From NCBI GenBank assembly GCA_016795245.1, contig JAEUIA010000097.1, forward strand, positions 20,267 through 84,266: a DNA stretch of 64,000 nucleotides. The letters are read 5' to 3'. Source of the stretch: Planctomycetota bacterium (GTDB lineage Bacteria; Planctomycetota; UBA1135; GCA-002686595). A program made the position numbers and the translations under genes. A model generated the notes under the pieces. The model worked only from the letters and a program-made list of their open reading frames with translations. It ran no database searches and was not told where the DNA came from. The stretch's first letter is position 1, and every line of letters starts with the position of its first letter. This document shows, one piece after another, positions 1 through 64,000 of the stretch.

Positions 1-1045
1 CGCTCTTCGGGTCGAGCGCATCGCGCAGCCCGTCGCCCAAGATATTCAGCGCGAGCAAGGTCGTGCCCATCGCCACCGCGGGCCACACGAGCAGCCACCA
101 ATCGATGCCCAGCGGGTGGATCGTGTCCGCGCCGTCGACCGCGAGCAGTCCCCACGACACGCGCGGCGCTTCGATGCCGAGTCCCAGGAAGGTCAGGAAC
201 GACTCGAACAGCATCACCGACGGAATCGACAAGGTCAGGTACACGATGATGATGCCGAACACGTTGGGCACGATGTGCACGAACAAGATGCGCGCGGTCG
301 AAGCACCCATCTGCCGCGCCGCGTCGACGAACTCGGCGTGGCGCAGGCTCAGCACCTGGCCGCGCACGACGCGCGCCATCGTCAGCCAGTACACGGCGCC
401 GATCGACAGGTAGAACACGGCTTCACGGTTCAAACCCAGTCGCGTTTCCAACAGGTCCTTCCAGCCCTGCAGGATCGTGATCAAGAAGATCACGATGAAG
501 ATGAACGGCAGTGAGTAGAGCACATCGACGATCCGCATCATCACGCGATCGGTGCGACCGCCGACGAAGCCCGCGAAGGCGCCCCACGTGACGCCGATCA
601 CGAGGCTCGTGAGCATCGCGAGCAGCGCGACCGCGATCGACGTGCGGCTGCCCCACACGATGCGACTCAGGAGGTCGCGGCCTTTGGAATCCGTGCCCAG
701 CCAGGGGCCCGTCTGCCAATCGCCGAAGAGCGCCACGCGCGCATCGACGAGGCGCTCGTCCACGCTCGAGAGCGGCCAGTACTCGCGCTGAAAACCGTGG
801 TTTCCAATGCTCGTCCACGGACCCGCGGGGGGAGTGGGTTCGGCGGAAAGTTCGAGTGCGGCAGGCGAGGGCAGCGGCAACAGCGGAGCGAGGAGGCTCG
901 TCAGACCCACCAGCGCGAGGAACATCAACGACCACCACGCGACGCGATTGCGGCGGAGCCTGCGCCAGGCTTCGGCACCCAAAGCGGCGCCGCGCTCGGG
1001 CGTGACCGCGGGTGCATCGAGCTTCCAACGCAGCAGCGCGCCCAT
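1..1045 (-). CDS. Oligopeptide/dipeptide ABC transporter permease, OppC/DppC type (C-terminus runs off the left edge)
   Basis: Own reverse-strand translation; this frame is absent from the ORF track because its stop lies outside the window. It reads MGALLRWKLD...WLGTDSKGRDLLSRIVWGSR...ITILQGWKDL...LLALNILGDGLRDALDPKS. The ATG at 1045 shares 1 nt with the TGA of the upstream permease (TGATG). Confidence 0.85.
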   Translation of the reverse strand, partial: MGALLRWKLDAPAVTPERGAALGAEAWRRLRRNRVAWWSLMFLALVGLTSLLAPLLPLPSPAALELSAEPTPPAGPWTSIGNHGFQREYWPLSSVDERLVDARVALFGDWQTGPWLGTDSKGRDLLSRIVWGSRTSIAVALLAMLTSLVIGVTWGAFAGFVGGRTDRVMMRIVDVLYSLPFIFIVIFLITILQGWKDLLETRLGLNREAVFYLSIGAVYWLTMARVVRGQVLSLRHAEFVDAARQMGASTARILFVHIVPNVFGIIIVYLTLSIPSVMLFESFLTFLGLGIEAPRVSWGLLAVDGADTIHPLGIDWWLLVWPAVAMGTTLLALNILGDGLRDALDPKS

Positions 1046-2034
1046 CAGCCCTCCTCCTCGAGCGCGACGCGCGGATCGAGCCAGGTGTAGAGCACGTCGA
1101 CCAAGACGTTCAGGCCGCAGACGAGCGTCGTGTAGAGGATCGTGACGCCCATCGCGAGCGTGTAATCCCGGTTGAGCGCGCTGTTCACGAAGTGCGAACC
1201 GGTGCCGGGTATGGCGAAGATGCGTTCGATCACGAGGCTGCCCGTCAAGATGCCGGCGGTCGCCGGGCCCAGGTACGACACCACCGGCACGATGCCTGCG
1301 CGCAGCGCGTGGCGCAGCAAGATCGTGCGCGGCGGGACACCTTTGGCGCGCGCGGTGCGGATCCAATCGAAGGACAGCGCGTCGAGCATCCCGGCGCGCG
1401 TCAAGCGCGCGATGTAGGCCGCGAAGGGCAGCCCCAATGCGCAACCGGGCAACACCATGTGCTCCCACGATCCGTAGCCCGCGACGGGGAACAGCGGCAC
1501 GAGGAACGCGAACAGGATCACCAGGAATCCCGCGATCACGAAATTGGGCACGGCGATCCCGATCGTCGCCGTCGTGCGCACGAGCGTGTCGAGCGAACTG
1601 CGCGGGTACTGCGCCGACACGAGGCCCGCCGCCAATCCGAGCACCAGCGCGAACGCCAGCGCGACTCCGCCCAGGGCGAGCGAGATCGGCAGGGACTGCG
1701 CCAGGATGTCGTTGACCGTCGTGTCGCGATAGCGAAACGACGGACCGAAATCTCCGGCCAAAACGCCGCCGAACACGCGCGTCCCGTCGCCGCCCAGCCA
1801 CGCCGCGCGCTGTTCGCCGAGTTCCAGCGGCCCGACGTAGGCCGCGTACTGCTTCCACAGGGGCCAATCGAGGTGGTAGCGCGCTTTCAAGTTGGCTTCG
1901 ATCGCCGGCGACAGCGCGCGCTCCGAATCGAACGGTCCGCCGCGCACGGCGCGCATCATCGCGAACGACAGCGTGACGACGCAGAACAGCGTCACCGCGA
2001 ACCAGCCCGCGCGCCGCAGCAGGAAGCGGATCAC
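1045..2034 (-). CDS. Oligopeptide/dipeptide ABC transporter permease, OppB/DppB type
   Basis: 329-aa ORF. The N-terminus MIRFLLRRAGWFAVTLFCVVTLSFAMMRAV and the C-terminus VLVDVLYTWLDPRV are typical of this family. It overlaps both flanking genes by a few nt, in operon fashion. Confidence 0.9.
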   Translation of the reverse strand: MIRFLLRRAGWFAVTLFCVVTLSFAMMRAVRGGPFDSERALSPAIEANLKARYHLDWPLWKQYAAYVGPLELGEQRAAWLGGDGTRVFGGVLAGDFGPSFRYRDTTVNDILAQSLPISLALGGVALAFALVLGLAAGLVSAQYPRSSLDTLVRTTATIGIAVPNFVIAGFLVILFAFLVPLFPVAGYGSWEHMVLPGCALGLPFAAYIARLTRAGMLDALSFDWIRTARAKGVPPRTILLRHALRAGIVPVVSYLGPATAGILTGSLVIERIFAIPGTGSHFVNSALNRDYTLAMGVTILYTTLVCGLNVLVDVLYTWLDPRVALEEEG

Positions 2035-3788
2035 CGCCGCTCTCCGTCGGCGTTCCAGCGCCAGAACTTCGGAAAGTGGATGTCCAGATTGTTCGGGTGG
2101 AAGCCCGCGAGGCGCGGATCGACGAGGCTCGTCGTCGTGAAGCCGAACAGCGGGATGATCGGCAGCAGTTCCAGCAGGCGTGCCTCCGCTTCCGCGTACA
2201 AGCGCTTGCGCTCCGCGCCGCGCGCGGTCAAGGCCTCGGCGAGCAGGGCGTCGTAGCGCGCATCGGCGAAACCCGTGCGGTTGTTGGCGCTCGCTTGCGT
2301 CAGCACTTCCAGGAACGAAGCCGGATCAGGGTAATCCGCGATCCAGGTCGAGCGCGAGATGTCGTAGTCGAGACGCCGCTGCGTGTCGAGCGCGACCTTC
2401 TTCTCTTGGTTGGTGAGTTTGACGTCGAGCCCCAGATGGAGCTTCCAATCGCGCGCCACGACCTCGGCGATGTCGCGATTCGTCGACTGCGTGTTGTAGT
2501 GGATCTCGATGCGCCGCAGCGCTCGTGCGCCCGGACCGTAGCCGGCTTCGCGCAGCAAGCGCTGCGCTTCGGCGACGTCGCGCGCGTAGTCCGCAACCGG
2601 GTCCTCCGTCGTCGTGCGCAACGCCGGCGGCACGTAGCCTGTCACCGGCGTGATCGCGGACGGGACCCACGAATACAAGGGCGGTTCTCCGGCGCGTGTG
2701 ATCTTGGACGTCAGCGCACGCCGGTCGATCGCGAGCGCCAGCGCACGGCGCACGCGCGCGTCGTCCAACGGGGGGCGCGTCACGTTCACGCGGTAGAAAT
2801 AGGTCGCGAGGTAGGGCGTCGGATTCCAATCGGCGCGCCCTGCGAGCCGCGGCACGACGCCGGCCGGCACCTCGTTCACGAAGCCGACGGCGCCGGTCAG
2901 GTACAGATTCAAGTTGGTCGAGAGGTGTTCCGACGCCAGGACGTCGATGGTCTCGAACGCGACGTTGTCACGATCCCAGTACTGGTCGTGTCGCGCCAGC
3001 CGGATGCGGTCGTTCACGCGCCGCTCGACGACGCGCCAGGGCCCGTTCGTCACCAGATTCTCGGGACGCAGACGCTCGATGCGCCACGTATTCGGGAACT
3101 GCGCGCGCATCTCGTCCAACGCGCGCTGATTGAGCGGGGCGAGCGGCGGGTAGGCCGCGAGGTACAGAAACCACGGCACCGGTCGCTCCAGTTCGACGAC
3201 GAGCGTGCGCGCATCGGGCGTGCGGATGCCGACGGTGTCGAAGCCGCGCAGCGCGGCGCCCGAATCATCGACGTTGGTCGCGTACTCGCGCGCGCCGCGC
3301 ACGCAGTACAGGAGGTAGGCGTACTCCGCCGCCTCGCGCGGATCGAGCAGGCGCGCGAACCCGGCCTTGAAATCAGCCGCGACGACCTCGTCGCCGTTCG
3401 TCCAGCGCGCACCCGAGCGCAGATGGAACGTGTAGGTCAATTCGTCGGCCGAGATCTCCCAACGCTCGGCCATGCCCGGAAGCGGCGCGAGCGTCTTGGG
3501 ATCGAGCACGCACAGACCTTCGAAGATGGCGCGCATGAGCCGGCCTTCGGGCGCTCCGGTCGTCTGCGTCGGGTCCAGCGAAGTCGGTTCGGCGCCGTTC
3601 GCGAAGGTGAAGTCAGCCTGGTCGAGCCCGGCCTCGAGCCCCACGCGCCAGGCCCCGTAGCCGAGCACCGCGAGCAGCAAGAGGACCACGAAGAAGCCTT
3701 GTTTTCCTGCGCCGCGGCCGCGCAGGCCGTTGTGCGCGCCCATGCGGCGCAGGATAGCAGTCCAGGGGGGCCACACAAGGCGGGGCAC
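2031..3788 (-). CDS. ABC transporter substrate-binding protein, family 5 (peptide/nickel, OppA-like)
   Basis: 585-aa ORF with a TM/signal segment (FFVVLLLLAVLGYGAW) followed by ANGAEPTSLDPTQTTGAPEGRLMRAIFEGL. It is first in the operon with the OppB/C-type permeases. The track start at 3788 is GTG; the ATG at 3743 (MGAHNGLRG...) is the more likely start. Confidence 0.85.
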   Translation of the reverse strand: MPRLVWPPWTAILRRMGAHNGLRGRGAGKQGFFVVLLLLAVLGYGAWRVGLEAGLDQADFTFANGAEPTSLDPTQTTGAPEGRLMRAIFEGLCVLDPKTLAPLPGMAERWEISADELTYTFHLRSGARWTNGDEVVAADFKAGFARLLDPREAAEYAYLLYCVRGAREYATNVDDSGAALRGFDTVGIRTPDARTLVVELERPVPWFLYLAAYPPLAPLNQRALDEMRAQFPNTWRIERLRPENLVTNGPWRVVERRVNDRIRLARHDQYWDRDNVAFETIDVLASEHLSTNLNLYLTGAVGFVNEVPAGVVPRLAGRADWNPTPYLATYFYRVNVTRPPLDDARVRRALALAIDRRALTSKITRAGEPPLYSWVPSAITPVTGYVPPALRTTTEDPVADYARDVAEAQRLLREAGYGPGARALRRIEIHYNTQSTNRDIAEVVARDWKLHLGLDVKLTNQEKKVALDTQRRLDYDISRSTWIADYPDPASFLEVLTQASANNRTGFADARYDALLAEALTARGAERKRLYAEAEARLLELLPIIPLFGFTTTSLVDPRLAGFHPNNLDIHFPKFWRWNADGERR

Positions 3789-3964
3789 CGGCGCCCGAAG
3801 GCCGCCTGATGTGCGGCGACTTGCGTCGAAACCCCGGTTGCTCGGGTGCGCGGCGCGACTAGGGCAGGAGCGAATGCAGCATCGAGGCGCAGCTCCGCGC
3901 TCGAGTGCGGTTCGCCCGCTGCGGTGATGTCGTGGGTCGGCCTCGCACCGTACGATCCCATTCC

Positions 3965-5974
3965 ATGAGACTCCCTTTCACCGTGCTCGCTCTGGTGGCG
4001 CTCGTGCTCTGCGCGCTTTTGGGCCACACGACCACGCACCCGGCTTCGGCGCCGACCGCGGCGCGAGCCCTGGGCGCGTCCCTGCCCGAGGATCGCGCAA
4101 CGCGCGTCGTCGACGAGTTCCATCCCGACCGCACGCCGGGCAAAGACGGCGCGCGTCCGCCGCTGCCTCAGCCCGCGTGGGGCGGGCGTGCGATCGTGCA
4201 CCTCGACTCGATGCCGAAGAGCCTGTGCTACGCGGTCGAAAGCTCGGGTGCCGTGCGGCGCGTGCTGTACGAACTGCACGAGACCCTGCTCTTGCGCGAT
4301 TGGGAGACTTTCGAGATCAAGCCCGATCTGTGCGCGAGCTACACGGTCGAAGATCGGCTCGTGCCCAATCTCGAGGCAGCTGAGTCCGAGGAATTCGGCG
4401 CGATCACGGAGGACGGTGATTTCTGGGTCATCACACCCGTCTCGCCCGAGAATCGGATGAAGGCACCGCGCCGTGTGTCGAAGACGCAGGTCGCGCGCAT
4501 CGAACGCGGAACCGTGTTCACGTTTCGCCTGCGTGCGGGCGTGAAGTGGCACGACGGACACGAATTCGACGCGCGCGACGTGGCCTTCAGTTTGTCGCTG
4601 TACGCCAATCCGGACGTGCGCTGCGACGACAAGCGCTTCGCCTACGCCGATATCCAGCACGTCGAGGTCGTGTCGCCGAGCGTCGTGCGCGTGACCTACG
4701 AGCACCAGTATTTCATGGCGCTCATGAGCCTGGGCGACCTGTTCATCCTGCCGTCGCACCTGTACGACCTCTCCGACCCCGACAACGCGCGCGCCGATCC
4801 CGAATACCACGCACAAAAACGCGCCGCGAATCCGGACTGGAAGGCTTCACCCGCCGAGCAGGCGGCCTACGTCAACGAGAACCCGCACAACCGCGCGTTC
4901 GTCGGCCTGGGCCCGTACAAGCTCGCGCAATTCACCAACGAGTACATCGAGGCCGTGCGCTTCGACGGCTACTTCGCTCCCCAGCAGGCGGGCTACCTCG
5001 ACACGTTGCGCTGGCGCGCGATTCCGGATTCGTCGGCCGCGTTCCGGGCCTTCTTGAACGGCGAACTGGATTTCTTCAATTCGGTCACGACCGACGATTA
5101 CTTCTCGAGCGCGCTGGATGCGGACCTGTTCAAGCAGCGCGCGTACAAGGGCTGGCACGAGACATCGGCGTATTGGTACGTGGGTTGGAATTGCCTGAAG
5201 CCCAAGCTCGCCGATCCGCGCGTGCGGCGCGCGCTCGCGCACCTGTTCGACTTCGACGAGTTCCGCGACAACTTCTATCGCGGGCTCGCGCGCCAGGTCA
5301 CCGGCATGTACTTGCCGAGTTCGCCGGCCTACAACCACGACGTCGAGCCCTACGCCTACGACCCCAAGCTCGCGCGCACGCTCCTGACCGACGCCGGGTG
5401 GTACGACCGCGACAACGATCGCATCATCGACAAGGACGGCGAGCCGCTCGTGATCGAGATCCTGTTGCAGTCGGGTAACGCGGTCGGAAGGGCCTTCGCC
5501 GCCAAGCTGCAAGAGAACTTCGCGCGCGCAGGCATCAAGCTCGTGGCCACGTCGCTCGACTGGGCGGCGCTCAGTCAGCGCCGCACAGCCGGTGACTTCG
5601 ACGCGATCGCGATGGGTTGGGCGCCGCCGTTCGAGAGCGACCCCGAGCAGGCGTTCCACTCGCGCTGGGGCCTGGCCGAGAAAAAGGGCTCGAATTACAT
5701 CGGTTTCGCCGATCCCGAGACGGACAAGCTGATCGACGAGGGGCGCGCGGAACTCGACCCCGTGAAGCGCGCGGCGGTGTGGCGGCGCCTGCACGCCCGG
5801 GTGTACGAGATGCAGCCGTATCTCTTCTGCTACAACCCGCCGCGCAAGTTCGTCATGAACCGTGCGCTGCGCGGGTTCCAGAGTTTTGCGCTCGATCCGA
5901 ACTACGCGTTGCGGCGCTGGTACTACGCTGCCGGGACACCGGGGACGCGCGCGCAGGCGGCGCAACCCAAGTAG
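3965..5974 (+). CDS. Large family-5 ABC substrate-binding protein (YejA-like by size and operon context)
   Basis: The ORF track gives 3905..5974. The in-frame ATG at 3965 gives a signal peptide MRLPFTVLALVALVLCALLG. Length is ~669 aa. It is followed by two permeases and a fused double ATPase. Confidence 0.8.
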   Translation: MRLPFTVLALVALVLCALLGHTTTHPASAPTAARALGASLPEDRATRVVDEFHPDRTPGKDGARPPLPQPAWGGRAIVHLDSMPKSLCYAVESSGAVRRVLYELHETLLLRDWETFEIKPDLCASYTVEDRLVPNLEAAESEEFGAITEDGDFWVITPVSPENRMKAPRRVSKTQVARIERGTVFTFRLRAGVKWHDGHEFDARDVAFSLSLYANPDVRCDDKRFAYADIQHVEVVSPSVVRVTYEHQYFMALMSLGDLFILPSHLYDLSDPDNARADPEYHAQKRAANPDWKASPAEQAAYVNENPHNRAFVGLGPYKLAQFTNEYIEAVRFDGYFAPQQAGYLDTLRWRAIPDSSAAFRAFLNGELDFFNSVTTDDYFSSALDADLFKQRAYKGWHETSAYWYVGWNCLKPKLADPRVRRALAHLFDFDEFRDNFYRGLARQVTGMYLPSSPAYNHDVEPYAYDPKLARTLLTDAGWYDRDNDRIIDKDGEPLVIEILLQSGNAVGRAFAAKLQENFARAGIKLVATSLDWAALSQRRTAGDFDAIAMGWAPPFESDPEQAFHSRWGLAEKKGSNYIGFADPETDKLIDEGRAELDPVKRAAVWRRLHARVYEMQPYLFCYNPPRKFVMNRALRGFQSFALDPNYALRRWYYAAGTPGTRAQAAQPK

Positions 5975-5989
5975 GGGACGAGAACGCGC

Positions 5990-7045
5990 TTGAGCTTCGT
6001 CATCCGGCGTGTGTTGTGGATGGTGCCCACGCTCCTCGGCATCACGCTCGTCGTGTTCCTGGCGATGCACGCCGTGCCCGGAGATCCGGGTGACGTCGTC
6101 CTGGGCAGCGACGCGGGTTCGCAACCGGGCGGGGTCGACATCGACGCCGCAGCGGAGCGCATTCGCAAGGAGAACCTCCTCGATGCGCCGCTCGCGCTGC
6201 AATACCTGCATTTCCTGGGGCCCTTCGACCTGTCGCCCGGCGGACACGAGTGGTTCGGCGGAAGCGGAGCGCAGCCCTGGCACGGCATCCTGGCACTCGA
6301 TTTCGGCCGCGAGTTCCAGCGCGCCGACGTGCGCGTGGGCGCCGAGATCTTGCGTCGCGCGGCGGTCACGGCGCCGCTGGCGTTGGCGGCGATCCTGCTC
6401 ACGTACCTGATCGCGATTCCGCTCGGGGTGTGGTCGGCGGCGCGCGCGGGGACGCGGCGCGAGCGGCTCGTGGGGTTGCTCTTGTTCCTGTTGGATGCCG
6501 TGCCTGTGTTCTGGCTGGGGCTGTTGCTGGTGCTCGCGTTCGGCGCCACGGGCCTCGGTTGGTTGCCCGTCATCGGACTGCACGACAAGGACGCGCGCGA
6601 ACTCGGCGCGCTGGCGCGGATCGTCGACACGCTCAGACATGCCTTGTTGCCGGTGCTCACGCTGACCCTGGGCAGCCTCGCGTTTCTCTCGCGACAGGTG
6701 CGCGGCGGCGTCGTGGCTGCGCTGCGCGAGGACTTCGTGCGCACGGCGCGTGCCAAAGGCGTGCGCGAGCGCGAGGTGTTGACGCGGCATGCGCTGCGCA
6801 ACGCGTTGCTGCCGGTGATCACGCTCGTCGGCGCGATCTTCCCGGCGCTCGTGACGGGCTCGATCATCGTCGAGACGATCTTCGACATCGAAGGACTGGG
6901 CCGGTACGCGTACGAGGGTCTGCTCGCGCGCGACACGAACATCGTACTCGGCACGACGGTCGTGTCGGCTCTCTTCACCATGGTCGGCGTGCTCGTATCC
7001 GACATCCTCTACGCGGTGTGTGATCCGCGCATCCGCCATGCGTGA
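5990..7045 (+). CDS. ABC transporter permease, OppB/YejB type
   Basis: 351 aa with a TTG start. Sequence reads SFVIRRVLWMVPTLLGITLVVFLAMHAVPGDPG ... DILYAVCDPRIRHA. Confidence 0.88.
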   Translation: MSFVIRRVLWMVPTLLGITLVVFLAMHAVPGDPGDVVLGSDAGSQPGGVDIDAAAERIRKENLLDAPLALQYLHFLGPFDLSPGGHEWFGGSGAQPWHGILALDFGREFQRADVRVGAEILRRAAVTAPLALAAILLTYLIAIPLGVWSAARAGTRRERLVGLLLFLLDAVPVFWLGLLLVLAFGATGLGWLPVIGLHDKDARELGALARIVDTLRHALLPVLTLTLGSLAFLSRQVRGGVVAALREDFVRTARAKGVREREVLTRHALRNALLPVITLVGAIFPALVTGSIIVETIFDIEGLGRYAYEGLLARDTNIVLGTTVVSALFTMVGVLVSDILYAVCDPRIRHA

Positions 7046-8633
7046 CGGCGCGGACTCGGAGCCCTCGTTCGTGAGTCGCTGGCTGCGCTCGAAGAGCGCA
7101 CGCGCCGCGGCTTGCGTGCTCGTGCTGTGGTTCAGCACGGCCTTGTTCGCGCCGTTTCTGGCCGGCGATCGCCCGTACTGGATGCGCGCCGTGGACCTCG
7201 GGCGGCACGAGGCTGCGCGCACGAGTCTGGAGGCGGTGACGCGCGCCTGGGTCGCGCTCGAGGCGGAGGGCGAGAGCGCCTGGAACGCGCGGCGGCCTGC
7301 GCATGTAGGTCAGAGGTACGCCGAAGCTCTGGCGTTGGAAGAGCGCGCCGCCTTCGTGCGCGTAGCGACCCTGCGCGCCGCGCTGGCGCCGGAGGAGACC
7401 GCGGCCGCGCGGGCCTTGGACGAATTCCGCGCAGCCGCTCCGGCAACGCGAATGGAGCGCGCCACCGCCGTGGCGCGTGCGCTGCGTCCACATTCCATCG
7501 CTGCGGCGGCGGGAGATACCGGCGGAGTGCGGCTCGTGAGCACGACGAGCACGCCGCTCCTCTCGGCGCTGTCCGGAGTCGAAGCCGCGCTCGCCGCGGG
7601 CTGGATCAGTGTGTGGATCGCGCTCCTCGTCCTGCGCTCGCTGCGCGCGCGGATTGCGCTCGTCGCGGTGACGCTGATCACAGTCGGTGGCGCGTGGCGT
7701 CCGCTCGTCGGCGACGACACACAGACGGAATCGATCAAGGCGGCCATCGCGCGCGGTGACATCGTGGTCGAGAGCGCCGTGTTCCCGCCGCTTCCGATGG
7801 GGCCGTCCGAGACGCACATGCGCGAAGCCTACCGCCCGCCGACCTGGCTCGCGGGCGCGCGCGCGGCCTCTCCCTCGGAACGCGATGCCGGATTCAAGCC
7901 TGGCGGCGCCGTGCAGTCGGTCACGCGCTTCGAACCAGCGCTCGATTCGCCGTGGAGGCACATCCTCGGCACGGATTCGCTCGGACGCGACCTGTTGGCG
8001 CGGCTGATCTTCGGTGCGCGCGTCAGTTTGTTCGTCGGCAACGCGGCGGCCGTGCTCTTGACGCTCATCGGCATCCTGCTCGGCGTCTGGGCCGGACGGC
8101 GCAGGGGTCTCGCTGATTTCGTCGTGTCGCGCACGATCGAAGTCGTGATGTGTTTCCCAGGGTTCGTGCTGGTGCTCTGCGCGCTGTTTTTCGTCGATCC
8201 CCAGTCAGCACCACCGCTCGTTCTGGTGGCGCTGTTGATCGGCCTCGTGGGCTGGACCGGCGTCGCGCGCCTCGTGCGCGCGGAGACCCTGCGCATCCGT
8301 GAACTCGACTACATCGCAGCGGCGCGCGCTGCAGGCGTCGGCGAGAGCGCGATTCTGTGGCGGCACATCCTGCCCAACGCGGTGCAACCCGCGATCATCG
8401 CTTTCGCCTTCGCCGTCGGTGCCGCCGTGTTGACCGAATCCGCGCTCTCCTTCCTCGGCTTCGGCGTTCAAATACCGACGGCGTCGTGGGGTGCACTCGT
8501 GTCGGACTCGAAGAGCGCCGACCACGCGTGGATCTGGGTCGTGCCGGGCCTCGCGATCTTCAGCGTCGTGGCGAGCTACAACATCCTGGGGGAGGCGTTG
8601 CGCGATGCGCTCGACCCGCGTCATGAACGCTGA
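7038..8633 (+). CDS. ABC transporter permease, OppC/YejE type, with a long N-terminal insertion
   Basis: The core motifs ILGTDSLGRDLLARLIFGARVSLFVG and ILGEALRDALDPRHER are present. About 300 residues precede the LGTD motif, versus roughly 60-90 as I recall for typical OppC. The ATG at 7038 overlaps the upstream stop (7043-7045); the track start is a GTG at 7020. Confidence 0.8.
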   Translation: MRDGADSEPSFVSRWLRSKSARAAACVLVLWFSTALFAPFLAGDRPYWMRAVDLGRHEAARTSLEAVTRAWVALEAEGESAWNARRPAHVGQRYAEALALEERAAFVRVATLRAALAPEETAAARALDEFRAAAPATRMERATAVARALRPHSIAAAAGDTGGVRLVSTTSTPLLSALSGVEAALAAGWISVWIALLVLRSLRARIALVAVTLITVGGAWRPLVGDDTQTESIKAAIARGDIVVESAVFPPLPMGPSETHMREAYRPPTWLAGARAASPSERDAGFKPGGAVQSVTRFEPALDSPWRHILGTDSLGRDLLARLIFGARVSLFVGNAAAVLLTLIGILLGVWAGRRRGLADFVVSRTIEVVMCFPGFVLVLCALFFVDPQSAPPLVLVALLIGLVGWTGVARLVRAETLRIRELDYIAAARAAGVGESAILWRHILPNAVQPAIIAFAFAVGAAVLTESALSFLGFGVQIPTASWGALVSDSKSADHAWIWVVPGLAIFSVVASYNILGEALRDALDPRHER

Positions 8634-10245
8634 TCCGCGCCAGGCCGTGTGCGTCGTGCGTGCGCTGAGCGTCGTGCTCGGGCGCGGTGCGGGCGCCGTG
8701 CGTGCGCTCGATCGCGTCGATCTCGTGATCCGGCCCGGCGAACGTGTGGCGGTGGTCGGTGAATCGGGATCGGGCAAGACGACGCTGGCGCTGGCGATCG
8801 CGCGTCTGCTCGGTGAGCGGGCACAGTGCGAGGGCACGATCCATTTCAACGGCCGCGACATCAGTTCCCTGAATCGAGAGGAAGCCCGTGCGCTGCGCGG
8901 GGCCTCGATCGGCGTCGTGTTCCAGGACCCGCATGGCGCGCTGAACCCGTTGATGCGCATCGAAGATCAAGTGGCGGAGGCGTGGACGGCGCACGGACGT
9001 CTCGCTCGCGCGGAGGCTCTCGAGCGCGCACGCGCGGCGCTCGCGCGCGTCGGTCTGGATGTCGAGCGCCACGCACGCGCCTATCCGCACGAACTCTCGG
9101 GCGGCATGCGCCAGCGCGTTCAGATCGCGATGGCGCTGGCGCACGGTCCGGCGCTCTTGATCCTGGACGAGCCCACGACGGCGCTCGACACGGTCACACA
9201 AAAGCGCATCTTCGACCTGATCGACGAGCTGCGCGCCGCGCAGGAGTTCGCCGTGTTGTTGATCACGCACGATCTGCCGCTGGCAGTCGAGCGTGCAGAC
9301 CGCATCGTCGCGCTCGAGCGTGGACGCGTGCTGTCCGATCGTTCCGCCGCGGATGTCGAAATCGAATCCCCGCGCGCACCGCGACCTCAGGGCATGGAGG
9401 CGCGGCGGAATCAGCCGCGCCTGGACGTCTTGAACCTGGGAGTGTCGTACTCGGTGAGGAGCGGCTGGTTCAGCCGCGCGCGCGGTCCGCGCATCATCGA
9501 CGGCGTGTCGCTCGCCATCGCGCCCGGTGAGGCGCTGGCGCTCGTCGGGAATTCGGGTTCGGGCAAGACCACGCTCGTGCGCGCGATCCTGCGGCTCGTC
9601 GAAGCCGATGATGGCGCGATCTTCTACCGTCGCCAGGACGCCGGTGATCCGATCGACGTGCGCGCTCTCTCCGCGCCGGATCTGCGCGCGGTGCGGCCCG
9701 ACTTCGGCATCGTGTTCCAGGACCCTGTCGCCAGCCTGGATCCGCGGCGTCGCGCGCGACAGGTGTTGCGCGACGCGCATCTCGTGCGCGCGGACGACAC
9801 ACGCGATCTGTCGGCGCGGATCGCACGCTCCTTGGACGAAGTCGGGCTGGAGCGACATCACCTGGACCGTTTTCCGCACCAGTTGTCCGGCGGCGAGGCG
9901 CAGCGTCTGTGTCTCGCGCGCGCGCTGGCGACGGATCCGCGTGTGCTCGTGCTCGACGAGGCGCTCGCGAGCCTGGACCCCGCGACGCGCAAGCGCATCC
10001 TGGACGTGCTGGAGCGCCTGCGCGCGGAGCGCGGCCTCGCGTGTCTATTGGTGACGCACGACCTGGGTTCGGTCGCGGCGTTCGCGGACCGCGTGGCGGT
10101 CTTGGTCGCGGGACGCATCGTCGAGAGCGGCCCGAACGAGCGCGTGTTCACCGAACCTCGGCACGCCGCGACGCGCGCGCTGCTCGACGCGCGCCCCGGG
10201 TCAGGTCAGCGCCAGAGAAAAGTCGCGCCGCAGGATCTCGCGTAG
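8623..10245 (+). CDS. ABC transporter ATP-binding protein with two fused ATPase domains (YejF-like)
   Basis: There are two Walker A sites (GESGSGKTT and GNSGSGKTT) and two signature motifs (LSGGMRQR and LSGGEAQR). The ATG at 8623 (MNADPRQ...) overlaps the permease stop. The track start at 8491 lies inside the permease gene. Confidence 0.9.
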   Translation: MNADPRQAVCVVRALSVVLGRGAGAVRALDRVDLVIRPGERVAVVGESGSGKTTLALAIARLLGERAQCEGTIHFNGRDISSLNREEARALRGASIGVVFQDPHGALNPLMRIEDQVAEAWTAHGRLARAEALERARAALARVGLDVERHARAYPHELSGGMRQRVQIAMALAHGPALLILDEPTTALDTVTQKRIFDLIDELRAAQEFAVLLITHDLPLAVERADRIVALERGRVLSDRSAADVEIESPRAPRPQGMEARRNQPRLDVLNLGVSYSVRSGWFSRARGPRIIDGVSLAIAPGEALALVGNSGSGKTTLVRAILRLVEADDGAIFYRRQDAGDPIDVRALSAPDLRAVRPDFGIVFQDPVASLDPRRRARQVLRDAHLVRADDTRDLSARIARSLDEVGLERHHLDRFPHQLSGGEAQRLCLARALATDPRVLVLDEALASLDPATRKRILDVLERLRAERGLACLLVTHDLGSVAAFADRVAVLVAGRIVESGPNERVFTEPRHAATRALLDARPGSGQRQRKVAPQDLA

Positions 10246-10941
10246 CTCTCCGAAGTCCTCGACCGTGTAGTCAGGCCGGATCGACTTGCCTTCGAGTCCG
10301 TGTCGCGCAGCACGCTTCGCCCACACCGTGATCATGCCGATCGAGTGCGGCGGCGCGATGTCGTGTTCGGGGCTGTCACCGACGTACATGACTTCATTCG
10401 CCGGCAACTGCAGATCGCGCAGCGCGGTCTCGTAGAGCTTGGGATTCGGTTTGCTGATCCCGATCTGGTCCGAGATGAAGACCGCGCGCGGGTCCAGGAA
10501 CGGGACGAGTCCTAGGCGAACGAGCTTCTCGGCCTGCTTGACCGTCCAGCCGTGGGTGATGATGCCGACTCGCATCCCGACCTTCTGCAAGTCTCCGAGC
10601 AGCGGTCGCACGTCGTCGAAGGGCCTCAACTCACGGAACTTCGTGTCGTGGTACGCCGCGACACCCGCCGCCACGATCAACGCCGTGTTGCGGCGCACCA
10701 AGGACGGCGGTCGCAGGCGTTGCAGGAGCTTGTCGTAGTGGTGTTCGTAGTTCGAAGAGAACTCGGCCAGCACTTCGTCGAGTTCGCGGAGCACGACTTC
10801 CTCGGGGAGTTCGAGCCCCGCGTCGATCATGGCACGCACGGCGTTGACGCGCGCTTGCCGCGCGAACGCGGTCGTGGAGAAGAGCGTGTCGTCGATGTCG
10901 AACAGGATGGCCGAGAGTTTCGTCACGCTTTCATTGTCCAA
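10201..10941 (-). CDS. HAD-superfamily hydrolase (subfamily IA-like)
   Basis: HAD motif I is near the N-terminus (LFDIDDTLF) and a late motif is MYVGDSPEHDI. The track start is TTG at 10941; GTG at 10926 is an alternative. Its 3' end overlaps the convergent ATPase gene by 45 bp. Confidence 0.8.
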   Translation of the reverse strand: MDNESVTKLSAILFDIDDTLFSTTAFARQARVNAVRAMIDAGLELPEEVVLRELDEVLAEFSSNYEHHYDKLLQRLRPPSLVRRNTALIVAAGVAAYHDTKFRELRPFDDVRPLLGDLQKVGMRVGIITHGWTVKQAEKLVRLGLVPFLDPRAVFISDQIGISKPNPKLYETALRDLQLPANEVMYVGDSPEHDIAPPHSIGMITVWAKRAARHGLEGKSIRPDYTVEDFGELREILRRDFSLALT

Positions 10942-11081
10942 AGATGACGCGTCGGAGTCACGGACCTGATTTTGTGAGGGAGTAATGCCCGCATCATGCA
11001 GTGCCGCCCGATGCGCCTAGGGTCGAGTGACAGGCAGACACTCACGATCCACCCTTCTCCCAAGACGCGAGGACATCACTC

Positions 11082-13226
11082 ATGCAAAGCAATCACGAAT
11101 ACGCACGCACGGCGCCGCGGACAGGCGGCGTGGCACTCTGCGCGCGGGCGCTCTTGCCCGCCATTTTGGCCCTGGTCGCGGGCTGCGGCGGGGGAGGCTC
11201 GAAATCCTCACCGGCGGCGGCCACGCTCCCGGATTTCAGCGCTGCGGTGTTCACGAACCCCAGCGTCGTCGACCATCCGCTGTGGAATTTCCCTGTCGAC
11301 ACGGCCGCGACCTTCGCCTCGGCGAGCGGGTCCGAGATCGAGACCATCGTGGTCGAGCGTTTGCCCGGCACGCGCACGGTCATGGGGCTCGCCTGCATTC
11401 GCGTCCGTGATCGCGTGTTCAGCGACGGACTCTTGATCGAGGACACGGAGGATTGGTACGCGCAGGACGATGAGGGCAACGTCTGGTACATGGGCGAGGC
11501 GGTCGTCGACTACGAGTACGACGACGACGGCAATCTGATCGGCACGGCAACAGACGGATCCTGGGAAGCGGGTCTGGATCCGCTGGCCACGGGTGCGGTC
11601 GCGAGGCCCGGCTTCGCGATGAGGGCGAGTCCCGCGGTCGGCGATTTCTACTACCAGGAGTTCTACGAGGACGAAGCCGAGGACATCGGCCGAGTCGTGG
11701 AACTGAACGTGCCGATCACCCTCGCCGACGGCAGCCTGCACGCGTGCGTCAAGATCCGCGAGACGAGTTCGATCGACGCCACTGCGAACGAGTTCAAGTA
11801 CTTCGCTCCCGGCATCGGCCTGGTGCGCGAGGAGAAGATCGGCTCGGCCGAATCCCTCGAATTTCGCGGTCGATTCCTGATGAACGCGACCTCGCGCCCG
11901 GTGTTCGCGGCGGGGGACTTCAGCGCACCGAGCGTGATCACGCACCCCTTGTTCCCGTCCGTGGAGGAGCAGGCCTTGGTGTATTCGTTGTCGTCCGAGG
12001 ACGAATCAGAGACGATCGTCGTCGAGCGCCTGGCCGGGACGCGTGTCGTCTTGGGCATCGCTTGCGCGCGCGTGCGTGATCGCGTGTACAAGGACGGTCT
12101 TCTGATCGAAGACACCGAAGACTGGTTCGCTCAAGACGACGCCGGCAACGTCTGGTACATGGGCGAAGCCGTCGACAACTACGAGTACGACGAAGACGGC
12201 GTGTTGATCGGCGTCGACAACGACGGTTCGTGGGAAGCCGGACTCGACGTCGCCGGCACCGGGATGACGGCGCTGCCCGGCTATCAGCTTCCGGCGAATC
12301 CCGTGGTCGGCACGGCTTACTACCAGGAGTTCTACGTCGGCGAAGCCGAGGACATGGGGCTCACGGTTGCGACCGGCGTCACGGTGACCCTGCCCGACGG
12401 ACGCGTGTTCACCGGCTGCGTGCGCACGCTCGATTGGAATCCGCTGGAGCCGGATGGACTGGAGTACAAGCTCCACGCGCCCGGTCTGGGTCTAGTGCGC
12501 GAGGAAGCGCTGCACGAAGCGGAATCGGCCTCGCACGTCGGCACTTTCGACCGCAGCACGGCCTCGATTCCGAATTTCGGCGCGGCCGTGTTCACGACCC
12601 CGACGACGATCGACCATCCGCTGCAACCTTTCCCGCCCGCCGCGACCTGGGAGTACGAGGCCGAGACCGAGGACGGACTGGAGACGATCCTGATCGAAGT
12701 CCTGCCGCAGACGCGCGTCGTCATGGGGGTGATGTGCGCCGTCGTGCGCGACCGCGTGTTCCTCGAAGGCGTGATCATCGAAGACACCGAAGACTGGTTC
12801 GCGCAGGACGACGCGGGCAATGTCTGGTACTTCGGCGAGTTCGTCGTGAACTACGAGTACGACGACGACGGCGTGCTCCTGGGCACGAACAACGACGGTT
12901 CGTGGGAGGCAGGTCTGGACGTCGCCGGTGCCGGTTCGACGGCGCAACCCGGGATTCTGATGTGGGCGACGCCCGTTGCGGGGACGTCGTACTACCAGGA
13001 GTTCTACGCCGGCGAGGCGGAGGACATGGCCTTCATCGTCGCGACCGGCGTGACGGTGACGACGCCCGGCGGCGAGACCTACACGGGCTGCCTGCAGACC
13101 TTGGATTGGAATCCGCTGGAGCCGGACGGGCTCGAGTACAAGTTCTACGCGCCCGGCATCGGCTTCGTGTACGAGACGAAGTTGCACGAAGAAGAGGATT
13201 TGGAGCTCACCGACACGTCGCTCTGA
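11082..13226 (+). CDS. Lipoprotein built from three ~224-aa tandem internal repeats, unknown function
   Basis: Lipobox LVAGC. The block (I/V)IEDTEDW(Y/F)AQDD.GNVWY.GE...YEYD.DG.L.G...DGSWEAGLD ... YYQEFY..EAED recurs three times, with nucleotide anchors near 11430, 12100 and 12775. Confidence 0.8.
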   Translation: MQSNHEYARTAPRTGGVALCARALLPAILALVAGCGGGGSKSSPAAATLPDFSAAVFTNPSVVDHPLWNFPVDTAATFASASGSEIETIVVERLPGTRTVMGLACIRVRDRVFSDGLLIEDTEDWYAQDDEGNVWYMGEAVVDYEYDDDGNLIGTATDGSWEAGLDPLATGAVARPGFAMRASPAVGDFYYQEFYEDEAEDIGRVVELNVPITLADGSLHACVKIRETSSIDATANEFKYFAPGIGLVREEKIGSAESLEFRGRFLMNATSRPVFAAGDFSAPSVITHPLFPSVEEQALVYSLSSEDESETIVVERLAGTRVVLGIACARVRDRVYKDGLLIEDTEDWFAQDDAGNVWYMGEAVDNYEYDEDGVLIGVDNDGSWEAGLDVAGTGMTALPGYQLPANPVVGTAYYQEFYVGEAEDMGLTVATGVTVTLPDGRVFTGCVRTLDWNPLEPDGLEYKLHAPGLGLVREEALHEAESASHVGTFDRSTASIPNFGAAVFTTPTTIDHPLQPFPPAATWEYEAETEDGLETILIEVLPQTRVVMGVMCAVVRDRVFLEGVIIEDTEDWFAQDDAGNVWYFGEFVVNYEYDDDGVLLGTNNDGSWEAGLDVAGAGSTAQPGILMWATPVAGTSYYQEFYAGEAEDMAFIVATGVTVTTPGGETYTGCLQTLDWNPLEPDGLEYKFYAPGIGFVYETKLHEEEDLELTDTSL

Positions 13227-13294
13227 GTTCCAGGAGCGCGCGTCGTCGCAGGCTCTTTGCGACCTGCGGTGGATCGTGACAGGGCTCCAAACGG

Positions 13295-13323
13295 CTCGAG
13301 CCGGCACGGATTGCCGGCTCGAG
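13295..13323. terminator. Hairpin between convergent genes (candidate bidirectional terminator)
   Basis: CTCGAGCCGGCA-cggat-TGCCGGCTCGAG forms a 12-bp perfect stem. It lies between the stop of the repeat lipoprotein (13226) and the stop of the beta-propeller gene (13396). Confidence 0.55.
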
Positions 13324-13395
13324 TTCGTTTCCAGGCCGGCCTTGCGGCGGCCTGCGCCCTGTCGTGCCGGCCGCCGCCGCGACCGGCTCGCGCGC

Positions 13396-14979
13396 TCACG
13401 GCAGGACCGTGACGCGCACCCAGTTCTTCGTCAACTGACGCGGGTAGTTGAAGAGGCCCTGGAAGTAGAGCGTGGTTCCGATCTGCGACGTACCGTTCGG
13501 CAGGGTGAAGTTCACGCTGCTGGCTCCGCTCGTGTTCGTCGCCGGCGCAGGCACGGCCTGCATTCCCGTGCGGTTCAGGTAGAGCGTGCCGATGGCGCCG
13601 AAGTTGATCGGCGTCGCGAGGGCCGAGGTCGACCACAGGAGGGTCGACGGTACCGAGTCGCCTTGTCCCTGCATGACGAAGTTGATCGACGAACCGGGGC
13701 TCGGAATACCCGCTGCGCGGATGTCCTGCGGTTCGAAGGCGTAGAAGCGGATCGATCCGCCGCCGGCGTACAGGTTGGCGTGCACCGCCTTGGCCGCGAC
13801 CGCGACGCGCTCGCCGTCACCACTGATGTCGACGTCGAACACCGAACCCGTCAGGTTGTGCAGCGCGACGGGAGCGCTTTGGTTGCTCCGGTAGAGGCGC
13901 ACTTCCGGGCAGACGTCGCCGCCGTCACCCCACAAGCCCACCACGAAACGCGATCCGTCGCGCGACATGGCCATGTCCGCGGCCACGTTTTGCAACGTGC
14001 CGGTTCCGACGGCCTCGTCGGTCATCGTGATCGTCTTGGTGGCCACGTCGATGCACTCGACGCGCACGTGGTTGTTCGTGTCGTAGCCGTTGAACGTGTA
14101 CGCGACTTTCGAGCCGTCACCGGCGATGGCGATGCGCGCGCAGACGTAGGAACCCGGCAGGTTGCGCGTGTACGTTTTCGTGTAACCGCCGGACGCGTTG
14201 CGTTCCCAGATATCCATGTAATTGAAGCCGCCGTTCGCGATCACGCGCCCGTCGCCGGACATCGCGTGCGCCGAGTCGAGCGACGTCATGAGCACGTAGA
14301 GCGCGATGTTCGTGTGCGTGTTCGTGTCCCAGACGATGAACGACGTGCCGGACGCCAGGTAGAGCTTCGAACCGTCGCTCGAGAGGCTGAAGCCACGCAC
14401 TCCCATGGCGAAGTTGTCGATCGTGCCGCTCCACTGCGGAGTGCCGGAACTCGGCCCGAAGACACGGACGTCGAGCTTGCTGGTCAACGTCTGGTACGAG
14501 ACCGCGACGATGCGCGAGCCGTCGTCCGACACCGCGACCTTGGCGTTGCCCGCCGTCGTGCCCGGGAACGTGTACGTCCAATCGGGCGTGCTCGAAGCCG
14601 AGCGGTACTTGGACACCACCGTCTGCTTCGTGCTCTGGTTCGAGTTCAGCACGAGCTGGTGGATCGAGACGTGCACGTCCGCCATCTCCGCCGAGTCGAC
14701 GAGCGAGTACGCGCCCTCGATCGGCGTCGCGTTCGTCCACACCGGCGTCGCGGGATTCGTGTCGAACCCCGACAGCAACTCGGCGTGGTCTTGACCGAAC
14801 TCGATCTCCGTGAACACCTGCGTGCCCTGCGCGCCGATCGACACGCAGCGGCCGCTCCAGCCGGCGCCGTTGTCACCGCGCACCCACAACGCTCCGCCGG
14901 AGTTCACCTGCGCGTCGGCGGTGGCCGCGAACACACAGAGCGAAAAACCCGCGATCCAATACCCCATTGACTTGGTCAT
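13396..14979 (-). CDS. Secreted beta-propeller protein (WD40-like/TolB-like repeats) with a distinct C-terminal module
   Basis: Blade-like motifs recur: VSDDGSRIVAVS, LSSDGSKLYLAS, MSGDGRVIANG, IAGDGSKVAYT, MSRDGSRFVVG, ISGDGERVAVAA. The ATG at 14979 gives the signal peptide MTKSMGYWIAGFSLCVFAATADAQ, preceded by GAGGG. The track start at 14994 is GTG. Confidence 0.75.
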   Translation of the reverse strand: MTKSMGYWIAGFSLCVFAATADAQVNSGGALWVRGDNGAGWSGRCVSIGAQGTQVFTEIEFGQDHAELLSGFDTNPATPVWTNATPIEGAYSLVDSAEMADVHVSIHQLVLNSNQSTKQTVVSKYRSASSTPDWTYTFPGTTAGNAKVAVSDDGSRIVAVSYQTLTSKLDVRVFGPSSGTPQWSGTIDNFAMGVRGFSLSSDGSKLYLASGTSFIVWDTNTHTNIALYVLMTSLDSAHAMSGDGRVIANGGFNYMDIWERNASGGYTKTYTRNLPGSYVCARIAIAGDGSKVAYTFNGYDTNNHVRVECIDVATKTITMTDEAVGTGTLQNVAADMAMSRDGSRFVVGLWGDGGDVCPEVRLYRSNQSAPVALHNLTGSVFDVDISGDGERVAVAAKAVHANLYAGGGSIRFYAFEPQDIRAAGIPSPGSSINFVMQGQGDSVPSTLLWSTSALATPINFGAIGTLYLNRTGMQAVPAPATNTSGASSVNFTLPNGTSQIGTTLYFQGLFNYPRQLTKNWVRVTVLP

Positions 14980-15395
14980 GTGCCCTCTTCCCACTCGATG
15001 TCTGCCTGATTCCTGCCTCTGAAGTCAAGCAAGCCATCGGTGGATGGGTGGCTGGTTCCTGAGACCGAACGTGGGATTTCAGCGAAGTTGCAATTCTCCA
15101 CATGGCCGGACCCGGCGCACGGGGGGAGGGCAGAATTTTCTACCGCGGGGGATACTGGCGCCCCTCGCTGGTCGCCCAGCCTGCTACCCCAAGGGCGCGC
15201 TCCCGGGCAGGGTCGGCGAATCCTGAGAGGGCCTCCAGACGCTGCCAAGGGGGGCGCTTCGAAGAGGACCAGCGGAGGGAGCCAGGATCACCTGGAGGAG
15301 GTCTGGGCGCCTGGGAGTGCCCGGGATGAAAGCAGCCGGCGGAGACCTGCGCGTCCGCGCAAGTCTCCGCCGGCCGGAGTCGGACCGTCCGCGCC

Positions 15396-18026
15396 TCAGC
15401 GCGCTTCGATCTTCTTCAATTCGTCGCGCACATCGGTGATGCGGGCGCGGATCAGGATCATCAGCGACTTGTTCTCGTCGCTGTAGCCCTCTTGCTTGAA
15501 GAAGAACCCGATGATCGGGATCTTCGCGATCCACGGGACTTCCGCGCGACGCTCGATGTTGCGGATGCTCGACAAGCCGCCGAGCATGATCGAGCCGCCG
15601 TCGGGGATGACCGCCGACGTGAAGACCGACTGCACTTGCAGCTCGGGGAGCTGGAACTGGATCGGCGACGTGTTGCCGCCGAGCGTCGAGCTGAAGTCGC
15701 GCAGCGCCACGACCTTGGCCACCGTCGGCTGGATCTCCAGCGTCAGGTACTTGCGGTTGTGGTGGATCGTCGGGCGCACGTCGAGCACGACGCCTTCGTT
15801 CAGGACGTTGATCTGCGGATCGGCGACGGCCTGGAACTGGGCGACTTCGACGTCGAAGTCCTGGATGTACGCGCGCTGGTTGATGACCGTGACGTACGCG
15901 CGCTGCGTGTTGTGCACGGACAGGACCTGGTCGTTGACGAGCTCGATGTTCGAGCTCTTCTCGACCGCGCGCAGGATCGCGCTCAGGTTGAGCTGATCGA
16001 GGAAGCCGAGCTGGAACGTAGCGCCGCCGATGGTGGAGAGCGCATTACCCAGGTTCGAGCCGAAGAAGTTCTGCGTCGTGGCACGGAAATCACCGTCCTG
16101 GCCGTCGTCGTAGAAGATACCGGCCGAAGGGTGACCGGCCGAGTTCTGGCCGGCCGTGCCCGTGCCGCCGTTGTCGAGGCCGCGTGAGGCCTGGTCTTCG
16201 AGGCCGTTCGTGACATCCGTGACGTCGATGTTGTCGAGGCCGCGGAAGTCGACGCCGATCTCCTGGATCCAGTTGGAAGCGACCGACAGGAACTTGGACT
16301 CGATCGTGACCAGCGACGAAGAGAAGCGGCGCAGGTCGTTCAGGAACTCGCGCACTTGGAGCTGCACTTCAGGCGTGTGGTTGATCAGGATGAAGCCCTC
16401 GGCGGCTTCGATCGAGACGCCCGCGTCCTGCCACGTGCCGACGGCGACGTTTTCCTGGATCAAGGTCGACAGGTCGGAGGGCTCGATGATCTTCGGCTTC
16501 TCGCCGATGCCGCCGAACGGGCCGCCGCCGTCGTCGTCCTGCATCTGATCGATGAGGCGCAGACGGTCGATGCGCGGACCCATGAAGTCGGTCAGGCCGA
16601 ACACGAGGTCCTGGACGTCGTGGTTGTAGATGATCGGCTTGTCGCGCGCCTTTTCCTTGGTCGTGATCAAGACCGCGTCGTGACGCACGGTCCAGGTGAC
16701 CTGGTCACCGGCCATCTTCGTGATCAGGTTCAAGACCTGTTCGGCGGTGAGACGGTTGTCGAAGTTGAAGTTGAAGACCGTCGCGTTGCTCTTGGCCGCG
16801 GCGTCGGCGGCCGGATCGACCACCAGCGGCAGGCCGGACTGGACGCGCAGGCCGTCGATCACGCGGATCAGGCTCTCTTCGTCCTTGGCGGCGACGTTCT
16901 GCACCGGCGTGTTGCGCAGGAGATCGCGCAGCGCGCGCTCCGACTCGCTGACCTTCTGCGAGAGGTCGATGCCGCGACGGCGCGAACGCAGGTCGGTGAT
17001 CTCGCTCCAGCGCTCGGCCGAGGGGAGCGTCAACTCCGGCGTCCAGGGGATCTCGAGTTCCTTCATCGACTCGCGCCAGCGGCGGTACTGCTCGTTCTTC
17101 TTCTCGACGTAGCTCGCCTTGACGGCCTTGCGACCGGCGCGGAACGACGCTTCGCGGATGTCCTTCGCCTGTTCGTTGCGCGGATCCTTGTCGAGTGCTT
17201 GCTGCGCGAAGTCCTCGGCGTCTTCGTACTCGCCGGCCTGGAACGCGCCGATCGCGCGGTCGAGGATGCCGTTCACTTGCGCGGTCTTGCGGTCGCGCAG
17301 CGTGGCTTCTTTCTCGCGCAGGGCTTCCGTGGCCTTGCGGCGCGCGGCCTCTTCGCTGGCCTTCTCGGCGCTCAAGCGCTGATCCTTGACGGTCTGGAGC
17401 ATCGACTTGGCTTCCGTGTCGAGGCCCTGCCAGTTGACCGAGTAGGGGGCGAAGCGCACCAGATTGTTCGCGATCTCCAGTTCGGTGATCGCGCCCTGGT
17501 AATCGTTGCGCGCGACGAGCACACGCGACTTCGCCAGCGCGTCTTGCACATCGGCCTTCATCTGCTGGACCTTCAGCGCGTACTGCTGCTCCATGTCCTG
17601 CGTGATGGTGCGCGCAGTGCCCGGGTCACCCCCGCGCATGCGGATCGATTCGGCGCGCAGGTCCTTGGCGCGCAGGTTCATGGGCTCGAGATCGAGCGCC
17701 GCAGCGGCTTCCAGTTCGGCCTCGGCGAACATCAAGTTCTTGAGGTAGGTCTCGGCGTTCTGGATGTGCTGCTGGATCAAGAAGGCCTTGCGCTGTTCAG
17801 CCAGCGAGAGCTTCTCGACATCCTGAGCGAGTTGCGAGCCGGGGCGGACGGTCCCGCCCGCGTCTTGCGGAGTGGCTTCGGCCGTGAGCGCGGCAGCAGA
17901 GGCCTTGGCCTCGGCGCTGTCCGCGCTCGCTTCGATCGCGTCGCCGTTCGAGCGGCAGGCCGCGAGGGCCAGGACGAGGACGAGGGGCAGGGCGTTCCCT
18001 GACGTCACGTAGCGGTGGTTCGACAT
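15396..18026 (-). CDS. Secretin-family outer-membrane lipoprotein (GspD/PilQ superfamily) with a TPR-like N-terminal region
   Basis: 876 aa, lipobox LALAAC. The C-terminal secretin signature is GGSIMLGGLSSIRNIERRAEVPWIAKIPIIGFFFKQEGYSDENKSLMILIRARI. The N-terminal ~300 aa are helical and TPR-like. Confidence 0.8.
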   Translation of the reverse strand: MSNHRYVTSGNALPLVLVLALAACRSNGDAIEASADSAEAKASAAALTAEATPQDAGGTVRPGSQLAQDVEKLSLAEQRKAFLIQQHIQNAETYLKNLMFAEAELEAAAALDLEPMNLRAKDLRAESIRMRGGDPGTARTITQDMEQQYALKVQQMKADVQDALAKSRVLVARNDYQGAITELEIANNLVRFAPYSVNWQGLDTEAKSMLQTVKDQRLSAEKASEEAARRKATEALREKEATLRDRKTAQVNGILDRAIGAFQAGEYEDAEDFAQQALDKDPRNEQAKDIREASFRAGRKAVKASYVEKKNEQYRRWRESMKELEIPWTPELTLPSAERWSEITDLRSRRRGIDLSQKVSESERALRDLLRNTPVQNVAAKDEESLIRVIDGLRVQSGLPLVVDPAADAAAKSNATVFNFNFDNRLTAEQVLNLITKMAGDQVTWTVRHDAVLITTKEKARDKPIIYNHDVQDLVFGLTDFMGPRIDRLRLIDQMQDDDGGGPFGGIGEKPKIIEPSDLSTLIQENVAVGTWQDAGVSIEAAEGFILINHTPEVQLQVREFLNDLRRFSSSLVTIESKFLSVASNWIQEIGVDFRGLDNIDVTDVTNGLEDQASRGLDNGGTGTAGQNSAGHPSAGIFYDDGQDGDFRATTQNFFGSNLGNALSTIGGATFQLGFLDQLNLSAILRAVEKSSNIELVNDQVLSVHNTQRAYVTVINQRAYIQDFDVEVAQFQAVADPQINVLNEGVVLDVRPTIHHNRKYLTLEIQPTVAKVVALRDFSSTLGGNTSPIQFQLPELQVQSVFTSAVIPDGGSIMLGGLSSIRNIERRAEVPWIAKIPIIGFFFKQEGYSDENKSLMILIRARITDVRDELKKIEAR

Positions 18027-18074
18027 CGTGAGTGATCTCTTCTCTTTGAAGGTGCGCTTTGCGTCAGGTGGGAA

Positions 18075-20729
18075 TCAGAGTTTGCTCGTGGGACGCGTCG
18101 TCGGTCCGAGCTGAGCGGGCGTAGGTTCGTGTTCTTGCGGGATCACGATCTCGGCCTTCAGCAGGATCAAGAGCTTGCGGTTGGACACGTACTGGCCCTT
18201 GCGCTCGAAGAAGAACGAGACGATCGGGATCTTGTTCAGGATCGGGACGCCGGAGCGTTGGTCCTGCTTGTCGGACACGCGCAGGCCGCCGAGCATCACC
18301 GTGCCGCCGTCGGGCATCGGGATCGAGGTGCGCACGCGCTGGATCTCGACTTCGGGCAGCTGGATCGTGACCGAGTTCTGCGAACCTAGCGTCGTGACGA
18401 CCTCGCGGATCGGCCGGCGCAGGTTGGCGATCGTCGGGCGCAGTTCGAGCGTGATGAAGCGGCGATCGGCCGAGACGACCGGGCGCACGTCGAGCACGAC
18501 ACCGTCCTGGACGACGTTCACGATCGGGTTCGCGATCGAGGCCGCCTGCGCGATTTCGACGTCGAAATCCTGCACGTAGGCGACCTGGTTCAGGACCGAC
18601 AGGTTGCCGCGCGCGGTGTTGTGCACCGTGATGCGCGGGCTGGTCACCAGTTCCACGCGCTCGGACTTCGAGACCGCGCGCAAGATCAGCTGGAGCTGCA
18701 GGTCGTTCAGGTAGGTCCATTGGAACGAGAGGCCGCCCGAGTTCTGGACCACGTTCGAGTCGCCCAACGACGAGTCGTAGAGCTGCTCGACGCGCGCGCG
18801 CAGGTTGTCCTTGCCGCCGCGGTCGTAGAAGGCACCGAGGTCGGTGTTCTGGCCGATCTCGTTGCCGAGGTCCTGCTGCGTCGAGGCGTCACCGAAGTCG
18901 TTGAAGAACGCGTTCGTGCCGAGGCCCGGTTGACCGAGGCCGCGGAAATCGACGCCGATGTCTTCCAGGAAGTTGTCCTCGACTTTGAGGAAGCGCGCCT
19001 GGATGTCGACCATGATCCCGGTCGCTTCGCGCAAATCGTCGAGCAGTTTGAGGATCTGCTCGTGCACTTCCGGCGTCTGGTGCACGACCATCGTGCCGTT
19101 GGTGATGCGCAGCGAGTTCTGCGGGTCGTCGGCCCACGACTGCGGGGCGACGTTGTTGCGGATCAGATTGTCGAGTCCCGAGTCGGTGATGACGTTCGAT
19201 TCGCGCTCCGCGAGGTCTTCGTCCGCGAGTTGCACGCCGCCCGAGGGCGCCACGTTCATCTCGCGACCAGGGAAATCGGGGATCGGGTGGATCAAGTCGC
19301 GCACTTCGTAGTTGCGCAGGACTTGTCCGCCCTTCGTCTCATCCTTCGTGACGAACTTGACGACGCCGTCTTCGATCTTCCAGAACAGGTTCTCCTTGGT
19401 CTCGGAGATGAGGTCGAGCACGTTGCGCACGCTGCGCTCGTTCAAGTCGAGCTTGACCGTGCGCTGTTCGTCGTCGAGGTCGCTCTTGACCTTCGGGCTG
19501 AGCATGAAGTTCAGGCCCGTGATCTGCTGCAGGAAGGTGGCGATCTCGTCCAGCGACGAACCGTTGCCGTCCGTGCCGACGAACTTCGGCGTGAACTGCA
19601 CGGAATCGAGGCGGTCGAGCACCATCTGCTTCTCGGCCGACGTGCCGTGGTCGAGCGCGGCGAATTCCTGCGGCTTGCGCTGACTGACTTCCTTCCAACG
19701 CTTGGGATTGAAGTCGATCGTGGTCGTCTGGATGACGTTGGAGGTTTCGAGTTCCTCCATCGTGCGGATCCACTGCTCGCGGTAGTTGCGACGGTTCTCG
19801 CTGTCGGCCTTCGAGTGACGCGCGTCGCGCGCGATGCCGCGCAATTCGGTCGCGGCCTTGTTGCCCGGATCCTCGAGCAGGATCTGCGCGCACAACTGCT
19901 CGCACTTGGTGTAGTTCTCGCTCAGGAACGCGCCGTTGGCGTCGGAGTAGAGCGTGCGCAGCTTGTTCTCGCGGTACTGCGCTTCTTCGCGCGCCTTGCG
20001 GTCGCGCGCTTCCGCGGCGGCGGCCATCGCGCGTTGCTCTCCGGAAGCGCGGGCCTCGTCGGCCATGCGCAGCGCCATCTCGAGTTCGCCCGCGGCGACC
20101 TTCTGGTCGAGCGAGTCGGTCGCGATCAGCGGGTTGTAGCGCAGGATCATCTCGGCCTGGCGGAACTGCTCGATCGCGCGGTCGTAGTCGCCCGAGGCGA
20201 GCGCACTCTTGCCGCGCTGACGGGCGTCTTCGGCGGCCATGCGCGCCTGCGAGCGGCGCACCATCGCCTGCTCGGTCGCGTCCACGAGGAACGACGACGC
20301 ACCGGCGTACTTGTCGCCCATGAGCGCCTGGACCTTGCGCATCTTGTCGCGCGCGACCGTGCTGGTCGGGTCGATGTCCAGGGCGGCCGAGTACGCCGTC
20401 AGGGCGCCGGCCAGGTCGGCTTGATCCAAGAGGCGGTCGCCCTCCTGGATCGAGGCCTGCGACAGGAACGCACCCTGCTGGCGCAAGAGTTCGAGGCGCG
20501 CGGCGTCGCCGCTCAGGCTGCCCGGGTCTTGCGGTGCCATGGGACTCGCGGCTTCGACTACCGCGGAATCCTGGGGCGCCTCGAGCGGGTCCTGACGCGC
20601 TTCGAGCGGACCGGCGAGCGTCGTCGCGGCCTTGCCTTCGCGCGTCGGTTCGCTCGCGGGGTCGTGGGCGGTCTTGCAGGCGCTGGGAAGGGCCGCGAGG
20701 AGCGGCACAAGGATCAACCTCAACTGCAT
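18075..20729 (-). CDS. Secretin-family outer-membrane lipoprotein, paralogue of the downstream gene
   Basis: The ATG at 20729 gives MQLRLILVPLLAALPSAC (lipobox). The C-terminus GGTVMLGGLRVSDKQDQRSGVPILNKIPIVSFFFERKGQYVSNRKLLILLKAEI matches the secretin signature. There is a 48-bp gap to the next secretin gene. Confidence 0.8.
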   Translation of the reverse strand: MQLRLILVPLLAALPSACKTAHDPASEPTREGKAATTLAGPLEARQDPLEAPQDSAVVEAASPMAPQDPGSLSGDAARLELLRQQGAFLSQASIQEGDRLLDQADLAGALTAYSAALDIDPTSTVARDKMRKVQALMGDKYAGASSFLVDATEQAMVRRSQARMAAEDARQRGKSALASGDYDRAIEQFRQAEMILRYNPLIATDSLDQKVAAGELEMALRMADEARASGEQRAMAAAAEARDRKAREEAQYRENKLRTLYSDANGAFLSENYTKCEQLCAQILLEDPGNKAATELRGIARDARHSKADSENRRNYREQWIRTMEELETSNVIQTTTIDFNPKRWKEVSQRKPQEFAALDHGTSAEKQMVLDRLDSVQFTPKFVGTDGNGSSLDEIATFLQQITGLNFMLSPKVKSDLDDEQRTVKLDLNERSVRNVLDLISETKENLFWKIEDGVVKFVTKDETKGGQVLRNYEVRDLIHPIPDFPGREMNVAPSGGVQLADEDLAERESNVITDSGLDNLIRNNVAPQSWADDPQNSLRITNGTMVVHQTPEVHEQILKLLDDLREATGIMVDIQARFLKVEDNFLEDIGVDFRGLGQPGLGTNAFFNDFGDASTQQDLGNEIGQNTDLGAFYDRGGKDNLRARVEQLYDSSLGDSNVVQNSGGLSFQWTYLNDLQLQLILRAVSKSERVELVTSPRITVHNTARGNLSVLNQVAYVQDFDVEIAQAASIANPIVNVVQDGVVLDVRPVVSADRRFITLELRPTIANLRRPIREVVTTLGSQNSVTIQLPEVEIQRVRTSIPMPDGGTVMLGGLRVSDKQDQRSGVPILNKIPIVSFFFERKGQYVSNRKLLILLKAEIVIPQEHEPTPAQLGPTTRPTSKL

Positions 20730-21670
20730 GGGATCACAGACCTTCCTGATGGTCGCGCGCGGGGGCGCGGAAGAAGCTAGAGACAAACGAGGTGTTCGAG
20801 CACGCGCTTCCGAAACACGGCACTCGCGCCGCGCCGGAATTCGCTGAACAGAACACGATCGCGCGCGTGCGCGACCCAGAGGGGGGATTGGAGATCAACG
20901 GTGGGCAGGGGGGGGACGATCGATGAGCAGGCTTCGGGGCCGGACCCCGAGGAAGCTGTCCTCATCGCGAGAAACCAGGCCGATTCGATTCAGAAGAGTT
21001 GGTACCGGAAGCCTCCGCAAAGTGGCGTCGCGCGGTCGTCGGAGGCACCCGCGCGGAGTGCGTCCCGAGCGTTGGTTCCCACGCGTGGAACAGAGCGGAA
21101 CTTCCTGATGTGGGCCCGGTTGGGGGCAGAGCGGTCCGGGAGGATAGCGAGCACTCCGAAGTGGGTCAACGCTTCGAAACGTTCGCTGAACAAGCCGGAA
21201 CTCTTCCACGAGTCGCAGGAGCGGGACGCGGAAGAGCAGGGGCCGACTACCGCGGGCGGCTCTCCCGGTTACCTGCTTCCTACCGCACTCTCTGCGTGTT
21301 GAGCCGCACACCCGCGCACTCGACCCGCTCTTGGGAAGGACACTGGCTCCTCTCGCTGGTCTCGCGCGGATCGACCCCTCCGCACCGGCCCAGGAACAGG
21401 CTGCATCGGATCGGGTACCTGTGCGCAAACGCCAGGAACGCGGCTTCGGTAGCCACGACCAGCGGAGACAGCCACTACCCCTTGGAATCTCAGTCCACAT
21501 ACGGGGCGTGATTCCCGGATGGGTAGGGGAACGAGGCGAACAGCCTGCCTACGGAGCCCGCGGCCGCAGCTTTGGAGGTGAGGCGAAGCGTTGCGGCGCC
21601 GCACGCGAGACGCCGGTTCTCGCGATGCAAGTTCCTACATATTCAGCTTTGTGCAGCGAATCTTCGACGT

Positions 21671-22597
21671 CTAGGAGTTCGCCTTGGGGTCGATTCCCAG
21701 CACTCCCATCGCCAGCTGGATGTCCTTCCAGCACTCTTTCTTCTCTCCGGGACTGCGCAACAGGTAGGAGGGATGGAAGGTCGGCACGACCTTGCGCCCC
21801 CCGATCTCGTGCACCTGCTGGCGCATCGCGCCCATCGGCGCATCGACCTTCAGGACGTGCATCGCCGCGTGCCGCCCGAGCGGGATCAGGACCTTGGGAT
21901 CGATCAATTCGATCTGGCGGTCGAGCCAGGGCGTGCAGGTCGTCTTTTCGGCCGGCGTGGGCGGGCGGTTCTCGGGCGGGCGGCATTTGAGCACGTTGGC
22001 GATCGCCACTTCCTGGCGTGGGATGCCCATGCCCTTGGTGATGATGTCGGTCAAGAGCTGCCCGGAGCGGCCGACGAAGGGCACGCCGCTCTTGTCTTCC
22101 TCCGCGCCCGGGGCTTCCCCGATGAACATCACGCCGCGTTCGGCGCGCCCGTCCATGAAGACCGTCTGGGTGCGCGTCTCGCACAGCGAGCAGGCTTCAC
22201 AGGCGGCGACGCGCGCGCGCAACTCGGTCAGATCGCGCGCGGCGGCGGCCTGCTCGGCCACGTCGCGCGCGCTGCGGGCGGGGGCCGGGCCGGTGCTGTT
22301 GGACGCGCTTCGGCCTTGAGCCGCGGCGGACGGAGTTGCGCCGTGCGCGGGGCCCGTCGACTCGGTCTGCCGTGCGCGCGGTTTTTCGGGCGGCGTCGCC
22401 TGGGGGAGCGCGCGCGGAGGCACCGGCTTGGACTCGATCTGGGGTGTCGCGGGCCGCGCCGGCTTGGAGGGACCTCGGCGACCGAGGGCCTGTCCGCGGC
22501 GCGCGGCGCGCGACAATCCGTGAGCCAGGCGCTCGAATTCGCCCTCGGGATCGCGTGCTTCCTCGTTCCCGTCCGGTCGTTTGTCCTGGCGGTCCAT
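21671..22597 (-). CDS. Uracil-DNA glycosylase, family 4, with a Pro/Arg/Ala-rich N-terminal extension
   Basis: The C-terminal ~190 aa read [19 protein letters not shown]...[27 protein letters not shown]...[13 protein letters not shown]...HPSYLLR. An ATG start is at 22597. Confidence 0.88.
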
Positions 22598-22663
22598 GGC
22601 GGCGATCGTAACGCCGCAGGCGCGCGTTCACCATGCGGCACGGTTGCTCGAAAGGCGCGCTCC

Positions 22664-23983
22664 GTGTCTCATGCACGCGTGCAGAACTCCCGACGATCCG
22701 CGCCGGCTCTCGCGAGCGCAGCCCTGCTCTTCGCGGCGGCCTGCGGCCCGTCCACGGAATCCGTGATCACCGCCCAGGATCCCGGAGCACAGCCAAAGGT
22801 CAGCGTGGCCGCGCGCGTGCACGCGCACTCGCCCCGGCTCGACCGCTTGCGCGCCGCGCTCGACCGCGGCGCGCTCGACGAAGCCCAGGAGTACAGCGAC
22901 GCCGCGGAAAACGCCGGAGCGGAAGCGCCGCTCCTGCGCGCGCGACTCCTGGCGTTGACTCCGGCGGGCACGTTGGAAGCGCTGCGCCTCCTCGAAAACG
23001 CGCGCACGCAGTCGCCCCTGGACCCCGATGTCTACGCCACCGCGGCCGAGATCTACGCGGGCACGGGTGCGTTCGACACCGCCTGGAGCGAGATCGAGCG
23101 CGGCGTCAAGGCCTGCGGCGAGGCCGCGGAATTTTCGCGGGCGCGCGGCATCGTGTGGATCGCGCGCGAGAACGGCGCGCGCCGGGGACTCGAACATCTA
23201 GAGAAGGCGCGCGCGATCGATCCCGATCTGCCCTTCACCGACCGCGCATTGGCCCAGGCGCACCTCTTGGTCGCGAAGCTCGAGATGCAGGCGCAGAAAA
23301 AGAAGCGGGCGCTCGAACACGCGCGCTTGTCCTTGAACTTCGATCCCACCGATGTCGACGCGCGCCGGTTGCTCGCGGACCTGTACGCGGAAGCGCTGGA
23401 TTTCACCGCTGCGATCGCGCTGATCGAAGGCCTGGTCCAAGAGGGCCGGCCCTTGCGCGGCGAACTGGCGGCGCTGCACAAGAAGGCCGGTGTCGCGGCG
23501 CTGCTCGAGCGCGACCGCGCGCGCGCGCTCGAACATTTCGTCGCGGCGCGCGAGAACGGCATGAACGCGACCGACCTCGCGAGCGGCACGCACGTGCTCG
23601 AAGACGAATCGCGCGCGCGCACGCAACTCGGGCTGCAAGCCTACGAAGAGGGCCGCTACGCCGCGGCGGAAGAGAACTTCCGCGCCGCCGTGCGCTTCGA
23701 TCCCGAATCGCTCGCGCCGCGCAACCACCTCGCCGTCGTGTATTACCGCGCGCAGCAGTACCTGCCGGCGGCGGAACTGTGGCGCGGCGTGCTGTCGGAT
23801 GCGGAAAAAAGCGGCGTCGAATTGCCGGATCCGGTGCACCTGAACCTGGCGTCGGCATTGAAGGCCGCCGGGGAGCAGGGCGAGGCGCGCGCGGTCGTGG
23901 ACGAGTACCTGAAGCTCCATCCGACGGGCGTGTGGCGCGACCAGACGACGCGCTTCGCGGAATCCTTGGAAACGCCGCGTTGA
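22664..23983 (+). CDS. TPR-repeat lipoprotein
   Basis: The real part of track ORF 21572..23983. The in-frame GTG at 22664 gives VSHARVQNSRRSAPALASAALLFAAACGP (lipobox AAC). TPR-like helices follow (YATAAEIYAGTGAFDTAWSEIERG..., HLAVVYYRAQQYLPAAELW...). The upstream part of the ORF is antisense to the UDG gene. Confidence 0.7.
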   Translation: MSHARVQNSRRSAPALASAALLFAAACGPSTESVITAQDPGAQPKVSVAARVHAHSPRLDRLRAALDRGALDEAQEYSDAAENAGAEAPLLRARLLALTPAGTLEALRLLENARTQSPLDPDVYATAAEIYAGTGAFDTAWSEIERGVKACGEAAEFSRARGIVWIARENGARRGLEHLEKARAIDPDLPFTDRALAQAHLLVAKLEMQAQKKKRALEHARLSLNFDPTDVDARRLLADLYAEALDFTAAIALIEGLVQEGRPLRGELAALHKKAGVAALLERDRARALEHFVAARENGMNATDLASGTHVLEDESRARTQLGLQAYEEGRYAAAEENFRAAVRFDPESLAPRNHLAVVYYRAQQYLPAAELWRGVLSDAEKSGVELPDPVHLNLASALKAAGEQGEARAVVDEYLKLHPTGVWRDQTTRFAESLETPR

Positions 23984-24019
23984 ACGGCGGATCGCCGCGT
24001 CATACCTTCCGGGTCACCC

Positions 24020-24796
24020 ATGGCGAAGCGCCGACCCAGCCTGCTCAACGCGTTCAAAGCGGCCGACATCGATCGGCCCGAGAACAAACCCGTGCCCGCG
24101 CCCGCACCGCTGCGGCCGCCGCCGAAGCGCGTGGAAGTGCGCGCCGACGAAGCGATCCCGGTGCGCCCGGCCGCACCGCTCCCGCCGCAGCGCCCGCCGC
24201 CGCGCCGGGCCGGTACGCACGCCGATCCGCCTGCGCCGCTCCCGCCTCTTTCGCGCGGGCGCCTGCTCATGCTGTCGGTCGTGGGTGCGGCGATCTTGTT
24301 GACCGTGATCCTGGTGCTCAAGTTCACGAACACCTCGGAGAACGTCTCGGCCGCCGATCCGTCCGCGGCGCGGCAGCCGGAGGAGCGCGCCTCGCGCTCG
24401 GAAACGGCACCTGCGCGCCCGGTGGAAGCTGCCCCCTCGACGGCCGCGACGCACCCGGCGCTGGACATGACCGTCGGGCACACGGACGACGACCGGGCCT
24501 TCCTGGACCCGAAAAATCGCTTCACGGTGCGCCTCGCCCAGTACGCGAACGACGCCAACGGGGTGCGCCTCGCGCGCGAGGCCTACAAATACCTGCGCGG
24601 CGAGGGCGTGCCGATCGTGCAGCCGATCCAGAGCGGGAATGGCGACCACATCTACCTGTGCGCCGACGCCCGGGCCAAGAAGGACGATCTGGTGGGATTG
24701 TGCGAGTACATCAAGCGCTTGCGCGGGCCGGGCGGCCAGAAGACGCCCTTCCACGACGCCTACATCGACAACATCGAGCACCTGTTGAAGCGCTGA
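24020..24796 (+). CDS. Membrane-anchored protein with a Pro-rich linker and a SPOR-like C-terminal domain
   Basis: 258 aa. It has a single TM (LLMLSVVGAAILLTVILVL). The C-terminal block FTVRLAQYANDANGVRLAREAYKYLRGEGVPIV...IYLCADARAKKDDLVGLCEYIKRL resembles SPOR peptidoglycan-binding domains. This assignment is from recollection, not an HMM. Confidence 0.6.
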   Translation: MAKRRPSLLNAFKAADIDRPENKPVPAPAPLRPPPKRVEVRADEAIPVRPAAPLPPQRPPPRRAGTHADPPAPLPPLSRGRLLMLSVVGAAILLTVILVLKFTNTSENVSAADPSAARQPEERASRSETAPARPVEAAPSTAATHPALDMTVGHTDDDRAFLDPKNRFTVRLAQYANDANGVRLAREAYKYLRGEGVPIVQPIQSGNGDHIYLCADARAKKDDLVGLCEYIKRLRGPGGQKTPFHDAYIDNIEHLLKR

Positions 24797-24865
24797 GGCA
24801 CTTCTGCGGTAGCCGCGGGTTGCCTCTGGCCCGGTGCCGGCGCGCCTGCTAGGATTTTCGGCCCT

Positions 24866-25147
24866 ATGTCCATCCACTCCAGCCTCCGCGGCGTCGACAC
24901 CCTCAAGGGTGAGCGCAGCGTGTTCACGCGCACCGAGCGCATCGCCATCCTGAAGAAGGCCGGCAAGTTCAACGACGAGACCGCCAGCGTCTACGGGCTG
25001 CAGAAGGTCCGCACGCGCTACAAGGTCGCCGGCGCGAAGAAGGCGCCGAAGGCCGAAGCCGCCGCGGCTGCGGGCGCCGCCGCCAAGCCCGGTGCTGCTG
25101 CACCGGCCGCTGCCGCCGCCGCCAAGAAGCCGGCTGCGAAGAAGTAG
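24866..25147 (+). CDS. Small basic protein with an Ala/Lys-rich (histone-H1-like) tail
   Basis: 93 aa. MSIHSSLRGVDTLKGERSVFTRTERIAILKKAGKFNDETASVYGLQKVRTRYK resembles the short 'small basic protein' family as I recall it from PVC-group genomes. The tail is KKAPKAEAAAAAGAAAKPGAAAPAAAAAAKKPAAKK. Confidence 0.65.
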   Translation: MSIHSSLRGVDTLKGERSVFTRTERIAILKKAGKFNDETASVYGLQKVRTRYKVAGAKKAPKAEAAAAAGAAAKPGAAAPAAAAAAKKPAAKK

Positions 25148-25202
25148 TCGTCGTCGCCGCGCGCGTCTCGGCGTGCGGCGTGCGCCGTGCGTCGGCACGA
25201 GC

Positions 25203-25238
25203 GACGGATCGGCCGACGGATCGGCCGACGGATCGGTC
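25203..25238. repeat. 12-bp x3 tandem repeat (GACGGATCGGCC, third unit with 1 mismatch)
   Basis: Read directly: gacggatcggcc gacggatcggcc gacggatcggtc. It lies in the intergenic region between the small basic protein gene and queE. Confidence 0.9.
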
Positions 25239-25336
25239 GGCCAGGCCGTGCAGCGGCGTTCCAGAGCGCTCGCGCACACGCCTTCTTCGAGATTCGATTG
25301 CTTCCCGCGCTGCGTTCGTCGTCACACTCTCTGTCC

Positions 25337-26158
25337 GTGACCACGCCTACGACCTCCGCCCCGCTGCTCGAGGTCTTCGCCTCCATCCAAGGTGAAGGCC
25401 GCTTCGTCGGCGAAGCGCAGACCTTCCTGCGCCTGCGCGGTTGCCCGCTGCGCTGTCGCTGGTGCGACACACCGAACTCGTGGCGCCTGTCCGCGAACGA
25501 TCGCGCGCGCATCGCGCTCTCCGACGCGCCGCCGCGGCGCGATCCGAGCTGGGTGACTCCGTTTCAAGCCGCGTGCCTGATCGCCGAGGTCGAGCCGGGC
25601 GCGCCGCGCACGGTCAGCGTGACCGGCGGCGAACCGCTGCTGTGGCCGGAATTCGTGCGCGCGCTGAAGGCGATGATCGCGCCGCGCCGCTTGCATCTGG
25701 AAACCGGCGGCGGACATCCGCGCACACTGGCTTCCGTGATCGATCGCTGCGACCACGTGAGTTTGGATCTCAAGCTCGATTCCGACCTGGATGCGCCGGT
25801 CGAACTCGAACTGCCCGCCGGGTTCGATGCGCCCGGGATCACGGACGAGCGCGCGCCGCGGAGCGCCGAGGAATGGAAGCGCGCGCGCGAACAGTGTCTG
25901 GCGCTCGTGAGCGGTCGCGATGCGTGCGGCAAGGTCGTGGTGTCGGGCGGGCGCTCGCTCCAGGATTTCGTGCCGCTGTTCGACGAGGTCGAGGCCTGCG
26001 CGCCGGAATTGCCGCTCTACCTGCAGCCCGTGACGCCGCGCAACGGTGTGAAGGCGCCGACTGCGACCGAGATCGAAGCGGTCATGGAAGCGGCGCGCGA
26101 CCGCGATCTGAACGTGCGCGTCGTGCCGCAGATGCACCGGGCCATGGGCATCCCTTGA
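25337..26158 (+). CDS. queE: 7-carboxy-7-deazaguanine synthase (radical SAM)
   Basis: LEVFASIQGEGRFVGEAQTFLRLRGCPLRCRWCDTPNSW is the QueE-type CxxxCxxC cluster region. The in-frame GTG at 25337 is the likely start. The track start at 25187 lies in the repeat region. Confidence 0.85.
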   Translation: MTTPTTSAPLLEVFASIQGEGRFVGEAQTFLRLRGCPLRCRWCDTPNSWRLSANDRARIALSDAPPRRDPSWVTPFQAACLIAEVEPGAPRTVSVTGGEPLLWPEFVRALKAMIAPRRLHLETGGGHPRTLASVIDRCDHVSLDLKLDSDLDAPVELELPAGFDAPGITDERAPRSAEEWKRAREQCLALVSGRDACGKVVVSGGRSLQDFVPLFDEVEACAPELPLYLQPVTPRNGVKAPTATEIEAVMEAARDRDLNVRVVPQMHRAMGIP

Positions 26159-26313
26159 TCAGGCCCATGACCTGAAAGTGTCGTGGCGCTCGGCTCGAGT
26201 GCGGCGGGGCGTGGGTGAGCTTCGGATCGTGCACGCGCGCGGCACAGCGCACGGAGGCGCAAGCGTGAGCGCACGCTGGCGATGCGCCGCAGCCGGGCGT
26301 CCCTGGGCGCGCG

Positions 26314-27888
26314 TCAGGGAGCCAGACCGGAGCGCACGCGACACGCGCGGACGACGACCGGCGGTTGCATGCCGGTCGGCCGCAGCATGATTTCGCACAT
26401 CCCGCCCAGCGCGGGGATCGAGATGTCGCGCGTGTCGCGACGCGAGCTCGCGGGCAGCATCGCGCGTTGATTGCGCTTGAACCCTTCGTCGCCCGCGCGG
26501 CGCCACATGATGTCGAGTGAGCCCGTCGCGTCGGACTCGAATTCGATCTGCACGCGTACTTCGCCTTGCGCAGGCATGGGGAACGGCCCGCACACGAGAC
26601 CGTCCTTCGCAGAAGTGCGCTGCAACCGATAGCCCCCGTCCGCGGTGCGCGTGAGGTCCAGACCGTCGACCGGACGAGCCTTCTCCGGCGTGGCGGCCAG
26701 ATCGAACAGCACGTGCGGAAGCGCGTCGAACACACCGCTGTCGACTGCGAGCGGAGGCTCCGGCACAGCCGTGGGACTCGGGACGTGGTTGCGCAGGTAG
26801 CGTTCGACGAACATCTCGACCACGATGCGCGTGTTCCTGCCGTCGATGCGCTGTCGGTCGTAGAGCCCTTCGCTCATGTCGAGCGTCTCGAAGCTCTGTG
26901 CGAGCGTCGCGGCGATGAACGGACCGAAGGAGTCGTGAAACACGATCGTGTGGGGGAGGAGATTGGGATCGAGTCCGCGCGTGCGCACCCAGGTCGGCGC
27001 CCTGATCGTCTGCTCCAAGAGCTGGATGCGGTTCGGTTCGCGCCGCACCAGCGAATCGCCCGGCTGGACCAGCAGTCCCATCAGGTACAGGTTGCTCGCC
27101 AAGGAGTCGGCGCCGACTTCGTAGCGCTGGATCTCGAAGGCCTCGAACGGCAGCGGGCCGGCGTACGAAGTGCCCTCCGCGAGCCGACCCACGAGCGCGT
27201 TGTAGGCCGTGTACACGCCGCGGCTCGTCCAGTGGGTTCCGTGCGGTGTGTACAAGGGATCCATCGGCCCGGTGTCGTGCTGCTTGGCGGCGAGAAACGC
27301 CGGGCGCATGTCGAGCACGTTCACGTCGGAATGCGCGCTCATCCACGCCACGAACTGGTCCATCCGCGTCGGACCGTTCCGCGGAATCGATGCGGGCAGG
27401 TGCTCGGGGTAGATCGATTCCTTGTTGGGCACGAGCGCGAACAGGTACCGCCGCCCGCCGGCTGCATGCATCGCGGCGCGCGCTTCGAGTTCGCCTTGCC
27501 AGGCCATGAGTTGCGCCTCGGTGAACGGCAGCGCGCCGCTGACGACTTCCATCGAGTAGTCGCCGGCGTAGTAGATCCAGCCGTGTTCGCCCACCACCTG
27601 TGACCTGGTCGGCGCGAGCTTCAGACCGAAGTACTTCTGGATGCTGTTCAGGCGCAAGATCTTGTCGCGCAACCCAAACGTGTCGTTGAAGTGGGACTCG
27701 TACCTGGCCGGGTACTTGTAGAGCGCCTCGGGATCGGGCTTGAGTGTGGGCTTCGGCGTCGGCGCGCGAAATTCCGGTGCCGTGTCGCGCTCCACATCGG
27801 CGCGCACGAACAGGTCGAAAGTCGGCGCGAGCAGGGCGGCCGCGAAAAGCACGATCAGCGCTGCGTTGGAGATGTTGCGCGGGCTCAT
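26314..27888 (-). CDS. AlgX/AlgJ-like (SGNH-like) polysaccharide O-acetylation protein
   Basis: 524 aa with an N-terminal TM anchor (ALIVLFAAALLAP). The motif YTPHGTHWTSRGVYTAYNAL matches the D/G-THW-T...G motif of the AlgJ/AlgX family. It lies 2 nt downstream of an MBOAT gene. Confidence 0.7.
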   Translation of the reverse strand: MSPRNISNAALIVLFAAALLAPTFDLFVRADVERDTAPEFRAPTPKPTLKPDPEALYKYPARYESHFNDTFGLRDKILRLNSIQKYFGLKLAPTRSQVVGEHGWIYYAGDYSMEVVSGALPFTEAQLMAWQGELEARAAMHAAGGRRYLFALVPNKESIYPEHLPASIPRNGPTRMDQFVAWMSAHSDVNVLDMRPAFLAAKQHDTGPMDPLYTPHGTHWTSRGVYTAYNALVGRLAEGTSYAGPLPFEAFEIQRYEVGADSLASNLYLMGLLVQPGDSLVRREPNRIQLLEQTIRAPTWVRTRGLDPNLLPHTIVFHDSFGPFIAATLAQSFETLDMSEGLYDRQRIDGRNTRIVVEMFVERYLRNHVPSPTAVPEPPLAVDSGVFDALPHVLFDLAATPEKARPVDGLDLTRTADGGYRLQRTSAKDGLVCGPFPMPAQGEVRVQIEFESDATGSLDIMWRRAGDEGFKRNQRAMLPASSRRDTRDISIPALGGMCEIMLRPTGMQPPVVVRACRVRSGLAP

Positions 27889-27890
27889 CG

Positions 27891-29441
27891 CTAGAACCGG
27901 AAATAGATGAACGGGTTGTAGGCGCCCGAAGCGAGGCCCATCGCCGCTTGCAGGAAGATGAACGCGAGCGCGACGATCCCCGCCATTTCGAACGCGAACG
28001 CCAGTCCGGTCCGGCCCTTCTCCGCGAGGCGTTGCACCCAGTCACCCACGCGCGGCAACCACGGCGTCGCACCGACGACGCCGGCCGCGACGGCGATCCA
28101 GGTCAGAATGTTGGCGAAGCTCGCCATGGGATGCAGCGCGCCCGCAGACACCCACGCGTCGTCGATCGGAGGGTGCGGCAGGTGCACGAGCTTCTCGCCC
28201 CCGAGTCCGAACAGGGTCTGCAGGAAGCCCAACGCGTGATTCAGATCGACCGCGCGGAAGAACACCCAACCGACCATCACGACCAACAACACGTACACGT
28301 GCCGCAGCCACGCGCCGCGCCGCCCCAGCCAATCGCCGAGCCCGAGGCGTTCGAACACCAGGAACATCCCGTGGTAGAAGCCCCAGACGAGGAACGTGAA
28401 ATTCGCACCGTGCCACAGACCGCACAAGAAGAACACGAGCACGAGGTTCACGTACGTGCGCGACTTCGAGACGCGATTTCCGCCGAGCGGGATGTAGAGG
28501 TAGTCGCGGAACCAGGTCGAGAGCGAGATGTGCCAGCGGCGCCAGAATTCCGTGATCGAGCGCGAGATGTAGGGGTAGTTGAAGTTCTCGAGGAACTTGA
28601 ACCCGAACATGTGACCCAGTCCGATCGCCATGTCGGAGTAGCCCGAGAAATCGAAGTAGATCTGCAGCGTGTAGCAGACGATGCCCAGCCACGCGACGTC
28701 CATCGGCAATTCGTTCACGGGCAGCGCGAACACCTTGTCGCAGGCTTCCGCGCACACGTTCGCGATCAGCATCTTCTTGCCTAGTCCGATCACGAAGCGC
28801 CGGATGCCGTAGGCGAAACCCGTGAGGGTGACGGTGCGCTCCACGATCTGCTCGGCGACGTCGCGGTAGCGCACGATCGGCCCGGCGATGAGCTGGGGGA
28901 AGAGACCCACGTAGAGCCCGATGTCGAGCGGATTCTTGTTCACCGCGCCGTCGCGCCGGTACACGTCGATCACGTAGGAAAACGCCTGAAACGTGAAGAA
29001 CGAGATCCCGATCGGCAGGCGGATCGATTCGTCCTCGTTCAGGAGCACCGCGCGCAGCGGTGAATCCGTTGCGAGGTGACTGCCCAGCGCGGGCAACGTC
29101 GCATCGACGATTCCGAGCGCGTTGAGCAGCGCTCCGCTCGTGTGCCAGATCCAGTCCGCGTACTTGAACGCGATCAACAGGCCCAGGTTGAACACCATCG
29201 CCACGACGAGCACGCCGCGACCACGGCCGCGTGCTCGCGCTCGATCGACCCACAGCCCGAAGAAGTAGTTGGCGGTGATCGAAGCGATCATCACCAGCGA
29301 CATCACCGGCTCGCCCCAGGCGTAAAACACCAGGCTGGCGAGGAGCAACAGCCCGTTCCTGAGGCGCGGGTGCACCACCAGGTACAAGGCCAGCACCAAC
29401 GGCAGGAACAGGAAAACGAAGAGCGCGGAACTGAACAGCAT
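27891..29441 (-). CDS. MBOAT-family membrane O-acyltransferase (AlgI/DltB-like)
   Basis: FWRRWHISLSTWFRDYLYIPLGGNR carries the conserved MBOAT His region, and the protein is multi-TM. The ATG at 29441 gives MLFSSALFVFLFLPLVLALYLV. The track start at 29549 overlaps the upstream gene. Confidence 0.88.
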   Translation of the reverse strand: MLFSSALFVFLFLPLVLALYLVVHPRLRNGLLLLASLVFYAWGEPVMSLVMIASITANYFFGLWVDRARARGRGRGVLVVAMVFNLGLLIAFKYADWIWHTSGALLNALGIVDATLPALGSHLATDSPLRAVLLNEDESIRLPIGISFFTFQAFSYVIDVYRRDGAVNKNPLDIGLYVGLFPQLIAGPIVRYRDVAEQIVERTVTLTGFAYGIRRFVIGLGKKMLIANVCAEACDKVFALPVNELPMDVAWLGIVCYTLQIYFDFSGYSDMAIGLGHMFGFKFLENFNYPYISRSITEFWRRWHISLSTWFRDYLYIPLGGNRVSKSRTYVNLVLVFFLCGLWHGANFTFLVWGFYHGMFLVFERLGLGDWLGRRGAWLRHVYVLLVVMVGWVFFRAVDLNHALGFLQTLFGLGGEKLVHLPHPPIDDAWVSAGALHPMASFANILTWIAVAAGVVGATPWLPRVGDWVQRLAEKGRTGLAFAFEMAGIVALAFIFLQAAMGLASGAYNPFIYFRF

Positions 29442-29472
29442 GCGGGGGGGGAGTGGACCGAGCGCGAGAAGT

Positions 29473-30765
29473 CTATCCCGTGATCGGCCGCGCCGATGCC
29501 TGGGAATCTTCGTGCGGGAAGAACGGCAGCGTCGCCAGCCCGACGACACCCAGCGTGCACACCACCCAGAAGAAGCGGCCGAAGCCCAGCCACTCCACCA
29601 TGTCGCCGCTGTAACGACCCGCGAGCCAGGCCGACAAGGCCATGATCCCTGTCGAGATCGCGTAGTGCGTGGTCGAGAAGCGCGTGCCGCGCGAGAGGGC
29701 GAGGAGCGCCGCCATGTAGGCCGAGAATCCCAGCCCGTAGCCGAATTGCTCGACGCCGATGACCGCGGTGATCGCGGAGCGTTCGAAGTGCGCGGTCGCG
29801 GCCCAGGCGTACAGGAGGTTCGGGACGTGCAGCGCGAGTGCGCAGGGGAGCAGAGCGCGCTTCAACCCGACGCGCGCGATCCACATGCCGCCCAGGATGC
29901 CGCCCGCGACGAGCGCGACCACGCCCACCGTGCCGTAGATGAAGGCGACGTCGAGTTCGTTCAAGCCCACGCCGTCCTTCGCGCGCTCCGTGAGCAGGAA
30001 GGGCGCCAGCATCGGCGTGAGCAGCGATTCGCCCAGCCTGAACAGCAGGATGAACGCGATGCCTCCGACGATGCCGGGGCGTGCGAAATACGCCTGCAAC
30101 GACTCGACGAAGTCGTTCCACCCGATCCCCGAGCGGCGCGTCGGCGCGTCGTTCGACGGACGCGGCAGAGCGGCGAAATGCCAGACGGTCGAGAGTGCGT
30201 AGACGAGAGCGCACGCACCGAAGGCGAGGCTCCACGCGTGCGCGGTGTTGCCATCGTCGCCCGCTTTCAACCAACCGGCGATGCCGATCGCGCCGCCCAT
30301 CACGGCGATGCGCCCGATGCGGAAAGCCGCGCTGCGCGCGCCGACGAAGAACTCCTGGTCGTGCTTCGTGAGCGCCAGGATGTAGAAACCGTCGGTCGCG
30401 ATGTCGTTCGAGGCGCCGGCGACCGCGATCATGAGACACGCGAGCGCGACGTGCGTGACCGGATCGGGGCCTTGGATCGCCCAAGCCAGCGCTGCGATCG
30501 CGAGGCTGGTCGCGACGGCCGAGAGGATCAGCCAACCGCGCTTCGTCCCGAACAGATCGATCAGCGGACTCCACAGCGGCTTGAGCATCCACGGGAGCGT
30601 GAGATCGCTCGCGTAACGGCCGATGTCGGCGACGGGCACGCCCAGGATCTTGAAGTAGGTCGTCGTCGCTGCCTGCACGACGAAGTAGGCGAGACCCTGG
30701 TTCGTGTACAGCGTCGGCACGAAACTCCACGGGGACTTCGTCGGCGGACTTTCGTGGGCGCTCAT
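29473..30765 (-). CDS. MFS transporter of the AmpG / PAT (peptide-acetyl-CoA transporter) type
   Basis: 430 aa, multi-TM. The N-terminal region VPTLYTNQGLAYFVV...LPWMLKPLWSPLIDLFGTKRGWLILS resembles AmpG-family permeases. It is first gene of the MFS-MBOAT-AlgX-like string. Confidence 0.6.
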   Translation of the reverse strand: MSAHESPPTKSPWSFVPTLYTNQGLAYFVVQAATTTYFKILGVPVADIGRYASDLTLPWMLKPLWSPLIDLFGTKRGWLILSAVATSLAIAALAWAIQGPDPVTHVALACLMIAVAGASNDIATDGFYILALTKHDQEFFVGARSAAFRIGRIAVMGGAIGIAGWLKAGDDGNTAHAWSLAFGACALVYALSTVWHFAALPRPSNDAPTRRSGIGWNDFVESLQAYFARPGIVGGIAFILLFRLGESLLTPMLAPFLLTERAKDGVGLNELDVAFIYGTVGVVALVAGGILGGMWIARVGLKRALLPCALALHVPNLLYAWAATAHFERSAITAVIGVEQFGYGLGFSAYMAALLALSRGTRFSTTHYAISTGIMALSAWLAGRYSGDMVEWLGFGRFFWVVCTLGVVGLATLPFFPHEDSQASARPITG

Positions 30766-30872
30766 CGGGCGGCGGAACGATACCTGCTGCGGAGCGTGTT
30801 GCAGTGAGTGTGAATCGGAAAGTGGACGGGATGAACCACGCTGGTGCGGTTGATCTCAGCGATCTCACGCGA

Positions 30873-30994
30873 GGTCTGACCGTACCGAGCCAGGCTCGTG
30901 TGGTGCATCTTCACCGGCGTAGACCCGCGCGCCGGCGCGCGGGTCTATGCCGGTGAAGATGCACCACACGAGCCTGGCTCGGTACGGTCAGACC
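30873..30994. repeat. 122-bp near-perfect palindrome (copy A of a two-copy element family)
   Basis: The arms 30873-30933 and 30934-30994 are reverse complements at 60 of 61 positions (one G:T). The 112-bp core 30878-30989 recurs at 61178-61289. It lies in the divergent intergenic region between the MFS gene and der. Confidence 0.9.
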
Positions 30995-31159
30995 GACCAC
31001 CAGCGCGCGCATCGCCGACCACGTTTCCGCCAGGGGATGAGGAGCGCTGGGGGCGCATTCGATGTCGGAGTGCCGAGAGACCCACCGCAGAGAGGCGCAA
31101 GCGGTGTTCTTTGCCGCGCGCGCGTCCGCCCTGTACCGTGTTCGGCCCTTTCCCCGCCG

Positions 31160-32527
31160 ATGAAGCCCTCAGCCACCCTACGTCTGCCGCGTGTCGCCAT
31201 CGTCGGGCGGCCCAATGTAGGCAAGTCCACGCTCGCGAACCGCATGTGCGGATCGCGCGTCGCCATCGTCGAGCCCACCGCCGGCGTGACGCGCGATCGC
31301 ATCGCCATCGTCACACGCCTCGACACGGAGCAGGGCTCGCGCTGGTTCGAAGTCGTGGACACGGGCGGTATCGGCATCGTCGATCGCGACGATCTCGGCC
31401 CGCTCGTCGAACAACAGATCCAGGCCGCCATCTCGAGCGCGCGCGTCATCCTGTGGGTGGTCGACGTGCGCGACGGCATCACGGCCCTCGATCTGGAGGT
31501 CGCGCGCCGCCTGCGCGGCCAGAAAATCCCCGTGATCCTGGTGGCCAACAAGGCCGAAGGCGCGCGCTTCCAGTGGGATGTCAGCGAATTCCACAAGCTC
31601 GGTTTCCACGACGGTCCGTACGCGATCAGCGCGCAGAACGGCGAAGGTCTGGACCCCTTGTACGAGCGCATCGTCGAGCTGATCCCCGACGCCCCCGAGA
31701 GCGAAGAAGCTCCGGTCGAAGCGCCGGTGATGAAACTCGCCGTCGTGGGCCAGCGCAACGCGGGCAAGTCGACCCTGATCAACGCCTTCGCCGAAGAAGA
31801 GCGCATGATCGTGTCCGAAGTCCCGGGCACGACGCGCGATTCGGTCGACGTCGTGTTCGACCGCGGCGACAAGACCTTCGTCGCGATCGACACCGCCGGC
31901 ATCCGCAAGAAAAAGAGCCACGAAGACGCGATCGATTTCTACTCCGACGCGCGTTCGCACAAAGCGATCCGGCGCGCGGACGTCGTCATCCTGCTCTTCG
32001 ACGTCACCAAGAAGCTCTCCGGGATCGACAAGCAACTCGCGCGCTACGTCGTCGACCACCACAAGCCCGTAATCCTGGGCGCGAACAAATGGGATCTCGT
32101 GAAGGACCTCACGCCCGAGGATTTCCGCGCCTACATCGACGACAACCTGCCGGCGTTGGAGTTCGCGCCGATCAGTTTCCTCTCCGCCAAGGAGAAAAAA
32201 GGCGTCGACGGCACGCTCAGGCTCGCATCGGACCTGTTCGAGCAGTCCAAGACGCGTGTCTCGACGGCCGAATTGAACCGCGTACTGACGAAAGCGCTCG
32301 AATCGCGCAGCCCGAGCGCCGGAGGCCACGCCGTGCGCGTGCGCTACGCGACGCAGGCCGAGACCTCACCGCCGACCTTCGTCTTGTTCGTGAACGACAA
32401 GAAGCATTTCAACAAGGACTATATCCGCTACCTCCAGAATCGCCTGCGCGAAGATCTGCCGTTCAAGGAGATCCCGGTGCGCATCGTGCTGCGCGACAAG
32501 GACAGCCGCGAAGAGGAATCATCATGA
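31160..32527 (+). CDS. der: Ribosome-associated GTPase Der/EngA (two GTPase domains)
   Basis: The ATG at 31160 gives MKPSATLRLPRVAIVGRPNVGKSTLANRM, and the second G domain is KLAVVGQRNAGKSTLINAF. A KH-like C-terminus is present. The track ORF start at 30947 lies inside the palindrome. Confidence 0.9.
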   Translation: MKPSATLRLPRVAIVGRPNVGKSTLANRMCGSRVAIVEPTAGVTRDRIAIVTRLDTEQGSRWFEVVDTGGIGIVDRDDLGPLVEQQIQAAISSARVILWVVDVRDGITALDLEVARRLRGQKIPVILVANKAEGARFQWDVSEFHKLGFHDGPYAISAQNGEGLDPLYERIVELIPDAPESEEAPVEAPVMKLAVVGQRNAGKSTLINAFAEEERMIVSEVPGTTRDSVDVVFDRGDKTFVAIDTAGIRKKKSHEDAIDFYSDARSHKAIRRADVVILLFDVTKKLSGIDKQLARYVVDHHKPVILGANKWDLVKDLTPEDFRAYIDDNLPALEFAPISFLSAKEKKGVDGTLRLASDLFEQSKTRVSTAELNRVLTKALESRSPSAGGHAVRVRYATQAETSPPTFVLFVNDKKHFNKDYIRYLQNRLREDLPFKEIPVRIVLRDKDSREEESS

Positions 32528-32997
32528 ACTGGAATGCGACCCTGCTCGCCTGCCTGCTCGCCGTGTGCGCGGCCTTTTCGGCGGCGTGCCAAAGCCGCCC
32601 GCCCGCCCAATGGGTAGACGCGACGGTCGAAGCGCCGTCCGATCACTTGCTGTGGGAAGTCACGCTGTTGAGCCTGCAGAAGACCGGCTTTCCTCTCGGT
32701 ACCGGCCTCGATCGCGCGCAGCTCCTCGCGGTGTCGGGCTGGAACGCGCAACTCGCGCCGTTCCGCAGCGACGGATTCCGTGAGCGCGCGCACATCGAGT
32801 ACAAGCCCCTGGGCGAGCGCAAGTACGGTCTCAAAGTGCGCGTCGAGCGCGAGATCAACCAGGACATCTCGCACCCGCTCGATCTCTCCTACGCGCAGTG
32901 GGAACCCGACCGCGACAACGTGACGCGCGCGCAGATCCTGCTCGGCTACATCAAGGCCACGCTCGGGCCGCGCCTCGAATTGAACGACCCGAAATAG
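32524..32997 (+). CDS. Small lipoprotein, unknown function, translationally coupled to der
   Basis: The ATG at 32524 overlaps the der TGA (ATGA). MNWNATLLACLLAVCAAFSAAC carries a lipobox. It is the last 157 codons of track ORF 30898..32997. Confidence 0.65.
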   Translation: MNWNATLLACLLAVCAAFSAACQSRPPAQWVDATVEAPSDHLLWEVTLLSLQKTGFPLGTGLDRAQLLAVSGWNAQLAPFRSDGFRERAHIEYKPLGERKYGLKVRVEREINQDISHPLDLSYAQWEPDRDNVTRAQILLGYIKATLGPRLELNDPK

Positions 32998-33145
32998 GCG
33001 CGTCGATTGCCGGGAGGGGCGGAAGACTTTTCCGGTTCGCGCTGGCGCTTTGAGGCCGATCCGGCTTGTGGCCGACAAGGAATCCGGCGAGCCCGATTGC
33101 GCGGGCGACCGCGACGGCCATGTCGGAATCCGAATTCAGCGGCGC

Positions 33146-34273
33146 ATGAAGGCTGCGCTCCACGTGCCCCGCATCCGCTGGCGACGACCGCCGAGCGCAG
33201 CCGTGCGGTTGTCCGCGCTGATCGTGGGCAGCGGATCCGGTGAACGCGCCGCGGCCTGCATCGCTTCCCTCGAGCGTGAATGGCTCGCCGAGCATCGGCG
33301 CGCCTGCGACCTCGAAATCCTGTTGGCCGCGGATACCGAGGACGGGATCGAGCGCGCCTGGAGCGCCTCCTCGGGTTCGGCACGCGACATCGTCGCCGTC
33401 GTGCGCGACGACGTCGTGTTCCTCGAAGGCTCGCTGCGACCGCTGATCGAACGTTTGCAGGGCGATCCCGACTGCGGAGCCGTCGCACCGCGTGTGTTCG
33501 TCGACGACGCCCAGCAACTGCAATCGCTGCCGCGCGCCTGGCCTTCCGCTTGCGGCCGACTCGTGCGCGCAGCCGCCGAGCGTTTCGCGCTGGTCGGGCG
33601 CTGGTACGCGCGCCGCCGCTTCATCCATTCACTCGCATGGTGGACCACCGAACACGCGCTCGCCAGCGATGCCTTGCCCGAGGCGTGTCTGTTTCAACGT
33701 CGCAAGGCCATCGAACGCGCAGCCGGCCTGCGCGATCCGCGTGTGCGCGGCGATCTGGAGCGCCTCGACTTCTGCAGGCGCGTCGCGCGTTCGGGCTACA
33801 AGCTCGTGTTCGAGCCGCGCTCGCGCGTCGTGCACAGCGCACGCACACAAGCGCACGCGGAGAAACTCCAGCGCTCGCGCTTCGAGCCCGCGCCGGCGGG
33901 GTTCCTCGAGCGCGTGGCCGAGCGCATCGCTTCGCGGCTGGAGCGCCGCCGCCGCATCCGCGCGCTCGAACGCGCCGTCGACCTGGGCCGGATCAGCACA
34001 TCGCCGACCTTCGAACTGGGCCGGTCGCTGCGGTTCATCGTCGAAGTCACCGCCGATCCCAAGTGGCTCGAAGCGACCGGCATCGTGGGCGAAGGCCCGG
34101 TCTTCCAGTTCGCGGACTCCTCCTGGAACTGCCTGGGTCCGGGCTCACACTACGTGCGGGCGATCGACCGCGACTCCGGCCGCACGCTGGGCGCGTGGCG
34201 CTTCGTGAAACCGCGCACGACTGAGGTCGCAAACACGTCCGAAGCCACCGCACTCGCCCTCGCCGCCGCCTGA
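33146..34273 (+). CDS. Glycosyltransferase family 2-like protein with an extra C-terminal region
   Basis: The ATG at 33146 opens a GT-A-like layout: LSALIVGSGSGERAAACIASL..., VVRDDVVFLEG, ACLFQRRKAIERAAGLRD...LDFCRRVARSGYKLVFEPRSRVVH. The assignment rests on motif resemblance only. Confidence 0.55.
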   Translation: MKAALHVPRIRWRRPPSAAVRLSALIVGSGSGERAAACIASLEREWLAEHRRACDLEILLAADTEDGIERAWSASSGSARDIVAVVRDDVVFLEGSLRPLIERLQGDPDCGAVAPRVFVDDAQQLQSLPRAWPSACGRLVRAAAERFALVGRWYARRRFIHSLAWWTTEHALASDALPEACLFQRRKAIERAAGLRDPRVRGDLERLDFCRRVARSGYKLVFEPRSRVVHSARTQAHAEKLQRSRFEPAPAGFLERVAERIASRLERRRRIRALERAVDLGRISTSPTFELGRSLRFIVEVTADPKWLEATGIVGEGPVFQFADSSWNCLGPGSHYVRAIDRDSGRTLGAWRFVKPRTTEVANTSEATALALAAA

Positions 34274-34422
34274 TCGCACGCCTGCCCCTTTCAACGACCG
34301 TCCCCGTTTCGGATCATGTTCGGCCCCGGTTCTCCGGACGATCCCCACCGAGTCCACTGCATTTGAATCAACCCCGGCCTTCATCTTCCGGCAGCACTCC
34401 GAGCACGGCGAACGGGCCCGTG

Positions 34423-35769
34423 ATGTGCATCGCGGTCAGTTTCGACGACGCGGTGCGCGGCTGCGCGCGCGCGCTGACGCATCAAGCCCAGTGGGGCCGC
34501 CGCGGCGTCGTCGTCTTGCTCGCCGACGTAGCGGGCGATCGCGCGGCGCCGGCCGACGCGGAAGTGCGCGTCTTGGGTCTCGCTCCCGGTGCCGTCGGTG
34601 CGCATCCTGAACTCGTGTCGCGCTTGCGCGCGCTCATCGAGGAGTGCGCACCCGCGATCATCTACGCGCCGGCGCCCGGTGCCGCGGACCCCGATCGCCG
34701 CGCCGCGTGTCATGCCGTCGCGTCCGCGCTCGCGAGCGGACCGCGTCGCGACCTGGCGTGGTACGAGGGCGAGCGTTCGCACCGCACGCCGGTGACCGAC
34801 AGTCGGGAAGCGCTCGCCGCTCTGTCGGCCGCGAAGAAGCCCATTACGGATGCGCTGGCCGCCACCGCCGTCGTCTCGACCTGGAACAAGCGCGACGACG
34901 TGCGCATCAATCTGGAATCCCTGCGCGCCCAGACCTTGCCGTTCGCGGAGATCGTCGTCGTCGACAACCACAGCAGCGACGGGACCGCGGAGATGATCAA
35001 GCGCGAGTTCCCTGAAGTACGCTTGATCGAGATGCCGCACGACAAGTTCGGCGCGTGCGAGACCTTCAACATCGGCTTCAAGGCCAGTCGCACGGCGCTG
35101 ACAGCGATCCTCGACGACGACATCGTCATGCCGCCGAACTGGCTGGAAAAAGCCACGGCGCGCATCGAGCGCGAGCCCGCGACGACCGCGATCCTCTCGA
35201 CCCAGGTTGTGGAACCGGGGATGCCGGAGGAATACAAGCATTCGAAGAGCGTGAACGAAGAGCGCTACATGTCGACTTTCCGCGGCTGCGCCTCGCTGGC
35301 GCGCTCGCGAGCCTTGCAGGAGGCCGGTTACTACGACGAACGGCTCTTCATCTACGGCAACGAACGCGACTTGACCTGCCGCTTGCTGAATCTCGGGTAC
35401 CGCGTGCTGCAGTACCCGGGTTGCGGCGTGTTCCACCGCACACCCTTCGGCATCAAGATGGGGAAGCGCAGCCTGTACTACCACGCACGCAACGCGTGGC
35501 TCTCGATGCTCAAGTACGCGCCGCTCGCCGACCTCGCGCGCATGCCGTGGCTGGTCGTGAAGGTCGTGTTCCGCAGCGACAAGCGCGAAGCCGAAGGCGA
35601 AGTGCGCGACGCAGTCGGAACGATCGGCATCGGCAAGTCGCTGCGCGAGACCAAGGGTGCGTGGTGGGTCGTCACCAAGGCGGCGCTCAACGTGTTCGTG
35701 AACATTCCCTACTGCCTCAAGCATCGGCGCCCGGTGAAGTCACCCGACTTCGAATTGCCGATTCACTAG
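34423..35769 (+). CDS. Fusion protein: LmbE/PIG-L-like N-terminal domain (degenerate motifs) + GT2 glycosyltransferase
   Basis: The ATG at 34423 gives MCIAVSFDDAVRGCARAL, where the family has ..AHPDDE..G.GG. A GT2 domain follows: VVSTWNKRDDVRINLESLRAQTLPFAEIVVVDNHSSDGTAEMI...AILDDDIVMPPNWL. The track start at 34363 is TTG. Confidence 0.65.
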   Translation: MCIAVSFDDAVRGCARALTHQAQWGRRGVVVLLADVAGDRAAPADAEVRVLGLAPGAVGAHPELVSRLRALIEECAPAIIYAPAPGAADPDRRAACHAVASALASGPRRDLAWYEGERSHRTPVTDSREALAALSAAKKPITDALAATAVVSTWNKRDDVRINLESLRAQTLPFAEIVVVDNHSSDGTAEMIKREFPEVRLIEMPHDKFGACETFNIGFKASRTALTAILDDDIVMPPNWLEKATARIEREPATTAILSTQVVEPGMPEEYKHSKSVNEERYMSTFRGCASLARSRALQEAGYYDERLFIYGNERDLTCRLLNLGYRVLQYPGCGVFHRTPFGIKMGKRSLYYHARNAWLSMLKYAPLADLARMPWLVVKVVFRSDKREAEGEVRDAVGTIGIGKSLRETKGAWWVVTKAALNVFVNIPYCLKHRRPVKSPDFELPIH

Positions 35770-36866
35770 TGACCACCGTGCACGATGCTGGCCGTGTGAA
35801 GCCGGGGGCGGTTCCTGTTTCCGTGGTCGTGTGCAACTACAACGGGGCACGTTATCTGGCGGAGTGCCTGCAATCCGTGCGCGCGCTCGAAGGCTTCGTC
35901 GACGAGGTCATCGTCGTCGACAACGCTTCGACGGACGACAGCCGCGCGATCGCCGAACGCGAGGGCGCGCGCGTCCTGGCCATGGATCGCAACGACGGTC
36001 CGTGCCCCGCGCGCAACGCGGGCATGCGGGCGGCGCGCAATCGCTGGGTCCTGGCGCTCGACAACGACGCCGTGTGCACGCCTGACATGCTCACGCGCCT
36101 GTGCGCCGCCGTCGCGAGCGACGCCAACATCGTCATCGCGCAGCCGCGCAGCGTGTTCGAATCCGGGCGCGATCGCGTGCACTACGACGGCGGCTCCTTG
36201 CACTACGCCGGGCTGATCGGTTTGCGCAATTTCTACGTCCCGCTCGCCGAGGCGCGCGGCACGGGCGTCGTCAGCGTCGACTGTGCCGTCGCCGTGGCGC
36301 TGCTCGTCGATCGCGACGCGCTCTTGGAAGCAGGCGGCTACGACGAGACGATGTTCATCCTGTTCGAAGACCTGGACCTGTCTTTCCGCCTGCGCGCGTC
36401 CGGTCGGCGCATCGTGTCGGTCGAAGAGGCCATCGTGCTGCACAAAGGCGGCACGCCCGGCATCAGCTTTCGCGAAGGACCGGCCTACCCCGGTTCGCGC
36501 GTGTTCTTCCATTCGCGCAACCGCTGGACGTACATGGCGAAGTGCTTCCGTTGGCGCACGCTCGTCGTCGCGTCCCCGGGCCTCGCGCTGTACGAGCTGG
36601 CGTGGTTTGTGTTCGCTTGTCTAGCCGGAGCACCGCATCAGTGGCTGCGCGGCAAGTGGCACTTCGTCCGCCTGGGCGGTCACGTGCGCCGCGAACGCAA
36701 GCGCTTTCAGTCGCGCCGCACGGTCTCCGACCGCGAACTGCTCGTCGGCGGTCCGCTCACGATCACGCCGAGTCTCAAGAGCGGGGGCTTGAAGCGCACC
36801 TTCTTGCGCGCGCTCGACGGCGCGCTCTCTCTGTGGTGGGGAATCGTGCGCGGTCTCGCGGCCTGA
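35769..36866 (+). CDS. Glycosyltransferase family 2
   Basis: The GTG at 35769 overlaps the upstream TAG (TAGTG). Motifs are VSVVVCNYNGARYLAECLQSV...VIVVDNASTDDS...ALDNDAV...FEDLDLSFRLRASG. Confidence 0.8.
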   Translation: MTTVHDAGRVKPGAVPVSVVVCNYNGARYLAECLQSVRALEGFVDEVIVVDNASTDDSRAIAEREGARVLAMDRNDGPCPARNAGMRAARNRWVLALDNDAVCTPDMLTRLCAAVASDANIVIAQPRSVFESGRDRVHYDGGSLHYAGLIGLRNFYVPLAEARGTGVVSVDCAVAVALLVDRDALLEAGGYDETMFILFEDLDLSFRLRASGRRIVSVEEAIVLHKGGTPGISFREGPAYPGSRVFFHSRNRWTYMAKCFRWRTLVVASPGLALYELAWFVFACLAGAPHQWLRGKWHFVRLGGHVRRERKRFQSRRTVSDRELLVGGPLTITPSLKSGGLKRTFLRALDGALSLWWGIVRGLAA

Positions 36867-36875
36867 CCGGTTCGC

Positions 36876-37301
36876 TCACAGTTCGTCGGACCAGGCCTTC
36901 AGGAGCGCTACGTCCGCGGGCGAGAGTTTGGCCTCGGAGTGCAGCAGCACGTAGGCCTTGAGCGGCATCTCGCCGCTCTCGACTTCCTCGTACATCTCGA
37001 TCGCCTTCGAATCGCGCTTGGCCTTGGGCATGTCGCCCCAGATCGAGAGATTCAGGTGCTTGCGACCGTCTTCGACATCGTGGGCGACGAGCCACGACAC
37101 CGGCGCGATGTAGGAATACCAGGGCCAGTGCGTTTCGTTCGAATGGCAGTCGAAACATGCGCGCTTCAGGATGGCCTGGACCTCGGGCGGCGCCGCGATC
37201 GTCTGGCCCGGCGGAGGGTTGGTGCGGTCGACGGGGACGAATTGGATCGCGACGAGGACGACGGCGAGGACGATCGCCGTCCACTTGAGCACGCGTTTCA
37301 T
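36876..37301 (-). CDS. Haem-binding-domain protein (CxxCH, membrane-anchored)
   Basis: The ATG at 37301 gives MKRVLKWTAIVLAVVLVAIQFVPVDR, followed by ILKRACFDCHSNETHWPWYSYIAPVSWLVAHDVEDGRKHLNLSIW. This matches the 'haem-binding domain' family pattern as I recall it. Confidence 0.7.
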   Translation of the reverse strand: MKRVLKWTAIVLAVVLVAIQFVPVDRTNPPPGQTIAAPPEVQAILKRACFDCHSNETHWPWYSYIAPVSWLVAHDVEDGRKHLNLSIWGDMPKAKRDSKAIEMYEEVESGEMPLKAYVLLHSEAKLSPADVALLKAWSDEL

Positions 37302-37450
37302 GGTGGCGTGAGGGTACGGCAGAAGCGCCGGACTTTCAGCCGGCGTGCGCGAAATCAGCGGCAGCAGCTTGAGCTCTGCATTGCTTGGGGATTCGACGCT
37401 CGGCAAACTCGTCCGCTCTGCAATACTGGCTGCGGCAAACTTGCCGGCGC

Positions 37451-38857
37451 GTGAAGATCCTCATCCTGACACACGGCTTTCCGCCGCATCACACGGCCGG
37501 AACCGAGAGTTACGCCGCGGACCTGGGCGTCGCCCTCGCCGAGCGCGGGCACGAGGTGCGTGTCTTCACGGCGCACAAGGACATCAGCGTGCCCAACTAC
37601 CGCGTGACGCGGCGCGAGTGGCGCGGGCTCGTCGTGCACGAGATCCACAACAACCTGTTCCACCGTGAGTTCGAAGAGACCTACGCGAACACGCATGTGG
37701 AAGCGGCCTTCGAGGATGTGCTCGCCGAGTTCGAACCCGACGTGTTGCACGTGCAGCATCTGCTCTACTTGTCAGGCGGATGCATCGCCGCTGCCCGCGC
37801 GCGCGGCGCGGTCGTCGTCTTCACGTTGCACGATTTCTGGCTGGAGTGCCCGCGCTTCGGTCAGCGTGTGCACGCGGATGGCGGACTGTGCGACACGATC
37901 GATTTCAGGCGTTGCGGCACGTGCCTCCCGAGCTTCAAGTTCGGAAACACCGGACTCGTGCGCACGGTCGGCGGCATGATCGCCGGCATCAAGAGCGGCA
38001 CCGGCATCGACCTCGGGCCGATGGCGCGCTCGGCCGCGAAGAACTGGCGCGGACAGGCGACGGGTGATTCGGCCGACGCCGTGGACGACGAGACCGCACA
38101 GCGTTTCGAAGCGCTCGCCCGCGAGCGCACGCAACACCTCCAGCGTGCAGTCGTGCCCGAGGTGGACCTGTTCCTCTCGCCCAGCCGCTTCCTGCGTGAT
38201 CGATTCGTGCGCGAGTGGAACATTCCGCCCGCGCGCATCGAATACCTGCGATTCGGCATGGACGTACAAGCGCCGCCAAGGCGCGAGCGCGCGCTCGGCG
38301 GGCCGTTGCGCGTCGCGTTCCTGGGATCACTCGTGCCGCTCAAAGGGGCGCACATCTTGATCGAGGCGTGGAGCGGGCTGGCGGCGAGCGTGCGCGCGCG
38401 CGGTGAATTGAAGCTCTACGGTCCGGCGCGCCACCACCCCGAGTACCAGGACGCACTCGCGCGCGCGGCCGAAGCGTGCGGAGCGATCCTCGCCGGAAAG
38501 ATCGAGCGCGACGAAGTACTGTCCACGCTGGCGGAGACCGATCTGCTGGTCGTGCCTTCGCTGTGGTTCGAAAACGCGCCGCTCGTGATCCTCGAAGCGC
38601 TCGCGGCGCGCACGCCGCTCCTGGTTTCGAATCTGGGCGGGATGGCGGAACTGGTCGAGAGCGGCGTGAGCGGTTTCCATTTCGAGATGGGCAACGCGCA
38701 AGCACTGGCAACAACGTTGCAAGCAGCCCTCGAGGGCCGCCTGGGGCTGGAGCGACTGTACGCGCACCCGCCGGAGATCCCGACCTTCAGAGCACACGTC
38801 GACGTGATCGAAGCGCACTACGCCACTGCGCGCGCGCGCGGCAGGATGGGCGCATGA
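37451..38857 (+). CDS. Glycosyltransferase, GT4-like (GT-B fold)
   Basis: The GTG at 37451 gives VKILILTHGFPPHHTAGTESYAADLG. The C-terminal half (VVPSLWFENAPLVILEALAARTPLLVSNLGGMAELVESGVSGFHF) carries an E-x7-E-like region. Confidence 0.8.
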   Translation: MKILILTHGFPPHHTAGTESYAADLGVALAERGHEVRVFTAHKDISVPNYRVTRREWRGLVVHEIHNNLFHREFEETYANTHVEAAFEDVLAEFEPDVLHVQHLLYLSGGCIAAARARGAVVVFTLHDFWLECPRFGQRVHADGGLCDTIDFRRCGTCLPSFKFGNTGLVRTVGGMIAGIKSGTGIDLGPMARSAAKNWRGQATGDSADAVDDETAQRFEALARERTQHLQRAVVPEVDLFLSPSRFLRDRFVREWNIPPARIEYLRFGMDVQAPPRRERALGGPLRVAFLGSLVPLKGAHILIEAWSGLAASVRARGELKLYGPARHHPEYQDALARAAEACGAILAGKIERDEVLSTLAETDLLVVPSLWFENAPLVILEALAARTPLLVSNLGGMAELVESGVSGFHFEMGNAQALATTLQAALEGRLGLERLYAHPPEIPTFRAHVDVIEAHYATARARGRMGA

Positions 38858-39717
38858 GGATCCTCTTCGCGGTGCACGGCTATCCCGCCGACATCGAGGA
38901 CGAGGCGGCACTGCTCGTGCAGATTTCAGCGCGTGCGCTCGCCGGAGCCGGCGCAGTCGTATGCGTCGCCGCCGGAACGAACGCCAACGACGGCGGCGAG
39001 GCGCGCAGCGCCGACCTCGTCCCGGCGAGCGACGCGCGCATCGAGGTCGTGCGCCTGTCGCGCTCCGATCTGCACCCCGAGCACTGGCAGAAGAGCCAGT
39101 CGGCTTCGATCCCCGAGCGCTTTCGGCGCCTCATCCGCGAATTCGAACCCGACGTCGTGCACGTCCACCATTGGCGGCGGCTCTCGCGCGACCTCGTCGC
39201 GTGCGCGGCGGCCGAACGCGTGCCCGCCGTCGTGAGCTTGCACGACCTGTGGAGTTCGTGCCTGCTCGCGACGCGCAAGAGACCGGCCGATGGATCCAAT
39301 TGCGACGCCACCTTCGCGCCGATGCCGTGTCTCGCCTGCGCGGGGTCGGTCCCGCCGCGGACGCCGTTCATGCCCATCGATCAACTGTTTCTCTCCTTCG
39401 GTTCCCACCGCGCCGACCTCGAGCGCGAACTGAAGCTCGCGCGTGCGTTGCTGGCTTCGAGCGCGGAACAGGCCGAGCGCGCGGCGCATTTTCTCGCCGA
39501 TGAAATGCCCGCCGTCCGTGCGGTCGCTCACGACAACCCGGCCGCTTTGCTCGCGACCTATGAGCGCGCGATCACAGCCGGTCCGCCCGCGGCGCCCCCC
39601 GACGTCGACGCCTGGTACGCGCCGCGCATGCGGGCCTTCGCCGAGGAGACCTGGGATCGTGGACTGACGGACACTCCGCGCAGCGAACTCGGTTACGAAA
39701 CTCCGTCACGCGAATAG
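38854..39717 (+). CDS. GT4 N-terminal-domain-only paralogue (lacks the nucleotide-sugar-binding half)
   Basis: The ATG at 38854 overlaps the upstream TGA (ATGA). MRILFAVHGYPAD...FEPDVVHVHHW...VVSLHDLWSSC... parallels the N-terminal half of the preceding GT4 (FEPDVLHVQHL...VFTLHDFWLEC). No E-x7-E region is seen. Confidence 0.6.
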   Translation: MRILFAVHGYPADIEDEAALLVQISARALAGAGAVVCVAAGTNANDGGEARSADLVPASDARIEVVRLSRSDLHPEHWQKSQSASIPERFRRLIREFEPDVVHVHHWRRLSRDLVACAAAERVPAVVSLHDLWSSCLLATRKRPADGSNCDATFAPMPCLACAGSVPPRTPFMPIDQLFLSFGSHRADLERELKLARALLASSAEQAERAAHFLADEMPAVRAVAHDNPAALLATYERAITAGPPAAPPDVDAWYAPRMRAFAEETWDRGLTDTPRSELGYETPSRE

Positions 39718-39725
39718 GCATCGCC

Positions 39726-40622
39726 ATGCGAATCCTCCTGTGTTGCACGGCGGCTCTGTTCGCCGCTTGCGCCTCCTCGAATGGAAATTCACGCGCTCCC
39801 TCCGATGCGATCGTGCGCGCGCGCGACCTGCCCGAGCGTCACCGCGCCGTGCTCGAAGCGTGGCAAAAGGGCGAGCGTGCGTGGGAGGTCGAACGCGACG
39901 CGGTGCGCGCGGACCCCGAGCTCGCGCGCTTCGTGGTCGACAACCTGTTGATCGAGATGGTGCAAGCCTTCGATCGTTCGCGTATCTCGAAACCGGGCGA
40001 AAAGGCCGGCCCTTTCGAGCGCGCCCAGCGCGAACTGGTGCTGCTCGCGGAACACTCGACTCCGCTCTTGGCGCAATCTTTGGCCTTGAAAGACGGCGTC
40101 ATCGGATTCCTCGCGGCCGACACGCTGACGAAGATCGGTGCGCGCGCCGTGCCCGATGTCGCCGCGTTGCTCGCGGACAAACACACCGAGGCGCGCCGGC
40201 GCGCTGCAGAGTTGCTCGGGCGATTGCCCAGCGCCCCGGAGGGCGAGCCGAGCGTGCTCGAGGCGCTCGCGGCGCGGCTGGAAAAAGACGAGGCGTGGAT
40301 CGTGCGCGCTCAAGCCGCCCTGGCCTTGGGTGCGCGCGGCGCGCGGCAGGATCACAAGGGCTTTGCGCTGGCGCGTTTGTCGACTGCGCTAGCCGACGAG
40401 GACGCGACCGTGGCGGAGTCGGCGGCGAAGGCGCTCGGGGAATTGGGCGAAGTGCGCGCCGTGCCGCGCCTGATCGACGGCTTGAGTGCCGCCGTGACTG
40501 CGGGCCGACCCGGCGTCGTCGACGCGCTCAACAAGTCGCTGATGCGGCTCTCGGGCAGCGCCACGAAGAAGGACGTGGCGCAGTGGCGGGCGTGGTGGAA
40601 GGCTCACGACGCGCGGCAGTAG
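39726..40622 (+). CDS. HEAT-repeat lipoprotein
   Basis: MRILLCCTAALFAAC carries a lipobox. HEAT/PBS-lyase-like repeats follow (RRRAAELLGRL..., IVRAQAALALGARG..., ESAAKALGELGEVRAVPRLI). Confidence 0.7.
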   Translation: MRILLCCTAALFAACASSNGNSRAPSDAIVRARDLPERHRAVLEAWQKGERAWEVERDAVRADPELARFVVDNLLIEMVQAFDRSRISKPGEKAGPFERAQRELVLLAEHSTPLLAQSLALKDGVIGFLAADTLTKIGARAVPDVAALLADKHTEARRRAAELLGRLPSAPEGEPSVLEALAARLEKDEAWIVRAQAALALGARGARQDHKGFALARLSTALADEDATVAESAAKALGELGEVRAVPRLIDGLSAAVTAGRPGVVDALNKSLMRLSGSATKKDVAQWRAWWKAHDARQ

Positions 40623-40651
40623 TGCACGCGTGTAGCGCGCGCAGACAAGAG

Positions 40652-40690
40652 TCGAGGCCACGCCCGGGGCGAACCCGAACCTGGCCTCGA
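40652..40690. terminator. Hairpin between convergent genes (weak terminator candidate)
   Basis: TCGAGGCCA-21 nt-TGGCCTCGA forms a 9-bp stem between the HEAT lipoprotein stop and the CHRD-1 stop. No clear U-tract follows. Confidence 0.3.
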
Positions 40691-40742
40691 TACATTCAAC
40701 TGCGGCAACGACCGTCAACAGGCGGTTACAGACCCAGTCTTG

Positions 40743-41663
40743 TCAGGGACCCCACTGAACCATGACACCGTTCGTGGTGTTGAAGTTCTGAAGAATCGCC
40801 GTGCAGAACGCCGGGAACGTGCGGTACCAGCCCTGGTAGTAGTACGAGCCGGGCGTGACTCCGCCGCTGACGCTGATCGGGAGATCACCCGGCTCGGGCA
40901 GGCCGGCCTGACCGTTGCACGTGGCCTTGATCGCGAGACGCGTGATCGTGCCCGTGACGCACAAAAGTCCGTTGCCGAATTGGATGCCGGCACCGCCCGC
41001 CATCGGAGCCGTGCCTTGGAAGAACAACACGAACGTGCTCGCCGGCAGCCGCAGCGCGTGCAACACGAACCTGTCGTTGGAGATGCTCAGCGGCAGTCCG
41101 GGGATGCCATAGCCCACCAGGCGCCCGCCGATTCCCGGCGCGTGCAAGCAACCCTCGTTGTCACCCGCAGCACTGTTGTTCACGCACGGGCAAGCCGTGC
41201 CACTGCCGTCGCCGTAGCAGAACGTGGGTTGATTGGGGAACGTGTCGATCTGTCCGCGGATCTCTCCGCCGGGAAAGGCTGTCGAGTGGACGTTGAAGTA
41301 GCTGTTCCCCGCGAGCACCGCCGCTTGCTGCGCCAACGGGACCGCCCAGGCGCCGCACTTCAGCGCACCCAAAGCTTGCGCGTGCTGCACGCCGGAGTTC
41401 ACGCCCGGACCGGAGAACCCGTGGATGTGCGCGGCCGTCTCGCCTGCGCTCAAGTTCTGGTAGACCTCGCGGTACGTGAGCGTGCTCGTAGCGAGGTCGA
41501 ACGCGCAGAATCCGAGGCCGGTCGCCGGCGAGAGGTTCGCCGGCACCTCCTGCAGACCGTCGAGGCGCGCGAGCATGGGGATCGTTTGCGCCGAGACGAC
41601 GGGCGCGAACGGCGCTGCACAGAGCAGCAGGGCGAGAAGGGGACGCACGGATGCATGGAGCAT
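40743..41663 (-). CDS. Secreted CHRD-domain protein with a Cys-rich C-terminal module (paralogue 1)
   Basis: The ATG at 41663 gives the signal peptide MLHASVRPLLALLLCAAPFAPVVSAQ. CHRD hallmarks are LQEVP, AAHIHGFSGPGVNSGV and YFNVHSTAFPGGEIRGQI. The C-terminal module runs FCYGDGSGTACPCVNNSAAGDNEGC...YYQGWYRTFPAFC...NTTNGVMVQWGP. Confidence 0.85.
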   Translation of the reverse strand: MLHASVRPLLALLLCAAPFAPVVSAQTIPMLARLDGLQEVPANLSPATGLGFCAFDLATSTLTYREVYQNLSAGETAAHIHGFSGPGVNSGVQHAQALGALKCGAWAVPLAQQAAVLAGNSYFNVHSTAFPGGEIRGQIDTFPNQPTFCYGDGSGTACPCVNNSAAGDNEGCLHAPGIGGRLVGYGIPGLPLSISNDRFVLHALRLPASTFVLFFQGTAPMAGGAGIQFGNGLLCVTGTITRLAIKATCNGQAGLPEPGDLPISVSGGVTPGSYYYQGWYRTFPAFCTAILQNFNTTNGVMVQWGP

Positions 41664-41883
41664 GGGAGAAACTCGCGAGAGCAGGTGGCAGAGAGCGCGA
41701 CGAAATGTCGACTCACAGTGCGACTCGCGCGTGCATGGTAGATCTGCGCACGAAAAGCGGGGAGTGGGGCGGTTGGAATGCGGCGAGGCCGGCATACGTC
41801 ATGGGGACGTGGGCCGACCTCGCGGGGCGGGGGGGGGCGAAGGGCTGGGGGTCCCCGTGCGTCAGGGTTGTGGGGTGTTCCCC

Positions 41884-41981
41884 TCTACTACTGGATCCGG
41901 CAAATTTGCCGGATCTCTACTACTGGATCCGGCAAATTTGCCGGATCGTGGATCCGACAAATTGCCGGATTGGATTGCCGG
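41884..41981. repeat. Two perfect 32-bp tandem units plus a degenerate third, each containing a 22-bp palindrome
   Basis: 41884-41915 and 41916-41947 are identical: tctactactggatccggcaaatttgccggatc. The palindrome is GATCCGGCAAATTTGCCGGATC. The degenerate unit is gtggatccgacaaattgccggat, followed by tggattgccgg. The block ends 2 nt before the stop codon of CHRD paralogue 2. Confidence 0.9.
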
Positions 41982-41982
41982 G

Positions 41983-42909
41983 TCAGGGCACCCAGGTCAC
42001 AGCCACACCGTTGGTGAGATTGTCGAACGCCACCGCACCCGAGCAGAACGGCGGATTCACGCGGAACCAGGCCTGGTAGTAGTACGTGCCCGGCGCAACT
42101 GCGCCCGCGAAGCTGATCGTGGCATCGCCCGGTTCGGGCAGTCCGGCTTGGCCATTGCACGTCGCCTTGACGTTCAAGCGCGAGAGCGCACCGCTCACGC
42201 ACAAGAGTCCTCCGCCGAACGGAATTCCGTTGCCTCCGGCCATCGGCGCTGTGCCCTGGAAGAACAGGACGAAGGTGCTCGCCGGCAAGCGCAACGCGTG
42301 CAACACGAGATTGTCGTTGGCGATGCTCGGATTCGGCGCCGACGGCGGACCCGCGTAGCCGACCAGGCGACCGCCCATTCCCGGAGCATGGAGGCAACCC
42401 TCCATATCGCCGACTGCGCTGAAATTCGCGCACGGGCACGCGGCTGCGCTGCCGTCGCCGTAGCAGAAAGTCACTTGATCCGGCGCGAGGTTGATCTGTC
42501 CGCGGATCTCACCGCCGGGGAACGCGGTGCTGTGAACGTTGAAGTACGAGTTGCCCGGCAAAACCTGCAACGTTTGCGCGGCCGTCATGCCCCACACGCC
42601 GCACTTGAGCGTGCCCAAGGCCTGGGCGTGCAAAACGCCTGCGTTGAAACCCGGCGTCGCGAATCCGTGGATGTGCGCCGCGGTCTCGGCTGAACTCAGG
42701 TTCTGGTAGACCTCGCGATACGTGAGCGTGTTCGCGGCGACATCGATCGCGACGAAACCGAGGCCCGTCGCGGGCGTTGTGGTCGACGGAACTTCCTGCG
42801 CGCCATTCAAGCGCGCGAGCCGCGGAACCGTCTGCGCAGACGTGGTCTGCGTGAGCGACGCGGCACAGACGAGGAGCGTGAGAACGGAACGGACGGATGC
42901 ATGGACCAT
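41983..42909 (-). CDS. Secreted CHRD-domain protein with a Cys-rich C-terminal module (paralogue 2)
   Basis: The ATG at 42909 gives MVHASVRSVLTLLVCAASLTQTTSAQ. Motifs are AAHIHGFATPGFNAGV, YFNVHSTAFPGGEIRGQI and FCYGDGSAAACPCANFSAVGDMEGC...YYQAWFRVNPPFC...NLTNGVAVTWVP. Confidence 0.85.
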   Translation of the reverse strand: MVHASVRSVLTLLVCAASLTQTTSAQTVPRLARLNGAQEVPSTTTPATGLGFVAIDVAANTLTYREVYQNLSSAETAAHIHGFATPGFNAGVLHAQALGTLKCGVWGMTAAQTLQVLPGNSYFNVHSTAFPGGEIRGQINLAPDQVTFCYGDGSAAACPCANFSAVGDMEGCLHAPGMGGRLVGYAGPPSAPNPSIANDNLVLHALRLPASTFVLFFQGTAPMAGGNGIPFGGGLLCVSGALSRLNVKATCNGQAGLPEPGDATISFAGAVAPGTYYYQAWFRVNPPFCSGAVAFDNLTNGVAVTWVP

Positions 42910-43168
42910 GGGGGAAGGCCTCGCGGGCGCGGATTTCTGGAGTGCGACGATGTGTCGTCTCACAGCGCGACTACAGGCACATGGTAGTGCGAGGTGGTCT
43001 TCTTGGGGATGGAGGGTGGAAATGCAGCAAGGCCGACCGCGTCACGGGGAGGGACGGGCCGGCCTTGCGGGGGAGCGCCAGTTGGAGCAGCTGAGTCCGG
43101 AGGTCGTCCTTGCAAAGCTCGAGTCGGCCAGTCTGCCGCCTCGGCCTGGATCCCTCCACGCGGCCTGC

Positions 43169-44092
43169 TCAGGGCGCCCAGGTCACGCGCACCCCGTTGG
43201 TCAGGTTGTAGTTCGCGGGGACCGACGAGCAGAAGCCCGGAAAGGTGCGGAACCAGCCCTGGTACAGGAAAGTGCCCGGCGTCACCGCGCCGCTCACGCT
43301 GATCGGGAGATCGCCCGGCTCGGGGAGACCGGCCTGTCCGTTGCACGTCGCCTTGACGTTGAGGCGCGCGAGGTTGCCGGAGAGACACAAGAGGCCGTGG
43401 CCGAACTGCAGACCTGCACCTCCAGCCATCGGCACCGTGCCTTGGAAGAACAGCACGAACGTGTTCGACGGCAGACGCAGCGCGTGCAAGACGAGTCGGT
43501 CGTTGGAGATGCTCGGATTCGGCGCCGGACCGGCGTAGCCGACCAATCGACCTCCCACGCCAGGTGCGTGCAGGCAACCTTCGTTGTCACCGACCGCGCT
43601 GTTGTTGCCGCACGGGCAGGGCGTGCCGGTGCCGTCGCCGAAGCAGAACTCGGTTTGATCGGGTGCGAGGTCGATCTGTCCGCGGATCTCGCCGCCCGGG
43701 TTGCCTACTGTGTGGATGTTGAAGTAGGCCAGGCCGCCCATGACGTTGGCCAGTTGTACAGGCGTCAACGCCCACACACCGCACTTCGGTTGCCCGAGTG
43801 CTTGGGCGAGTTGGACTCCGGCGTTGACGCCGGCCGGGGCGAAGCCGTGGATGTGCGCCGCCGTCTCAGCCGAGCCCAAGGCCTGGAACACTTCGCGGTA
43901 CGCCATCGCACTCGCGAGCGTGTCGATCGCGACGAAGCCAAGCCCGTTTCCGAGCGTGACGACACCCGGGACTTCCTGCGCGCCGTCGAGTCGCGCGAGT
44001 CGCGGAAGCGTTGTCTGAGCCGGCGCGAACGTCGCGAGAGTCACGGCGCCGAGCAACGAATACAGCATGGAACGCAGCATGGAATGCATCAT
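43169..44092 (-). CDS. Secreted CHRD-domain protein with a Cys-rich C-terminal module (paralogue 3)
   Basis: The signal peptide is MMHSMLRSMLYSLLGAVTLATFAPAQ. Motifs are AAHIHGFAPAGVNAGV, YFNIHTVGNPGGEIRGQI and FCFGDGTGTPCPCGNNSAVGDNEGC...LYQGWFRTFPGFC...NLTNGVRVTWAP. Confidence 0.88.
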   Translation of the reverse strand: MMHSMLRSMLYSLLGAVTLATFAPAQTTLPRLARLDGAQEVPGVVTLGNGLGFVAIDTLASAMAYREVFQALGSAETAAHIHGFAPAGVNAGVQLAQALGQPKCGVWALTPVQLANVMGGLAYFNIHTVGNPGGEIRGQIDLAPDQTEFCFGDGTGTPCPCGNNSAVGDNEGCLHAPGVGGRLVGYAGPAPNPSISNDRLVLHALRLPSNTFVLFFQGTVPMAGGAGLQFGHGLLCLSGNLARLNVKATCNGQAGLPEPGDLPISVSGAVTPGTFLYQGWFRTFPGFCSSVPANYNLTNGVRVTWAP

Positions 44093-44339
44093 GGGAAATC
44101 TCCTCTTGCAGGGGCGCTCGCGGCAAACGCGCCGCGCTCCACCCCGCCAGCCGCTCGATGGTAGTCGAGACGCGGGCCGGCGGGGGCGAAGTTGCCAGGG
44201 GATTCAGCGACATCGCCCCCGGCGCGTGACGGGCAATCCCGCTTCCGGTCCGGATCTCGCACCACGTGTCGGTGAGGCGTCACCTGTACGAGCCTCGCCG
44301 CGTCCTCGCGTTCGACGTGCTCCCAGCGTCGCGTCGCCG

Positions 44340-45269
44340 TCAGGGCGCCCAGACGACGCGAATCGCGTTCGTGAGATTGAAGTTGCCCGGGATCGCGGCG
44401 CAGAAGCCCGGGTTCGTACGGAACCAGCCTTGGTAGAGGTAGGCCCCCGGCACGACACCGCCGCTGACGCTGATCGGGAGATCACCCGGCTCGGGCAGAC
44501 CGACCTGTCCATTGCAGGTGGCCTTGATGTTGAGGCGCGTGATGTTGCCCGTCAGACACAAGAGTCCGCTGCCGAATTGAATTCCATTGCCGCCGTTCAT
44601 CGGCACCGTCCCTTGGAAGAACAGGACGAAGGTGCTGGCCGGCAGACGCAAGGCGTGCAACACGAAGTTGTCGTTCGAGATGCTCGGAGTCGGAGCCAGC
44701 GGCGGCCCGGCGTAGCCGACGAGTCGGCCGCCCATGCCCGGCGCGTGCAAGCAACCCTCGTTGTCACCCACCGCGCTGTTGTTGCCGCACGGGCACGGCG
44801 TACCGCTGCCGTCGCCGAAGCAGAACTCGCCCTGGTCAGGCCGCAGATCGATCTGTCCGCGGATCTCACCGCCGGGGTTCGTCGTCGTGTGGATGTTGAA
44901 GTACGCGAAGCCGCCGATCACGTTCGACTGCTGCACCGGTGTCATCGCCCACACGCCGCACTTCGGTTGCCCGAGCGCTTGGGCGTGCACCACTCCCGCG
45001 TTCACGCCGGCCGGCGCGAAACCGTGAATGTGGGCGGCCGTCTCGATACCCGTCAGGTTCTGGAAGAGCTCGCGGTAGGTGAGCGTATTGGTCAGCGTGT
45101 CGACCGCGACGAAGCCGAGGCCGCTCCCCGGAGTCAGGACGATCGGGACCTCTTGCGCACCACTGAGGCGCGCGAGCAACGGAACGGTGGTCTGGGCCGG
45201 CGCGGCGGTCGCGAGTGTCACGAGGCCGAGCAGCGCGAACAGGCCGGAACGCAGAGTGGGTTGAGTCAT
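44340..45269 (-). CDS. Secreted CHRD-domain protein with a Cys-rich C-terminal module (paralogue 4)
   Basis: The signal peptide is MTQPTLRSGLFALLGLVTLATAAPAQ. Motifs are AAHIHGFAPAGVNAGV, YFNIHTTTNPGGEIRGQI and FCFGDGSGTPCPCGNNSAVGDNEGC...LYQGWFRTNPGFC...NLTNAIRVVWAP. Confidence 0.88.
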   Translation of the reverse strand: MTQPTLRSGLFALLGLVTLATAAPAQTTVPLLARLSGAQEVPIVLTPGSGLGFVAVDTLTNTLTYRELFQNLTGIETAAHIHGFAPAGVNAGVVHAQALGQPKCGVWAMTPVQQSNVIGGFAYFNIHTTTNPGGEIRGQIDLRPDQGEFCFGDGSGTPCPCGNNSAVGDNEGCLHAPGMGGRLVGYAGPPLAPTPSISNDNFVLHALRLPASTFVLFFQGTVPMNGGNGIQFGSGLLCLTGNITRLNIKATCNGQVGLPEPGDLPISVSGGVVPGAYLYQGWFRTNPGFCAAIPGNFNLTNAIRVVWAP

Positions 45270-45573
45270 GGGAAGTCTCCTTGGGCCAGGGCGCTCGCGG
45301 CACCATCGCCGCGCTTCACCCCTAAAGCCCTTCGAGGGTAGTCGAGTTCAGGCACCGCTGGGGCAGAAGTTGCCCCATGTTTCAGCGCCCGCGACGCCGC
45401 TCAGCTGCGCGAATGCATGATCCTAGCGGCGCCCGGGGATTGCGTCCGGACTCCCGCGCGCGAGCGATCGAAGAGGGGCCTCTGCGGATTCGCGCGGACA
45501 GGAGCGTTGAACTGCGGCGCACGCACAGGCATACCAGTGGGCCAGTCCGAGCCCAGGCTCGCGCCCAACCAGC

Positions 45574-46149
45574 ATGTCCGAATGGAGATTCCGCCGCCGC
45601 CAGGGCACGTGCTCGGCCTGCGAAAAGACCTTCGAAGACGGGGATCGCCACGTCTCGGCGCTCGTCATCGCAGGGGAAGAACTGCGTCGAGAGGACCACT
45701 GCGTCGCGTGTTTCAAGACGCGCGAAAACGTGACGGATCTCTTCTTCTGGTACACGCGCCACTCGGTCCAAAAGCGCGGTTTGCAACTGGACCTGGCCAC
45801 ACTCGAAGCCCTGTTCCTGCAGCTCGAAGGGCGCACCGAAGAGCGCGTGCGCGAACTGCGGTACGTGTTGTCGCTGCTCTTGATGCGCAAGCGTCGCCTG
45901 CGCCTCGACCGCGTCACGCGCGGACCGGAGGGCGAGGCGATGATCGTGCACAGGCCGCGCCGCAAGGAGACCTTGAAGGTGTTCGTGTTCGACTTCCAAC
46001 CGGAGCGCCTCGAGGTCCTGAAGGGCGACCTGATGGGACTCTTGGAAGGCGCCGAGCCGACGAGCGAAGCCGACACCTCGGGCAGCGACGAAAGTCCAAG
46101 CGCCGACGAGTCGCTGGCTCTCGCTTCGACGACGCACGAAAACGCTTGA
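45574..46149 (+). CDS. Hypothetical protein with an N-terminal CxxC...CxxC zinc-ribbon-like motif and an acidic tail
   Basis: 191 aa with an ATG start. Sequence reads GTCSACEKTF...HCVACFKT, then a helical Arg/Leu-rich core and a Ser/Asp/Glu-rich tail. The composition is unlike the Arg/Pro-rich shadow ORFs. Confidence 0.55.
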   Translation: MSEWRFRRRQGTCSACEKTFEDGDRHVSALVIAGEELRREDHCVACFKTRENVTDLFFWYTRHSVQKRGLQLDLATLEALFLQLEGRTEERVRELRYVLSLLLMRKRRLRLDRVTRGPEGEAMIVHRPRRKETLKVFVFDFQPERLEVLKGDLMGLLEGAEPTSEADTSGSDESPSADESLALASTTHENA

Positions 46150-46499
46150 AAACCCGAAGAAAATCGCCGTTTCGCAGCGCGCAAACGCGCGCGATTTCGG
46201 CGCGGGTCAGGCCGCGCGACGCCGGGAGCGGAGCAGAGCGCGCGTGCACTGGCCGAGGTCGAACTGAATTCCGCTGAAGATTCCCCGCGCAAATCCAAAA
46301 AGTTTTGGGCCTTGCGCAGGCCCGCCGAAGCTCCTTGAAATCCTGAATCCGCGCGTCTCGCCACCACAACCCCTAGTGGGTGAGTGGGGAGTGATGCCCC
46401 GAGATATAGAGGCCACCTTCGCGGTTGCATCTGCGCTAGCCGGCCGGCGCGCGGCCCTGGACCCCCGCTTTCCCTCGCGCAGGGCCTTCCAGGGGGCTT

Positions 46500-46557
46500 G
46501 TGGGCCTGAAAGTGGGCGAGCAGAATGCGCTTGTGGTGCTCGGTGGGAAAAAGTGGG
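46500..46557 (+). promoter_or_regulatory. Array of direct GTGGG/GTGGT boxes upstream of mraZ (candidate MraZ operator / dcw promoter region)
   Basis: T(G)GG cores start at 46501, 46513, 46534 (TGGT), 46544 and 46554. The last three are spaced exactly 10 bp apart. Two boxes have the form AAAGTGGG. The array ends 43 bp before the mraZ GTG start. Confidence 0.5.
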
Positions 46558-46599
46558 GCTGGTGCTCGTGCCTGAGTCGGGCCGGGGAGGGGGAGATCC

Positions 46600-47064
46600 G
46601 TGTTCTACGGTGAGTCCTCCCACGCGCTCGACGGCAAGTTTCGAGTGACCGTCCCCAAGCGGTTCCAGGACGAGTTCGCGCGCGACGCGAGCGGGACCCT
46701 GGTCTGCTTTCTCACACGCGGACAGGATCGTTGTCTCTACCTGTTCTCCGAGTCGGGCTTCGAGCGCGCTCTCCAAGGTCTCGACATCGCCGCATTCAAC
46801 GGGGAGAACCAACGCGCCGCGCAGCGCGTGTTCTTCGCCAACACCGCGCGCATCGAACTCGATGCGCAAGGTCGCGTACTGGTGCCCGAGAAGCTTCGAG
46901 CGCATCTCGGGACGGACAAGGATGTCGTGATCGTAGGGGTCGGTGATCACGCCGAGATGTGGGCCAAAGACGTGTGGGAACGCTACCACGCGCAACACGA
47001 GCCCATCCTCGATTCAGTCGACCAGGTGCTCGGTAATCGCGGGAGGACCGCGCCGAACTCTTGA
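46600..47064 (+). CDS. mraZ: Transcriptional regulator MraZ
   Basis: GTG start. (M)FYGESSHALDGKFRVTVPKRFQDEF... and the second half-domain ELDAQGRVLVPEKLRAHLG show the duplicated SpoVT/AbrB-like MraZ layout. It is first gene of the dcw cluster. Confidence 0.9.
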   Translation: MFYGESSHALDGKFRVTVPKRFQDEFARDASGTLVCFLTRGQDRCLYLFSESGFERALQGLDIAAFNGENQRAAQRVFFANTARIELDAQGRVLVPEKLRAHLGTDKDVVIVGVGDHAEMWAKDVWERYHAQHEPILDSVDQVLGNRGRTAPNS

Positions 47065-47084
47065 ACAGGGGGCCGTGGGGGGAG

Positions 47085-48077
47085 ATGTTCGGGACGGAGT
47101 TTGAGTCCATGGATGCCGAGACCGCCGAGAGGGGCGACGGGTCGGTGCACATCCCTGTGCTGTCCGCGCAAGTCGCGGCGGCGTTTGGGTGCATTCCCGA
47201 GCGCGCGCGCACAAGCTACGTCGTCGATGCGACGGTGGGCCTGGGCGGACACACGGAGTTGCTGCTCGCAACGTATCCGTGGCTGAACATCCTGGGTGTC
47301 GATCAGGATCCCGAAGCACTCGAGCGTGCTCGCACACGTCTCGAACGCTTCGGCTCGCGCGTGCGCTTGTGCCGCGGCCGTTTTTCGGAACTCGCGCGCG
47401 TGATGCGCCAGCAACAGATCGGCATGCCGATCGGCATGTTGTTCGACATCGGCGTGTCGTCGATGCAACTCGATGTGGCCGAGCGCGGCTTCAGTTTCCA
47501 ACACGACGGTCCGCTCGACATGCGCATGGATCCGTCGCGCGATCGGCCTGCATCCGACATCGTCAACCAGTGGGACGAGAGCGATCTGGCCGACTTGTTC
47601 TTCCACGAAGGCGGCGAGAAGCAGTCGCGCAAGATCGCGCGCGCGCTCGTCGAAGCCCGCGCTCGCGCACCTTTCATGCGCACGGCGCCGTTGGCCGACC
47701 TCGTCGCGCGTGCCCTGGGCGGCGGCGGTGGACGCATCCACCCTGCGACGCGCGTGTTCCAGGCCTTGCGCCGCGCCGTCAACGAAGAGGGCGAGGAACT
47801 CCTGGCCGCGCTGCACACCGCCGACCACTGCCTCGCCGACGGCGGAGTGTTGGCCGTGATCTCGTTCCACTCGGGCGAGGACGGCGAAGTGAAGCGCTTC
47901 TTGAACGCCGCCGCGCGCGACGGACGCTTCAAGCTCACGCCGCGCAAGCCGCTCGAAGCCGATCAAGCCGAATGCCGCGCGAACCCGCGTGCGCGCTCGG
48001 CCAAGTTGCGCGTCGCCGAACGCGTGCGTTCCGAAGTGCGCGGCGAGACGGAGATCGAAGGAGGGGAGTGCGAATGA
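47085..48077 (+). CDS. rsmH: 16S rRNA (cytosine1402-N4)-methyltransferase RsmH/MraW
   Basis: Motifs are HIPVL, VDATVGLGGHTELLL, GVDQDPEAL, FDIGVSSMQLD..RGFSF..DGPLDMRMD and ISFHSGEDG. The start is uncertain: TTG at 47061, ATG at 47085 or ATG at 47109. Confidence 0.9.
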   Translation: MFGTEFESMDAETAERGDGSVHIPVLSAQVAAAFGCIPERARTSYVVDATVGLGGHTELLLATYPWLNILGVDQDPEALERARTRLERFGSRVRLCRGRFSELARVMRQQQIGMPIGMLFDIGVSSMQLDVAERGFSFQHDGPLDMRMDPSRDRPASDIVNQWDESDLADLFFHEGGEKQSRKIARALVEARARAPFMRTAPLADLVARALGGGGGRIHPATRVFQALRRAVNEEGEELLAALHTADHCLADGGVLAVISFHSGEDGEVKRFLNAAARDGRFKLTPRKPLEADQAECRANPRARSAKLRVAERVRSEVRGETEIEGGECE

Positions 48078-48307
48078 CACGCCTCGTCCTGTGTTCGTTG
48101 CTCGGTGGATTGACGCTCGTGGTCGGTCTCGTGACCGCGATCGTGCAGTCGCACAACCGCGATCTGGGAATGCGCCTCGCCGACCTGCGCGAAGAAACGA
48201 CGCTCGTCGAAGCCGTCAACGGCGCGTCGGCCGCGCGCGTCCTGCGCATCGATCACGGCCCGCTGGACCTCGAGAGCATCGAGCCTGAAAAGAGGGTCTC
48301 GCGGTGA
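48074..48307 (+). CDS. Small single-TM protein in the FtsL position
   Basis: The ATG at 48074 overlaps the rsmH TGA (ATGA). MTRLVLCSLLGGLTLVVGLVTAIVQSHNRDLGMRLADLREE... is a TM followed by a short coiled segment, 77 aa in total. The call rests on position and topology only. Confidence 0.6.
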   Translation: MTRLVLCSLLGGLTLVVGLVTAIVQSHNRDLGMRLADLREETTLVEAVNGASAARVLRIDHGPLDLESIEPEKRVSR

Positions 48308-50772
48308 GCGAATTCGACAGCCCCCCCGCTGTGACGCCGGCACCCGCCGCAGCCGAAGCGCAATTCCGGTCCGCTTCCGGCTTGCGTCCGGCGAGTGCCT
48401 TCGTGCTCATCGGGTTCGTACTCGCGCTCGTCGCTGTGCGCGCCGCGATCCTGTCGCTGTACGACGAGGGCGATCAACCGCGCAACTTGACGCGTCTGCC
48501 GATCTTGCCCGTCGGCTTCGACATCGTCGACGCGGCCGGCGTGCCGATGGCGCGCTCCGTCGACTACCTCGAACTCGTCGCATCACCCAACGCCTTGTGG
48601 CAGGCGCACACACCGGACTGGATGGCGCGCCGCCTCGCCGCAGCCCTCGGGCGCCCGGAATCCGCGGACCAGTTGATCGAGGATCTCTTGCCCGACGCCG
48701 AGAACGGCGTGATCACGGCGCGCATCGATCGCGAGACTCCGCTCGTGCTCGACGAAGCCCAGAAGGATCGCGTCGTGTCGTGGCTGGTGCGCGGCACCAC
48801 CGATCCAGACGAGATTCGCGCGCCGATCCAGGGGTTCAGGCTCGTGCGCACGGCTCAGCCCGGCCGCTACCACCTGGCTTGGATACCGCGCACGGTTCTG
48901 TCCGAGAGCGAGCGCGAGCGCCACGGATACAAGAAGCCGCTCGAGTGGACGCGGCGCATCACGGACGACCTCTCCGCTTGTCTGCTCGGGGATGCGATCC
49001 GCGAAGTCGACAACGACGAGGCGCGCACCAAGCTGCGCTCGCGCGTTTGGAAAGTGCTGATGCCGACGCAATTCAAGAGCGTCGTGAAGGAAGTGCCCGT
49101 CGAGTTCGCCGGCACGATCCACGCCTTGCTCAAGTTCGAGCGCGTGCAATCGCACCAGATGGAGATCCGCCGCAATCAGAAGCGCGCGTATCCGGTGAAG
49201 GGCGATGTGCGCACCGCTCATCCCGCAGTCGGCGTCCTGGGCCGCTGGGGGACGTTGGAGCCCGCAGCGGCGCGCAAACTCGCGATCCGCGAACTGCGCT
49301 TGCCCGAAGACGACGCGCTGTGGAGTTCGTCGCAGATCGAGGCCTTCAATGCGCGTTCACGCGCGTGCGTGTTCCAGCCCAGCCCGATGAGCGGGCTCGA
49401 ACTCCACGCCAAGAATCTGCTGGCCCAGCCCGAGTGGCAGGACTGGCTGCGTTTGCGCGGAGAGGAGTACACCTACTTCGCCAATCAGGTGCCGCGTCAG
49501 CCGATGCACCACTACTTCCAGGAGTTGATCGAGGCGGACGAGACTCCGCGCGTCATCACCACGATCGAGATGGGGTTGCAGCGCTCGATGCGCGTGCTGC
49601 TCGAGCGCGCGATGAAGGACAACGACCCGGCCGTCGCAATGGCGATCGCGATCGACGTGCAAACGGGCGACGTGCTCGCGGTCGACGCGATCGACGCCTA
49701 CGGCATGGGAGGATTCTTGCCCACGCTGCACACCTACACGCCCGGCTCGACCATGAAGGCCGTGATCATGGCCGCGGCGCTCGAAGAAGGCGTCGTGACG
49801 CCGGACGAGCAGATCAACGCCTACCACGACACGTTCGTGTTCGAGGGTCGGCGCATCCACGAAGCCGACGGCGCCAAGGACAAGGACATCGTCACGGCGG
49901 CGGAAGCGCTGGCGTATTCGATCAATGCCGTGATGGTGCAGATCGGCACGCGCATGACCGATGCCGTGTTGCGCGGGCACTTGATCGCACTCGGCTACGC
50001 CCAGTATCCCGACGCGGGTTTGGGCAGCGAGCGCTGCGGAACGCTCCTGCGCTTGCCGTGGTCGCGCAAACACACGCAAGCGTCGTTGTCTTTCGGTCAC
50101 GAGATGCACGTGACGCTGTGGCAGCACGTGGCCGCGATGGCCACGCTCGTACGCGGGGGGCACTACCGGCCGCTGCGCATCGTCAAGGCCGTCGAGCAGT
50201 ACGGCGTCACCAAACCGATTCCGCTCGTCGAGAACCACAAGTTGCAGGCGCACGACTCGCTGTCGCAGCGCACGTCCGATCAGATCCGCGCGATGATGGA
50301 ACTCGGCGCGCGCATCGGCACGGGCAAGCGCGCCTACAGACCCGACATGGTCATCGGGACGAAGACCGGCACTGCGCAGCGCGTCGGTACGGAGCTGTGC
50401 CTGCACGTCGAACTCGAGCACAACAAGCAGCACGATTGCCACGGTGCACGCGCCTGTCGCGCGGCTCTCGTGGGCAAGAAGGCGCACAAGGGCTACTGCT
50501 ACACGTCTTCGATGTGCATCTTCGGCCGTCGGCTCGAAGGCGGGCGCGAAGTGATGGTGTACGTCGTCGTCGACGAGCCGCGCGGCCGCTTTCACTTCGG
50601 TTCGGAAGTCGCCGGCCCAGTCGCTGTCGGCGTGCTGCGCGAGGCGCTCGGCTTCACGAACCTGCTCGAAGACGTCGAACAACCCGATGCGAGCGGCTTC
50701 CGCACTGTGAACGTGGCGGCATCCGGTGCGTCGGACCAGCCGTGGTCGGAGGTACTCCATGCGGCGCGTTGA
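48304..50772 (+). CDS. ftsI: Class B penicillin-binding protein (FtsI/PBP3-like transpeptidase) with an extended N-terminal region
   Basis: The GTG at 48304 overlaps the upstream stop. The catalytic motifs are STMK (PGSTMKAV), SIN (YSINAV) and KTG (KTGTAQ). It is 822 aa. Confidence 0.85.
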   Translation: MSEFDSPPAVTPAPAAAEAQFRSASGLRPASAFVLIGFVLALVAVRAAILSLYDEGDQPRNLTRLPILPVGFDIVDAAGVPMARSVDYLELVASPNALWQAHTPDWMARRLAAALGRPESADQLIEDLLPDAENGVITARIDRETPLVLDEAQKDRVVSWLVRGTTDPDEIRAPIQGFRLVRTAQPGRYHLAWIPRTVLSESERERHGYKKPLEWTRRITDDLSACLLGDAIREVDNDEARTKLRSRVWKVLMPTQFKSVVKEVPVEFAGTIHALLKFERVQSHQMEIRRNQKRAYPVKGDVRTAHPAVGVLGRWGTLEPAAARKLAIRELRLPEDDALWSSSQIEAFNARSRACVFQPSPMSGLELHAKNLLAQPEWQDWLRLRGEEYTYFANQVPRQPMHHYFQELIEADETPRVITTIEMGLQRSMRVLLERAMKDNDPAVAMAIAIDVQTGDVLAVDAIDAYGMGGFLPTLHTYTPGSTMKAVIMAAALEEGVVTPDEQINAYHDTFVFEGRRIHEADGAKDKDIVTAAEALAYSINAVMVQIGTRMTDAVLRGHLIALGYAQYPDAGLGSERCGTLLRLPWSRKHTQASLSFGHEMHVTLWQHVAAMATLVRGGHYRPLRIVKAVEQYGVTKPIPLVENHKLQAHDSLSQRTSDQIRAMMELGARIGTGKRAYRPDMVIGTKTGTAQRVGTELCLHVELEHNKQHDCHGARACRAALVGKKAHKGYCYTSSMCIFGRRLEGGREVMVYVVVDEPRGRFHFGSEVAGPVAVGVLREALGFTNLLEDVEQPDASGFRTVNVAASGASDQPWSEVLHAAR

Positions 50773-52249
50773 ACTGATCGATCTCGTGGTTCGGTTGGGG
50801 GGGTCCCTTGCACCTGTGGGAGGTGCGGGACCGAGGATCACCGGTGTCCACTTGGACAGCCGTCGGGTGGGCGCCGGTGATCTCTTTGCCGCCGTGAGCG
50901 GATCCGTCGAAGACTCGGAACACTACTCGGTCGAAGCCGTGCGCCGCGGAGCCTCGGCCGTGCTCGCGCGCCGCGCGTTCGCGTCGACCGTGCCGGTGTG
51001 GGTCGTCTCGGAAGCGCGCCGCAGTGCCGGACTGGCGGCGGCGCTCGTCTACGGCGAGCCGGCGCAGTCGATGTTCAAGGTCGGCATCACCGGCACGAAC
51101 GGCAAGACGACGACCGCGCACCTCGTCGGACAGTTGCTCACCTGCGCAGGCTTCAAGCCGGCCGTGCTCGGCACCGCGGGTCATCGCCTGGCCGACGGTC
51201 TGCGACGCGCGGCCACGCACACGACACCGGACGCGCCTGAAGTGCAGCGCCTGCTCGTGCAGCACAAGGAATTCGGCGGCAACGCGCTCGCCATGGAAGT
51301 CTCGTCGCACGCGATCGCGCAGGAGCGTCATGCGGGCATCGACTTCGACGTCGCGGTGTTCACGAACCTGACCCGCGATCACCTGGACTATCACAAGGAC
51401 TTCGAGACGTACCTGCAGACGAAGGCTCGTCTGTTCGCCGGCCTGACGCCGCGCGGTACCGCAGTCCTGAATGCCGATGATCCCGCTTGTCCGCGCATGG
51501 CGGAAGCGGCGACGCGTGCCGGAGCACGCGTCATCAAGTACAGCGCCCGGAGTGCCGGTGACCTGTGTGCTTCCGACGTCCGTACCGACTTGAGCGGCAC
51601 CGACTTCGTTCTCAATGGGATGGGGATCTCGAGAACGAAGATTCGTGTGCCTCTCACCGGTCGTTACAACGTCGAGAACGCGCTGGCTGCCGCGGCCGCG
51701 GTGCTCGTGACGGGGGCGAGTCCTTCCACAATCGTGGATGGGCTCGCCACCGCCTCTGCCGCTCCGGGGCGGCTGGAGCCCGTCGCGACCAACGAGCGCG
51801 GATTCACGCTGCTCGTCGACTACGCGCACAGTGAAGACGCGCTCTCGAACGTGTGTCGCGTCCTGCGCGAGTCGCTGGAAGCGCGCGCCGCGAGCGCGGG
51901 ACGTCTGATCGTCGTGTTCGGTTGCGGCGGCGACCGCGACAAGGGCAAGCGCGCTCCGATGGGGCGCGTCGTGCAGCAACTCGCCGATCTCGCGATCGTG
52001 ACCAGCGACAACCCGCGCAGCGAAGATCCCGCCGGGATCATCGCCGAGATCGTGGCCGGCATGGATCAAGGCGGTGCCGAGCGCATCGTCGAGATCGACC
52101 GCCGCCGCGCGATCGAAACAGCCGTGTCGCGCGCGCGCGTCGGCGACATCGTGCTCATCGCCGGCAAGGGGCACGAAAACACTCAGACCATCGGCTCTCA
52201 AGTACTCGAATTCGACGACCGTCTGGTCGCCGCGGAGGCTTTGCGATGA
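50759..52249 (+). CDS. murE: UDP-N-acetylmuramoyl-L-alanyl-D-glutamate--2,6-diaminopimelate ligase
   Basis: Motifs are GITGTNGKTTTAHLV and DNPRSEDP. The ATG at 50759 (MRRVELIDL...) overlaps the ftsI 3' end. Confidence 0.9.
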   Translation: MRRVELIDLVVRLGGSLAPVGGAGPRITGVHLDSRRVGAGDLFAAVSGSVEDSEHYSVEAVRRGASAVLARRAFASTVPVWVVSEARRSAGLAAALVYGEPAQSMFKVGITGTNGKTTTAHLVGQLLTCAGFKPAVLGTAGHRLADGLRRAATHTTPDAPEVQRLLVQHKEFGGNALAMEVSSHAIAQERHAGIDFDVAVFTNLTRDHLDYHKDFETYLQTKARLFAGLTPRGTAVLNADDPACPRMAEAATRAGARVIKYSARSAGDLCASDVRTDLSGTDFVLNGMGISRTKIRVPLTGRYNVENALAAAAAVLVTGASPSTIVDGLATASAAPGRLEPVATNERGFTLLVDYAHSEDALSNVCRVLRESLEARAASAGRLIVVFGCGGDRDKGKRAPMGRVVQQLADLAIVTSDNPRSEDPAGIIAEIVAGMDQGGAERIVEIDRRRAIETAVSRARVGDIVLIAGKGHENTQTIGSQVLEFDDRLVAAEALR

Positions 52250-53655
52250 ACGCATTTCGAATCCAGGACGTGATCGAGGCGACCGGCGCGAAACTCATGC
52301 GCGGCAACGCCTCGCGCCTCGTGCACGGCGTGAACACCGACACGCGTTCGATCGCGAGCGGGGAGTTCTTCTTCGCGCTGTCCGGCCTGAATTTCGACGG
52401 CAACCGCTTTGCGCGTGAGGCCATCGACCGGGGTGCCGCGGGAGTGATGCTTGCGAGCGCGGACGGCGCACCCCCGCCCGCGATCAGCGAGCTCCCCCGC
52501 GACACGCCGATCCTCCTGCATCCCTCGCCGCGTGCGGCGCTCGCCGAACTCGCGGTCTGGTATCGCCGCCGTCTGTCGGCGCGCGTCGTCGGCATCACCG
52601 GTTCGTGCGGCAAGACGACGACCAAGAACATCCTGATCGAACTGTTCGCCGCGCGCTGGCGCACGGTCGGCAGTCCGAATTCGTTCAACAACGACATCGG
52701 CGTGCCGTTGACGCTCTTGATGGCCGACGACGAGACCGAAGCGCTGGTCGTCGAGATCGGAACCAATCACCCCGGCGAGATCGCGAATCTCTGCCGCATC
52801 GCGCGTCCCGACGCGGGCATCATCACCACGATCGGCGCCTCGCACCTCGAAGGTCTGGGGTCGATCGCCGGCGTCGCCAAGGAAAAATCGGCGCTGGCCG
52901 CGTCGATCCCCGAGGACGGATTCTGCGTGCTCAACGCCGACAGCACCTGGACCGACTGGATCCGCAAGGAAACGCGCGCCGAAGTCATCACCTTCAGCAT
53001 CGACGGTGCCGGTGATTTGAATGCGACCGACGTGTGGTTCCATTCGGGAGGAACGACCTTCCGTCTGGACGGACGCGAAGTCACTTCGCCGCTGCTCGGC
53101 TTGCACAACGTGCAAAACCTGCTGGCCGCGCTCTCGGCCTGTCGCGGGCTCGGGCTGTCGCTCGATGACGTGCTGCCGTCCGTCTCGCGCCTGCGCGCCG
53201 GACGCGGTCGCCTCGACCGCATCCAATGCGGGCGCTTCACCTTGATCGACGACAGCTACAACGCCAATCCGGAATCAGCGCGCGCCAGCGTGCGCGTCTT
53301 GAGCGGATTGCACGGACACCGCCGACGCGTGCTCGTGCTCGGTGACATGCTCGAACTCGGCGAACACGCCGGCGAAATGCACTTTCAGATCGGCGCCGAG
53401 GCTGCGAAGAGCGGGCTCGATCTGCTGGTGCTCGTCGGCAGCTTGACCCGGGCCGCCGCCGCCGGTGCCTTGGAGGGCGGACTGCCGCCGGAGCGCGTCG
53501 TTCACGTCGAGGACACCGACGAAGCGCTGCAACTCGTCCCGCCGTTGATCGAGTCGGGCGACGTCGTTTTGGTCAAGGGCAGTCGCGCGACGGGCCTCGA
53601 TCGCCTCGTGAAACACCTGGTCGACCGCGAAAGCAGTCGAGAACACGCCGCCTGA
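52246..53655 (+). CDS. murF: UDP-N-acetylmuramoyl-tripeptide--D-alanyl-D-alanine ligase
   Basis: The ATG at 52246 overlaps the murE TGA (ATGA). Motifs are VNTDTRSIASGEFFFAL and GITGSCGKTTTKNIL. Confidence 0.9.
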   Translation: MNAFRIQDVIEATGAKLMRGNASRLVHGVNTDTRSIASGEFFFALSGLNFDGNRFAREAIDRGAAGVMLASADGAPPPAISELPRDTPILLHPSPRAALAELAVWYRRRLSARVVGITGSCGKTTTKNILIELFAARWRTVGSPNSFNNDIGVPLTLLMADDETEALVVEIGTNHPGEIANLCRIARPDAGIITTIGASHLEGLGSIAGVAKEKSALAASIPEDGFCVLNADSTWTDWIRKETRAEVITFSIDGAGDLNATDVWFHSGGTTFRLDGREVTSPLLGLHNVQNLLAALSACRGLGLSLDDVLPSVSRLRAGRGRLDRIQCGRFTLIDDSYNANPESARASVRVLSGLHGHRRRVLVLGDMLELGEHAGEMHFQIGAEAAKSGLDLLVLVGSLTRAAAAGALEGGLPPERVVHVEDTDEALQLVPPLIESGDVVLVKGSRATGLDRLVKHLVDRESSREHAA

Positions 53656-54800
53656 TGTTCCCGGGCATCTTCGACGACATCCTGCGCATCCAGCTGTTCG
53701 GATACATCTCGTTCCGAGTGGCCATGGCCGCGTTGACTGCGTTCGCCTTCGCGATCCTCATGGGCAGGCCCGTGATCGCATGGTTGCGCGCGCACAAGGT
53801 CAGCGAGGGGATCAAGGGTGATTCGGCCGATCTCGATGCCTTGACGCAGAAGAGCGAGAAGAAGAGCACGCCGACCATGGGCGGCAGCTTCCTCGTGTTG
53901 TCCCTGATCGGGTCCGTGCTGTTGTGGGGGCGGCTAGACAACATCCACGTCGTGCTGGCGGTGTTGCTCACCGCCGGACTCGCCGCGGTCGGCTTCGTCG
54001 ACGATTTCAAGAAGCTCACCGTGCTGAAGAGCAAGGGCCTCAAGCCGCGCGCCAAGATGATCGGTCTCACGGCCGCGACCTTGTTCGCCCTGGGGTGCTT
54101 CGCCTACTACGCATCGACCTCCGGTCGCGCCACGCTGCTCGATCTGTTCCCGCCGTTCTTCAAAGACGTGCGCATTTCGCTGGCAGCACTCGGACTCGTG
54201 GGGGTGATGATCTTCATCGTCTTCCAGTGGTTCGTCGTGGTCGGAACTTCGAACGCGTGCAACATCACCGACGGACTCGACGGACTCGCGGCCGGCTGCA
54301 TGATCATCTCGGGGCTGACGCTCTCGATCTTCTGCTACGTCACGGGCCGCGCCGACTGGACCGGGTACCTGGGTCTGCCGCATGTCGCGGCCGCTTCCGA
54401 AATGGCGGTCGTGGGCGGCGCCTTGTGCGGCGCGTGCATGGGATTCCTCTGGTACAACGCCTACCCGGCGCGCGTCTTCATGGGCGACTCGGGCTCGCTG
54501 CCGCTGGGCGGCTTGCTGGCCTGGATGGCGCTCGTCGCCAAACAAGAACTCGTATTGCCGCTGATCGGCTTCGTGTTCTTCGCCGAACTCGCGTCGAGCT
54601 TCATCCAGACGCAGTACTACAAGCGCTCGGGCGGTAAACGCATCTTCACCATGGCGCCCATTCACCATGGGTTGCAGGTGAAGGGCGGCATTTTCAAGCC
54701 GGGTGAAAAGCCCTGGCATGAAATGCAGATCGTCGTCCGTGCGTGGATCATCGCGGCTGCTTGCGCCATGGCGAGCCTGTCCCTCTTGAAGGTGCGGTAG
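53655..54800 (+). CDS. mraY: Phospho-N-acetylmuramoyl-pentapeptide transferase
   Basis: The ATG shares 1 nt with the murF TGA. Motifs are KSTPTMGG, NACNITDGLDGLAAG and MGDSGSLPLGG. Confidence 0.92.
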   Translation: MFPGIFDDILRIQLFGYISFRVAMAALTAFAFAILMGRPVIAWLRAHKVSEGIKGDSADLDALTQKSEKKSTPTMGGSFLVLSLIGSVLLWGRLDNIHVVLAVLLTAGLAAVGFVDDFKKLTVLKSKGLKPRAKMIGLTAATLFALGCFAYYASTSGRATLLDLFPPFFKDVRISLAALGLVGVMIFIVFQWFVVVGTSNACNITDGLDGLAAGCMIISGLTLSIFCYVTGRADWTGYLGLPHVAAASEMAVVGGALCGACMGFLWYNAYPARVFMGDSGSLPLGGLLAWMALVAKQELVLPLIGFVFFAELASSFIQTQYYKRSGGKRIFTMAPIHHGLQVKGGIFKPGEKPWHEMQIVVRAWIIAAACAMASLSLLKVR

Positions 54801-56018
54801 ATGTCACGGTTCAAGCGAGGTCCGGCGCTCCCCGAAGGAGTCGTGCTACCGAAGGAGCGGCAACTGTCGCTGCTCGAACGCCTCGATTCGCTGACCCAGC
54901 GCGTCGAGACGATCGATCCGCGCGAGCCCGCGATGTCGCTCTTCTGGTGCGTGCTCGGCCTGATGGGTATCGGCCTGATCCTGCAGGTCAACCATGCCGC
55001 GACGACGCAACCGCCGGACGTGTTCTGGGCCGGACTATGGAGTCAGCTCGGTTTCCGCTGCGCCGCCGTGATGGCGCTGCTCGCGGGTATCCGCATCGGG
55101 CCGCAACGGCTGCGGCGCTACATCCCGGCGCTGACCGTGATCACGCTGATCACACTCATCCTGGTCTACGTCCCGGGCTTCGCCGCATCGAAGAACGGCG
55201 CAAGACGGTGGGTGTCCTTCCCGTTCACAGGCTTCTCGTTCCAACCCTCCGAACTCGCGCGCATCGTGATGATCCTGTGGGTCGCCGACCGCTGCATCCG
55301 GCTGGAGAAGAACGTCGAAGATTGGAAGCGCGGCGTGTGGCCCATGCTGCGACTGGGTCTGGTGTTTTTCGCGCTGATCCTGTGCGAAACGGACCTGGGC
55401 GGGGCGTTGCTCTTCCTGTCGTGCTTCCTGGCCACGATGTGGGTCGGCGGCGCTCGTCCGATCCACGTCTACGGTCCGCTGTTCAGCGTGGGCGGTGTCG
55501 CGTTCCTGGTGGTGATCACGTTCGTCGGCTACATCCGCCAACGCATCGAGATGTGGCTCGGCAGTGCCGTCAACGATCAAGTGCAGCGCTCGAGCGAAGC
55601 CATCGCCAGCGGCGACTGGACGGGCGTCGGGCTAGGCCACGGCTTGTTCCGCAATGCGCGCGTGCCTTATCTCGAATCGGACTACGTGTTCGCGCTGACC
55701 GGCGAGGAACTCGGGCTGCTCGGCATGCTGCTCGTCCTCGGCTTGTTCCTCGCGTTCCTGTGGTTCGCGCTGCGCTACGTCCTCTCGATCCGTGATCGCT
55801 ACGACGCCTTGTGCGCCTTCGGACTGTTGCTCTCCGTCGGTCTGCAAGCCATGGTGCACGTGCAAGTCGTCACGGGTCTCGCTCCGCCCAAGGGCATGCC
55901 TCTGCCGTTCTTGAGTCACGGCGGCACGTCTCTCGTCGTTTCCTCGCTCGCGGTCGGTCTGGCTCTGGGCGCTGCCCGGGCGATCAAACCGGCCGAGTCC
56001 AACAAGATCGAATCCTGA
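54801..56018 (+). CDS. ftsW: SEDS-family peptidoglycan glycosyltransferase (FtsW/RodA type)
   Basis: The ATG immediately follows the mraY TAG. Motifs are FQPSELARIVMILWVA and GLAPPKGMPLPFLSHGGTSLV. Confidence 0.88.
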   Translation: MSRFKRGPALPEGVVLPKERQLSLLERLDSLTQRVETIDPREPAMSLFWCVLGLMGIGLILQVNHAATTQPPDVFWAGLWSQLGFRCAAVMALLAGIRIGPQRLRRYIPALTVITLITLILVYVPGFAASKNGARRWVSFPFTGFSFQPSELARIVMILWVADRCIRLEKNVEDWKRGVWPMLRLGLVFFALILCETDLGGALLFLSCFLATMWVGGARPIHVYGPLFSVGGVAFLVVITFVGYIRQRIEMWLGSAVNDQVQRSSEAIASGDWTGVGLGHGLFRNARVPYLESDYVFALTGEELGLLGMLLVLGLFLAFLWFALRYVLSIRDRYDALCAFGLLLSVGLQAMVHVQVVTGLAPPKGMPLPFLSHGGTSLVVSSLAVGLALGAARAIKPAESNKIES

Positions 56019-56067
56019 ATCTCATTCAACCTTCTGTTTCCAACAGTCATCCAACTCCGCACTTCCG

Positions 56068-57048
56068 ATGTCTCTACCCATGAACGAAAAACTTCCGACC
56101 AAGTCCGCCCAAGGCTCCCCCAAGATGCAGCAGATCGAACGCTACGGCGTCATCGCGCTCGTCTTCCTGTTGGTCACGATCGTGGCCGTTTCCTTCTGGG
56201 GTGACAGCAAGTCACCTGGATTCTGGTCGCGCCTGACGGGCAAGACCGAAGCCAAGAAGGATGTCGCGCAACTGACCGTCGCGCCCGACACGCTCGTCGT
56301 CGATCACGTGACGAATCCGAACTTGCCGCTCGGAGCGGGCGCGCCGCCCGTCGCCCCGGATCAGTCGGTGCCTGGGGCCAATGTCCCGGTCCTCGACGGC
56401 AACGTCGCCACGCTCAACGACAATCCGCTGGCCGGTTCCGGCACGATCGGCGGCGCCAACTCGTTCGCGCCCCCGTCCGGCGAAATCCCGCCCGTCGTCG
56501 TCAACATCAACAAGGTCCCGTCCGCACCTGTGACGCCGCCGTCCCCCGCACCGCGCGCCTCGGACTACACGATCCAGAAGGGCGACAGCCTGGCTTTGAT
56601 CGCCAAGCGTCAACTCGGCAGCGAAGGTCGCTGGACGGAGATCCAGGCCGCGAATCCGGGCCTGGACCCGCGGCGCCTCGCTGTCGGCTCGACGATTCGC
56701 ATGCCGAGCGGCGCCGCGGCTAGCGTGTCGAAGTCCACGCCGACCCCCAAGGCTGCCCCGAAAACGACCACGAATTCCGCTCCGAAGTCGGCTGCGTCCG
56801 CGCGGTCGTACACGATCAAGAAGGGCGATGCCCTGCGTTCCATCGCGCGTTCGCAACTCGGCGACGAGAACCGCTGGAAGGACATCATGGCCCTGAACCC
56901 CGGGCTCGACCCGGCGCGTCTCGCGATCGGCAGCACGATCAAGCTGCCTGGAGGTGCGACCGCCGCGCCCAAGCGCACGTCGCCCGCTTCGTCGAACTCG
57001 ACGACCGCGGTCGCCACGGCCATCGACAACAAGCCGCGCGTCAAGTGA
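56068..57048 (+). CDS. Membrane-anchored protein with two LysM domains
   Basis: The TM segment is VIALVFLLVTIVAVSFW. The two LysM repeats are YTIQKGDSLALIAKRQLGSEGRWTEIQAANPGLDPRRLAVGSTIRMP and YTIKKGDALRSIARSQLGDENRWKDIMALNPGLDPARLAIGSTIKLP. Confidence 0.85.
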   Translation: MSLPMNEKLPTKSAQGSPKMQQIERYGVIALVFLLVTIVAVSFWGDSKSPGFWSRLTGKTEAKKDVAQLTVAPDTLVVDHVTNPNLPLGAGAPPVAPDQSVPGANVPVLDGNVATLNDNPLAGSGTIGGANSFAPPSGEIPPVVVNINKVPSAPVTPPSPAPRASDYTIQKGDSLALIAKRQLGSEGRWTEIQAANPGLDPRRLAVGSTIRMPSGAAASVSKSTPTPKAAPKTTTNSAPKSAASARSYTIKKGDALRSIARSQLGDENRWKDIMALNPGLDPARLAIGSTIKLPGGATAAPKRTSPASSNSTTAVATAIDNKPRVK

Positions 57049-57225
57049 ACGGACGTCTGCGACTGTTCCTGTGCGGCGCGTGCGTCGCGATCGGCGCGTT
57101 TCATGCGCCGCATTCGACGCGCGTGCTCGTGCAGGATCTGATCGGTCCCTACGGGGCCGACGCGAGCGCCGAGGCGCAAGCACACCTGTCATGGACGCCG
57201 GTGGATACCAAGACTGGGAGGGTCG

Positions 57226-58449
57226 ATGCCGCGGGCAGCGACAGTGAGCGCGCCGGACGCACTGCGGACCGGCGCTGAAGTGACGCGGATCGCCGGCGCG
57301 CAGCGCGAATTGCGGATCGCGCTCGCCGGCGGGGGCACGGGCGGACACATCGTGCCCGGCCTGCATCTCCTGGCCGGAGTCGAGGAGGACTGCGCACGGC
57401 CGGTCGACGTCGTCTGGTTCACGAGTGGTCGAGCGGTCGAGGACCGCGTCCTGGGCGCCGCGCGCGAGCAACTCGCGGCGACGCCGTTCGAGCGCGTCGT
57501 GCTCCCCATCGAACCCAAGGGCGGGGGAGCACCATCGCGCGCCGGGCTCGTGCTGCGCACGCCATCCGCGGTCCTGCGCGCGCGCGAGCGCTTGATCGCG
57601 CATCGTTCGGACGTTGTGGTGGGGCTGGGCGGGTTCACGTCGCTGCCGGTCGTGTTGGCAGCGCGCAGTCTGAAGATCCCGGTCGTGTTGCTGGAAGTGA
57701 ACGCACACCGCGGCGAAGCCACGCGTTGGCTCGCGCGCTTTGCGGCGCGCATTCTGCACGCCTCTCGCGCGACACTCCCGGACGGCGAGGATCGTGTGAA
57801 TCGCTTCGTCGGGCCGCCGCTCGCGCCGTTTTTCGCCGCGCACGCAGCCTTGGACGAGAGTGCACGCGAACGTGCGGCTCAGACCGCACGGCGCGAACTC
57901 GGTCTGGATCCGAAGCGGCCGCTGCTCGTCGTCCTCGGCGGAAGTCAGGGATCGAGCGCTCTGAATGCGTTCGTGCGCGAGCACCTGGTGTCGTTCCTCG
58001 CCTCTGGCTTGCAGGTCGTGCACCAGACCGGGCCCAACAAGATCCGCGAGGCGGGGCCCGAGTGCAGCGGGTACCGGGCGCAGGAGTACGTCGAGGACGT
58101 TCCGCGCGCACTGACGGCTGCGACGATCGCGCTCGTGCGCGGCGGAGCCTCGACGTTGGCCGAGGTCGCGGCGCTGCGCGTACCCGCTCTGGTCGCTCCG
58201 TATCCAGGCCACGCGGACAAACATCAGGAGAAAAACGCCGCGCAGTTGGGAGCCGGCGTCCTGATCGTGCAAGATTCCGAGTTGAACGCGCACGCGCGGG
58301 ACGAGATCCTCGCCCTGTCGCGTGCCACCGGTTCGAATCGGTTGCGTTCGATGCGCACGGCGCTCGCTGCCGCAGTGCCGACGGATTCGACGCGACGCAT
58401 CTGGCGCGAGATTTTGGCTGCAAAACTGGAGAGAGAGAACACGAAGTGA
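57226..58449 (+). CDS. murG: UDP-N-acetylglucosamine--N-acetylmuramyl-(pentapeptide) pyrophosphoryl-undecaprenol GlcNAc transferase
   Basis: Motifs are RIALAGGGTGGHIVPGLHLL, GGSQGSSALN and GASTLAEV. An ATG is at 57226, and the ~30-aa N-terminal lead makes the exact start uncertain. Confidence 0.88.
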   Translation: MPRAATVSAPDALRTGAEVTRIAGAQRELRIALAGGGTGGHIVPGLHLLAGVEEDCARPVDVVWFTSGRAVEDRVLGAAREQLAATPFERVVLPIEPKGGGAPSRAGLVLRTPSAVLRARERLIAHRSDVVVGLGGFTSLPVVLAARSLKIPVVLLEVNAHRGEATRWLARFAARILHASRATLPDGEDRVNRFVGPPLAPFFAAHAALDESARERAAQTARRELGLDPKRPLLVVLGGSQGSSALNAFVREHLVSFLASGLQVVHQTGPNKIREAGPECSGYRAQEYVEDVPRALTAATIALVRGGASTLAEVAALRVPALVAPYPGHADKHQEKNAAQLGAGVLIVQDSELNAHARDEILALSRATGSNRLRSMRTALAAAVPTDSTRRIWREILAAKLERENTK

Positions 58450-59954
58450 GTCCCGAAGTCACAACGCTGCAATCCGCAGGGATCGGTTCCGCGCGCACGC
58501 CGCGCACGCTCATTCCCGGTATCCCGAAGCGCGTCCATCTGCTCGGCGCGGGCGGCGCCGGCGTGTCCGGAGCAGGACTCATCCTGCACGCGCACGGGCA
58601 TACGGTGACGGGCCATGATCGCGCCGACTCGAATTTCGTCGCCAAGCTGAAGCAGGTGGGCATCCCCGTCACGCTCGGCGCCACGGACGCGGCAGAACTG
58701 CCGCGCGACGTCGAACTCGTCGCGCGCACGGCGGCCTTGGGCGCGGACGATCCGCAAGTCGCCGAAGCCGCGCGCCGCGGAGTTCCGGTGTGGAAATACG
58801 CGGAGTTGCTCGGACGCATCGGCCCGGAGCGGCGCACCATCGCCGTCGCCGGCACGCACGGCAAGACCACGACTTCGTGGATGACGTTTCACGCCTTGCG
58901 CGGAATCGCGGAGGCGGCGGGAGGCACGAGCCATGCTCCGGGCGCCTTGATCGGCGGCACGTGTCGCGTGGTCGAGGCCAACGCCGTCGCGCCCGAAGCC
59001 GACGGCTGGTTCGCCTGCGAAGCCTGCGAGTTCGATCGTTCGTTCCTGCAACTCTCGCCCGAAGGCGCGATCGTCACGAACATCGAACCCGATCACCTCG
59101 ACTACTACGGCAGCCTCGCTGCGATCGAAGAGGCGTTCGCGCGCTTCGTCGACCGCATCCACCCCGACGGTTTGCTCGTCGTGGGTCGCGATGTGCCCGC
59201 TGCGGTCGTATCGGCCGCGCCGTGCGACGTGTGGCGACTCGGGCGTGAACTGCACATCGATCTCCTCGGCGAGAGCCACGGTCATTTCCGCTTCCGTCTG
59301 CGCGGTCCGGGTTTCGCGACGCCGCCGGTGACCTTGAGCGTCCCGGGCGCGTTCAACGTCGAGAACGCGGCGCTCGCGCTGGGCCTCGCGATCGGACTGG
59401 CCGCGCCCGCGCAAGGCGTGGGGCCGGATGCGGCGGCCGCCGCCGCAGCGCGCACCGTGCACCGCTACAAGGGCGCGCTGCGCCGCTTCGAGCCGTGGGG
59501 CACGGTCGGAGGCGTCGAACTCATCCACGACTACGCGCACCATCCGACCGAAGTCCGGGTGACGCTCGAAGCCGCGCGCCGCACGCTGCCGGGCAAACCG
59601 ATCCACGTGTTGTTCCAGCCGCACCAGCACAGTCGCACCGCGCGCTTCCTCGAAGACTTCGTCGAATCCCTGCGCGGCGCGGATCGCGTCGTGGTGGCCG
59701 ACGTGTACGGCGCGCGTGCGCACATCGACTCGAAGAGCGCGGGCGCGCCCGAGCTCGTGACGCTGCTCAGTCGAGCGGGCGTCGATGCCGTCCTGGGCGG
59801 CGAGCCCAAGACCGCGATCCTGAAACTTTGCGAGCGTCTCCCCGCCGGTGGGGCGGCGCTCATCCTCGGCGCCGGCGACATCGACAATTCCAAAAATGAC
59901 CTCATTGAAGAGCTGGCCTTGCGCGGCCCTGCCGCACGCGGATCTCTCCGCTAG
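58446..59954 (+). CDS. murC: UDP-N-acetylmuramate--L-alanine ligase
   Basis: The GTG at 58446 overlaps the murG TGA (GTGA). Motifs are VHLLGAGGAGVSGAGLILHAHGHTVTGHD and VAGTHGKTTTSWM. Confidence 0.9.
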   Translation: MSPEVTTLQSAGIGSARTPRTLIPGIPKRVHLLGAGGAGVSGAGLILHAHGHTVTGHDRADSNFVAKLKQVGIPVTLGATDAAELPRDVELVARTAALGADDPQVAEAARRGVPVWKYAELLGRIGPERRTIAVAGTHGKTTTSWMTFHALRGIAEAAGGTSHAPGALIGGTCRVVEANAVAPEADGWFACEACEFDRSFLQLSPEGAIVTNIEPDHLDYYGSLAAIEEAFARFVDRIHPDGLLVVGRDVPAAVVSAAPCDVWRLGRELHIDLLGESHGHFRFRLRGPGFATPPVTLSVPGAFNVENAALALGLAIGLAAPAQGVGPDAAAAAAARTVHRYKGALRRFEPWGTVGGVELIHDYAHHPTEVRVTLEAARRTLPGKPIHVLFQPHQHSRTARFLEDFVESLRGADRVVVADVYGARAHIDSKSAGAPELVTLLSRAGVDAVLGGEPKTAILKLCERLPAGGAALILGAGDIDNSKNDLIEELALRGPAARGSLR

Positions 59955-60873
59955 AACCACGATGCGTGTCGGCGGCGCAGCGGAATGGCTGCTCGAGCCG
60001 GCGACGCCCGACGAATTGCGCCGTGCCGTCGTGGCCGCGCGCGAGGAGGGCTTCGTGCCGCGCATCCTCGGCGGCGGCGCGAATCTGCTCGTCGACGACG
60101 GAGTGCTGCCCGGGGTCGTGATCACGACCGACCGAATCAAGCGTCTGTTCAGACCCGAGATCGACGGCCCGAACAGCGTGCGCGATGCGATCGAGATGGC
60201 GCCGCGCATGGCGCCCGCGCCGCGCGAAGAAGGCCTGCGCTTCGTCGCCTGGAGCGGCGTGTCGATGCCCAAGCTCGTCAACGCTGCCGCCGAACTCGGA
60301 TGGAGCGGAGTCGAAGGACTCGCCGGCGTGCCCGGCAACGTCGGCGGGGGCGTCGCGATGAACGCGGGCGGGCGCTGGGGCGAGATGTGGGGCGTCGTCG
60401 AACGCGTGCTCGTCGTCGACGAGCAGGGCGAGTTCCAGGAACTCGATCGTCAATCCTGCTCGCCGCGCTACCGCAACGGAGGACTGGGCGCGAAGATCGT
60501 CGTCTCGGCCCTCCTGCACTTCGATCTCGACGATCCGAAGTCGGTCAAGGAGCGCGGGCGCGATTTCCTGTTGGAGAAAAACCGCGTCCAACCCGTGACG
60601 GCCTGGTCGGCCGGTTGCATCTTCAAGAACCCGGACAAGCTGGCGAGCGGCGGACGCTCGGCAGGCAAGCTGGTCGAGGAGTGCGGGCTGAAGGGGCGCG
60701 TCGTCGGCGACGCGATCGTCTCACCGCTGCACGGCAACTTCATCGTCAATCGCGGTCGTGCCACGGCGCGCGATGTGTTCGAGTTGATTCGCATCATCCG
60801 TGCCGAAGTCGCCGACAAGACCGGCATCGCGCTCGAACTGGAAGCCAAGGAGTGGCGCGCGGAGAAGGGGTAG
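59896..60873 (+). CDS. murB: UDP-N-acetylenolpyruvoylglucosamine reductase
   Basis: The ATG at 59896 gives MTSLKSWPCAALPHADLSARTTMRVGGAAEWLLEP. Later motifs are LGGGANLLV and GCIFKNP. It overlaps the murC 3' end by 59 bp. Confidence 0.85.
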   Translation: MTSLKSWPCAALPHADLSARTTMRVGGAAEWLLEPATPDELRRAVVAAREEGFVPRILGGGANLLVDDGVLPGVVITTDRIKRLFRPEIDGPNSVRDAIEMAPRMAPAPREEGLRFVAWSGVSMPKLVNAAAELGWSGVEGLAGVPGNVGGGVAMNAGGRWGEMWGVVERVLVVDEQGEFQELDRQSCSPRYRNGGLGAKIVVSALLHFDLDDPKSVKERGRDFLLEKNRVQPVTAWSAGCIFKNPDKLASGGRSAGKLVEECGLKGRVVGDAIVSPLHGNFIVNRGRATARDVFELIRIIRAEVADKTGIALELEAKEWRAEKG

Positions 60874-61158
60874 GGGGCGGGCCGGATCCGCTGAGTGAAT
60901 GATCGCGATGCCGAGCCGGGCCATGGTTCAGGGATGCGGCGGAGTCGAGGCGGACTCCCTTTCACACTGACGCGCATCGCGCAGCAACGCTTCGCGAGCG
61001 ACATCGAGCTGCAAAGCATCGATACCGACACCGAACTCCGCCCCTGAACGCTTCGCGAGCGGCGCCGAACCTGAGCCCCTCAACGCGTCCAGTCCGACAC
61101 CGAACACACCCAACCAGACCCCACCCCATTGTTGACCTCGGGGTTCGCGATTTGCGCA

Positions 61159-61308
61159 GTGGCGCTCGTCCGAGTTTGACCGTACCGAGCCAGGCTCGTG
61201 TGGTGCATCTTCGCCGGCGTAAAGCCGCGCGCCGGCGCGCGGCTTTACTCCGGCGAAGATGCACCACACGAGCCTGGCTCGGTACGGTCAAACTCGGACG
61301 AGCGCCAC
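61159..61308. repeat. 150-bp near-perfect palindrome (copy B of the element at 30873-30994)
   Basis: The arms 61159-61233 and 61234-61308 are reverse complements at 74 of 75 positions. The core 61178-61289 matches 30878-30989 except at 8 positions. It lies in the convergent intergenic region between murB and the MacB-type permease. Confidence 0.9.
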
Positions 61309-61407
61309 CGCGCGAACCGCGAACGCCGAGACCCGCTGCGAAGCACGCGTCGAATGCTGTTGCTTCCCAGTTTGCCGGGATCTCCTCATCTGCCTCGCGG
61401 GCTGCGG

Positions 61408-61519
61408 TGTTGAATACGGTGCCAGAGCAATTTCATCACACTTCGCGAGGTGCGTCATGACTGTTGGTCAACGGCAGCTTGCGAAGTGTGATGAAATTGC
61501 TCTGGCACCGTATTCAACA
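61408..61519. repeat. 112-bp hairpin/inverted-repeat element: 39-bp perfect arms with a 34-nt loop
   Basis: The left arm tgttgaatacggtgccagagcaatttcatcacacttcgc (61408-61446) is the exact reverse complement of 61481-61519. The arms are visibly less GC-rich than the surrounding sequence. The element ends 27 bp from the stop of the MacB-type permease gene. Confidence 0.9.
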
Positions 61520-61545
61520 GATCGGAGCCTGATTGCGTACGCGAA

Positions 61546-62817
61546 CTACTCGTGGCGCAGGGCTTCGACCGGATCCATGTTCGCCGCTCTCCACGCCGGG
61601 TAGAGACCGAACACGATTCCGATCAAGGCCGAGATGCCGAACGCGAGCAGCGGGTCGGTGGCCTTGATGATCGCCGGCAGGTCGTAGTTCTTCTCGACGT
61701 ACAGCGGGATCAACAATCCCAGACCCACTCCCAAGATGCCCCCGCCGACCGAGAGGATGACGCACTCGACCAGGAACTGTGTCGTGATGTGGCGCTTCTT
61801 GGCGCCGAGTGCTCTCCGAATGCCGATCTCGCGCGTGCGCTCCGTCACCGTCGCGAGCATCACGTTCATGATGCCGATGCCGCCGACGAGCAACGAGATG
61901 CCCGCGATCGCGCCGAGCACGATCGTCCAGGTGCGCGCCGTCTCTTCCGCCTGACGCATGAGTTCCAGCGGTACGACGACCTCGTAGTCCTTCTGCTTGT
62001 GCTGGCTCGCGAGCATGTGCCGCGCGGCCGAAGCGACGAGCAGCACGTTGTCTGGGCTCTCGACCTCGACGATGACCTCGTGCAACTGGACTTCTTCCAT
62101 GTCGCGCGAGCCGCTGCGGATCTTGACCTGGACGTCGCCAAACCACTTGCGCCCCGTCTCCAGCGGCAGGAACAGCTCGCCGGTCACGTCTGCACCGGGC
62201 TGCGGTTGATCGCTGCCGAGCGGCACGCGCGGCAGCAGGACGCCGACGCAGGTGAAGTAGTCGGGACCGATCTTGATCTCCTGCCCGACCGTGGATTCGA
62301 ACGGCGATAGGAAGCGCGCCACTTCGTAACCGAGCACGCACACGTTGCTCACGCGGCGCTCGTCTTCGTCGGACAGGAAGCGGCCTTCGGACAGCGGCCT
62401 GCCTGTGACTTGAATGTACTGCGGCACCGTCGCCAGGACGCGCGGATTGAGTGCGCGCATGCCCAGGCGCACTTCCTGCTGTAGTTGGCGCACAGGAATC
62501 GCGCGCTTCACACCCGGAAACGTCGTCGACGCACGCAGAAAGTCGGAGTCGGTCAAGCCGTAACTCGAAATGCGTGTCGTTTCGCGTCCCGACACGACAT
62601 CGTCCGGCGGCTTGACGCTGCGCATGATCACGTTCTGGCTGCCGAGCTGACGGATCTGATCCTGCGCCTTCTTCGCGGCGCCCTCGCCGATCGCGAGCAT
62701 CGCGATGACGGACGAAACGCCGAACGTGACGCCCAAGGTCGTGAGCACACTGCGCAATTTGTGCAACAGCAGGCTGTGCACGCCCAGGCGCACCGTGCGA
62801 CCGAAAGTGCCCTTCAC
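61546..62817 (-). CDS. ABC transporter permease, MacB/FtsX type
   Basis: 423 aa with a GTG start. (M)KGTFGRTVRLGVHSLLLHKLRSVLTTLGVTFGVSSVIAMLAIGEGA is followed by a large periplasmic domain and then the C-terminal FtsX-type TMs, ending GLYPAWRAANMDPVEALRHE. Confidence 0.88.
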   Translation of the reverse strand: MKGTFGRTVRLGVHSLLLHKLRSVLTTLGVTFGVSSVIAMLAIGEGAAKKAQDQIRQLGSQNVIMRSVKPPDDVVSGRETTRISSYGLTDSDFLRASTTFPGVKRAIPVRQLQQEVRLGMRALNPRVLATVPQYIQVTGRPLSEGRFLSDEDERRVSNVCVLGYEVARFLSPFESTVGQEIKIGPDYFTCVGVLLPRVPLGSDQPQPGADVTGELFLPLETGRKWFGDVQVKIRSGSRDMEEVQLHEVIVEVESPDNVLLVASAARHMLASQHKQKDYEVVVPLELMRQAEETARTWTIVLGAIAGISLLVGGIGIMNVMLATVTERTREIGIRRALGAKKRHITTQFLVECVILSVGGGILGVGLGLLIPLYVEKNYDLPAIIKATDPLLAFGISALIGIVFGLYPAWRAANMDPVEALRHE

Positions 62818-63533
62818 GCCTTCACTCCGGTGCGGTTCTCGAGCACTTCGTCGATCTTGCCGTCGCGCAGGCGCAGCGTGCGTTCCGCGCGCTGCCCGAC
62901 CGTGCGCTCGTGCGTCACGAGCAGGATCGTCTTGCCTTCCGCGTGCAACTCGTCGAACAGGTCGAGGATCTCCAGCGCGGTCTTGCTGTCCAGGTTGCCC
63001 GTGGCCTCGTCGGCCAGCACGATCGCCGGATCGTTGACCAGAGCGCGCGCGATCGCGACACGCTGTTGCTGCCCACCGGACAATTCCATCGGCCGGTGCT
63101 CGAGACGCGAACCGAGCCCGACGCGCTCCGCGAGCTTCGTCGCGCGCTCTTCGCCGTCCGGCGGCGGATCGTCCTGGTAGAAGAGCGGCACCAGGATGTT
63201 CTCGAGCACGTTGAGCTGCGGAATCAGGTTGTAGCTCTGAAATACGAAACCGATGTCGCGGCTGCGCAGGTTCGAGAGTTCGTCGTCGTCCAGCGTCGAG
63301 ACTTCTTGACCGCGCACGCGATACGAGCCGCTCGAGGGCCGGTCGATACAGCCCAGGATGTTCAGCAGGGTCGACTTGCCGGAGCCCGACGAACCCATGA
63401 TCGACCAGTACTCGCCCTTCGCGAAGCTGAACGAGAATTCGTCCAACGCGCGCACGACGTTCGTGCCCATCTTGTAGTGGCGCGTGACGCGTGTGAGCTC
63501 AGCGACCTTTTCGGCCTGTGCGCGTTCAGCCAC
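62814..63533 (-). CDS. ABC transporter ATP-binding protein (MacB/LolD-type)
   Basis: Motifs are GSSGSGKSTLLNILG, LSGGQQQRVAIARAL and LADEATGNLD. The GTG at 63533 (VAERAQAEKVAELTRVTRHYK) overlaps the upstream gene's stop by 8 nt. The track start at 63809 lies inside that gene. Confidence 0.88.
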   Translation of the reverse strand: MAERAQAEKVAELTRVTRHYKMGTNVVRALDEFSFSFAKGEYWSIMGSSGSGKSTLLNILGCIDRPSSGSYRVRGQEVSTLDDDELSNLRSRDIGFVFQSYNLIPQLNVLENILVPLFYQDDPPPDGEERATKLAERVGLGSRLEHRPMELSGGQQQRVAIARALVNDPAIVLADEATGNLDSKTALEILDLFDELHAEGKTILLVTHERTVGQRAERTLRLRDGKIDEVLENRTGVKA

Positions 63534-64000
63534 GCTTGTTGCCCGAGTCGGCTCCAGGCGCAACGGGTGATGCGGGTGCTGGAGTCTCCGCGCCTGACTT
63601 GCCGGGGCTGCGATCGGAATCGCCTGCGCCGCGACCTGAACCACCTGCGCCGTCGCTGGGTTGACCTTCCGTGGTCGCGGGTTTCGTCGCGGCGCCGCCC
63701 TCGGGGTTGTTGCGCCGGCGGCGCGGCGTCCCTTCTCCACTCGCACCTTCAGGGCGAGTGCGCGCGCCGCCCTCGCCCGCGCTCGACGGTCCGTTTCCTG
63801 CGCGCTCACCGTTCGCGGGCAGGTTGCCGCTCGGCACGTTCATCGCGGGCTGCCCCGCCGTCGCAGCCTCACTCGGACCGTTGTGGGCGACCTCCTCGGC
63901 ACCCTGCGGAGTGAATCCGGCGGGCGGAGCGAGCAGCACTTCCTCGCCCTCGGTGAGACCGGACAGCACTTCGACCTTCGCGTCGTTGCTGCGACCGACC
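63526..64000 (-). CDS. Periplasmic adaptor (HlyD/MacA-like) C-terminus with a long Gly/Pro/Ala/Glu-rich tail (5' end off the window)
   Basis: The reading frame is open to the right edge. ...VEVLSGLTEGEEVLLAPP is a typical end of the adaptor beta-barrel domain, and ~130 aa of low-complexity tail follow. It is first gene of the adaptor-ATPase-permease string. Confidence 0.6.
   Translation of the reverse strand, partial: VGRSNDAKVEVLSGLTEGEEVLLAPPAGFTPQGAEEVAHNGPSEAATAGQPAMNVPSGNLPANGERAGNGPSSAGEGGARTRPEGASGEGTPRRRRNNPEGGAATKPATTEGQPSDGAGGSGRGAGDSDRSPGKSGAETPAPASPVAPGADSGNKRG

Follow-up and report, generated by a model that had tools for sequence, protein, structure and literature searches.

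The question raised by this locus is whether five secreted proteins encoded close to one another in a planctomycete genome, one of them with a beta-propeller and four with a CHRD domain, end in the same kind of domain, and, if so, whether this domain is connected with the two secretin genes that lie beside the propeller gene. The window, that is, the whole stretch of DNA that was analysed, has a length of 64,000 nucleotides and belongs to contig JAEUIA010000097.1 of a member of the Planctomycetota. According to a preliminary description of its sequence, the five proteins, grouped within 32 kb, share a terminal module that could represent either a common fold used for surface anchoring or a recognition tag for a dedicated export or sorting route.

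The propeller gene is located on the reverse strand at positions 13396..14979. The list of open reading frames contains a longer frame, 13396-14994 (-), which opens with a GTG, comprises 532 codons and has a translation that ends in ...NGTSQIGTTLYFQGLFNYPRQLTKNWVRVTVLP; the ATG at 14979, which yields a protein of 527 aa, is the likely start, given that the database copy and most of the orthologues measure 526-528 aa. From this ATG onwards, the protein is composed of a signal-peptide-like N-terminus (MTKSMGYWIAGFSLCVFAATADA, then Q), a WD40-type beta-propeller of around 400 residues and a C-terminal tail of 113 residues. The propeller part retrieves the WD40 repeat protein 2ymu in a profile search against the PDB (E 2.8e-16), while all its propeller matches in Pfam fall below the cut-offs. 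The tail, encoded at 13399..13737 on the reverse strand (residues 420-532 of the 532-codon frame), contains no cysteine and is predicted by AlphaFold2 to fold into an Ig-like beta-sandwich of 10 strands (pLDDT 96.5). The span 13396-13700, to which the preliminary description referred, corresponds to the final ~100 codons of this tail and the stop codon. Searching 1.84 billion representative proteins yielded 565 relatives of the propeller tail at E <= 1e-3. Among the best 150 of these 565, the tail lies at most five residues from the C-terminus in 145/149 relatives, and the propeller part is matched in 102 of the 110 full-length proteins. Four full-length paralogues with both propeller and tail are present in the source genome. 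The propeller tail is thus the fixed end of a conserved protein of ~530 residues. Tails of this cysteine-free kind also close a group of four G-rich proteins, and in addition C52 and C86, in the source genome, and the tail profile alone detects them in 27/151 genomes of the phylum, from at least 12 families and with 2-28 copies each, in frames that range from 213 to 2189 aa. Out of 20 cysteine-free copies sampled in other families, 15 are exactly C-terminal and five are internal.

Directly upstream of the propeller gene, and also on the reverse strand, lies a gene for a TPR-secretin of 876 aa (15396..18026; Pfam Secretin 3e-22, plus TPR), next to which a paralogue of 903 aa is encoded on the same strand (18075..20786; Pfam Secretin 1.8e-25; NCBIfam Amuc_1098 family 1.2e-32, below the cut-off). 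The secretin and propeller genes are separated by a gap of ~400 nt, in which a perfect 19-bp hairpin (15334..15375, reverse strand) starts 21 nt past the secretin stop codon. Its predicted folding energy is -49.7 kcal/mol (z -4.5), and none of 200 shuffled sequences was equally stable. This hairpin is a terminator-like or REP-like palindrome and, together with the size of the gap, makes separate transcription of the secretin and propeller genes likely. In each of the 11 orthologous loci whose flanking sequence is long enough, the genes follow one another as secretin-secretin-propeller-HAD hydrolase, at 63-87% identity for the secretins and 48-75% for the propeller proteins. Outside these loci, the propeller paralogues and the deeper orthologues (in genomes G166, G170 and G018) are found away from secretins, and the two secretin genes of the deeper family members are mostly 7-10 kb apart from each other. 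The secretin-propeller gene order is, in consequence, a conserved feature of a shallow clade only.

The four CHRD genes form a single tandem array on the reverse strand, and each of them encodes a signal peptide, followed by a CHRD domain and by a C-terminal part of ~160 residues. The CHRD domain (PF07452) was detected in the four paralogues with 68-79 bits, against a Pfam gathering cut-off of 24.1. Their C-terminal parts are ordinary members of a C-terminal domain family, here referred to as CPC, and were delimited with phmmer. In paralogue 1 (40743-41795), the CPC domain spans 40743..41222 (159 aa plus stop; residues 193-351 of a 351-aa frame); in paralogue 2 (41983-42963), 41983..42468 (161 aa plus stop; residues 192-352 of 352); in paralogue 3 (43169-44092), 43169..43648 (159 aa plus stop); and in paralogue 4 (44340-45269), 44340..44825 (161 aa plus stop; residues 175-335 of 335). 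All of them begin with a cysteine-rich head of the pattern FC.GDG...CPC.N...GC and close with ...Y.YQGW(F/Y)R...C...N.TN...V.W.P. Paralogue 3 finishes in ...GAVTPGTFLYQGWFRTFPGFCSSVPANYNLTNGVRVTWAP, and the alignment shows the same end in the other three. In the AlphaFold2 model of its tail (pLDDT 90.8), the cysteine-rich head of ~30 residues (C..CPC..GC) precedes a beta-sandwich that carries another cysteine pair.

From the perspective of its distribution, the CPC domain is a feature of the whole genome. A profile hidden Markov model, iterated within the source genome from a CHRD tail, collected 137 open frames on 68 contigs of the 4.47-Mb assembly, that is, approximately one carrier per 30 kb. 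The frames range from 69 to 4465 aa, and in 135 of the 137 the domain ends 0-2 residues before the stop codon. In relatives elsewhere, the domain follows passengers such as CHRD, plastocyanin, esterase, FG-GAP and lectin domains, as well as many unannotated ones. A signal-peptide heuristic was positive for 72% of the carriers and for 54% of the controls, and is hence nondiscriminating. Counting the cysteine-free tails as well, about 140-150 proteins of the source genome carry one or the other kind. In the phylum, the CPC tail appears in seven out of 151 genomes, of which four belong to the family of the window and are all many-copy, and three have 1-3 copies that are weak and headless. Within that family, represented by 31 genomes from 30 genera, the number of CPC copies is bimodal, with 57 to >124 copies in 20 genomes and 0-3 in the remaining 11; the highest first-look count of candidates was 701, in a single 9-Mb genome. 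The proposal that the five proteins of the window share a terminal module stands as regards a predicted common fold and, most likely, a common origin, but such a module is not special to this 32-kb stretch. The idea of a local system formed by the five carriers was rejected in view of the density of carriers along the genome and of a CHRD array that arose in tandem; at that density, a fifth carrier located 26 kb away from the array is expected by chance.

The relationship between the propeller tail and the CPC tails is remote. The two share their terminal position, the order of their strands and three motif blocks, whereas the propeller tail, with its 113 residues, lacks any cysteine and the cysteine-rich head, and is ~45 residues shorter. 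In the register given in the preliminary description, the final ~110 residues of the propeller protein align with the final ~125 of each CHRD protein; the sequences quoted there are present, and the three correspondences that it drew are all reproduced by profile-profile alignment with hhalign. With deep profiles, INFGAIGTLYL is paired with LQFG-HGLLCL, GTTLYFQGLF with G-TFLYQGWF, and LTKNWVRVTVLP with L-TNGVRVTWAP, in an alignment that is collinear across 106-111 columns and reaches the final residue of both proteins. Its significance increases from P 0.005 for profiles built from the source genome to P 0.0018 for alignments A2 vs A3 and P 5e-5 for 154 vs 245 tails in global mode; for gap-trimmed deep profiles in local mode, the score is 33.2 (probability 74.5%, P 2.7e-5). 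As controls for this local score, 150 column shuffles gave 10.8 +/- 2.3 (maximum 20.9), 150 shuffles of six-column blocks reached 27.1 at most, and the reversed profile scored 10.5. In global mode, too, none of the 300 shuffles reached the observed score, so that the resemblance noticed initially proves significant when deep profiles are used. Additionally, two tails of the source genome that are members of neither profile act as bridges between the two kinds. One of them, C136_523_2730, matches the propeller-tail profile with 94.7% and the CHRD-type profile with 95.7% probability, and the other, C74_36088_37725, does so with 94.6% and 98.1%, respectively. Both are also retrieved by the deep propeller-tail model from the 39,722 open frames searched (C136 with E 1.5e-3, C74 with E 0.02), and iteration from C136 leads to the whole CPC family (138 matches).

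On the structural side, both AlphaFold2 tail models are beta-sandwiches with an identical strand order, and in the register derived from the sequences 66% of the positions have matching DSSP states, a value that none of 105 shifted controls attained. The putative identity of the two folds is read from the strand order of the models, since Foldseek searches of the PDB with either model return generic Ig-like matches only (antibody domains, LPMOs and adhesin repeats; E > 1e-3, TM <= 0.53). Sequence-profile searches against the PDB gave no match for either tail, and neither kind of tail is matched by any Pfam or NCBIfam model. The sole protein matched by the tail profile over several stretches, P0196, is a Big_9/He_PIG repeat protein and was discarded as a fold-level or repeat artefact.

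Part of this evidence could be expected if the resemblance were due to chance or to convergence, that is, if two unrelated Ig-like sandwiches had arrived at similar strand motifs (G-x-L-x-L, Y-Q and V-x-V-x-x-P). Pairwise BLASTP between propeller and CHRD tails is nonsignificant, with a best E of 0.16 in another register and 2.4 for the C-terminal piece; the 137-member CHRD-type model leaves the propeller frame unmatched even at E <= 10; the direct hhalign probability between the tails varies between 3 and 75% according to profile depth; and the generic Foldseek matches, like the score that a repeat protein such as P0196 also attains, point in the same direction. Nevertheless, this explanation appears unlikely in view of a score above all 300 shuffles in both local and global mode and above the reversed profile, of two independent bridges that match both profiles at 94% or more, of models that agree in strand order and register, and of two domains that come to an end on an equivalent last residue. 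Propeller tail and CHRD tails are thus very probably distant homologues, and constitute an unnamed superfamily of predicted Ig-like beta-sandwich domains with two branches: an older cysteine-free branch of ~110 aa, which is modular and mostly terminal, and a derived CPC branch of ~155 aa, expanded in one family. Common ancestry leaves room for different roles, and the propeller tail could be a working or structural domain involved in the binding of ligands, glycans or the cell wall, in oligomerisation or in capping the propeller, as in enzymes of the galactose oxidase type, whatever the CHRD tails do. Propeller and tail form a constant combination among the best 150 relatives, with which a purely structural and integral tail domain would also agree; five out of the 20 sampled cysteine-free copies are internal; and of the 11 family genomes searched none has a sortase and one has an exosortase, while the tails match no known family of sorting tails. 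Against this, 135/137 and 15/20 copies sit right at the C-terminus, on many unrelated passengers, which is the hallmark of domains for sorting or anchoring rather than of catalytic or binding modules; an expansion to hundreds of copies within one lineage is likewise typical of sorting tags. A working or structural role of the propeller tail is, on balance, the less likely option.

The other alternative is the one suggested by the position of the propeller gene, namely that the tail is a recognition tag for export or sorting via the adjacent TPR-secretins, with the propeller protein as their dedicated substrate or accessory. In its favour, the four-gene order is intact in the 11 orthologous loci whose flanks suffice to judge it, all the sampled tail-bearing genomes except G096 possess the TPR-secretin type, and the cysteine-free tail is restricted to genomes whose secretin is among the most similar to those of the window (all with E <= 1e-127). 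However, while the cysteine-free tail occurs in 27 and the CPC tail in seven of the 151 genomes of the phylum, this secretin type is present in 138 of them, as well as in 30/31 genomes of the family, and is so close to universal that its co-occurrence with the tails is uninformative; their co-distribution follows phylogeny and does not count as independent evidence either. A specific association between carriers and TPR-secretins, as sought on the basis of the preliminary description, is largely absent: the 11 family genomes with 0-3 CPC tails all retain both secretins, and in G096, which is 92% complete, 80 tails were counted but no match to the secretin type. To this are added the gap with its hairpin, the ~137 carriers scattered over 68 contigs and the propeller relatives that are not encoded next to secretins. 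A tag for a route through the neighbouring secretins is, consequently, improbable. The broader version of this idea, in which planctomycetes would possess an outer-membrane route based on the conserved TPR-secretin pair, with the superfamily as its signal for export or retention and the propeller protein with its tail as a dedicated component or first substrate, has an equally slim chance of being correct; under it, the logic of type IX secretion, with Sec export, a C-terminal domain as tag and a motor-driven outer-membrane translocon, would have been rebuilt with secretins.

The explanation that we favour as a whole, and consider likely, is that of one superfamily with two branches, located mostly at the C-terminus of exported planctomycete proteins, where it would function as an envelope module and not as a part of a local system. 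Its extreme C-terminal position, the diversity of its passengers, its lineage-restricted expansion and its compact Ig-like fold make up a signature of targeting or retention, and the domain probably serves to target proteins to the envelope or to retain them. It would be a common device by which proteins, following their export by the Sec pathway, are directed to the envelope or the surface or are kept there. The presence of five carriers within 32 kb would result from a tandem CHRD array in a genome dense in carriers, and the position of one of them beside the secretin pair would reflect the gene order of a shallow clade, without evidence of a relation between tag and channel.

No account of such a planctomycete C-terminal domain was found in the literature or among curated models. 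The new elements are the remote link between the CPC domain and the propeller tail, the older cysteine-free branch with its spread across families, and the bimodal expansion of the CPC domain within one family, together with the negative result on its association with secretins. If the favoured explanation is true, exported proteins of uncultured Planctomycetota bear a large class of C-terminal domains that has no name yet, amounting to ~3% of the open frames in this genome (~137 in 4.47 Mb) and to several hundred first-look candidates in some relatives, and the two tail profiles would allow thousands of 'hypothetical' planctomycete proteins to be annotated as envelope or surface proteins. The shared tail is real, and is a genome-wide and lineage-wide feature, as opposed to a five-gene local system tied to secretins. 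On several occasions, terminal domains of this kind have put researchers on the track of dedicated sorting machineries, as occurred with sortases, exosortases and type IX secretion; we know of no such machinery for the planctomycete tail domain.

Several known systems offer a term of comparison. In galactose oxidase, a propeller is followed by a constant C-terminal Ig-like (E-set) domain 3, and the protein of the window has the same general layout of a beta-propeller and a constant C-terminal beta-sandwich. Nonetheless, its propeller is of the WD40 type, modular relatives of its tail are carried by unrelated proteins, and no sequence relation between the two was found. PEP-CTERM and LPXTG signals, which consist of a short motif, a membrane helix and a basic tail, resemble the planctomycete tails in being C-terminal elements present on many secreted proteins of one genome. 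They differ from them in that the planctomycete tails end in a beta-strand and a proline (...VTVLP or ...VTWAP), with no terminal membrane helix. Moreover, the source genome contains no exosortase, which was found in one out of 11 family genomes, and sortase PF04203 is absent from all 11, with positive controls included in the search.

The closest parallel is that of the C-terminal domain of type IX secretion substrates, with which the logic proposed here would be comparable. The differences are clear in terms of both host and sequence: the phylum is Planctomycetota instead of Bacteroidota, and the type IX tail models TIGR04183 and TIGR04131 gave no NCBIfam match at E <= 1 in the five proteins and 75 family members. 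SprA (PF14349) had no match in the 11 family genomes, but none in the control genomes either, and this search is uninformative. To our knowledge, a cysteine-rich head such as that of the CPC branch does not occur in type IX tails. The organisation of the two is, in turn, similar. The tails of type IX substrates in Bacteroidota are Ig-like beta-sandwiches of ~80-150 residues that form the very end of Sec-exported proteins, behind highly diverse passengers, and they are restricted to certain lineages, in which they reach tens to hundreds of copies per genome (PMC10202324, PMC5445135). The planctomycete tails described here equally combine a terminal beta-sandwich, diverse passengers, a high copy number and a distribution restricted by lineage.

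The TPR-secretin pair directly upstream of the propeller gene (13396-14979, minus strand) is encoded at 15396-18026 and 18075-20786, and in a family-wide comparison both secretin genes are adjacent in the window's own genome and in G162, G004 and G166, while most of the family's remaining genera carry the two on a single contig with a distance of 7-10 kb between them. The adjacency of the two secretin genes is, therefore, a derived state of one subclade. A perfect 19-bp GC-rich hairpin (15334-15375, minus strand; fold energy -49.7 kcal/mol, z -4.5) is located 21 nt past the stop codon of the 876-aa secretin gene, and could act as a terminator or belong to a palindromic repeat family.

On the downstream side, an HAD-hydrolase gene immediately follows the propeller gene in all related loci that cover this stretch. 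In the window, the HAD-hydrolase gene (10201-10941) is separated from the propeller gene by a gene on the opposite strand (11082-13226, plus strand) encoding a 714-aa triple-repeat lipoprotein. No relatives of this lipoprotein were found in the related loci compared with the window, and its gene looks like a lineage-specific insertion.

Within the same family, G151 (9.0 Mb) presented 701 candidate CPC-type tails, the cysteine-bearing branch, at first look, of which 124 were scored, suggesting several hundred carriers in this single genome. G096 (3.6 Mb, 92% complete) contains 80 CPC-type tails and is the only one of the 31 genomes of the family with no TPR-secretin match at E <= 1e-20. This absence may reflect either an assembly gap or a true loss; the latter would represent evidence against a dependence of the tails on the secretins.

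Contigs C118, C107, C100 and C129 of the window's genome encode a few paralogous proteins, 443-495 aa long, G-rich and possibly beta-helical, that also terminate in the cysteine-free tail (hhalign probability of 97% against the propeller-tail profile). Outside Planctomycetota, metagenome-assembled genomes from Gemmatimonadota and Candidatus Glassbacteria (loci L018-L021 and L025) encode propeller homologues with 29-34% identity, whose matches begin at residue 18, 37 or 330 and stop at 514 or 515 of 532; the last strand falls outside the alignment, and the tail is mostly present.

What the first reader, a model, noticed from the sequence alone, without database searches (positions are those of the whole stretch)
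15396..20729. Two tandem TPR-secretin lipoprotein paralogues with no cognate secretion or pilus machinery nearby
- **What the sequence shows:** both genes (876 and 884 aa from the proposed starts) have a lipobox, a ~300-aa helical TPR-like N-terminal region and a C-terminal secretin domain.
- **Secretin motifs:** ...GG.(I/V)MLGGL......R....VP...KIPI(I/V).FFF...G.......L(M/L)IL(I/L).A.I.
- **Why it is unusual:** secretins of T2SS, T4P, T3SS and filamentous phage are normally encoded with an ATPase, platform and pilotin genes. None is visible within this window. The neighbours are a beta-propeller protein and a repeat lipoprotein on one side and a 0.94-kb gene-free gap on the other.
- **Interpretation:** a duplicated secretin could form a hetero-oligomeric or alternative channel. 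The lipidated TPR head might replace a pilotin or docking factor.
Basis: partly seen in the sequence, partly recalled or inferred. Interest (0 to 1): 0.66.

Follow-up and report, generated by a model that had tools for sequence, protein, structure and literature searches.

The report
Paired planctomycete secretins, motor genes lost
These two neighbouring genes encode an old, conserved pair of outer-membrane channel proteins (secretins) of a planctomycete; in most related species the same pair brackets genes for a proton-driven TolQ/TolR-type motor, a combination not described before, and this genome has lost those motor genes from the locus.

Summary
Window 15396-18026 (secA, 876 aa) and 18075-20729 (secB, 884 aa), both on the minus strand, encode predicted lipoproteins. 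Each has a TPR-like helical head, an N0-like and an N1-like domain, and a secretin domain (Pfam E 3e-22 and 2e-25). No secretion ATPase, platform or pilin gene lies in the 64 kb.

They are not evolutionary orphans.
- The paralogues are about 31% identical, while each has orthologues at 47-87% identity in about 80 Planctomycetota species of the Saltatorellus lineage.
- In 47 of 80 species-representative loci, including cultured Saltatorellus ferox, the two genes flank a cassette: TPR (~990 aa), TPR (~400 aa), TolQ/ExbB-like, and two or three TolR/ExbD-like genes.
- Four deeper-branching metagenome contigs also carry pilM-type or Y-type pilus-alignment genes upstream of the secB-type gene.
- The window belongs to a derived clade that lost the cassette, leaving the genes 48 bp apart.

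The closest known kind is the PVC-type PilQ (Akkermansia Amuc_1098), but all curated family cut-offs are missed.

My best reading is two outer-membrane channels of a hybrid pilus-alignment/TolQR-coupled envelope machine. Its other parts are encoded elsewhere or dispensed with in this genome. I rate it a new variant of a known kind, of moderate-to-high interest.

The parts
18075..20729 (-). secB: the upstream secretin paralogue, 884 aa, at the 'PilQ position' of the ancestral operon
   Evidence: ORF and translation. Pfam Secretin E 1.7e-25. Orthologues are 57-85% identical. The secB clade, which includes a pilM-linked member, has 196/200 bootstrap support.
15396..18026 (-). secA: the downstream secretin paralogue, 876 aa. 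It lies at the distal end of the TolQR cassette in relatives.
   Evidence: ORF and translation. Pfam Secretin E 3e-22. It is 31-32% identical to secB over about 860 aa. Orthologues are 47-87% identical. The clade has 200/200 bootstrap support.
20676..20729 (-). secB signal peptide and lipobox (…LPSA-C18)
   Evidence: Cys18 is invariant in a 78-sequence alignment. The Cys is conserved in 49/50 informative orthologues, with A or S at position -1.
17955..18026 (-). secA signal peptide and canonical lipobox (L-A-A-C24)
   Evidence: The Cys is conserved in 82/82 informative orthologues, with [AG] at position -1.
19743..20519 (-). secB helical, TPR-like head (aa 71-329)
   Evidence: In the AF2 model most 10-residue blocks have pLDDT 80-97, with dips to 65-79. 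Pfam TPR_11 and TPR_2 hits lie just below threshold. This region aligns to the N-terminal part of the Amuc_1098 family model.
19020..19649 (-). secB N0-like (aa 361-475) and N1-like (aa 506-570) periplasmic domains
   Evidence: AF2 secondary structure and confidence. Foldseek matches to the N-domain plus barrel chains of BfpB, PilQ, InvG and PulD.
18144..19013 (-). secB secretin beta-barrel and gate domain (aa 573-862)
   Evidence: Pfam PF00263 covers aa 686-862. AF2 strands. PDB phmmer hits to pIV, PilQ and GspD.
17058..17837 (-). secA helical, TPR-like head (aa 64-323)
   Evidence: In the AF2 model most 10-residue blocks have pLDDT 82-94, with dips to 54-76. Pfam Fis1_TPR_C and TPR_2 hits at aa 257-294.
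15432..16871 (-). secA N0-like domain (aa 386-467), N1-like domain (aa 516-569) and secretin domain (aa 571-865)
   Evidence: AF2 model, at lower confidence. Pfam Secretin covers aa 687-864. PDB hits to RcpA, pIV and GspD.
18027..18074 (-). 48-bp secB-secA spacer: the scar where relatives carry the 7-10 kb TPR-TPR-TolQ-TolR-TolR cassette
   Evidence: Coordinates. The cassette lies between the orthologues in 47 of 80 species loci and in divergent metagenome contigs.
20730..21670 (-). 0.94-kb non-coding leader between the UDG gene and secB
   Evidence: No ORF with coding composition. No Rfam match. One weak promoter-like site. A gap of about 0.3-1.1 kb occupies the same place in 35 related loci. 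In L094, pilM and a Y-type gene occupy this position. No relic of those genes is detectable here.
13396..14979 (-). Signal-peptide beta-propeller-like protein (527 aa) downstream of secA. It is clade-specific and its link to the secretins is uncertain.
   Evidence: Translation shows repeated S-x-DG-x-x-V motifs. There is only a weak Pfam propeller hit. An orthologue sits in the same position in 12 of 29 compact-type loci (window included) and in none of the cassette-type loci.

Best explanation
secA and secB are an ancient, co-inherited pair of paralogous outer-membrane lipoprotein secretins.

**Architecture.** Each has a lipid anchor, a disordered linker, a TPR-like helical head, N0-like and N1-like domains, and a secretin barrel. 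They belong to the planctomycetal (PVC-type) PilQ lineage.

**Inferred ancestral operon.** pilM, X, Y, secB, TPR (~990 aa), TPR (~400 aa), tolQ-like, tolR-like (two or three copies), secA.
- secB holds the PilQ position next to a PilM/N/O-like alignment complex.
- secA closes a cassette that encodes a proton-motive-force 5:2-type stator and two exported YbgF-like TPR proteins.

**Order of losses.** The Saltatorellus lineage lost pilM-X-Y from the locus. S. ferox has a separate pilM-pilO-pilQ cluster. The window's subclade then also lost the TPR/TolQR cassette, leaving secB and secA 48 bp apart, probably co-transcribed.

**Proposed mechanism (inferred).** Each secretin forms a gated multimeric outer-membrane channel, either as two homo-oligomers or as a mixed ring. 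The periplasmic TPR/N0 rings dock onto inner-membrane partners. Ancestrally, one partner was a TolQR-like motor reached through TPR adaptors. Opening or transport would then be coupled to proton-motive force, not only to a T2SS/T4P ATPase. The fused lipidated TPR head probably replaces a separate pilotin. In this genome the partners must be supplied from elsewhere, or the channels work without the dedicated motor.

**Shown:** the architecture, the paralogy, the conservation of the pair, the gene-order series and the absence of ATPase genes.
**Inferred:** physical coupling to TolQR, the direction of transport and the substrate.
For: **Architecture.**

**Old duplication with both copies retained.** Paralogues are about 31% identical and orthologues 47-87%. 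secB was present in all 67 loci where the region upstream of secA was visible.

**Cassette between the two genes.**
- It is present in 47 of 80 GTDB species loci, including S. ferox Poly30.
- Sampled homologues of the ~990-aa TPR protein and sampled cassette-type ExbB hits lie in that same position.
- The cluster persists in contigs whose secretins are only 34-41% identical and whose GC ranges from 0.48 to 0.70. At that distance passive synteny should have decayed.
- The tightly packed L099 operon runs from pilM to the second secretin, with gaps of 9-130 bp.

**Identity of the cassette.** It is TolQ-like, TolR-like and YbgF-like by NCBIfam.

**The compact arrangement is derived.** It is nested in the secA tree.

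**A separate PilQ exists in S. ferox.** A pilQ next to pilO and pilM is listed in the supplement of 10.1101/817700.

**No secretion ATPase nearby.** No GspE/PilB-type signature occurs in the roughly 170 loci held.

**Related precedent.** PVC 'TPR-tolQ-tolR-tolR' modules are reported as uncharacterised force-transducing systems (PMC12204202).
Against: - The cassette was lost from the locus at least four times while both secretins stayed intact.
- After that loss, the TPR and N0/N1 domains are no less conserved relative to the barrel than in cassette-bearing lineages. So the dedicated motor is dispensable, replaced in trans, or never physically coupled.
- Within the Saltatorellus lineage the whole neighbourhood is syntenic, including functionally unrelated genes (UDG, HAD, Opp). 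Gene order there is therefore weak evidence.
- In many cassette loci, non-coding gaps of 0.3-1.5 kb precede secA and secB. This suggests separate transcription units.
- No TonB/TolA-like transducer is encoded in the cluster.
- No protein-protein evidence exists.
- I could not read the rest of the window's genome.
Confidence: 0.5

Rival explanations
1. They are simply extra PilQ-type secretins. They serve type IV pilus (or Tad/T2SS-like) machines whose ATPase, platform and alignment genes lie elsewhere. The TolQR/TPR cassette is an unrelated envelope module, for example Tol-like, that happened to sit between them.
For: - secB-type secretins sit directly after pilM-X-Y or Y-type genes in L099, L094, L113 and L122.
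- The wider family is pilM-linked.
- The architecture matches Akkermansia Amuc_1098, called PilQ.
- The best partial NCBIfam hits include MshL and PilQ.
- Repeated cassette loss did not relax the periplasmic domains.
- pilQ is normally unlinked from pilB and pilC (textbook).
Against: - S. ferox already has a pilQ in its own pilM-pilO cluster. secA and secB would be a second and third secretin.
- secA is never pilM-adjacent.
- The cassette stays bracketed by the two secretins across very deep divergence, and in one tight operon.
- Both proteins score far below the PilQ, MshL and GspD cut-offs, and no AMIN domain was detected.
Confidence: 0.3
2. The locus is a planctomycetal substitute for Tol-Pal. 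In this reading the secretin multimers act mainly as lipidated outer-membrane anchors. A TolQR motor pulls on them through TPR proteins to keep the outer membrane attached or to constrict it during division or shape change, and they do not transport anything.
For: - The cassette proteins score best against TolQ, TolR and YbgF/CpoB models.
- No TolA, TolB or Pal is encoded in the cluster.
- The Saltatorellus clade lacks FtsZ and shows uncoupled inner- and outer-membrane division and shape-shifting (10.1101/817700).
Against: - All those scores are far below the equivalog cut-offs.
- The secretin gate and barrel motifs are fully conserved, which suggests a working channel.
- Many species dropped the cassette but kept both secretins.
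Confidence: 0.12
3. In the window's clade the pair is a decaying remnant, with no function left after the motor was lost.
For: The cassette is gone from the locus. One relative, L005, shows a split secA.
Against: - Both ORFs are intact in 29 compact-type loci (28 relatives plus the window), which are up to about 35% diverged at the protein level.
- The domain-wise conservation profile matches that of cassette-bearing lineages.
- The lipobox and secretin motifs are conserved.
- The L005 split may be an assembly error.
Confidence: 0.03

Closest known systems
Amuc_1098 ('PilQ') of Akkermansia muciniphila, the PVC-type TPR-secretin (NCBIfam NF042912)
   Same: - Similar length (907 aa) and the same order of parts: an N-terminal BamD-like TPR region and a C-terminal secretin (PMC4960237).
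- secB aligns to the family model across the head and N-domains (aa 141-723 to model positions 15-620).
- Distant planctomycetal family members also sit behind a PilM/FtsA-like gene.
   Different: - Scores are 113 and 67 bits against a cut-off of 750.
- Here there are two diverged paralogues in tandem.
- There are no pilM-like neighbours in the window.
- The ancestral neighbours include a TolQR motor and large TPR proteins.
Type IVa pilus secretin PilQ with the PilMNOP alignment complex and a TPR lipoprotein pilotin (PilF/PilW/Tgl)
   Same: - An N0 domain plus a secretin barrel.
- In four deep-branching contigs the secB-type gene follows pilM and/or bitopic X/Y-type genes.
- A TPR lipoprotein function is present, but fused to the secretin.
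   Different: - No AMIN domain and no Secretin_N Pfam hit were detected.
- TIGR02515 scores are 59 and 83 against a cut-off of 284.
- S. ferox has a separate pilQ.
- A second secretin and a TolQR cassette belong to the cluster.
TolQ-TolR / ExbB-ExbD 5:2 motors with TPR partners, including the uncharacterised PVC 'TPR-tolQ-tolR-tolR-vWA' clusters and the Myxococcus AglRQS-Glt gliding machinery
   Same: - One TolQ-like gene plus a heterologous pair of TolR-like genes, preceded by TPR genes (PMC12204202).
- Agl-Glt, recalled from the literature, likewise combines a TolQR-like motor, TPR proteins and outer-membrane proteins; this comparison was not tested here.
   Different: - Here the outer-membrane partners are secretins, not TonB-dependent barrels, Pal, vWA transducers or Glt barrels.
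- No TonB/TolA-like or vWA transducer gene lies in the cluster.
- The window itself lacks the motor.
Self-piloting lipoprotein secretins such as BfpB (T4bP)
   Same: BfpB is an N-terminally lipidated secretin and the top Foldseek match (9u5s, E 1.5e-10).
   Different: - Only 14% identity.
- BfpB lacks the ~260-aa TPR head.
- BfpB is encoded inside a complete pilus operon.

Membership tests
Secretin superfamily (Pfam PF00263) | C-terminal secretin domain scoring above the gathering threshold | tested here: met
   79.4 and 90.0 bits against a threshold of 27.5. Foldseek and PDB phmmer hits are to secretins of all classes.
Secretin superfamily (Pfam PF00263) | Forms SDS-resistant 12-15-mer outer-membrane rings | not testable with these tools
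   Only monomer models could be made.
T2SS secretin GspD (TIGR02517) | Equivalog score at or above the cut-off, with an N0-N1-N2-N3 domain series | tested here: not met
   71.6 and 78 bits against 351. Only N0 and one N-like domain appear in the models. No Secretin_N Pfam hit.
T2SS secretin GspD (TIGR02517) | Encoded with gspC-M, and with gspE/gspF | tested here: not met
   None in the window. No GspE-type Walker A signature in about 170 related loci.
T4aP secretin PilQ (TIGR02515) | Subfamily score at or above the cut-off, with AMIN domain(s) | tested here: not met
   59 and 83 bits against 284. No AMIN hit.
T4aP secretin PilQ (TIGR02515) | Encoded downstream of pilM-N-O-P | tested here: inconclusive
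   Not in the window, nor in the Saltatorellus-lineage loci. However, secB-type genes follow pilM-X-Y or Y-type genes in L094, L099, L113 and L122. secA-type genes never do.
Amuc_1098 family type IV pilus outer membrane protein (NF042912) | Equivalog score of at least 750 | tested here: not met
   112.9 bits (secB) and 66.7 bits (secA). The architecture is shared.
MSHA secretin MshL (TIGR02519) | Equivalog score of at least 250 | tested here: not met
   96 and 104 bits, covering the C-terminal half only.
Bacterial lipoprotein (SPase II substrate) | Signal peptide followed by a lipobox with an invariant Cys | tested here: met
   secA has L-A-A-C24 and secB has P-S-A-C18. The Cys is conserved in 82/82 and 49/50 orthologues. 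Lipidation itself was not tested.
Tol-Pal / TonB energising systems (for the ancestral cassette, which is absent from the window) | TolQ/ExbB and TolR/ExbD equivalog scores, plus a TolA/TonB transducer | tested here: not met
   TolQ 78.6 bits against 221; TolR 54.5 against 127. Pfam MotA_ExbB and ExbD domains are present. No TolA/TonB-like gene is in the cluster. The window has no ExbB or ExbD homologue.

The most novel reading that the evidence does not exclude
The secB … TolQRR … secA cluster, with PilM/N/O-like genes in its oldest form, encodes a previously undescribed envelope-spanning machine. In it, two secretin channels are driven or gated by a proton-motive-force 5:2 motor through periplasmic TPR scaffolds. 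That would make it a secretin system powered like TonB/Tol or T9SS, not by a cytoplasmic ATPase. It might serve uptake of large polymers, or the surface motility and shape-shifting of Saltatorellus-clade planctomycetes. The window would show a reduced version that runs on a motor supplied in trans.
Probability: 0.3. Interest if true: 0.85.

Novelty: new variant of a known kind. Interest (0 to 1): 0.62.

Why it matters
Secretins are textbook components of ATPase-driven systems: T2SS, T3SS, T4P and filamentous phage. A lineage in which a conserved pair of secretins is encoded around a TolQ/TolR-type stator and large TPR proteins suggests a different way to couple energy to a giant outer-membrane channel. 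I found no report of it in the searched literature.

It occurs in the clade of shape-shifting Saltatorellus. Related planctomycetes take up macromolecules by unknown routes.

A cultured, sequenced strain carries the full cluster: S. ferox Poly30, NZ_CP036434.1, about 5.153-5.176 Mb. The idea is therefore directly testable. The natural 'deletion series' gives ready-made comparative material:
- full operon with pilM;
- without pilM;
- without the motor, as in this window.

For annotation, the result shows that these 'GspD/CpaC-like hypothetical proteins' are neither T2SS nor Tad components.

Tried and rejected
- **Upstream gap, RNA and promoters.** An Rfam scan of the 0.94-kb gap gave no match. 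The promoter/terminator scan was at background level.
- **Upstream leaders, shared motifs.** A shared-k-mer search of the secB leaders gave only GC-rich words, probably from signal-peptide coding sequence.
- **Relics in the window.** I found no convincing relics of pilM, X or Y. I found no ExbB, ExbD or TPR cassette genes.
- **Extra genes in the long gaps before secA in cassette loci.** ORFs there lack coding composition, and there is no TonB-like gene.
- **Relaxed constraint after cassette loss.** The TPR and N0 domains show no difference from cassette-bearing lineages. This counts against strict coupling.
- **A relocated cassette in the compact clade.** I matched contig lengths of TPR-990 and ExbB homologues to the long compact-clade contigs. 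None matched. This test is weak, because only those contigs are covered and only the top 120 ExbB hits.
- **The window's own contig.** It is a 91,333-bp NCBI record, but the look-up returned nothing.
- **Assignment to a solved secretin class by sequence.** Both proteins are about equally distant from pIV, PilQ, GspD, RcpA and BfpB.
- **A 16-sequence alignment as a metagenome query.** It was too diverse and was rejected. A 6-sequence alignment worked.
- **Beta-propeller and triple-repeat lipoprotein neighbours.** Neither has an NCBIfam hit. The lipoprotein has no Pfam hit and the propeller only one weak hit. I found no evidence tying the lipoprotein to the secretins; it is absent from the related loci.
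Full report
**1. What is in the window**

The window is about 67% G+C. Its coding frames stand out by GC3.

Two minus-strand ORFs sit at the reported coordinates. secA is 15396-18026 (876 aa). secB is 18075-20729 (884 aa). They are 48 bp apart.

- Both exceed the Pfam Secretin gathering score: 79.4 and 90.0 bits against 27.5. Both have near-threshold TPR hits.
- NCBIfam gives only partial, sub-threshold matches: MshL, GspD, PilQ, SctC and, for secB, the Amuc_1098 family at 113 bits against a cut-off of 750.
- Against solved structures, both are about equally remote from f1 pIV, PilQ, GspD, RcpA and BfpB.
- AlphaFold2 models have mean pLDDT 68 (secB) and 58 (secA); the helical head is the most confident part. 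Both show a signal peptide and Cys, a disordered linker of about 50 aa, a TPR-like helical region of about 260 aa, an N0-like domain, an N1-like domain and a secretin barrel. Neither has an S-domain.
- Foldseek returns secretins of every class, with the lipoprotein secretin BfpB first, plus TPR proteins.
- The lipobox cysteine is conserved in 82/82 secA and 49/50 secB orthologues.

**2. Surroundings in the window**

On the same strand, downstream of secA, lies a signal-peptide beta-propeller-like gene (13396-14979). Next come an oppositely oriented triple-repeat lipoprotein (11082-13226) and a HAD hydrolase, followed by an Opp/Dpp-type ABC transporter.

Upstream of secB is 0.94 kb without a credible ORF or Rfam match. 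Beyond that lie a uracil-DNA glycosylase-family (UDG) gene and unrelated genes: radical SAM, AlgX/MBOAT, Der, glycosyltransferases, three CHRD paralogues and a dcw cluster.

No T2SS or T4P component is present. No GspE/PilB-type Walker A signature occurs in any reading frame.

**3. The pair is old and conserved**

secA and secB are about 31% identical to each other. Each has orthologues at 47-87% identity in about 80 species-representative genomes. These are nearly all Planctomycetota MAGs, plus cultured Saltatorellus ferox Poly30.

secB was present in all 67 loci where the region upstream of secA could be seen.

**4. What lies between the two genes in relatives**

In 47 of the 80 species-representative loci, S. 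ferox included, the orthologues are separated by a same-strand cassette. The cassette comprises:
- an exported TPR protein of about 990 aa;
- an exported TPR protein of about 400 aa;
- a MotA/ExbB-family protein;
- two or three ExbD-family proteins.

By NCBIfam these score best as TolQ, TolR and YbgF/CpoB-like, all far below the equivalog cut-offs.

I sampled two of the 63 detected homologues of the large TPR protein and two of the top cassette-type ExbB hits. All four lie in exactly this position.

A secA tree places the window in a derived clade that has the compact secB-secA arrangement. That clade is nested among cassette-bearing lineages. At least three further independent reductions are visible.

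**5. Deeper history**

An exhaustive search shows that the TPR-N0-secretin architecture is a large family. It has 1,038 clusters (at 50% identity) with E ≤ 1e-30. All sampled members that carry a name are from Planctomycetota.

A metagenome scan gave three kinds of locus.
- **(a) The same two-secretin/TolQR cluster.** It appears in contigs whose secretins are only 34-41% identical to secB, with GC from 0.48 to 0.70.
- **(b) Distant family members (25-35% identical to secB) in pilM-X-Y-secretin clusters.** Pfam PilM_2 hits have E 1e-33 to 1e-44. This is the planctomycetal T4P alignment/secretin operon and mirrors the Akkermansia Amuc_1098 'PilQ' (PMC4960237).
- **(c) Four contigs that join both.** In L099 the order is pilM, X, Y, secretin, TPR, TPR, ExbB, ExbD, ExbD, secretin, HAD, with gaps of only 9-130 bp. 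L094 carries pilM, a Y-type gene and both secretins, but no ExbB gene was detected in it. L113 carries pilM, a Y-type gene, the secB-type gene and the start of the large TPR gene before the contig ends. L122 carries only a Y-type gene, the secB-type gene and a partial ExbB at the contig end.

In a bootstrapped NJ tree the secA clade has 200/200 support. The secB clade, which includes the pilM-linked L113, has 196/200. Whether the two clades are sisters is unresolved (93/200).

The most economical series has four stages:
1. pilM-X-Y-PilQ;
2. addition of the TPR/TolQR cassette and a second secretin;
3. loss of pilM-X-Y from the locus (Saltatorellus lineage);
4. loss of the cassette (the window's clade).

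S. ferox and two other cultured strains have a separate pilQ next to pilO and pilM (supplement of 10.1101/817700). In that lineage secA and secB are therefore additional secretins.

**6. How it probably works**

*Shown:* two lipidated PVC-type secretins, kept as a pair, are ancestrally embedded with a PMF stator and TPR proteins. In the oldest forms they also sit with PilM/N/O-like genes. A secretion ATPase is never adjacent.

*Inferred:* each forms a gated outer-membrane multimer. Its TPR/N0 ring docks to inner-membrane partners, and the fused TPR lipoprotein head substitutes for a pilotin. The ancestral machine coupled the channels to a TolQR-type motor through TPR adaptors. In the window's organism those partners act in trans, or the secretins work without the dedicated motor.

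I put this at about 0.5, because of the following counter-evidence:
- The cassette was lost repeatedly.
- After that loss, the TPR and N0/N1 domains are no less conserved than in cassette-bearing lineages.
- Synteny inside the Saltatorellus lineage extends to unrelated genes.
- Long non-coding gaps precede both secretin genes.
- No TonB/TolA-like transducer is encoded in the cluster.

**7. Rivals**

- Plain T4P-type secretins serving machinery elsewhere, with the cassette incidental: about 0.3.
- A Tol-Pal-like tethering role: about 0.12.
- A decaying remnant: about 0.03. This is contradicted by intact, evenly constrained ORFs in 29 compact-type loci.

**8. Comparison with what is known, and novelty**

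The closest known kind is the PVC-type PilQ (Amuc_1098). The architecture is shared, but every curated family cut-off is missed.

TPR-tolQ-tolR-tolR modules in PVC bacteria have been noted as uncharacterised force-transducing systems with vWA partners (PMC12204202).

I found no report that links such a module to secretins.

I classify this as a new variant of a known kind. The window holds the reduced form. The informative full form is in relatives, including a cultured strain, which makes the hypothesis testable.

Noticed in passing
window 11082-13226 (+): A lipoprotein (LVAG-C) built of three ~215-aa repeats that are about 50% identical to each other. It has no Pfam or NCBIfam hit. No homologue appears in any related locus, including the closest relatives L007 and L008.
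   Followed up: partly
window 13396-14979 (-): A signal-peptide protein with six or more S-x-DG-x-x-V propeller-like repeats and a C-terminal beta-rich tail. It sits directly after secA in 12 of 29 compact-type loci (window included) and is never seen in cassette-bearing loci. It could be a substrate or partner gained after the cassette was lost.
   Followed up: partly
window 20730-21670, and the equivalent UDG-secB gaps in 35 loci: A long non-coding leader of about 0.3-1.1 kb always precedes secB. In cassette loci a similar gap of 0.5-1.5 kb precedes secA. There is no Rfam match and no conserved motif was found. In L094 this position holds pilM and a Y-type gene.
   Followed up: partly
L099:167-16398 (metagenome contig Ga0310120_10000151): A tightly packed 11-gene operon: pilM, X, Y, secretin, TPR, TPR, ExbB, ExbD, ExbD, secretin, HAD. 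It is the most complete form of the system and the best template for modelling.
   Followed up: yes
L038, L041, L046, L069: Intermediate reduction. Only a divergent, Ala/Gly/Pro-rich TPR protein of about 960-990 aa remains between secB and secA, and the motor genes are gone.
   Followed up: partly
L005:12894-15318 (GCA_016709875.1): The secA orthologue is split into two frames. This is either a frameshift (pseudogene) or a long-read assembly error.
   Followed up: no
window 40743-45347 (-): Three paralogous CHRD-domain proteins (~335-350 aa); two are adjacent and the third lies ~1.4 kb further on.
   Followed up: no
window 26314-29861 (-): An AlgX-like SGNH domain protein next to an MBOAT acyltransferase, a pair resembling those used for polysaccharide O-acetylation. 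The same pair is syntenic in relative L004.
   Followed up: no
window 47037-60873 (+): A dcw-type cluster: mraW, an FtsI-like PBP, Mur ligase, mraY-like, ftsW, a LysM protein, murG and murB. No ftsZ was seen in the part read. This agrees with the reported lack of FtsZ in the Saltatorellus clade.
   Followed up: no

Follow-up and report, generated by a model that had tools for sequence, protein, structure and literature searches.

The long palindromes described here, which lie between genes in an uncultured lineage of Planctomycetota, are probably lineage-restricted, non-autonomous and non-coding repeats that form hairpins and belong to the mobile type represented by REPINs, or REP doublets. 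The window, that is the whole stretch of 64,000 nucleotides that we analysed, has a G+C content of 66.9%, and our copy count for the source genome refers to these 64 kb: two elements of a first family (family 1, copies A and B) and one of a sister family (family 2). With one further member of each family in other organisms, the total is five elements, each at a locus unrelated to the others, in three organisms, and all five carry the same mirrored box. The sequence between and outside the boxes varies from copy to copy and stays paired.

We propose that the boxes would be recognised by an enzyme provided in trans, for which a single-strand-specific HUH/Y1 transposase of the RAYT or IS200/IS605 kind is the most plausible candidate, and that the element would move, or would formerly have moved, as a folded single strand. 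That a RAYT in particular is the mobiliser is possible, but doubtful. This is not a new kind of system: the compensatory pattern is known from REPINs, and the one unusual feature is the outward palindromy.

Five elements with a mirrored box

Copies A and B share a 112-bp core (30878-30989 and 61178-61289) with eight differences between them. Six of these form three pairs compensated across the dyad (core positions 36/77, A:T to G:C; 45/68, G:C to A:T; 47/66, C:G to G:C), and the other two are single changes at positions 71 and 72. Eight random substitutions would include at least three exactly compensated pairs with a probability of about 1.2e-5. The first-pass annotation of this DNA had reported this core with its compensated pairs, within near-perfect palindromes of 122 and 150 bp that each hold one non-Watson-Crick pair, a mini-palindrome CGAGCC-A-GGCTCG and the centre CCGCGCGCCGGCGCGCGG, and with flanks that are unrelated between the copies, each pair being complementary. 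Our dyad maps and our own derivation of the differences agree with this description, save that copy B is in fact 194 bp long. Its inner 150 bp (61159-61308) are perfect apart from a single C:T at 61218/61249, and the palindromy then continues to 61137-61330 with four extra mismatches. The outer stem of this copy (61137-61176 / 61291-61330), which surrounds the core and is specific to it, consists of 18 perfect pairs adjoining the box, followed by 22 positions with the four mismatches.

Table 1. Positions of the palindromic elements, their boxes and the adjacent genes. Positions are those of the window unless a locus is named; flank pairing is the number of paired bases counted outward from TGA...TCA.
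Feature	Position	Strand	Flank pairing	Description
Copy A, family 1	30873..30994	.	4	122-bp palindrome, 61-nt arms, single G:T at 30919/30948
Copy A, left box TGACCGTACCGAGCCAG	30877..30893	+		overlaps the mini-palindrome CGAGCC-A-GGCTCG at 30886-30898
Copy A, right box	30974..30990	-		mirrors the left box
Copy B, family 1	61137..61330	.	18 (40 with 4 mismatches)	194-bp full palindrome, 97-nt arms, 5 mismatches in total
Copy B, left box TGACCGTACCGAGCCAG	61177..61193	+		
Copy B, right box	61274..61290	-		
Copy C, family 1	L081 (Ga0124853_1170698) 172-276		1	105 bp, 21-nt ends the same as in A and B
Family-2 element	61408..61519	.	3	112 bp, 46-nt arms (2 mismatches), 20-nt loop; boxes TGAATACGGTGCCAG at 61411-61425 and 61502-61516
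Family-2 relative	L083:10685-10816		18	perfect 132-bp palindrome, homologous to 61408-61519
AmpG-like MFS transporter gene	29473..30765	-		left neighbour, identified by frame analysis and cross-genome conservation; 108 nt separate its start codon and the copy A palindrome
der/engA GTPase gene	31160..32527	+		right of copy A
murB	59848..60873	+		last dcw-cluster gene, converges on copy B; 59848 is the longest-ORF start, the gene caller chose 59962
MacB/FtsX-type ABC permease gene	61546..62817	-		converges on the family-2 element and copy B

The 56-nt arms of copies A and B are 93% identical at sites 30 kb apart, and four occurrences of the 35-nt arm end were counted where 0.00 would be expected. 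As DNA hairpins, the two copies have energies of -86.7 (A) and -108.7 kcal/mol (B), with z-scores of -21 and -24, and over the elements as a whole the hairpin is the minimum-energy fold with z = -15 to -24. A branched, T- or cruciform-like fold had also been put forward, and it is disfavoured for the single strand: the minimum-energy structure of A and of B is one long hairpin, and the 28-nt arm end that contains the mini-palindrome folds weakly when taken alone (-5.2 kcal/mol, z = -1.7). An assembly artefact was rejected, as both copies are internal to the contig with coherent genes on either side, and related elements are found in the independent contigs L081 and L083.

What had been described as a two-copy element has a third copy and a sister family. 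A gapped pattern fixing only both ends (GACCGTACCGAGCC ... GGCTCGGTACGGTC) retrieved a single metagenome contig, L081, which is unrelated to the window contig. Its G+C content of 73% and its many frameshifts indicate a different organism and an assembly of lower quality. In its long minus-strand gene, the reading frame switches repeatedly, a sign of many indel errors in the contig. The copy that it carries (copy C) lies exactly between two convergent genes, so placed that the TGAs of its boxes are both stop codons, one of which is confirmed by a paralogue ending at the identical residue; two tandem paralogues on this contig end in ...GP(R/Q)(V/I)EIF(R/Q)L*. About 25 nt are left unpaired at the centre of this copy. 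The family-2 element of the window is found 77 nt from copy B, and its relative comes from a locus, L083, whose permease is 94% identical to that of the window; the two have in common the sequence TACGG(A/T)GCCAGAGCAAT(A)TTTC.

When the five elements are aligned, each is seen to contain the box TGA-(0-5 nt)-RTACSGNGCCAG, which spans about 17-20 nt, twice and in inverted orientation. The elements measure 105-132 bp, and the spacing from box to box ranges from 61 to 80 nt. At the place of the mini-palindrome, both members of family 2 have GAGCCAGAGCA, which is not self-complementary, so the mini-palindrome is not a conserved feature.

Searches elsewhere returned little. The exact arm 21-mer CCGAGCCAGGCTCGTGTGGTG had no match in 185,579 species genomes or in the JGI metagenomes, which do not include the source MAG. 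Neither a 19-mer nor the gapped end pattern matched any viral contig, and copy B had no BLASTN match among the PLSDB plasmids. The box pattern gave 11 matches in viral contigs, all of them single, unpaired and outside any palindrome; ten belong to one conserved phage sequence, and we regard them as chance or unrelated matches. These ten contigs (L096-L105, from IMG/VR) share a 31-mer, GGTACTGAGTGTACGGAGCCAGAGCAGCCAC, two of them with one substitution, and the family-2 box is contained in it; it stands single and non-palindromic in phage DNA of about 53% G+C, and is probably a coincidence inside a conserved gene. BLAST and a family-1 covariance model run over about 1.06 Mb (the window and related Planctomycetota loci) recovered only A, B and C, and a palindrome scan of the eleven loci L084-L094, from a relative with a permease 77-78% identical, found none. 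A chimeric query made of all translated element frames matched nothing in the protein database at E <= 10, and the ORFs that cross the elements had zero Pfam matches, so that a coding role for them was rejected.

Genomic surroundings

The homologues of Der place the window in an uncultured Planctomycetota lineage, the best matches (88, 85 and 83% amino-acid identity) all being MAGs. As had been noted in the first reading of the sequence, copy A is located in a divergent region, around which the ampG-like gene (-), encoding protein MBL8859438.1, and der/engA (+) diverge, and copy B in a convergent one, where murB (+) faces the MacB/FtsX permease gene (-). All five elements are extragenic, and four of the five lie just downstream of gene 3' ends. 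Upstream of der and downstream of the copy A palindrome, a -10-like motif, GTAYCSTGTTCGSCCC, is found at 31133-31149 and is conserved in at least five relatives. It occurs in L002, L005 and L006 (50-60 nt before der), as well as in L001 and L003, and it holds a TAnnnT -10-like hexamer; it is probably the der promoter. From its position upstream of this motif, copy A may lie between two promoters and may not be transcribed.

In the nearest relatives, the orthologous spacer between ampG and der measures 150-190 nt and does not contain the element. Taken with the scarcity of covariance-model matches, these element-free spacers are consistent with a lineage-specific insertion. Neither an empty site nor an excision product was seen; in L001 and L002 this spacer is shorter and has diverged too far for a base-level alignment. 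On the other side of the window, the spacer that holds copy B and the family-2 element (60874-61545) coincides exactly with a break of synteny with respect to L082:7730-7750, L083:2244-2264 and L084:6952-6996. In these relatives, a convergent nrfA or ChlI/ComM-type gene is reached within 20-45 nt of the permease stop codon; the permease gene of the window faces 672 nt with palindromes, and then the dcw cluster with murB. The repeats may be markers or mediators of a rearrangement, and their presence at a breakpoint adjoining the dcw cluster hints at such a role.

Other repeats and hairpins were seen in the same DNA and in related loci. An 18-bp G+C-rich hairpin with no T-run (15333-15376) is located about 20 nt past the stop of an 876-aa gene (15396-18026), and may be an example of the terminators of this genome. 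At 40743-45269, four paralogues, each of about 300 aa and with a CHRD domain, follow one another in tandem at a spacing of about 1.2 kb (repeat families D1, D2 and D4), and between two of them (41883-41946) a 32-nt unit, which includes the 20-nt palindrome ATCCGGCAAATTTGCCGGAT, is present as an exact tandem duplicate. An ORF of 714 aa (11082-13226) is made of three internal repeats of about 670 nt that are 69-80% identical (families D3, D5, D8 and D9). In the der loci of Gemmataceae (L025-L044), other long hairpin repeats recur between genomes (for instance L030:3530-3604, L034:4523-4599, L028:4985-5084 and L044:3658-3763), with arms starting with AGGCGAACCCSGCCCGCAAGGG and GCCACGGATGAAC among the examples, so there seem to be several unrelated families of palindromic repeats in Planctomycetota.

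Maintenance of the pairing and competing explanations

Copies A, B and C were aligned together with 10 bases of flank at either end, and the pairing was assessed on this alignment, which comprises 59 pairs. As it holds three sequences, and the structure was derived from them, its figures are a description and not a proof of selection: 95.9% of the cells are paired, 18 of the 59 pairs are changed in both members and not one in a single member, none of 500 shuffles reached any of five pairing measures, and the pairing falls to 30-37% when the partner columns are slid by 1-3. The 21-nt ends are identical in the three copies, and the interior is variable but paired. In copy C, seven of the nine stem positions that follow the ends differ from A and B, each being matched on the opposite arm, which gives seven further double changes inside the element and zero one-sided changes. 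Alignment columns 32-40 contain seven double changes, of which six are transversion pairs, and the whole table contains two G:U cells only. As transversion pairs cannot pass via G:U, and as G:U is nearly absent, a stepwise compensation in RNA is unlikely. The first-pass annotation had attributed the preserved pairing to selection on a DNA or RNA hairpin, or to the copying of one arm from the other. The pairing is indeed maintained, and copy C strengthens this alternative between hairpin selection and arm-to-arm copying; as to the level at which it operates, a DNA-level cause is more likely than an RNA-level one, and the case for an RNA role of the palindromes is weak.

We consider it unlikely that the palindromes are functional RNA hairpins selected at the level of the transcript, be it as terminators without a U-tract, as stabilisers of mRNA 3' ends, as RNase III sites or as small RNAs. 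Such a role would suit the four copies at gene 3' ends and a genome that seems to place GC-rich hairpins without T-runs after its genes, such as the one at 15333-15376; moreover, REP hairpins are known to stabilise upstream mRNA (summarised in PMC3733652). However, copy A, between divergent genes and upstream of the -10-like motif of der, may be untranscribed, the dyad symmetry makes both strands fold equally, which selection on a transcript does not need, and stems of 46-97 bp go far beyond what termination or stabilisation needs. The predominance of transversion pairs and the two G:U cells also speak against it. No sigma-70 promoter or terminator consensus was found, 30700-31250 and 60800-61600 hold no terminator-like site, and no T-run follows either palindrome, so that an intrinsic (Rho-independent) terminator, which would need a U-run, was rejected for both regions. 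A scan of the whole window with Rfam gave zero matches at the gathering threshold; the only models to score, well under it, were generic microRNA-precursor hairpins, and a tRNA or tmRNA identity was rejected as well. Less probable still is that we are dealing with immobile, symmetric protein-binding sites (paired operators, or nucleoid, gyrase or IHF-type sites comparable to the BIMEs of E. coli) kept by the host for the organisation of its chromosome. Inverted boxes would suit a dimeric binder, and REP/BIME elements are known to bind gyrase, Pol I and IHF, but the box spacing varies, the orthologous spacers of relatives lack the elements, and the paired variable stems are left unexplained. 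Compensatory change in a hairpin is usually taken as the mark of a selected RNA structure; here the pattern could hardly be stronger, with zero one-sided changes in 59 pairs, yet the context suggests a DNA-level mobile repeat, and the case is a caution for covariation-based RNA discovery in GC-rich genomes.

A mobile origin of another sort would be that of a conventional MITE, a deletion derivative of a DDE insertion sequence whose transposase would bind the box as a terminal inverted repeat, with an interior of irrelevant filler. The size of the elements, their inverted conserved ends, their intergenic position and their restriction to a lineage all agree with this, yet we hold it to be improbable. 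No direct repeat or target-site duplication is present at any of the five element junctions, where each flank repeats the other in inverted and not in direct orientation; this argues against a DDE-type MITE and would fit the single-strand chemistry of HUH enzymes. Besides, the box is subterminal in copy B and in the L083 relative, with at least 18 paired copy-specific bases outside it, and a filler has no need of perfect pairing, yet none of the 59 pairs has a one-sided change. The window ORFs that were scanned include no DDE transposase. Pfam scans, which covered the ORFs surrounding the elements and those window ORFs whose function was not evident, revealed neither a Y1_Tnp/RAYT nor any other transposase domain, the remaining window genes being judged from their translations only. 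There is similarly little probability that the palindromes never transposed as such and were generated in place, by a fold-back (template-switch) inverted duplication of a unique segment bearing the box. This would account for a palindromy that crosses the box into copy-specific outside DNA (18, 18, 4, 3 and 1 bp), and for the unrelated sequences inside, since an inverted duplication of the box with its neighbouring DNA would yield that very pattern, and the perfecting of quasipalindromes by template switching is established (PMC7202029). Against it, the near-identical arms of copies A and B indicate that at least this 56-nt unit spread whole, the box must still reach five unrelated loci in three organisms, and the centres can be asymmetric, with the 20-nt loop of the family-2 element and the unpaired centre of copy C.

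For the REPIN-like mobile repeat that we favour, the symmetry of the arms would be held at the level of DNA, in either of two ways. Only hairpin-competent copies might be propagated, or else, where the folded intermediate or the replication fork presents a mismatch, one arm might be copied onto the other by template switching of the quasipalindrome type, a process that would create seemingly compensatory differences without any selection on RNA.

The pairing outside the boxes (Table 1) raises a related point. If a match is taken to have a chance of about 0.28 per base, Fisher's combination of the short values (4, 3 and 1) gives p of about 0.002, a soft figure since the TGA boundary was picked after viewing the elements, of which there are only five overall. 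Moving the boundary to GACC gives copy C five paired bases in its flanks, which amounts to a mirrored duplication of 3 nt (GAC), a small indel to be taken with caution given the indel errors of its contig. In the reading that we favour, the copy-specific outer stems would come either from insertion at the apex of terminator-like hairpins already in place, or from self-templating that runs on beyond the boundary of the element, in which a nascent strand would fold back on the palindrome and copy its own flank. We further suggest, tentatively and as something possible though rather unlikely, that the elements are palindromes without a fixed end, which either integrate specifically at the apex of any DNA hairpin, recognising structure and not sequence and so nesting in terminator stems, or grow outward by self-templated synthesis. 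Apex insertion finds support in L084, where the gene end orthologous to the L083 site has a 10-bp hairpin overlapping the stop codon, and in the terminator-like hairpin of the window (15333-15376), and it has a precedent in the REPs of T. roseum (PMC3733652). In the promoter region around copy A a terminator hairpin would not be expected, yet 4-5 flank bases are paired there, which mildly favours self-templated extension. If the latter were true, the compensatory differences, the mirrored 3-nt indel of copy C and the outer stems would all reflect one arm-copying process and not selection. If outward palindromy proved to be general, it would offer a test of hairpin-apex targeting against template-switch enlargement, also for REPs embedded in palindromes.

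Relation to known palindromic repeats

The first-pass annotation had pointed to REP sequences and their RAYT transposases, and this suggestion leads to the nearest known kind, the REPIN, though no RAYT domain was found in the ORFs scanned. REPINs are doublets of REP sequences which form hairpins and are mobilised by RAYTs, in Pseudomonas fluorescens SBW25 and in other bacteria (Bertels & Rainey 2011, PMC3116915; PMC3337134), and it is already published that compensatory hairpin changes are common in their spacers (PMC3116915; PMC3337134). REPINs number tens to hundreds per genome, nearly all of them extragenic, with a cognate single-copy RAYT gene that has the same repeat on its flanks; the 64 kb of the window contain three elements. 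Like REPINs, the elements are extragenic, some 90-130 bp long, with inverted conserved end units and a less conserved spacer, and they form one long hairpin. Mirrored end units and a single long hairpin are found in all five of them, and conserved ends with a variable, compensated spacer in copies A, B and C. In family 1, each end unit holds a short palindrome, weakly folding when alone, that a central A/T makes imperfect (CGAGCC-A-GGCTCG, to be compared with GGGAGC-TT-GCTCCC in SBW25; PMC3337134). Unlike in REPINs, the tag beside the small hairpin is GTAC and not GTAG, the spacer is perfectly palindromic to its centre in three of the five elements, and the palindromy passes the conserved ends into copy-specific DNA. 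The sister family 2 has the box and no small REP-type hairpin, which limits the REP analogy to family 1.

REP sequences of the GTAG superfamily also form head-to-head dimers, with the tags outside and spacers of 20-100 bp (Di Nocera et al. 2013, PMC3733652). Some of these dimers lie inside longer palindromes, in Anabaena variabilis, Thermomicrobium roseum and Halothiobacillus neapolitanus, and REP families together with Y1 transposases have been reported in Planctomycetes, namely in Rhodopirellula baltica (PMC3733652). Our elements resemble them in their outward tags, in their location near the 3' ends of convergent genes, in termini that can give stop codons, and in that some are inside palindromes. 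However, the palindrome that encloses GTAG-REP dimers has a consensus, whereas the outer stems here are unrelated between copies, and the family-1 stem of 5-6 bp, with its loop of 1-3 nt, is at the short end of the published range. The published variants of the tag are GYAG, GYRG, GTRG, GTMG and GTGG, that is, changes at positions 2-3, or GTGG (PMC3733652); the tag here is GTAC in family 1 and in L083 and ATAC in the family-2 element of the window, and so lacks this feature of the superfamily. The CGTC-tagged superfamily has a terminal CGTC, a stem of 8-9 bp that starts with A/T pairs and a loop of 4-5 nt (Di Nocera 2013, PMC3733652); it was considered and rejected, the stem here being of 5-6 bp and all G/C-rich, the loop of 1-3 nt and the end GGTC.

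With PATEs derived from IS200/IS605 and with IS608-type ends, the elements have in common the lack of target duplication, the conserved subterminal motifs or hairpins and a presumed single-strand chemistry, and their boundary TGA recalls the tetra- and pentanucleotide cleavage and target sites of IS200/IS605-type elements. In contrast, the left and right ends of the latter are not mirror images, and they are not palindromes over their whole length; no TnpA or TnpB gene was found here among the ORFs scanned. Template switching that perfects quasipalindromes (Ripley model; work of the Lovett laboratory; PMC7202029) would likewise turn a single mutation into a "compensated" pair by copying from arm to arm, and can extend a palindrome into its flank, but it is a mutational process and not a family of elements, which leaves the spread of the box across loci and genomes unexplained. 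The closest likeness is thus to REPINs, and the elements described here extend REPIN-like repeats to an uncultured lineage of Planctomycetota, with a GTAC tag and with a sister family in which the small REP hairpin either was lost or was never present.

Follow-up and report, generated by a model that had tools for sequence, protein, structure and literature searches.

Each of four neighbouring genes in the window (the whole 64,000-nucleotide stretch of DNA analysed here) encodes a signal peptide followed by a CHRD domain and, at the C-terminus, a module that also closes hundreds of unrelated secreted proteins. We put at roughly 0.5 the probability that this module serves a particular lineage as a surface-targeting or anchor domain, by which the CHRD barrels, possibly metal-binding, would be displayed at the cell surface.

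Four paralogues of a two-domain protein

The locus is best explained as coding for one two-domain extracytoplasmic protein in the form of four old paralogues, each maintained individually. Genes and domains were delimited from the ORF listing, Pfam, alignment and a module profile:

40743–41663, minus strand: g1, 306-aa precursor (signal peptide, aa 1–25)
41247–41570, minus strand: g1 CHRD domain (aa 32–139)
40746–41222, minus strand: g1 C-terminal module (aa 148–306)
41983–42909, minus strand: g2, 308-aa precursor
42493–42816, minus strand: g2 CHRD domain (aa 32–139)
41986–42468, minus strand: g2 C-terminal module (aa 148–308)
43169–44092, minus strand: g3, 307-aa precursor
43673–43996, minus strand: g3 CHRD domain (aa 33–140)
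43172–43648, minus strand: g3 C-terminal module (aa 149–307)
44340–45269, minus strand: g4, 309-aa precursor
44850–45173, minus strand: g4 CHRD domain (aa 33–140)
44343–44825, minus strand: g4 C-terminal module (aa 149–309)

A sequence-only reading had proposed four same-strand genes starting at 41663, 42909, 44092 and 45269, each with this three-part structure, at a period of ~1.18–1.25 kb; the ORF listing and Pfam agree, and the measured start-to-start distances are 1246, 1183 and 1177 bp. An upstream extension of the g1 ORF, to 41795, is possible, but the ATG at 41663 alone aligns with g2–g4 and yields a signal peptide. In all four genes this peptide, as read from the sequence, comprises a basic residue, a hydrophobic core and an A-x-A↓Q cleavage-type motif. 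The module profile, run against the six-frame translation, finds exactly four copies in the window (E 1e-68 to 4e-72; next match E ~1).

The four copies share 72–78% nucleotide identity, with dS of 0.7–1.1 and dN/dS of 0.17–0.36, and all are under purifying selection. Regular spacing, identical gene structure and the fact that related MAG assemblies break within the locus (loci L001 and L002 both lie at contig ends) would be expected if one gene had recently been amplified for dosage, or multiplied by faulty assembly, without functional differentiation. This explanation is refuted by the divergence and has next to no chance of being correct: the signal peptides and 5′ leaders have also diverged, and g1 and g2 are each closer to a gene from another MAG than to other array members. 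The closest relative of g1 is a truncated gene adjoining a HEAT gene in L001, those of g2 are L002 and P0001 (83–88% identity), and g3 and g4 are sisters. Because g1 and g2 are closest to genes of other genomes, most duplications predate speciation, contrary to the dosage expansion once suggested. A repeat-collapse or expansion artefact is likewise implausible since the copies differ so much at the nucleotide level; moreover, both flanks of the array are syntenic in independent assemblies. Copy number, whose comparison with related genomes was proposed at the outset, differs in one relative: its uninterrupted 66.7-kb metagenome contig carries a single CHRD gene at the corresponding position, a further point against an amplification or artefact.

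The signal-peptide leaders do pair as originally described, g1 with g2 (58% identical) and g3 with g4 (67%), against 31–38% across pairs. However, the two rounds of duplication deduced from this pairing are too simple a history: g1 and g2 form no clean sister pair, g2 joins L002/P0001 first and the L008/P0002 type next, and across the wider clade no fewer than three duplications, plus a translocation or loss, are required.

The CHRD domain and its conserved residues

The CHRD domain, recognized from its motifs in the sequence-only reading, is confirmed by the Pfam search: PF07452 matches all four genes at aa ~32–140 (E 1e-18 to 5e-22; 68.3–79.4 bits against a gathering cut-off of 24.1 bits), over profile positions 3–117 of 117. 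Both motifs, AAHIHGF..G.N.GV and YFN(V/I)H(S/T)...PGGEIRGQI, are present in the four-copy alignment. In AF2 models built for g4, the CHRD part (pLDDT 97–98) is predicted to be a superoxide-dismutase-like Greek-key β-barrel, with a Foldseek probability of 0.99–1.0 and TMt of 0.59–0.66 against Cu,Zn SOD; the chordin structure 9RD6 is not among the Foldseek matches, and the SOD-like assignment rests on the Cu,Zn SOD comparison. Sequence variation is concentrated in the CHRD loops.

H80, H82, H127, E135 and R137 are invariant in 120/120 close CHRD homologues, and this H-x-H...H triad, with the Glu and Arg of GGEIRGQ, may form a metal site (Cu or Zn type) or a small-ligand site, as read from motif and fold. 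We take the H-x-H of one strand, the single later-strand His and the G-x-R near the last strand to recall the Cu ligands H46, H48 and H120 and Arg143 (a motif reading, not an alignment). The likeness to SOD1, SodC and Cu-only SODs lies in the Greek-key barrel (Foldseek probability up to 1.0, TMt 0.66), whereas the bridging His and Zn-site ligands are not conserved, the four genes have no Sod_Cu Pfam match at E ≤ 1, and human SOD1 gives no profile alignment with CHRD by hhalign (probability 0.1). With only three His invariant, CHRD was rejected as a true Cu,Zn superoxide dismutase.

A fusion-specific cysteine pair, C104–C252, appears to tie the barrel to the second domain, judging from co-occurrence: both residues are found in 17 of 18 CHRD–module proteins and both are missing in the 18th, and none of 36 CHRD-only homologues has a Cys at position 104. 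Of five AF2 models, just one places the two domains relative to each other with confidence.

An extracellular or surface location, PF07452 and a SOD-like barrel are shared with chordin CHRD1–4 (9RD6, PMC13382577), with B. cereus ExsM and with a B. laterosporus spore-surface protein, bacterial CHRD proteins having been located on the outermost spore layers (PMC5335551). By contrast, chordin has four tandem CHRDs, which lack the SOD metal ligands and, in the human protein, bind glycosaminoglycans (PMC13382577), whereas each window protein has one CHRD with the invariant His triad and the new module. The closest CHRD proteins elsewhere are single-domain; among 120 of them, ~42 terminate in PEP-CTERM or in other tails of a TM helix plus basic residues. 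Examples from other phyla (P0350, which exceeds the Pfam and TIGR PEP-CTERM cut-offs, P0340 and P0384) begin, like the window proteins, with a signal peptide, carry one CHRD and finish in a terminal element, and the CHRDs of such proteins are 34–55% identical to that of g4, with H-x-H...H and GGEIRGQ invariant. The tags themselves differ: the PEP-CTERM (exosortase) type is a ~25-aa motif with a TM helix and a basic tail, whereas the window proteins end in a 160-aa globular six-cysteine domain without a TM helix.

The six-cysteine module

The module, ~160 aa long, is a six-cysteine β-sandwich. Across 385 modules on unrelated cargo the six Cys are ~98–100% conserved, alongside numerous polar and aromatic positions that hardly vary (Tyr, Trp, Gln, Asn, Asp and Arg among them), and such conservation on unrelated cargo points to one common partner. 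The motifs first described for the module are present in the alignment of all four copies, except that g2 reads GDGSA in place of GDG(S/T)G. Since the window subclade has replaced two near-invariant family residues (FGDGLRC to FGxGLLC), its modules may behave unlike the bulk of the family.

The module could not be named from the letters, and searches of the window genes and of 95 family members gave no Pfam or NCBIfam match to it. The fold comparison suggested earlier gave no PDB match by Foldseek at E ≤ 1e-3 (E ≥ 6e-3, TMq ≤ 0.42) and no characterized family; nor is similarity to known sorting domains detectable in Pfam, NCBIfam or Foldseek PDB searches. The module ends in ...V.W.P, without a hydrophobic helix. 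A tag of the PEP-CTERM or MYXO-CTERM type was rejected (no TM helix, no PF07589 or TIGR02595 match), as were a T9SS CTD (TIGR04183/PF18962; no Pfam/NCBIfam match, and no CTD in the top 50 Foldseek PDB matches) and a known CBM (no CBM Pfam match, weak Foldseek likeness, occasional glycoside hydrolase cargo).

A terminal module on unrelated cargo

The module, first described from these four paralogues, is carried by hundreds of unrelated secreted proteins in Saltatorellus-clade (OM190/UBA1135) Planctomycetota. Clustered at 50% identity, the family amounts to 10,514 protein clusters at E ≤ 1e-3, a lower bound, and 2,467 at E ≤ 1e-30, with at least 566 module-encoding stretches in species-representative genomes. 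All 80 stretches listed are from Planctomycetota MAGs, one of them classified as OM190/UBA1135 (Saltatorellus clade), and one MAG has at least 14 module genes in only ~110 kb of its sequence covered by the analysis. Tandem runs of module-bearing genes are common in the family, so that of the two features the array is the less unusual. Complete modules end 0–1 residue from the C-terminus in 262 of 263 cases, and each protein has just one strong module. A crude signal-peptide rule classes as secreted all four window genes and 124 of 171 other cargos starting with Met.

Pfam families match the cargo of 85 members, and none covers the module. Cargo types across the family include FG-GAP/VCBS, Rax2, SBBP and Kelch propellers, TSP3 (including MtsC-like TSP3), Ig, C-type lectin, LamG, cupredoxin, CHRD and GBD_T9SS_assoc domains; among enzymes, trypsin-like and S9 peptidases, esterases and endonuclease I, and occasionally a glycoside hydrolase (such as Glyco_hydro_42 in P0021). 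Propellers, adhesin-like repeats and unknowns make up most of the cargo. Proteins consisting of a signal peptide and the module alone also occur, for example P0011 (a cluster of 20 members).

A proposed surface tag and the alternatives to it

In the mechanism we favour, the Sec signal peptide would carry each precursor across the cytoplasmic membrane, and the module would be a shared address or retention tag that brings its cargo to the cell surface or holds it there. Such a tag could be recognized by a common export or attachment machinery, as is the type IX secretion C-terminal domain, or could bind a common envelope component, as do SLH or dockerin domains; the four genes would then provide four diverged versions of one surface-displayed CHRD barrel, each with its own upstream region. 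The occurrence of the same CHRD cargo with PEP-CTERM or similar tags in other phyla argues for a tag, whereas the length of 160 aa, the folded core and the conserved polar residues would fit a ligand-binding domain equally well, and proteins with a signal peptide and module alone are unexpected for a pure export signal.

The T9SS CTD of Bacteroidota follows the same logic: a β-sandwich at the extreme C-terminus, combined with a Sec signal, on dozens to hundreds of unrelated cargos per genome, with overlapping cargo types (propellers, Ig, lectins, proteases, GBD_T9SS_assoc). The module nevertheless has no sequence or significant fold match to it, is about twice as long and contains six conserved cysteines. 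We know of no T9SS described in Planctomycetota. A more specific proposal, possible but on balance doubtful, is that an undescribed pathway of export or surface attachment, specific to the Saltatorellus (OM190/UBA1135) lineage and with thousands of cargo families, recognizes its cargo by the module, as a functional counterpart of the T9SS CTD and exosortase systems, and that the CHRDs are copper-binding, SOD-like surface enzymes on wall-flexible, FtsZ-less cells.

Alternatively, the module could be a lectin- or carbohydrate-binding-type domain for an external substrate (a polysaccharide, prey or a particle surface), the four proteins serving in substrate binding or scavenging. Its β-sandwich core, its conserved residues, typical of glycan sites, its stand-alone occurrence behind a signal peptide and the glycosaminoglycan binding of human chordin CHRDs (PMC13382577) would all suit such a role, and the best Foldseek neighbours, though weak, are sugar-related sandwiches: 6pal (GH158 accessory domain), 2r5o (Wzt O-antigen-binding domain), 8wae (porphyran CBM) and LPMO/X325 folds. 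We consider this explanation unlikely, given that none of these matches reaches significance, that the cargo is chiefly propellers, adhesin-like repeats and unknowns, and that each protein has one module, placed strictly at its end; CBMs often lie internally or N-terminally or occur as repeats.

The census (a C-terminal domain found once per protein, dozens of times per genome and on varied cargo) resembles that of cellulosomal dockerins, and high conservation would fit a single partner interface. The module might accordingly plug its cargos into a scaffold or a proteinaceous surface layer or matrix, being neither a secretion signal nor a glycan anchor. Dockerin/cohesin and SLH systems do share the principle of terminal, single-copy modules common to many extracellular proteins of one organism, but show no homology to the module, which is twice the size of a dockerin, rich in disulfide-type cysteines and without a dockerin or EF-hand Pfam match. 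Neighbour enrichment at 80 module loci returned housekeeping synteny only, with no recurring export, processing, receptor or cohesin-like partner family, a result that weighs on the surface-tag reading too. We regard a dockerin-like role as quite improbable.

LPXTG, PEP-CTERM, the T9SS CTD and MYXO-CTERM each opened the way to the discovery of a machinery of its own and delineated a whole phylum's surface proteome. The module shares the genomic signature of these sorting tags, is absent from the Pfam and NCBIfam collections searched and marks at least 10,000 protein clusters. If the surface-tag reading is true, the module would be an immediate computational definition of the surface and secreted proteome of its clade and would help to trace the machinery through phylogenetic profiling. 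The envelope biology of its host lineage is described as unusual, the cells being shape-shifting and fragile and lacking FtsZ (bioRxiv 10.1101/817700). The recurrence of CHRD as cargo of surface-sorting tags, together with its invariant His, Glu and Arg residues, also offers a lead on the 20-year-old question of bacterial CHRD function.

Upstream and intergenic elements

The observation that every copy keeps its own upstream region holds: the 5′ leaders pair g1/g2 and g3/g4, and a shared CTACC(A/C)T motif lies 65–71 nt ahead of every ATG.

41735–41741, minus strand: CTACCAT of g1, 71 nt upstream of the ATG
42981–42987, minus strand: conserved motif of g2
44158–44164, minus strand: conserved motif of g3
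45335–45341, minus strand: conserved motif of g4, CTACCCT
41894–41947, no strand assigned: two perfect 22-nt palindrome copies, GATCCGGCAAATTTGCCGGATC, in a 32-bp tandem

The motif is a candidate −10 element or regulatory site; no full promoter emerged from a generic sigma-70 scan. None of the 80 related loci contains the palindrome. A degenerate third copy (~41951–41969) lies just 5′ of the perfect two on the minus strand, directly after the g2 stop codon. RNA folding gives z = −8.8, and the element may act as a terminator or insulator hairpin between g2 and g1, or as a site for protein binding.

Architecture of the tandem array

The open reading frame listing places four same-strand genes (g1–g4), 1246, 1183 and 1177 bp apart from start to start, at exactly the start positions of the sequence-only reading:

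40743–41663, minus strand: g1, 306 aa
41983–42909, minus strand: g2, 308 aa
43169–44092, minus strand: g3, 307 aa
44340–45269, minus strand: g4, 309 aa

Pfam, the module profile and reading of the N-termini agree on the architecture proposed for each gene: a Sec signal peptide (read from the sequence as a basic residue, a hydrophobic core and A-x-A followed by Q), a CHRD domain (PF07452; residues ~32–140), which in all four genes scores above the Pfam gathering cut-off (68–79 bits against 24.1 bits), and a C-terminal cysteine-rich module of ~160 aa. The motifs listed earlier for these domains are all present in g1–g4, except that g2 reads GDGSA. Run on all six reading frames of the window, the module profile finds these four copies and no more (E 1e-68 to 4e-72), the fifth-ranked match having E ~1. 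The g2, g3 and g4 proteins are 65–70% identical to g1, and the exact g4 protein has no identical record in public assemblies. Overall, the earlier observation is confirmed and its interpretation is supported in part.

A very large family of C-terminal modules

The module had been left unnamed, and neither Pfam nor NCBIfam matches it; this extends to PDB sequences and to 95 family members besides the window genes, PDB searches with g4 and with a four-sequence profile returning only immunoglobulin matches at noise level (E ≥ 0.09). A word-index search with the g4 module gave 15 relatives and no more (with N-terminal CHRD, plastocyanin, LamG or no domain), and an exhaustive profile search of 1.84 billion representatives gave 10,514 clusters at E ≤ 1e-3, a number that falls to 7,080 at E ≤ 1e-10 and to 2,467 at E ≤ 1e-30. 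Every source names the proteins ‘hypothetical’ or after their cargo (the cluster names of ten family members all read ‘hypothetical protein [Planctomycetota bacterium]’), and no relevant description of a planctomycete C-terminal sorting domain was found in the literature. The module is an undescribed, very large domain family.

In its genomic pattern this family resembles C-terminal sorting or anchor domains. Among 264 family proteins, the module ends at the last or next-to-last residue in 262 of 263 complete cases; it occurs once per protein, behind cargos of about 20 to >1,100 residues, and of the 171 cargos that begin with Met, 124 look signal-peptide-like at the N-terminus under a crude criterion. 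Pfam assigns to the cargos propellers (FG-GAP/VCBS, Rax2, SBBP, Kelch, PD40), TSP3 repeats, Ig domains and a C-type lectin, enzymes (trypsin-like and S9 peptidases, esterases, endonuclease I), cupredoxin and CHRD; roughly half of the cargos are without any Pfam domain.

With a nine-sequence module alignment as query, a search of GTDB genomes, each species represented by one, found at least 566 module-encoding stretches; all 80 among the matches listed come from Planctomycetota metagenome-assembled genomes (MAGs), with many per MAG. The module is present in 117 of 715 gene calls of the related-locus DNA examined, and ~110 kb from a single MAG contains at least 14 module genes. Tandem module genes are common in related loci (about 9 in L029, 5–6 in L033, and in L069 three paralogues of ~1,515 aa together with a fourth gene that the locus end truncates). 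The array is therefore ordinary, though well-preserved, tandem paralogy of a kind common in the clade.

One module-bearing MAG, JADJNY, belongs to GTDB c__UBA1135 / SILVA OM190 (PMC8012365 supplement), the Saltatorellus clade, which has ~70% GC and lacks FtsZ (bioRxiv 10.1101/817700; PMC11032199). The window, at ~67% GC, contains a dcw cluster:

46600–60873: mraZ-rsmH-ftsI-murE-murF-mraY-ftsW, LysM protein, murG, one ORF, murB
56068–57048: the LysM protein, between ftsW and murG

The cluster is followed by MacB/ABC genes on the opposite strand, and no ftsQ, ftsA or ftsZ comes after it. This, with the GC content, fits the FtsZ-less Saltatorellus clade, to which the window probably belongs.

The module as a putative surface tag

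Across 385 aligned modules, six cysteines (profile positions 6, 15, 17, 29, 88 and 141) are about 98–100% conserved, and D9, N19, D50, Q69, D84, R87, R95, Y130, Q131, W133, R135, N147, N150 and W156 are near-invariant. Structure prediction and fold comparison, which had been recommended, gave an AF2 model (pLDDT 82, pTM 0.82) of an all-beta sandwich after an irregular cysteine-rich N-terminal stretch, and turned up no characterized family. Foldseek found no PDB match at E ≤ 1e-3, which led us to reject membership of a known fold family of assigned function. The nearest neighbours were generic or sugar-related sandwiches (TMq ≤ 0.42). That the module is a lectin or CBM-type domain for an external ligand is possible but doubtful.

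The strongest argument for a sorting or anchor tag is that the same cargo carries different C-terminal tags in different lineages. The nearest CHRD proteins outside the module family are single-domain proteins of 135–207 aa. When the last 40 residues of 120 CHRD homologues were classed by reading, about 21 had a PEP-CTERM-like tail (one of the homologues, P0350, lies above the Pfam PEP-CTERM and TIGR02595 cut-offs), about 21 another tail of a transmembrane segment plus basic residues, and about 25, single-CHRD proteins from other lineages (P0265–P0372), a conserved E.(S/T)TWG.IK.LY(R) tail; the remainder stop right after the domain. The conserved tail is recognized by neither Pfam nor NCBIfam and looks like another unnamed C-terminal tag. 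Two further module cargos fit this pattern: an MtsC-like TSP3 protein, MtsC being a MYXO-CTERM protein, and a GBD_T9SS_assoc domain. By analogy, the module would fill the functional niche of such tags.

We therefore put at about 0.5 the probability that the module targets or retains its cargo at the cell surface. The precursor would be exported by Sec and then fold with disulfides; the module would direct or hold the protein at the surface through common machinery or a common envelope ligand, and the four genes would provide four diverged CHRD barrels.

Three observations count against surface targeting or anchoring. First, a neighbour-gene enrichment over 80 module-gene loci, in which a processing enzyme or receptor was sought, found neither. 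The recurrent neighbours looked housekeeping (by sequence reading sulfatase, NadA, SHMT, deoxyhypusine synthase and similar) and one such family was an antisense ORF artefact; with housekeeping families only, the approach was dropped as an uninformative route to the machinery. Second, proteins exist that consist of a signal peptide and the module only. Third, the family sequence FGDGLRC is FGxGLLC in g1–g4, in related loci L001, L002 and L008 and in homologous proteins P0001 and P0002, so that the window subclade lacks two near-invariant residues, both of which the next CHRD-module clade retains. A dockerin-like assembly domain is a further reading of the module, and an improbable one.

The CHRD domain

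The CHRD part of the full-length AF2 model (pLDDT 97–98 for this part) matches Cu,Zn superoxide dismutases by Foldseek (probability 0.99–1.0, TMt 0.59–0.66), in agreement with the published chordin structure (PMC13382577). All 120 homologues keep H80, H82, H127, E135 and R137, and this H-x-H...H plus G-x-R pattern is reminiscent of the SOD copper site and may form a metal site. The chordin CHRDs are without the SOD ligands (PMC13382577). With human SOD1, hhalign gave no alignment of the family, so that the histidine triad corresponds to the copper ligands is our inference. Among 18 CHRD-module proteins, 17 have both C104 of the CHRD domain and C252 of the module and the 18th has neither, and none of 36 CHRD-only homologues has a cysteine at position 104, which suggests an interdomain disulfide.

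Age and history of the array

The array copies are old duplicates kept by purifying selection: their nucleotide identity is 72–78%, with pairwise dS of 0.70–1.09 and dN/dS of 0.17–0.36 in CHRD and module alike. This divergence, together with synteny, excludes an assembly artefact and a recent amplification, either of which we regard as barely conceivable; the dosage expansion that had been suggested would not be a recent one. Mean pairwise identity among g1–g4 is 0.75 in the module versus 0.67 in CHRD, variable segments being 41–51, 56–65, 68–75 and 107–122 in CHRD and 188–195 and 288–300 in the module.

Two rounds of duplication had been proposed from the pairing of leader sequences, 1 with 2 and 3 with 4, and the 5′ leaders do pair in this way. 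When relatives from other assemblies are included, neighbour joining makes g3 and g4 sisters, as that history has it, but g1 and g2 each pair outside the array: g1 with the truncated L001 gene, and g2 with L002 and P0001 (83–88% identity), the L008/P0002 type being sister to the g2 group. The two-round history thus holds only in part.

The flanks of the array recur in relatives. L001 has the order HaemBd-GT4-GT4-HEAT, then a CHRD gene truncated by the contig end; L008 has FtsI-RsmH-MraZ-hyp, then a CHRD gene; window housekeeping genes are 65–85% identical to their counterparts in both. L081, an unbroken 66.7-kb metagenome contig, spans the whole slot in a relative: FtsI-RsmH-MraZ-hyp, a CHRD-module gene, a gene for an 834-aa module protein (cargo domains GBD_T9SS_assoc and PPC), then HEAT-GT4-GT4-HaemBd. 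Copy number, for which a comparison with related genomes had been advised, thus varies, with four CHRD genes in the window slot versus one, plus an unrelated module gene, in L081. Flanking genes are:

36876–37460, minus strand: Haem_bd (PF14376) protein, left flank, window
3967–4422 of L001: Haem_bd (PF14376) protein, left flank
45574–46149, plus strand: 191-aa protein with CxxC motifs, between array and mraZ

The left flank (Haem_bd, two GT4 glycosyltransferases and a HEAT-repeat lipoprotein-like gene) is conserved in three assemblies. The CxxC protein has no Pfam match; L008 and L081 encode it at the corresponding place (68% identity). In MAG MP7G1.130 (L002, 1989–3347), the g2-type CHRD gene lies away from the array neighbours and is followed by ORFs whose translations read like a fragment of an IS91-like transposase and like an ECF sigma factor; the fragment and the absent neighbours suggest relocation by a mobile element.

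Intergenic elements

Each copy has its own upstream region, as had been noted, with a shared CTACC(A/C)T motif 65–71 nt before the ATG:

41735–41741, minus strand: motif upstream of g1
42981–42987, minus strand: motif upstream of g2
44158–44164, minus strand: motif upstream of g3
45335–45341, minus strand: motif upstream of g4

The motif has no obvious −35 partner, and a generic sigma-70 consensus scan of the array found no promoter; a terminator consensus scan gave one terminator-like site, within g2. Directly after the g2 stop lies an AT-rich island within the 67% GC DNA:

41894–41947: 22-nt palindrome GATCCGGCAAATTTGCCGGATC, two perfect copies in a 32-bp tandem
about 41951–41969: degenerate third copy

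The element occurs neither in the rest of the window nor in the 80 related loci. Its RNA fold has z = −8.8; candidate roles are those of a terminator or insulator, of a REP-like element and of an operator.
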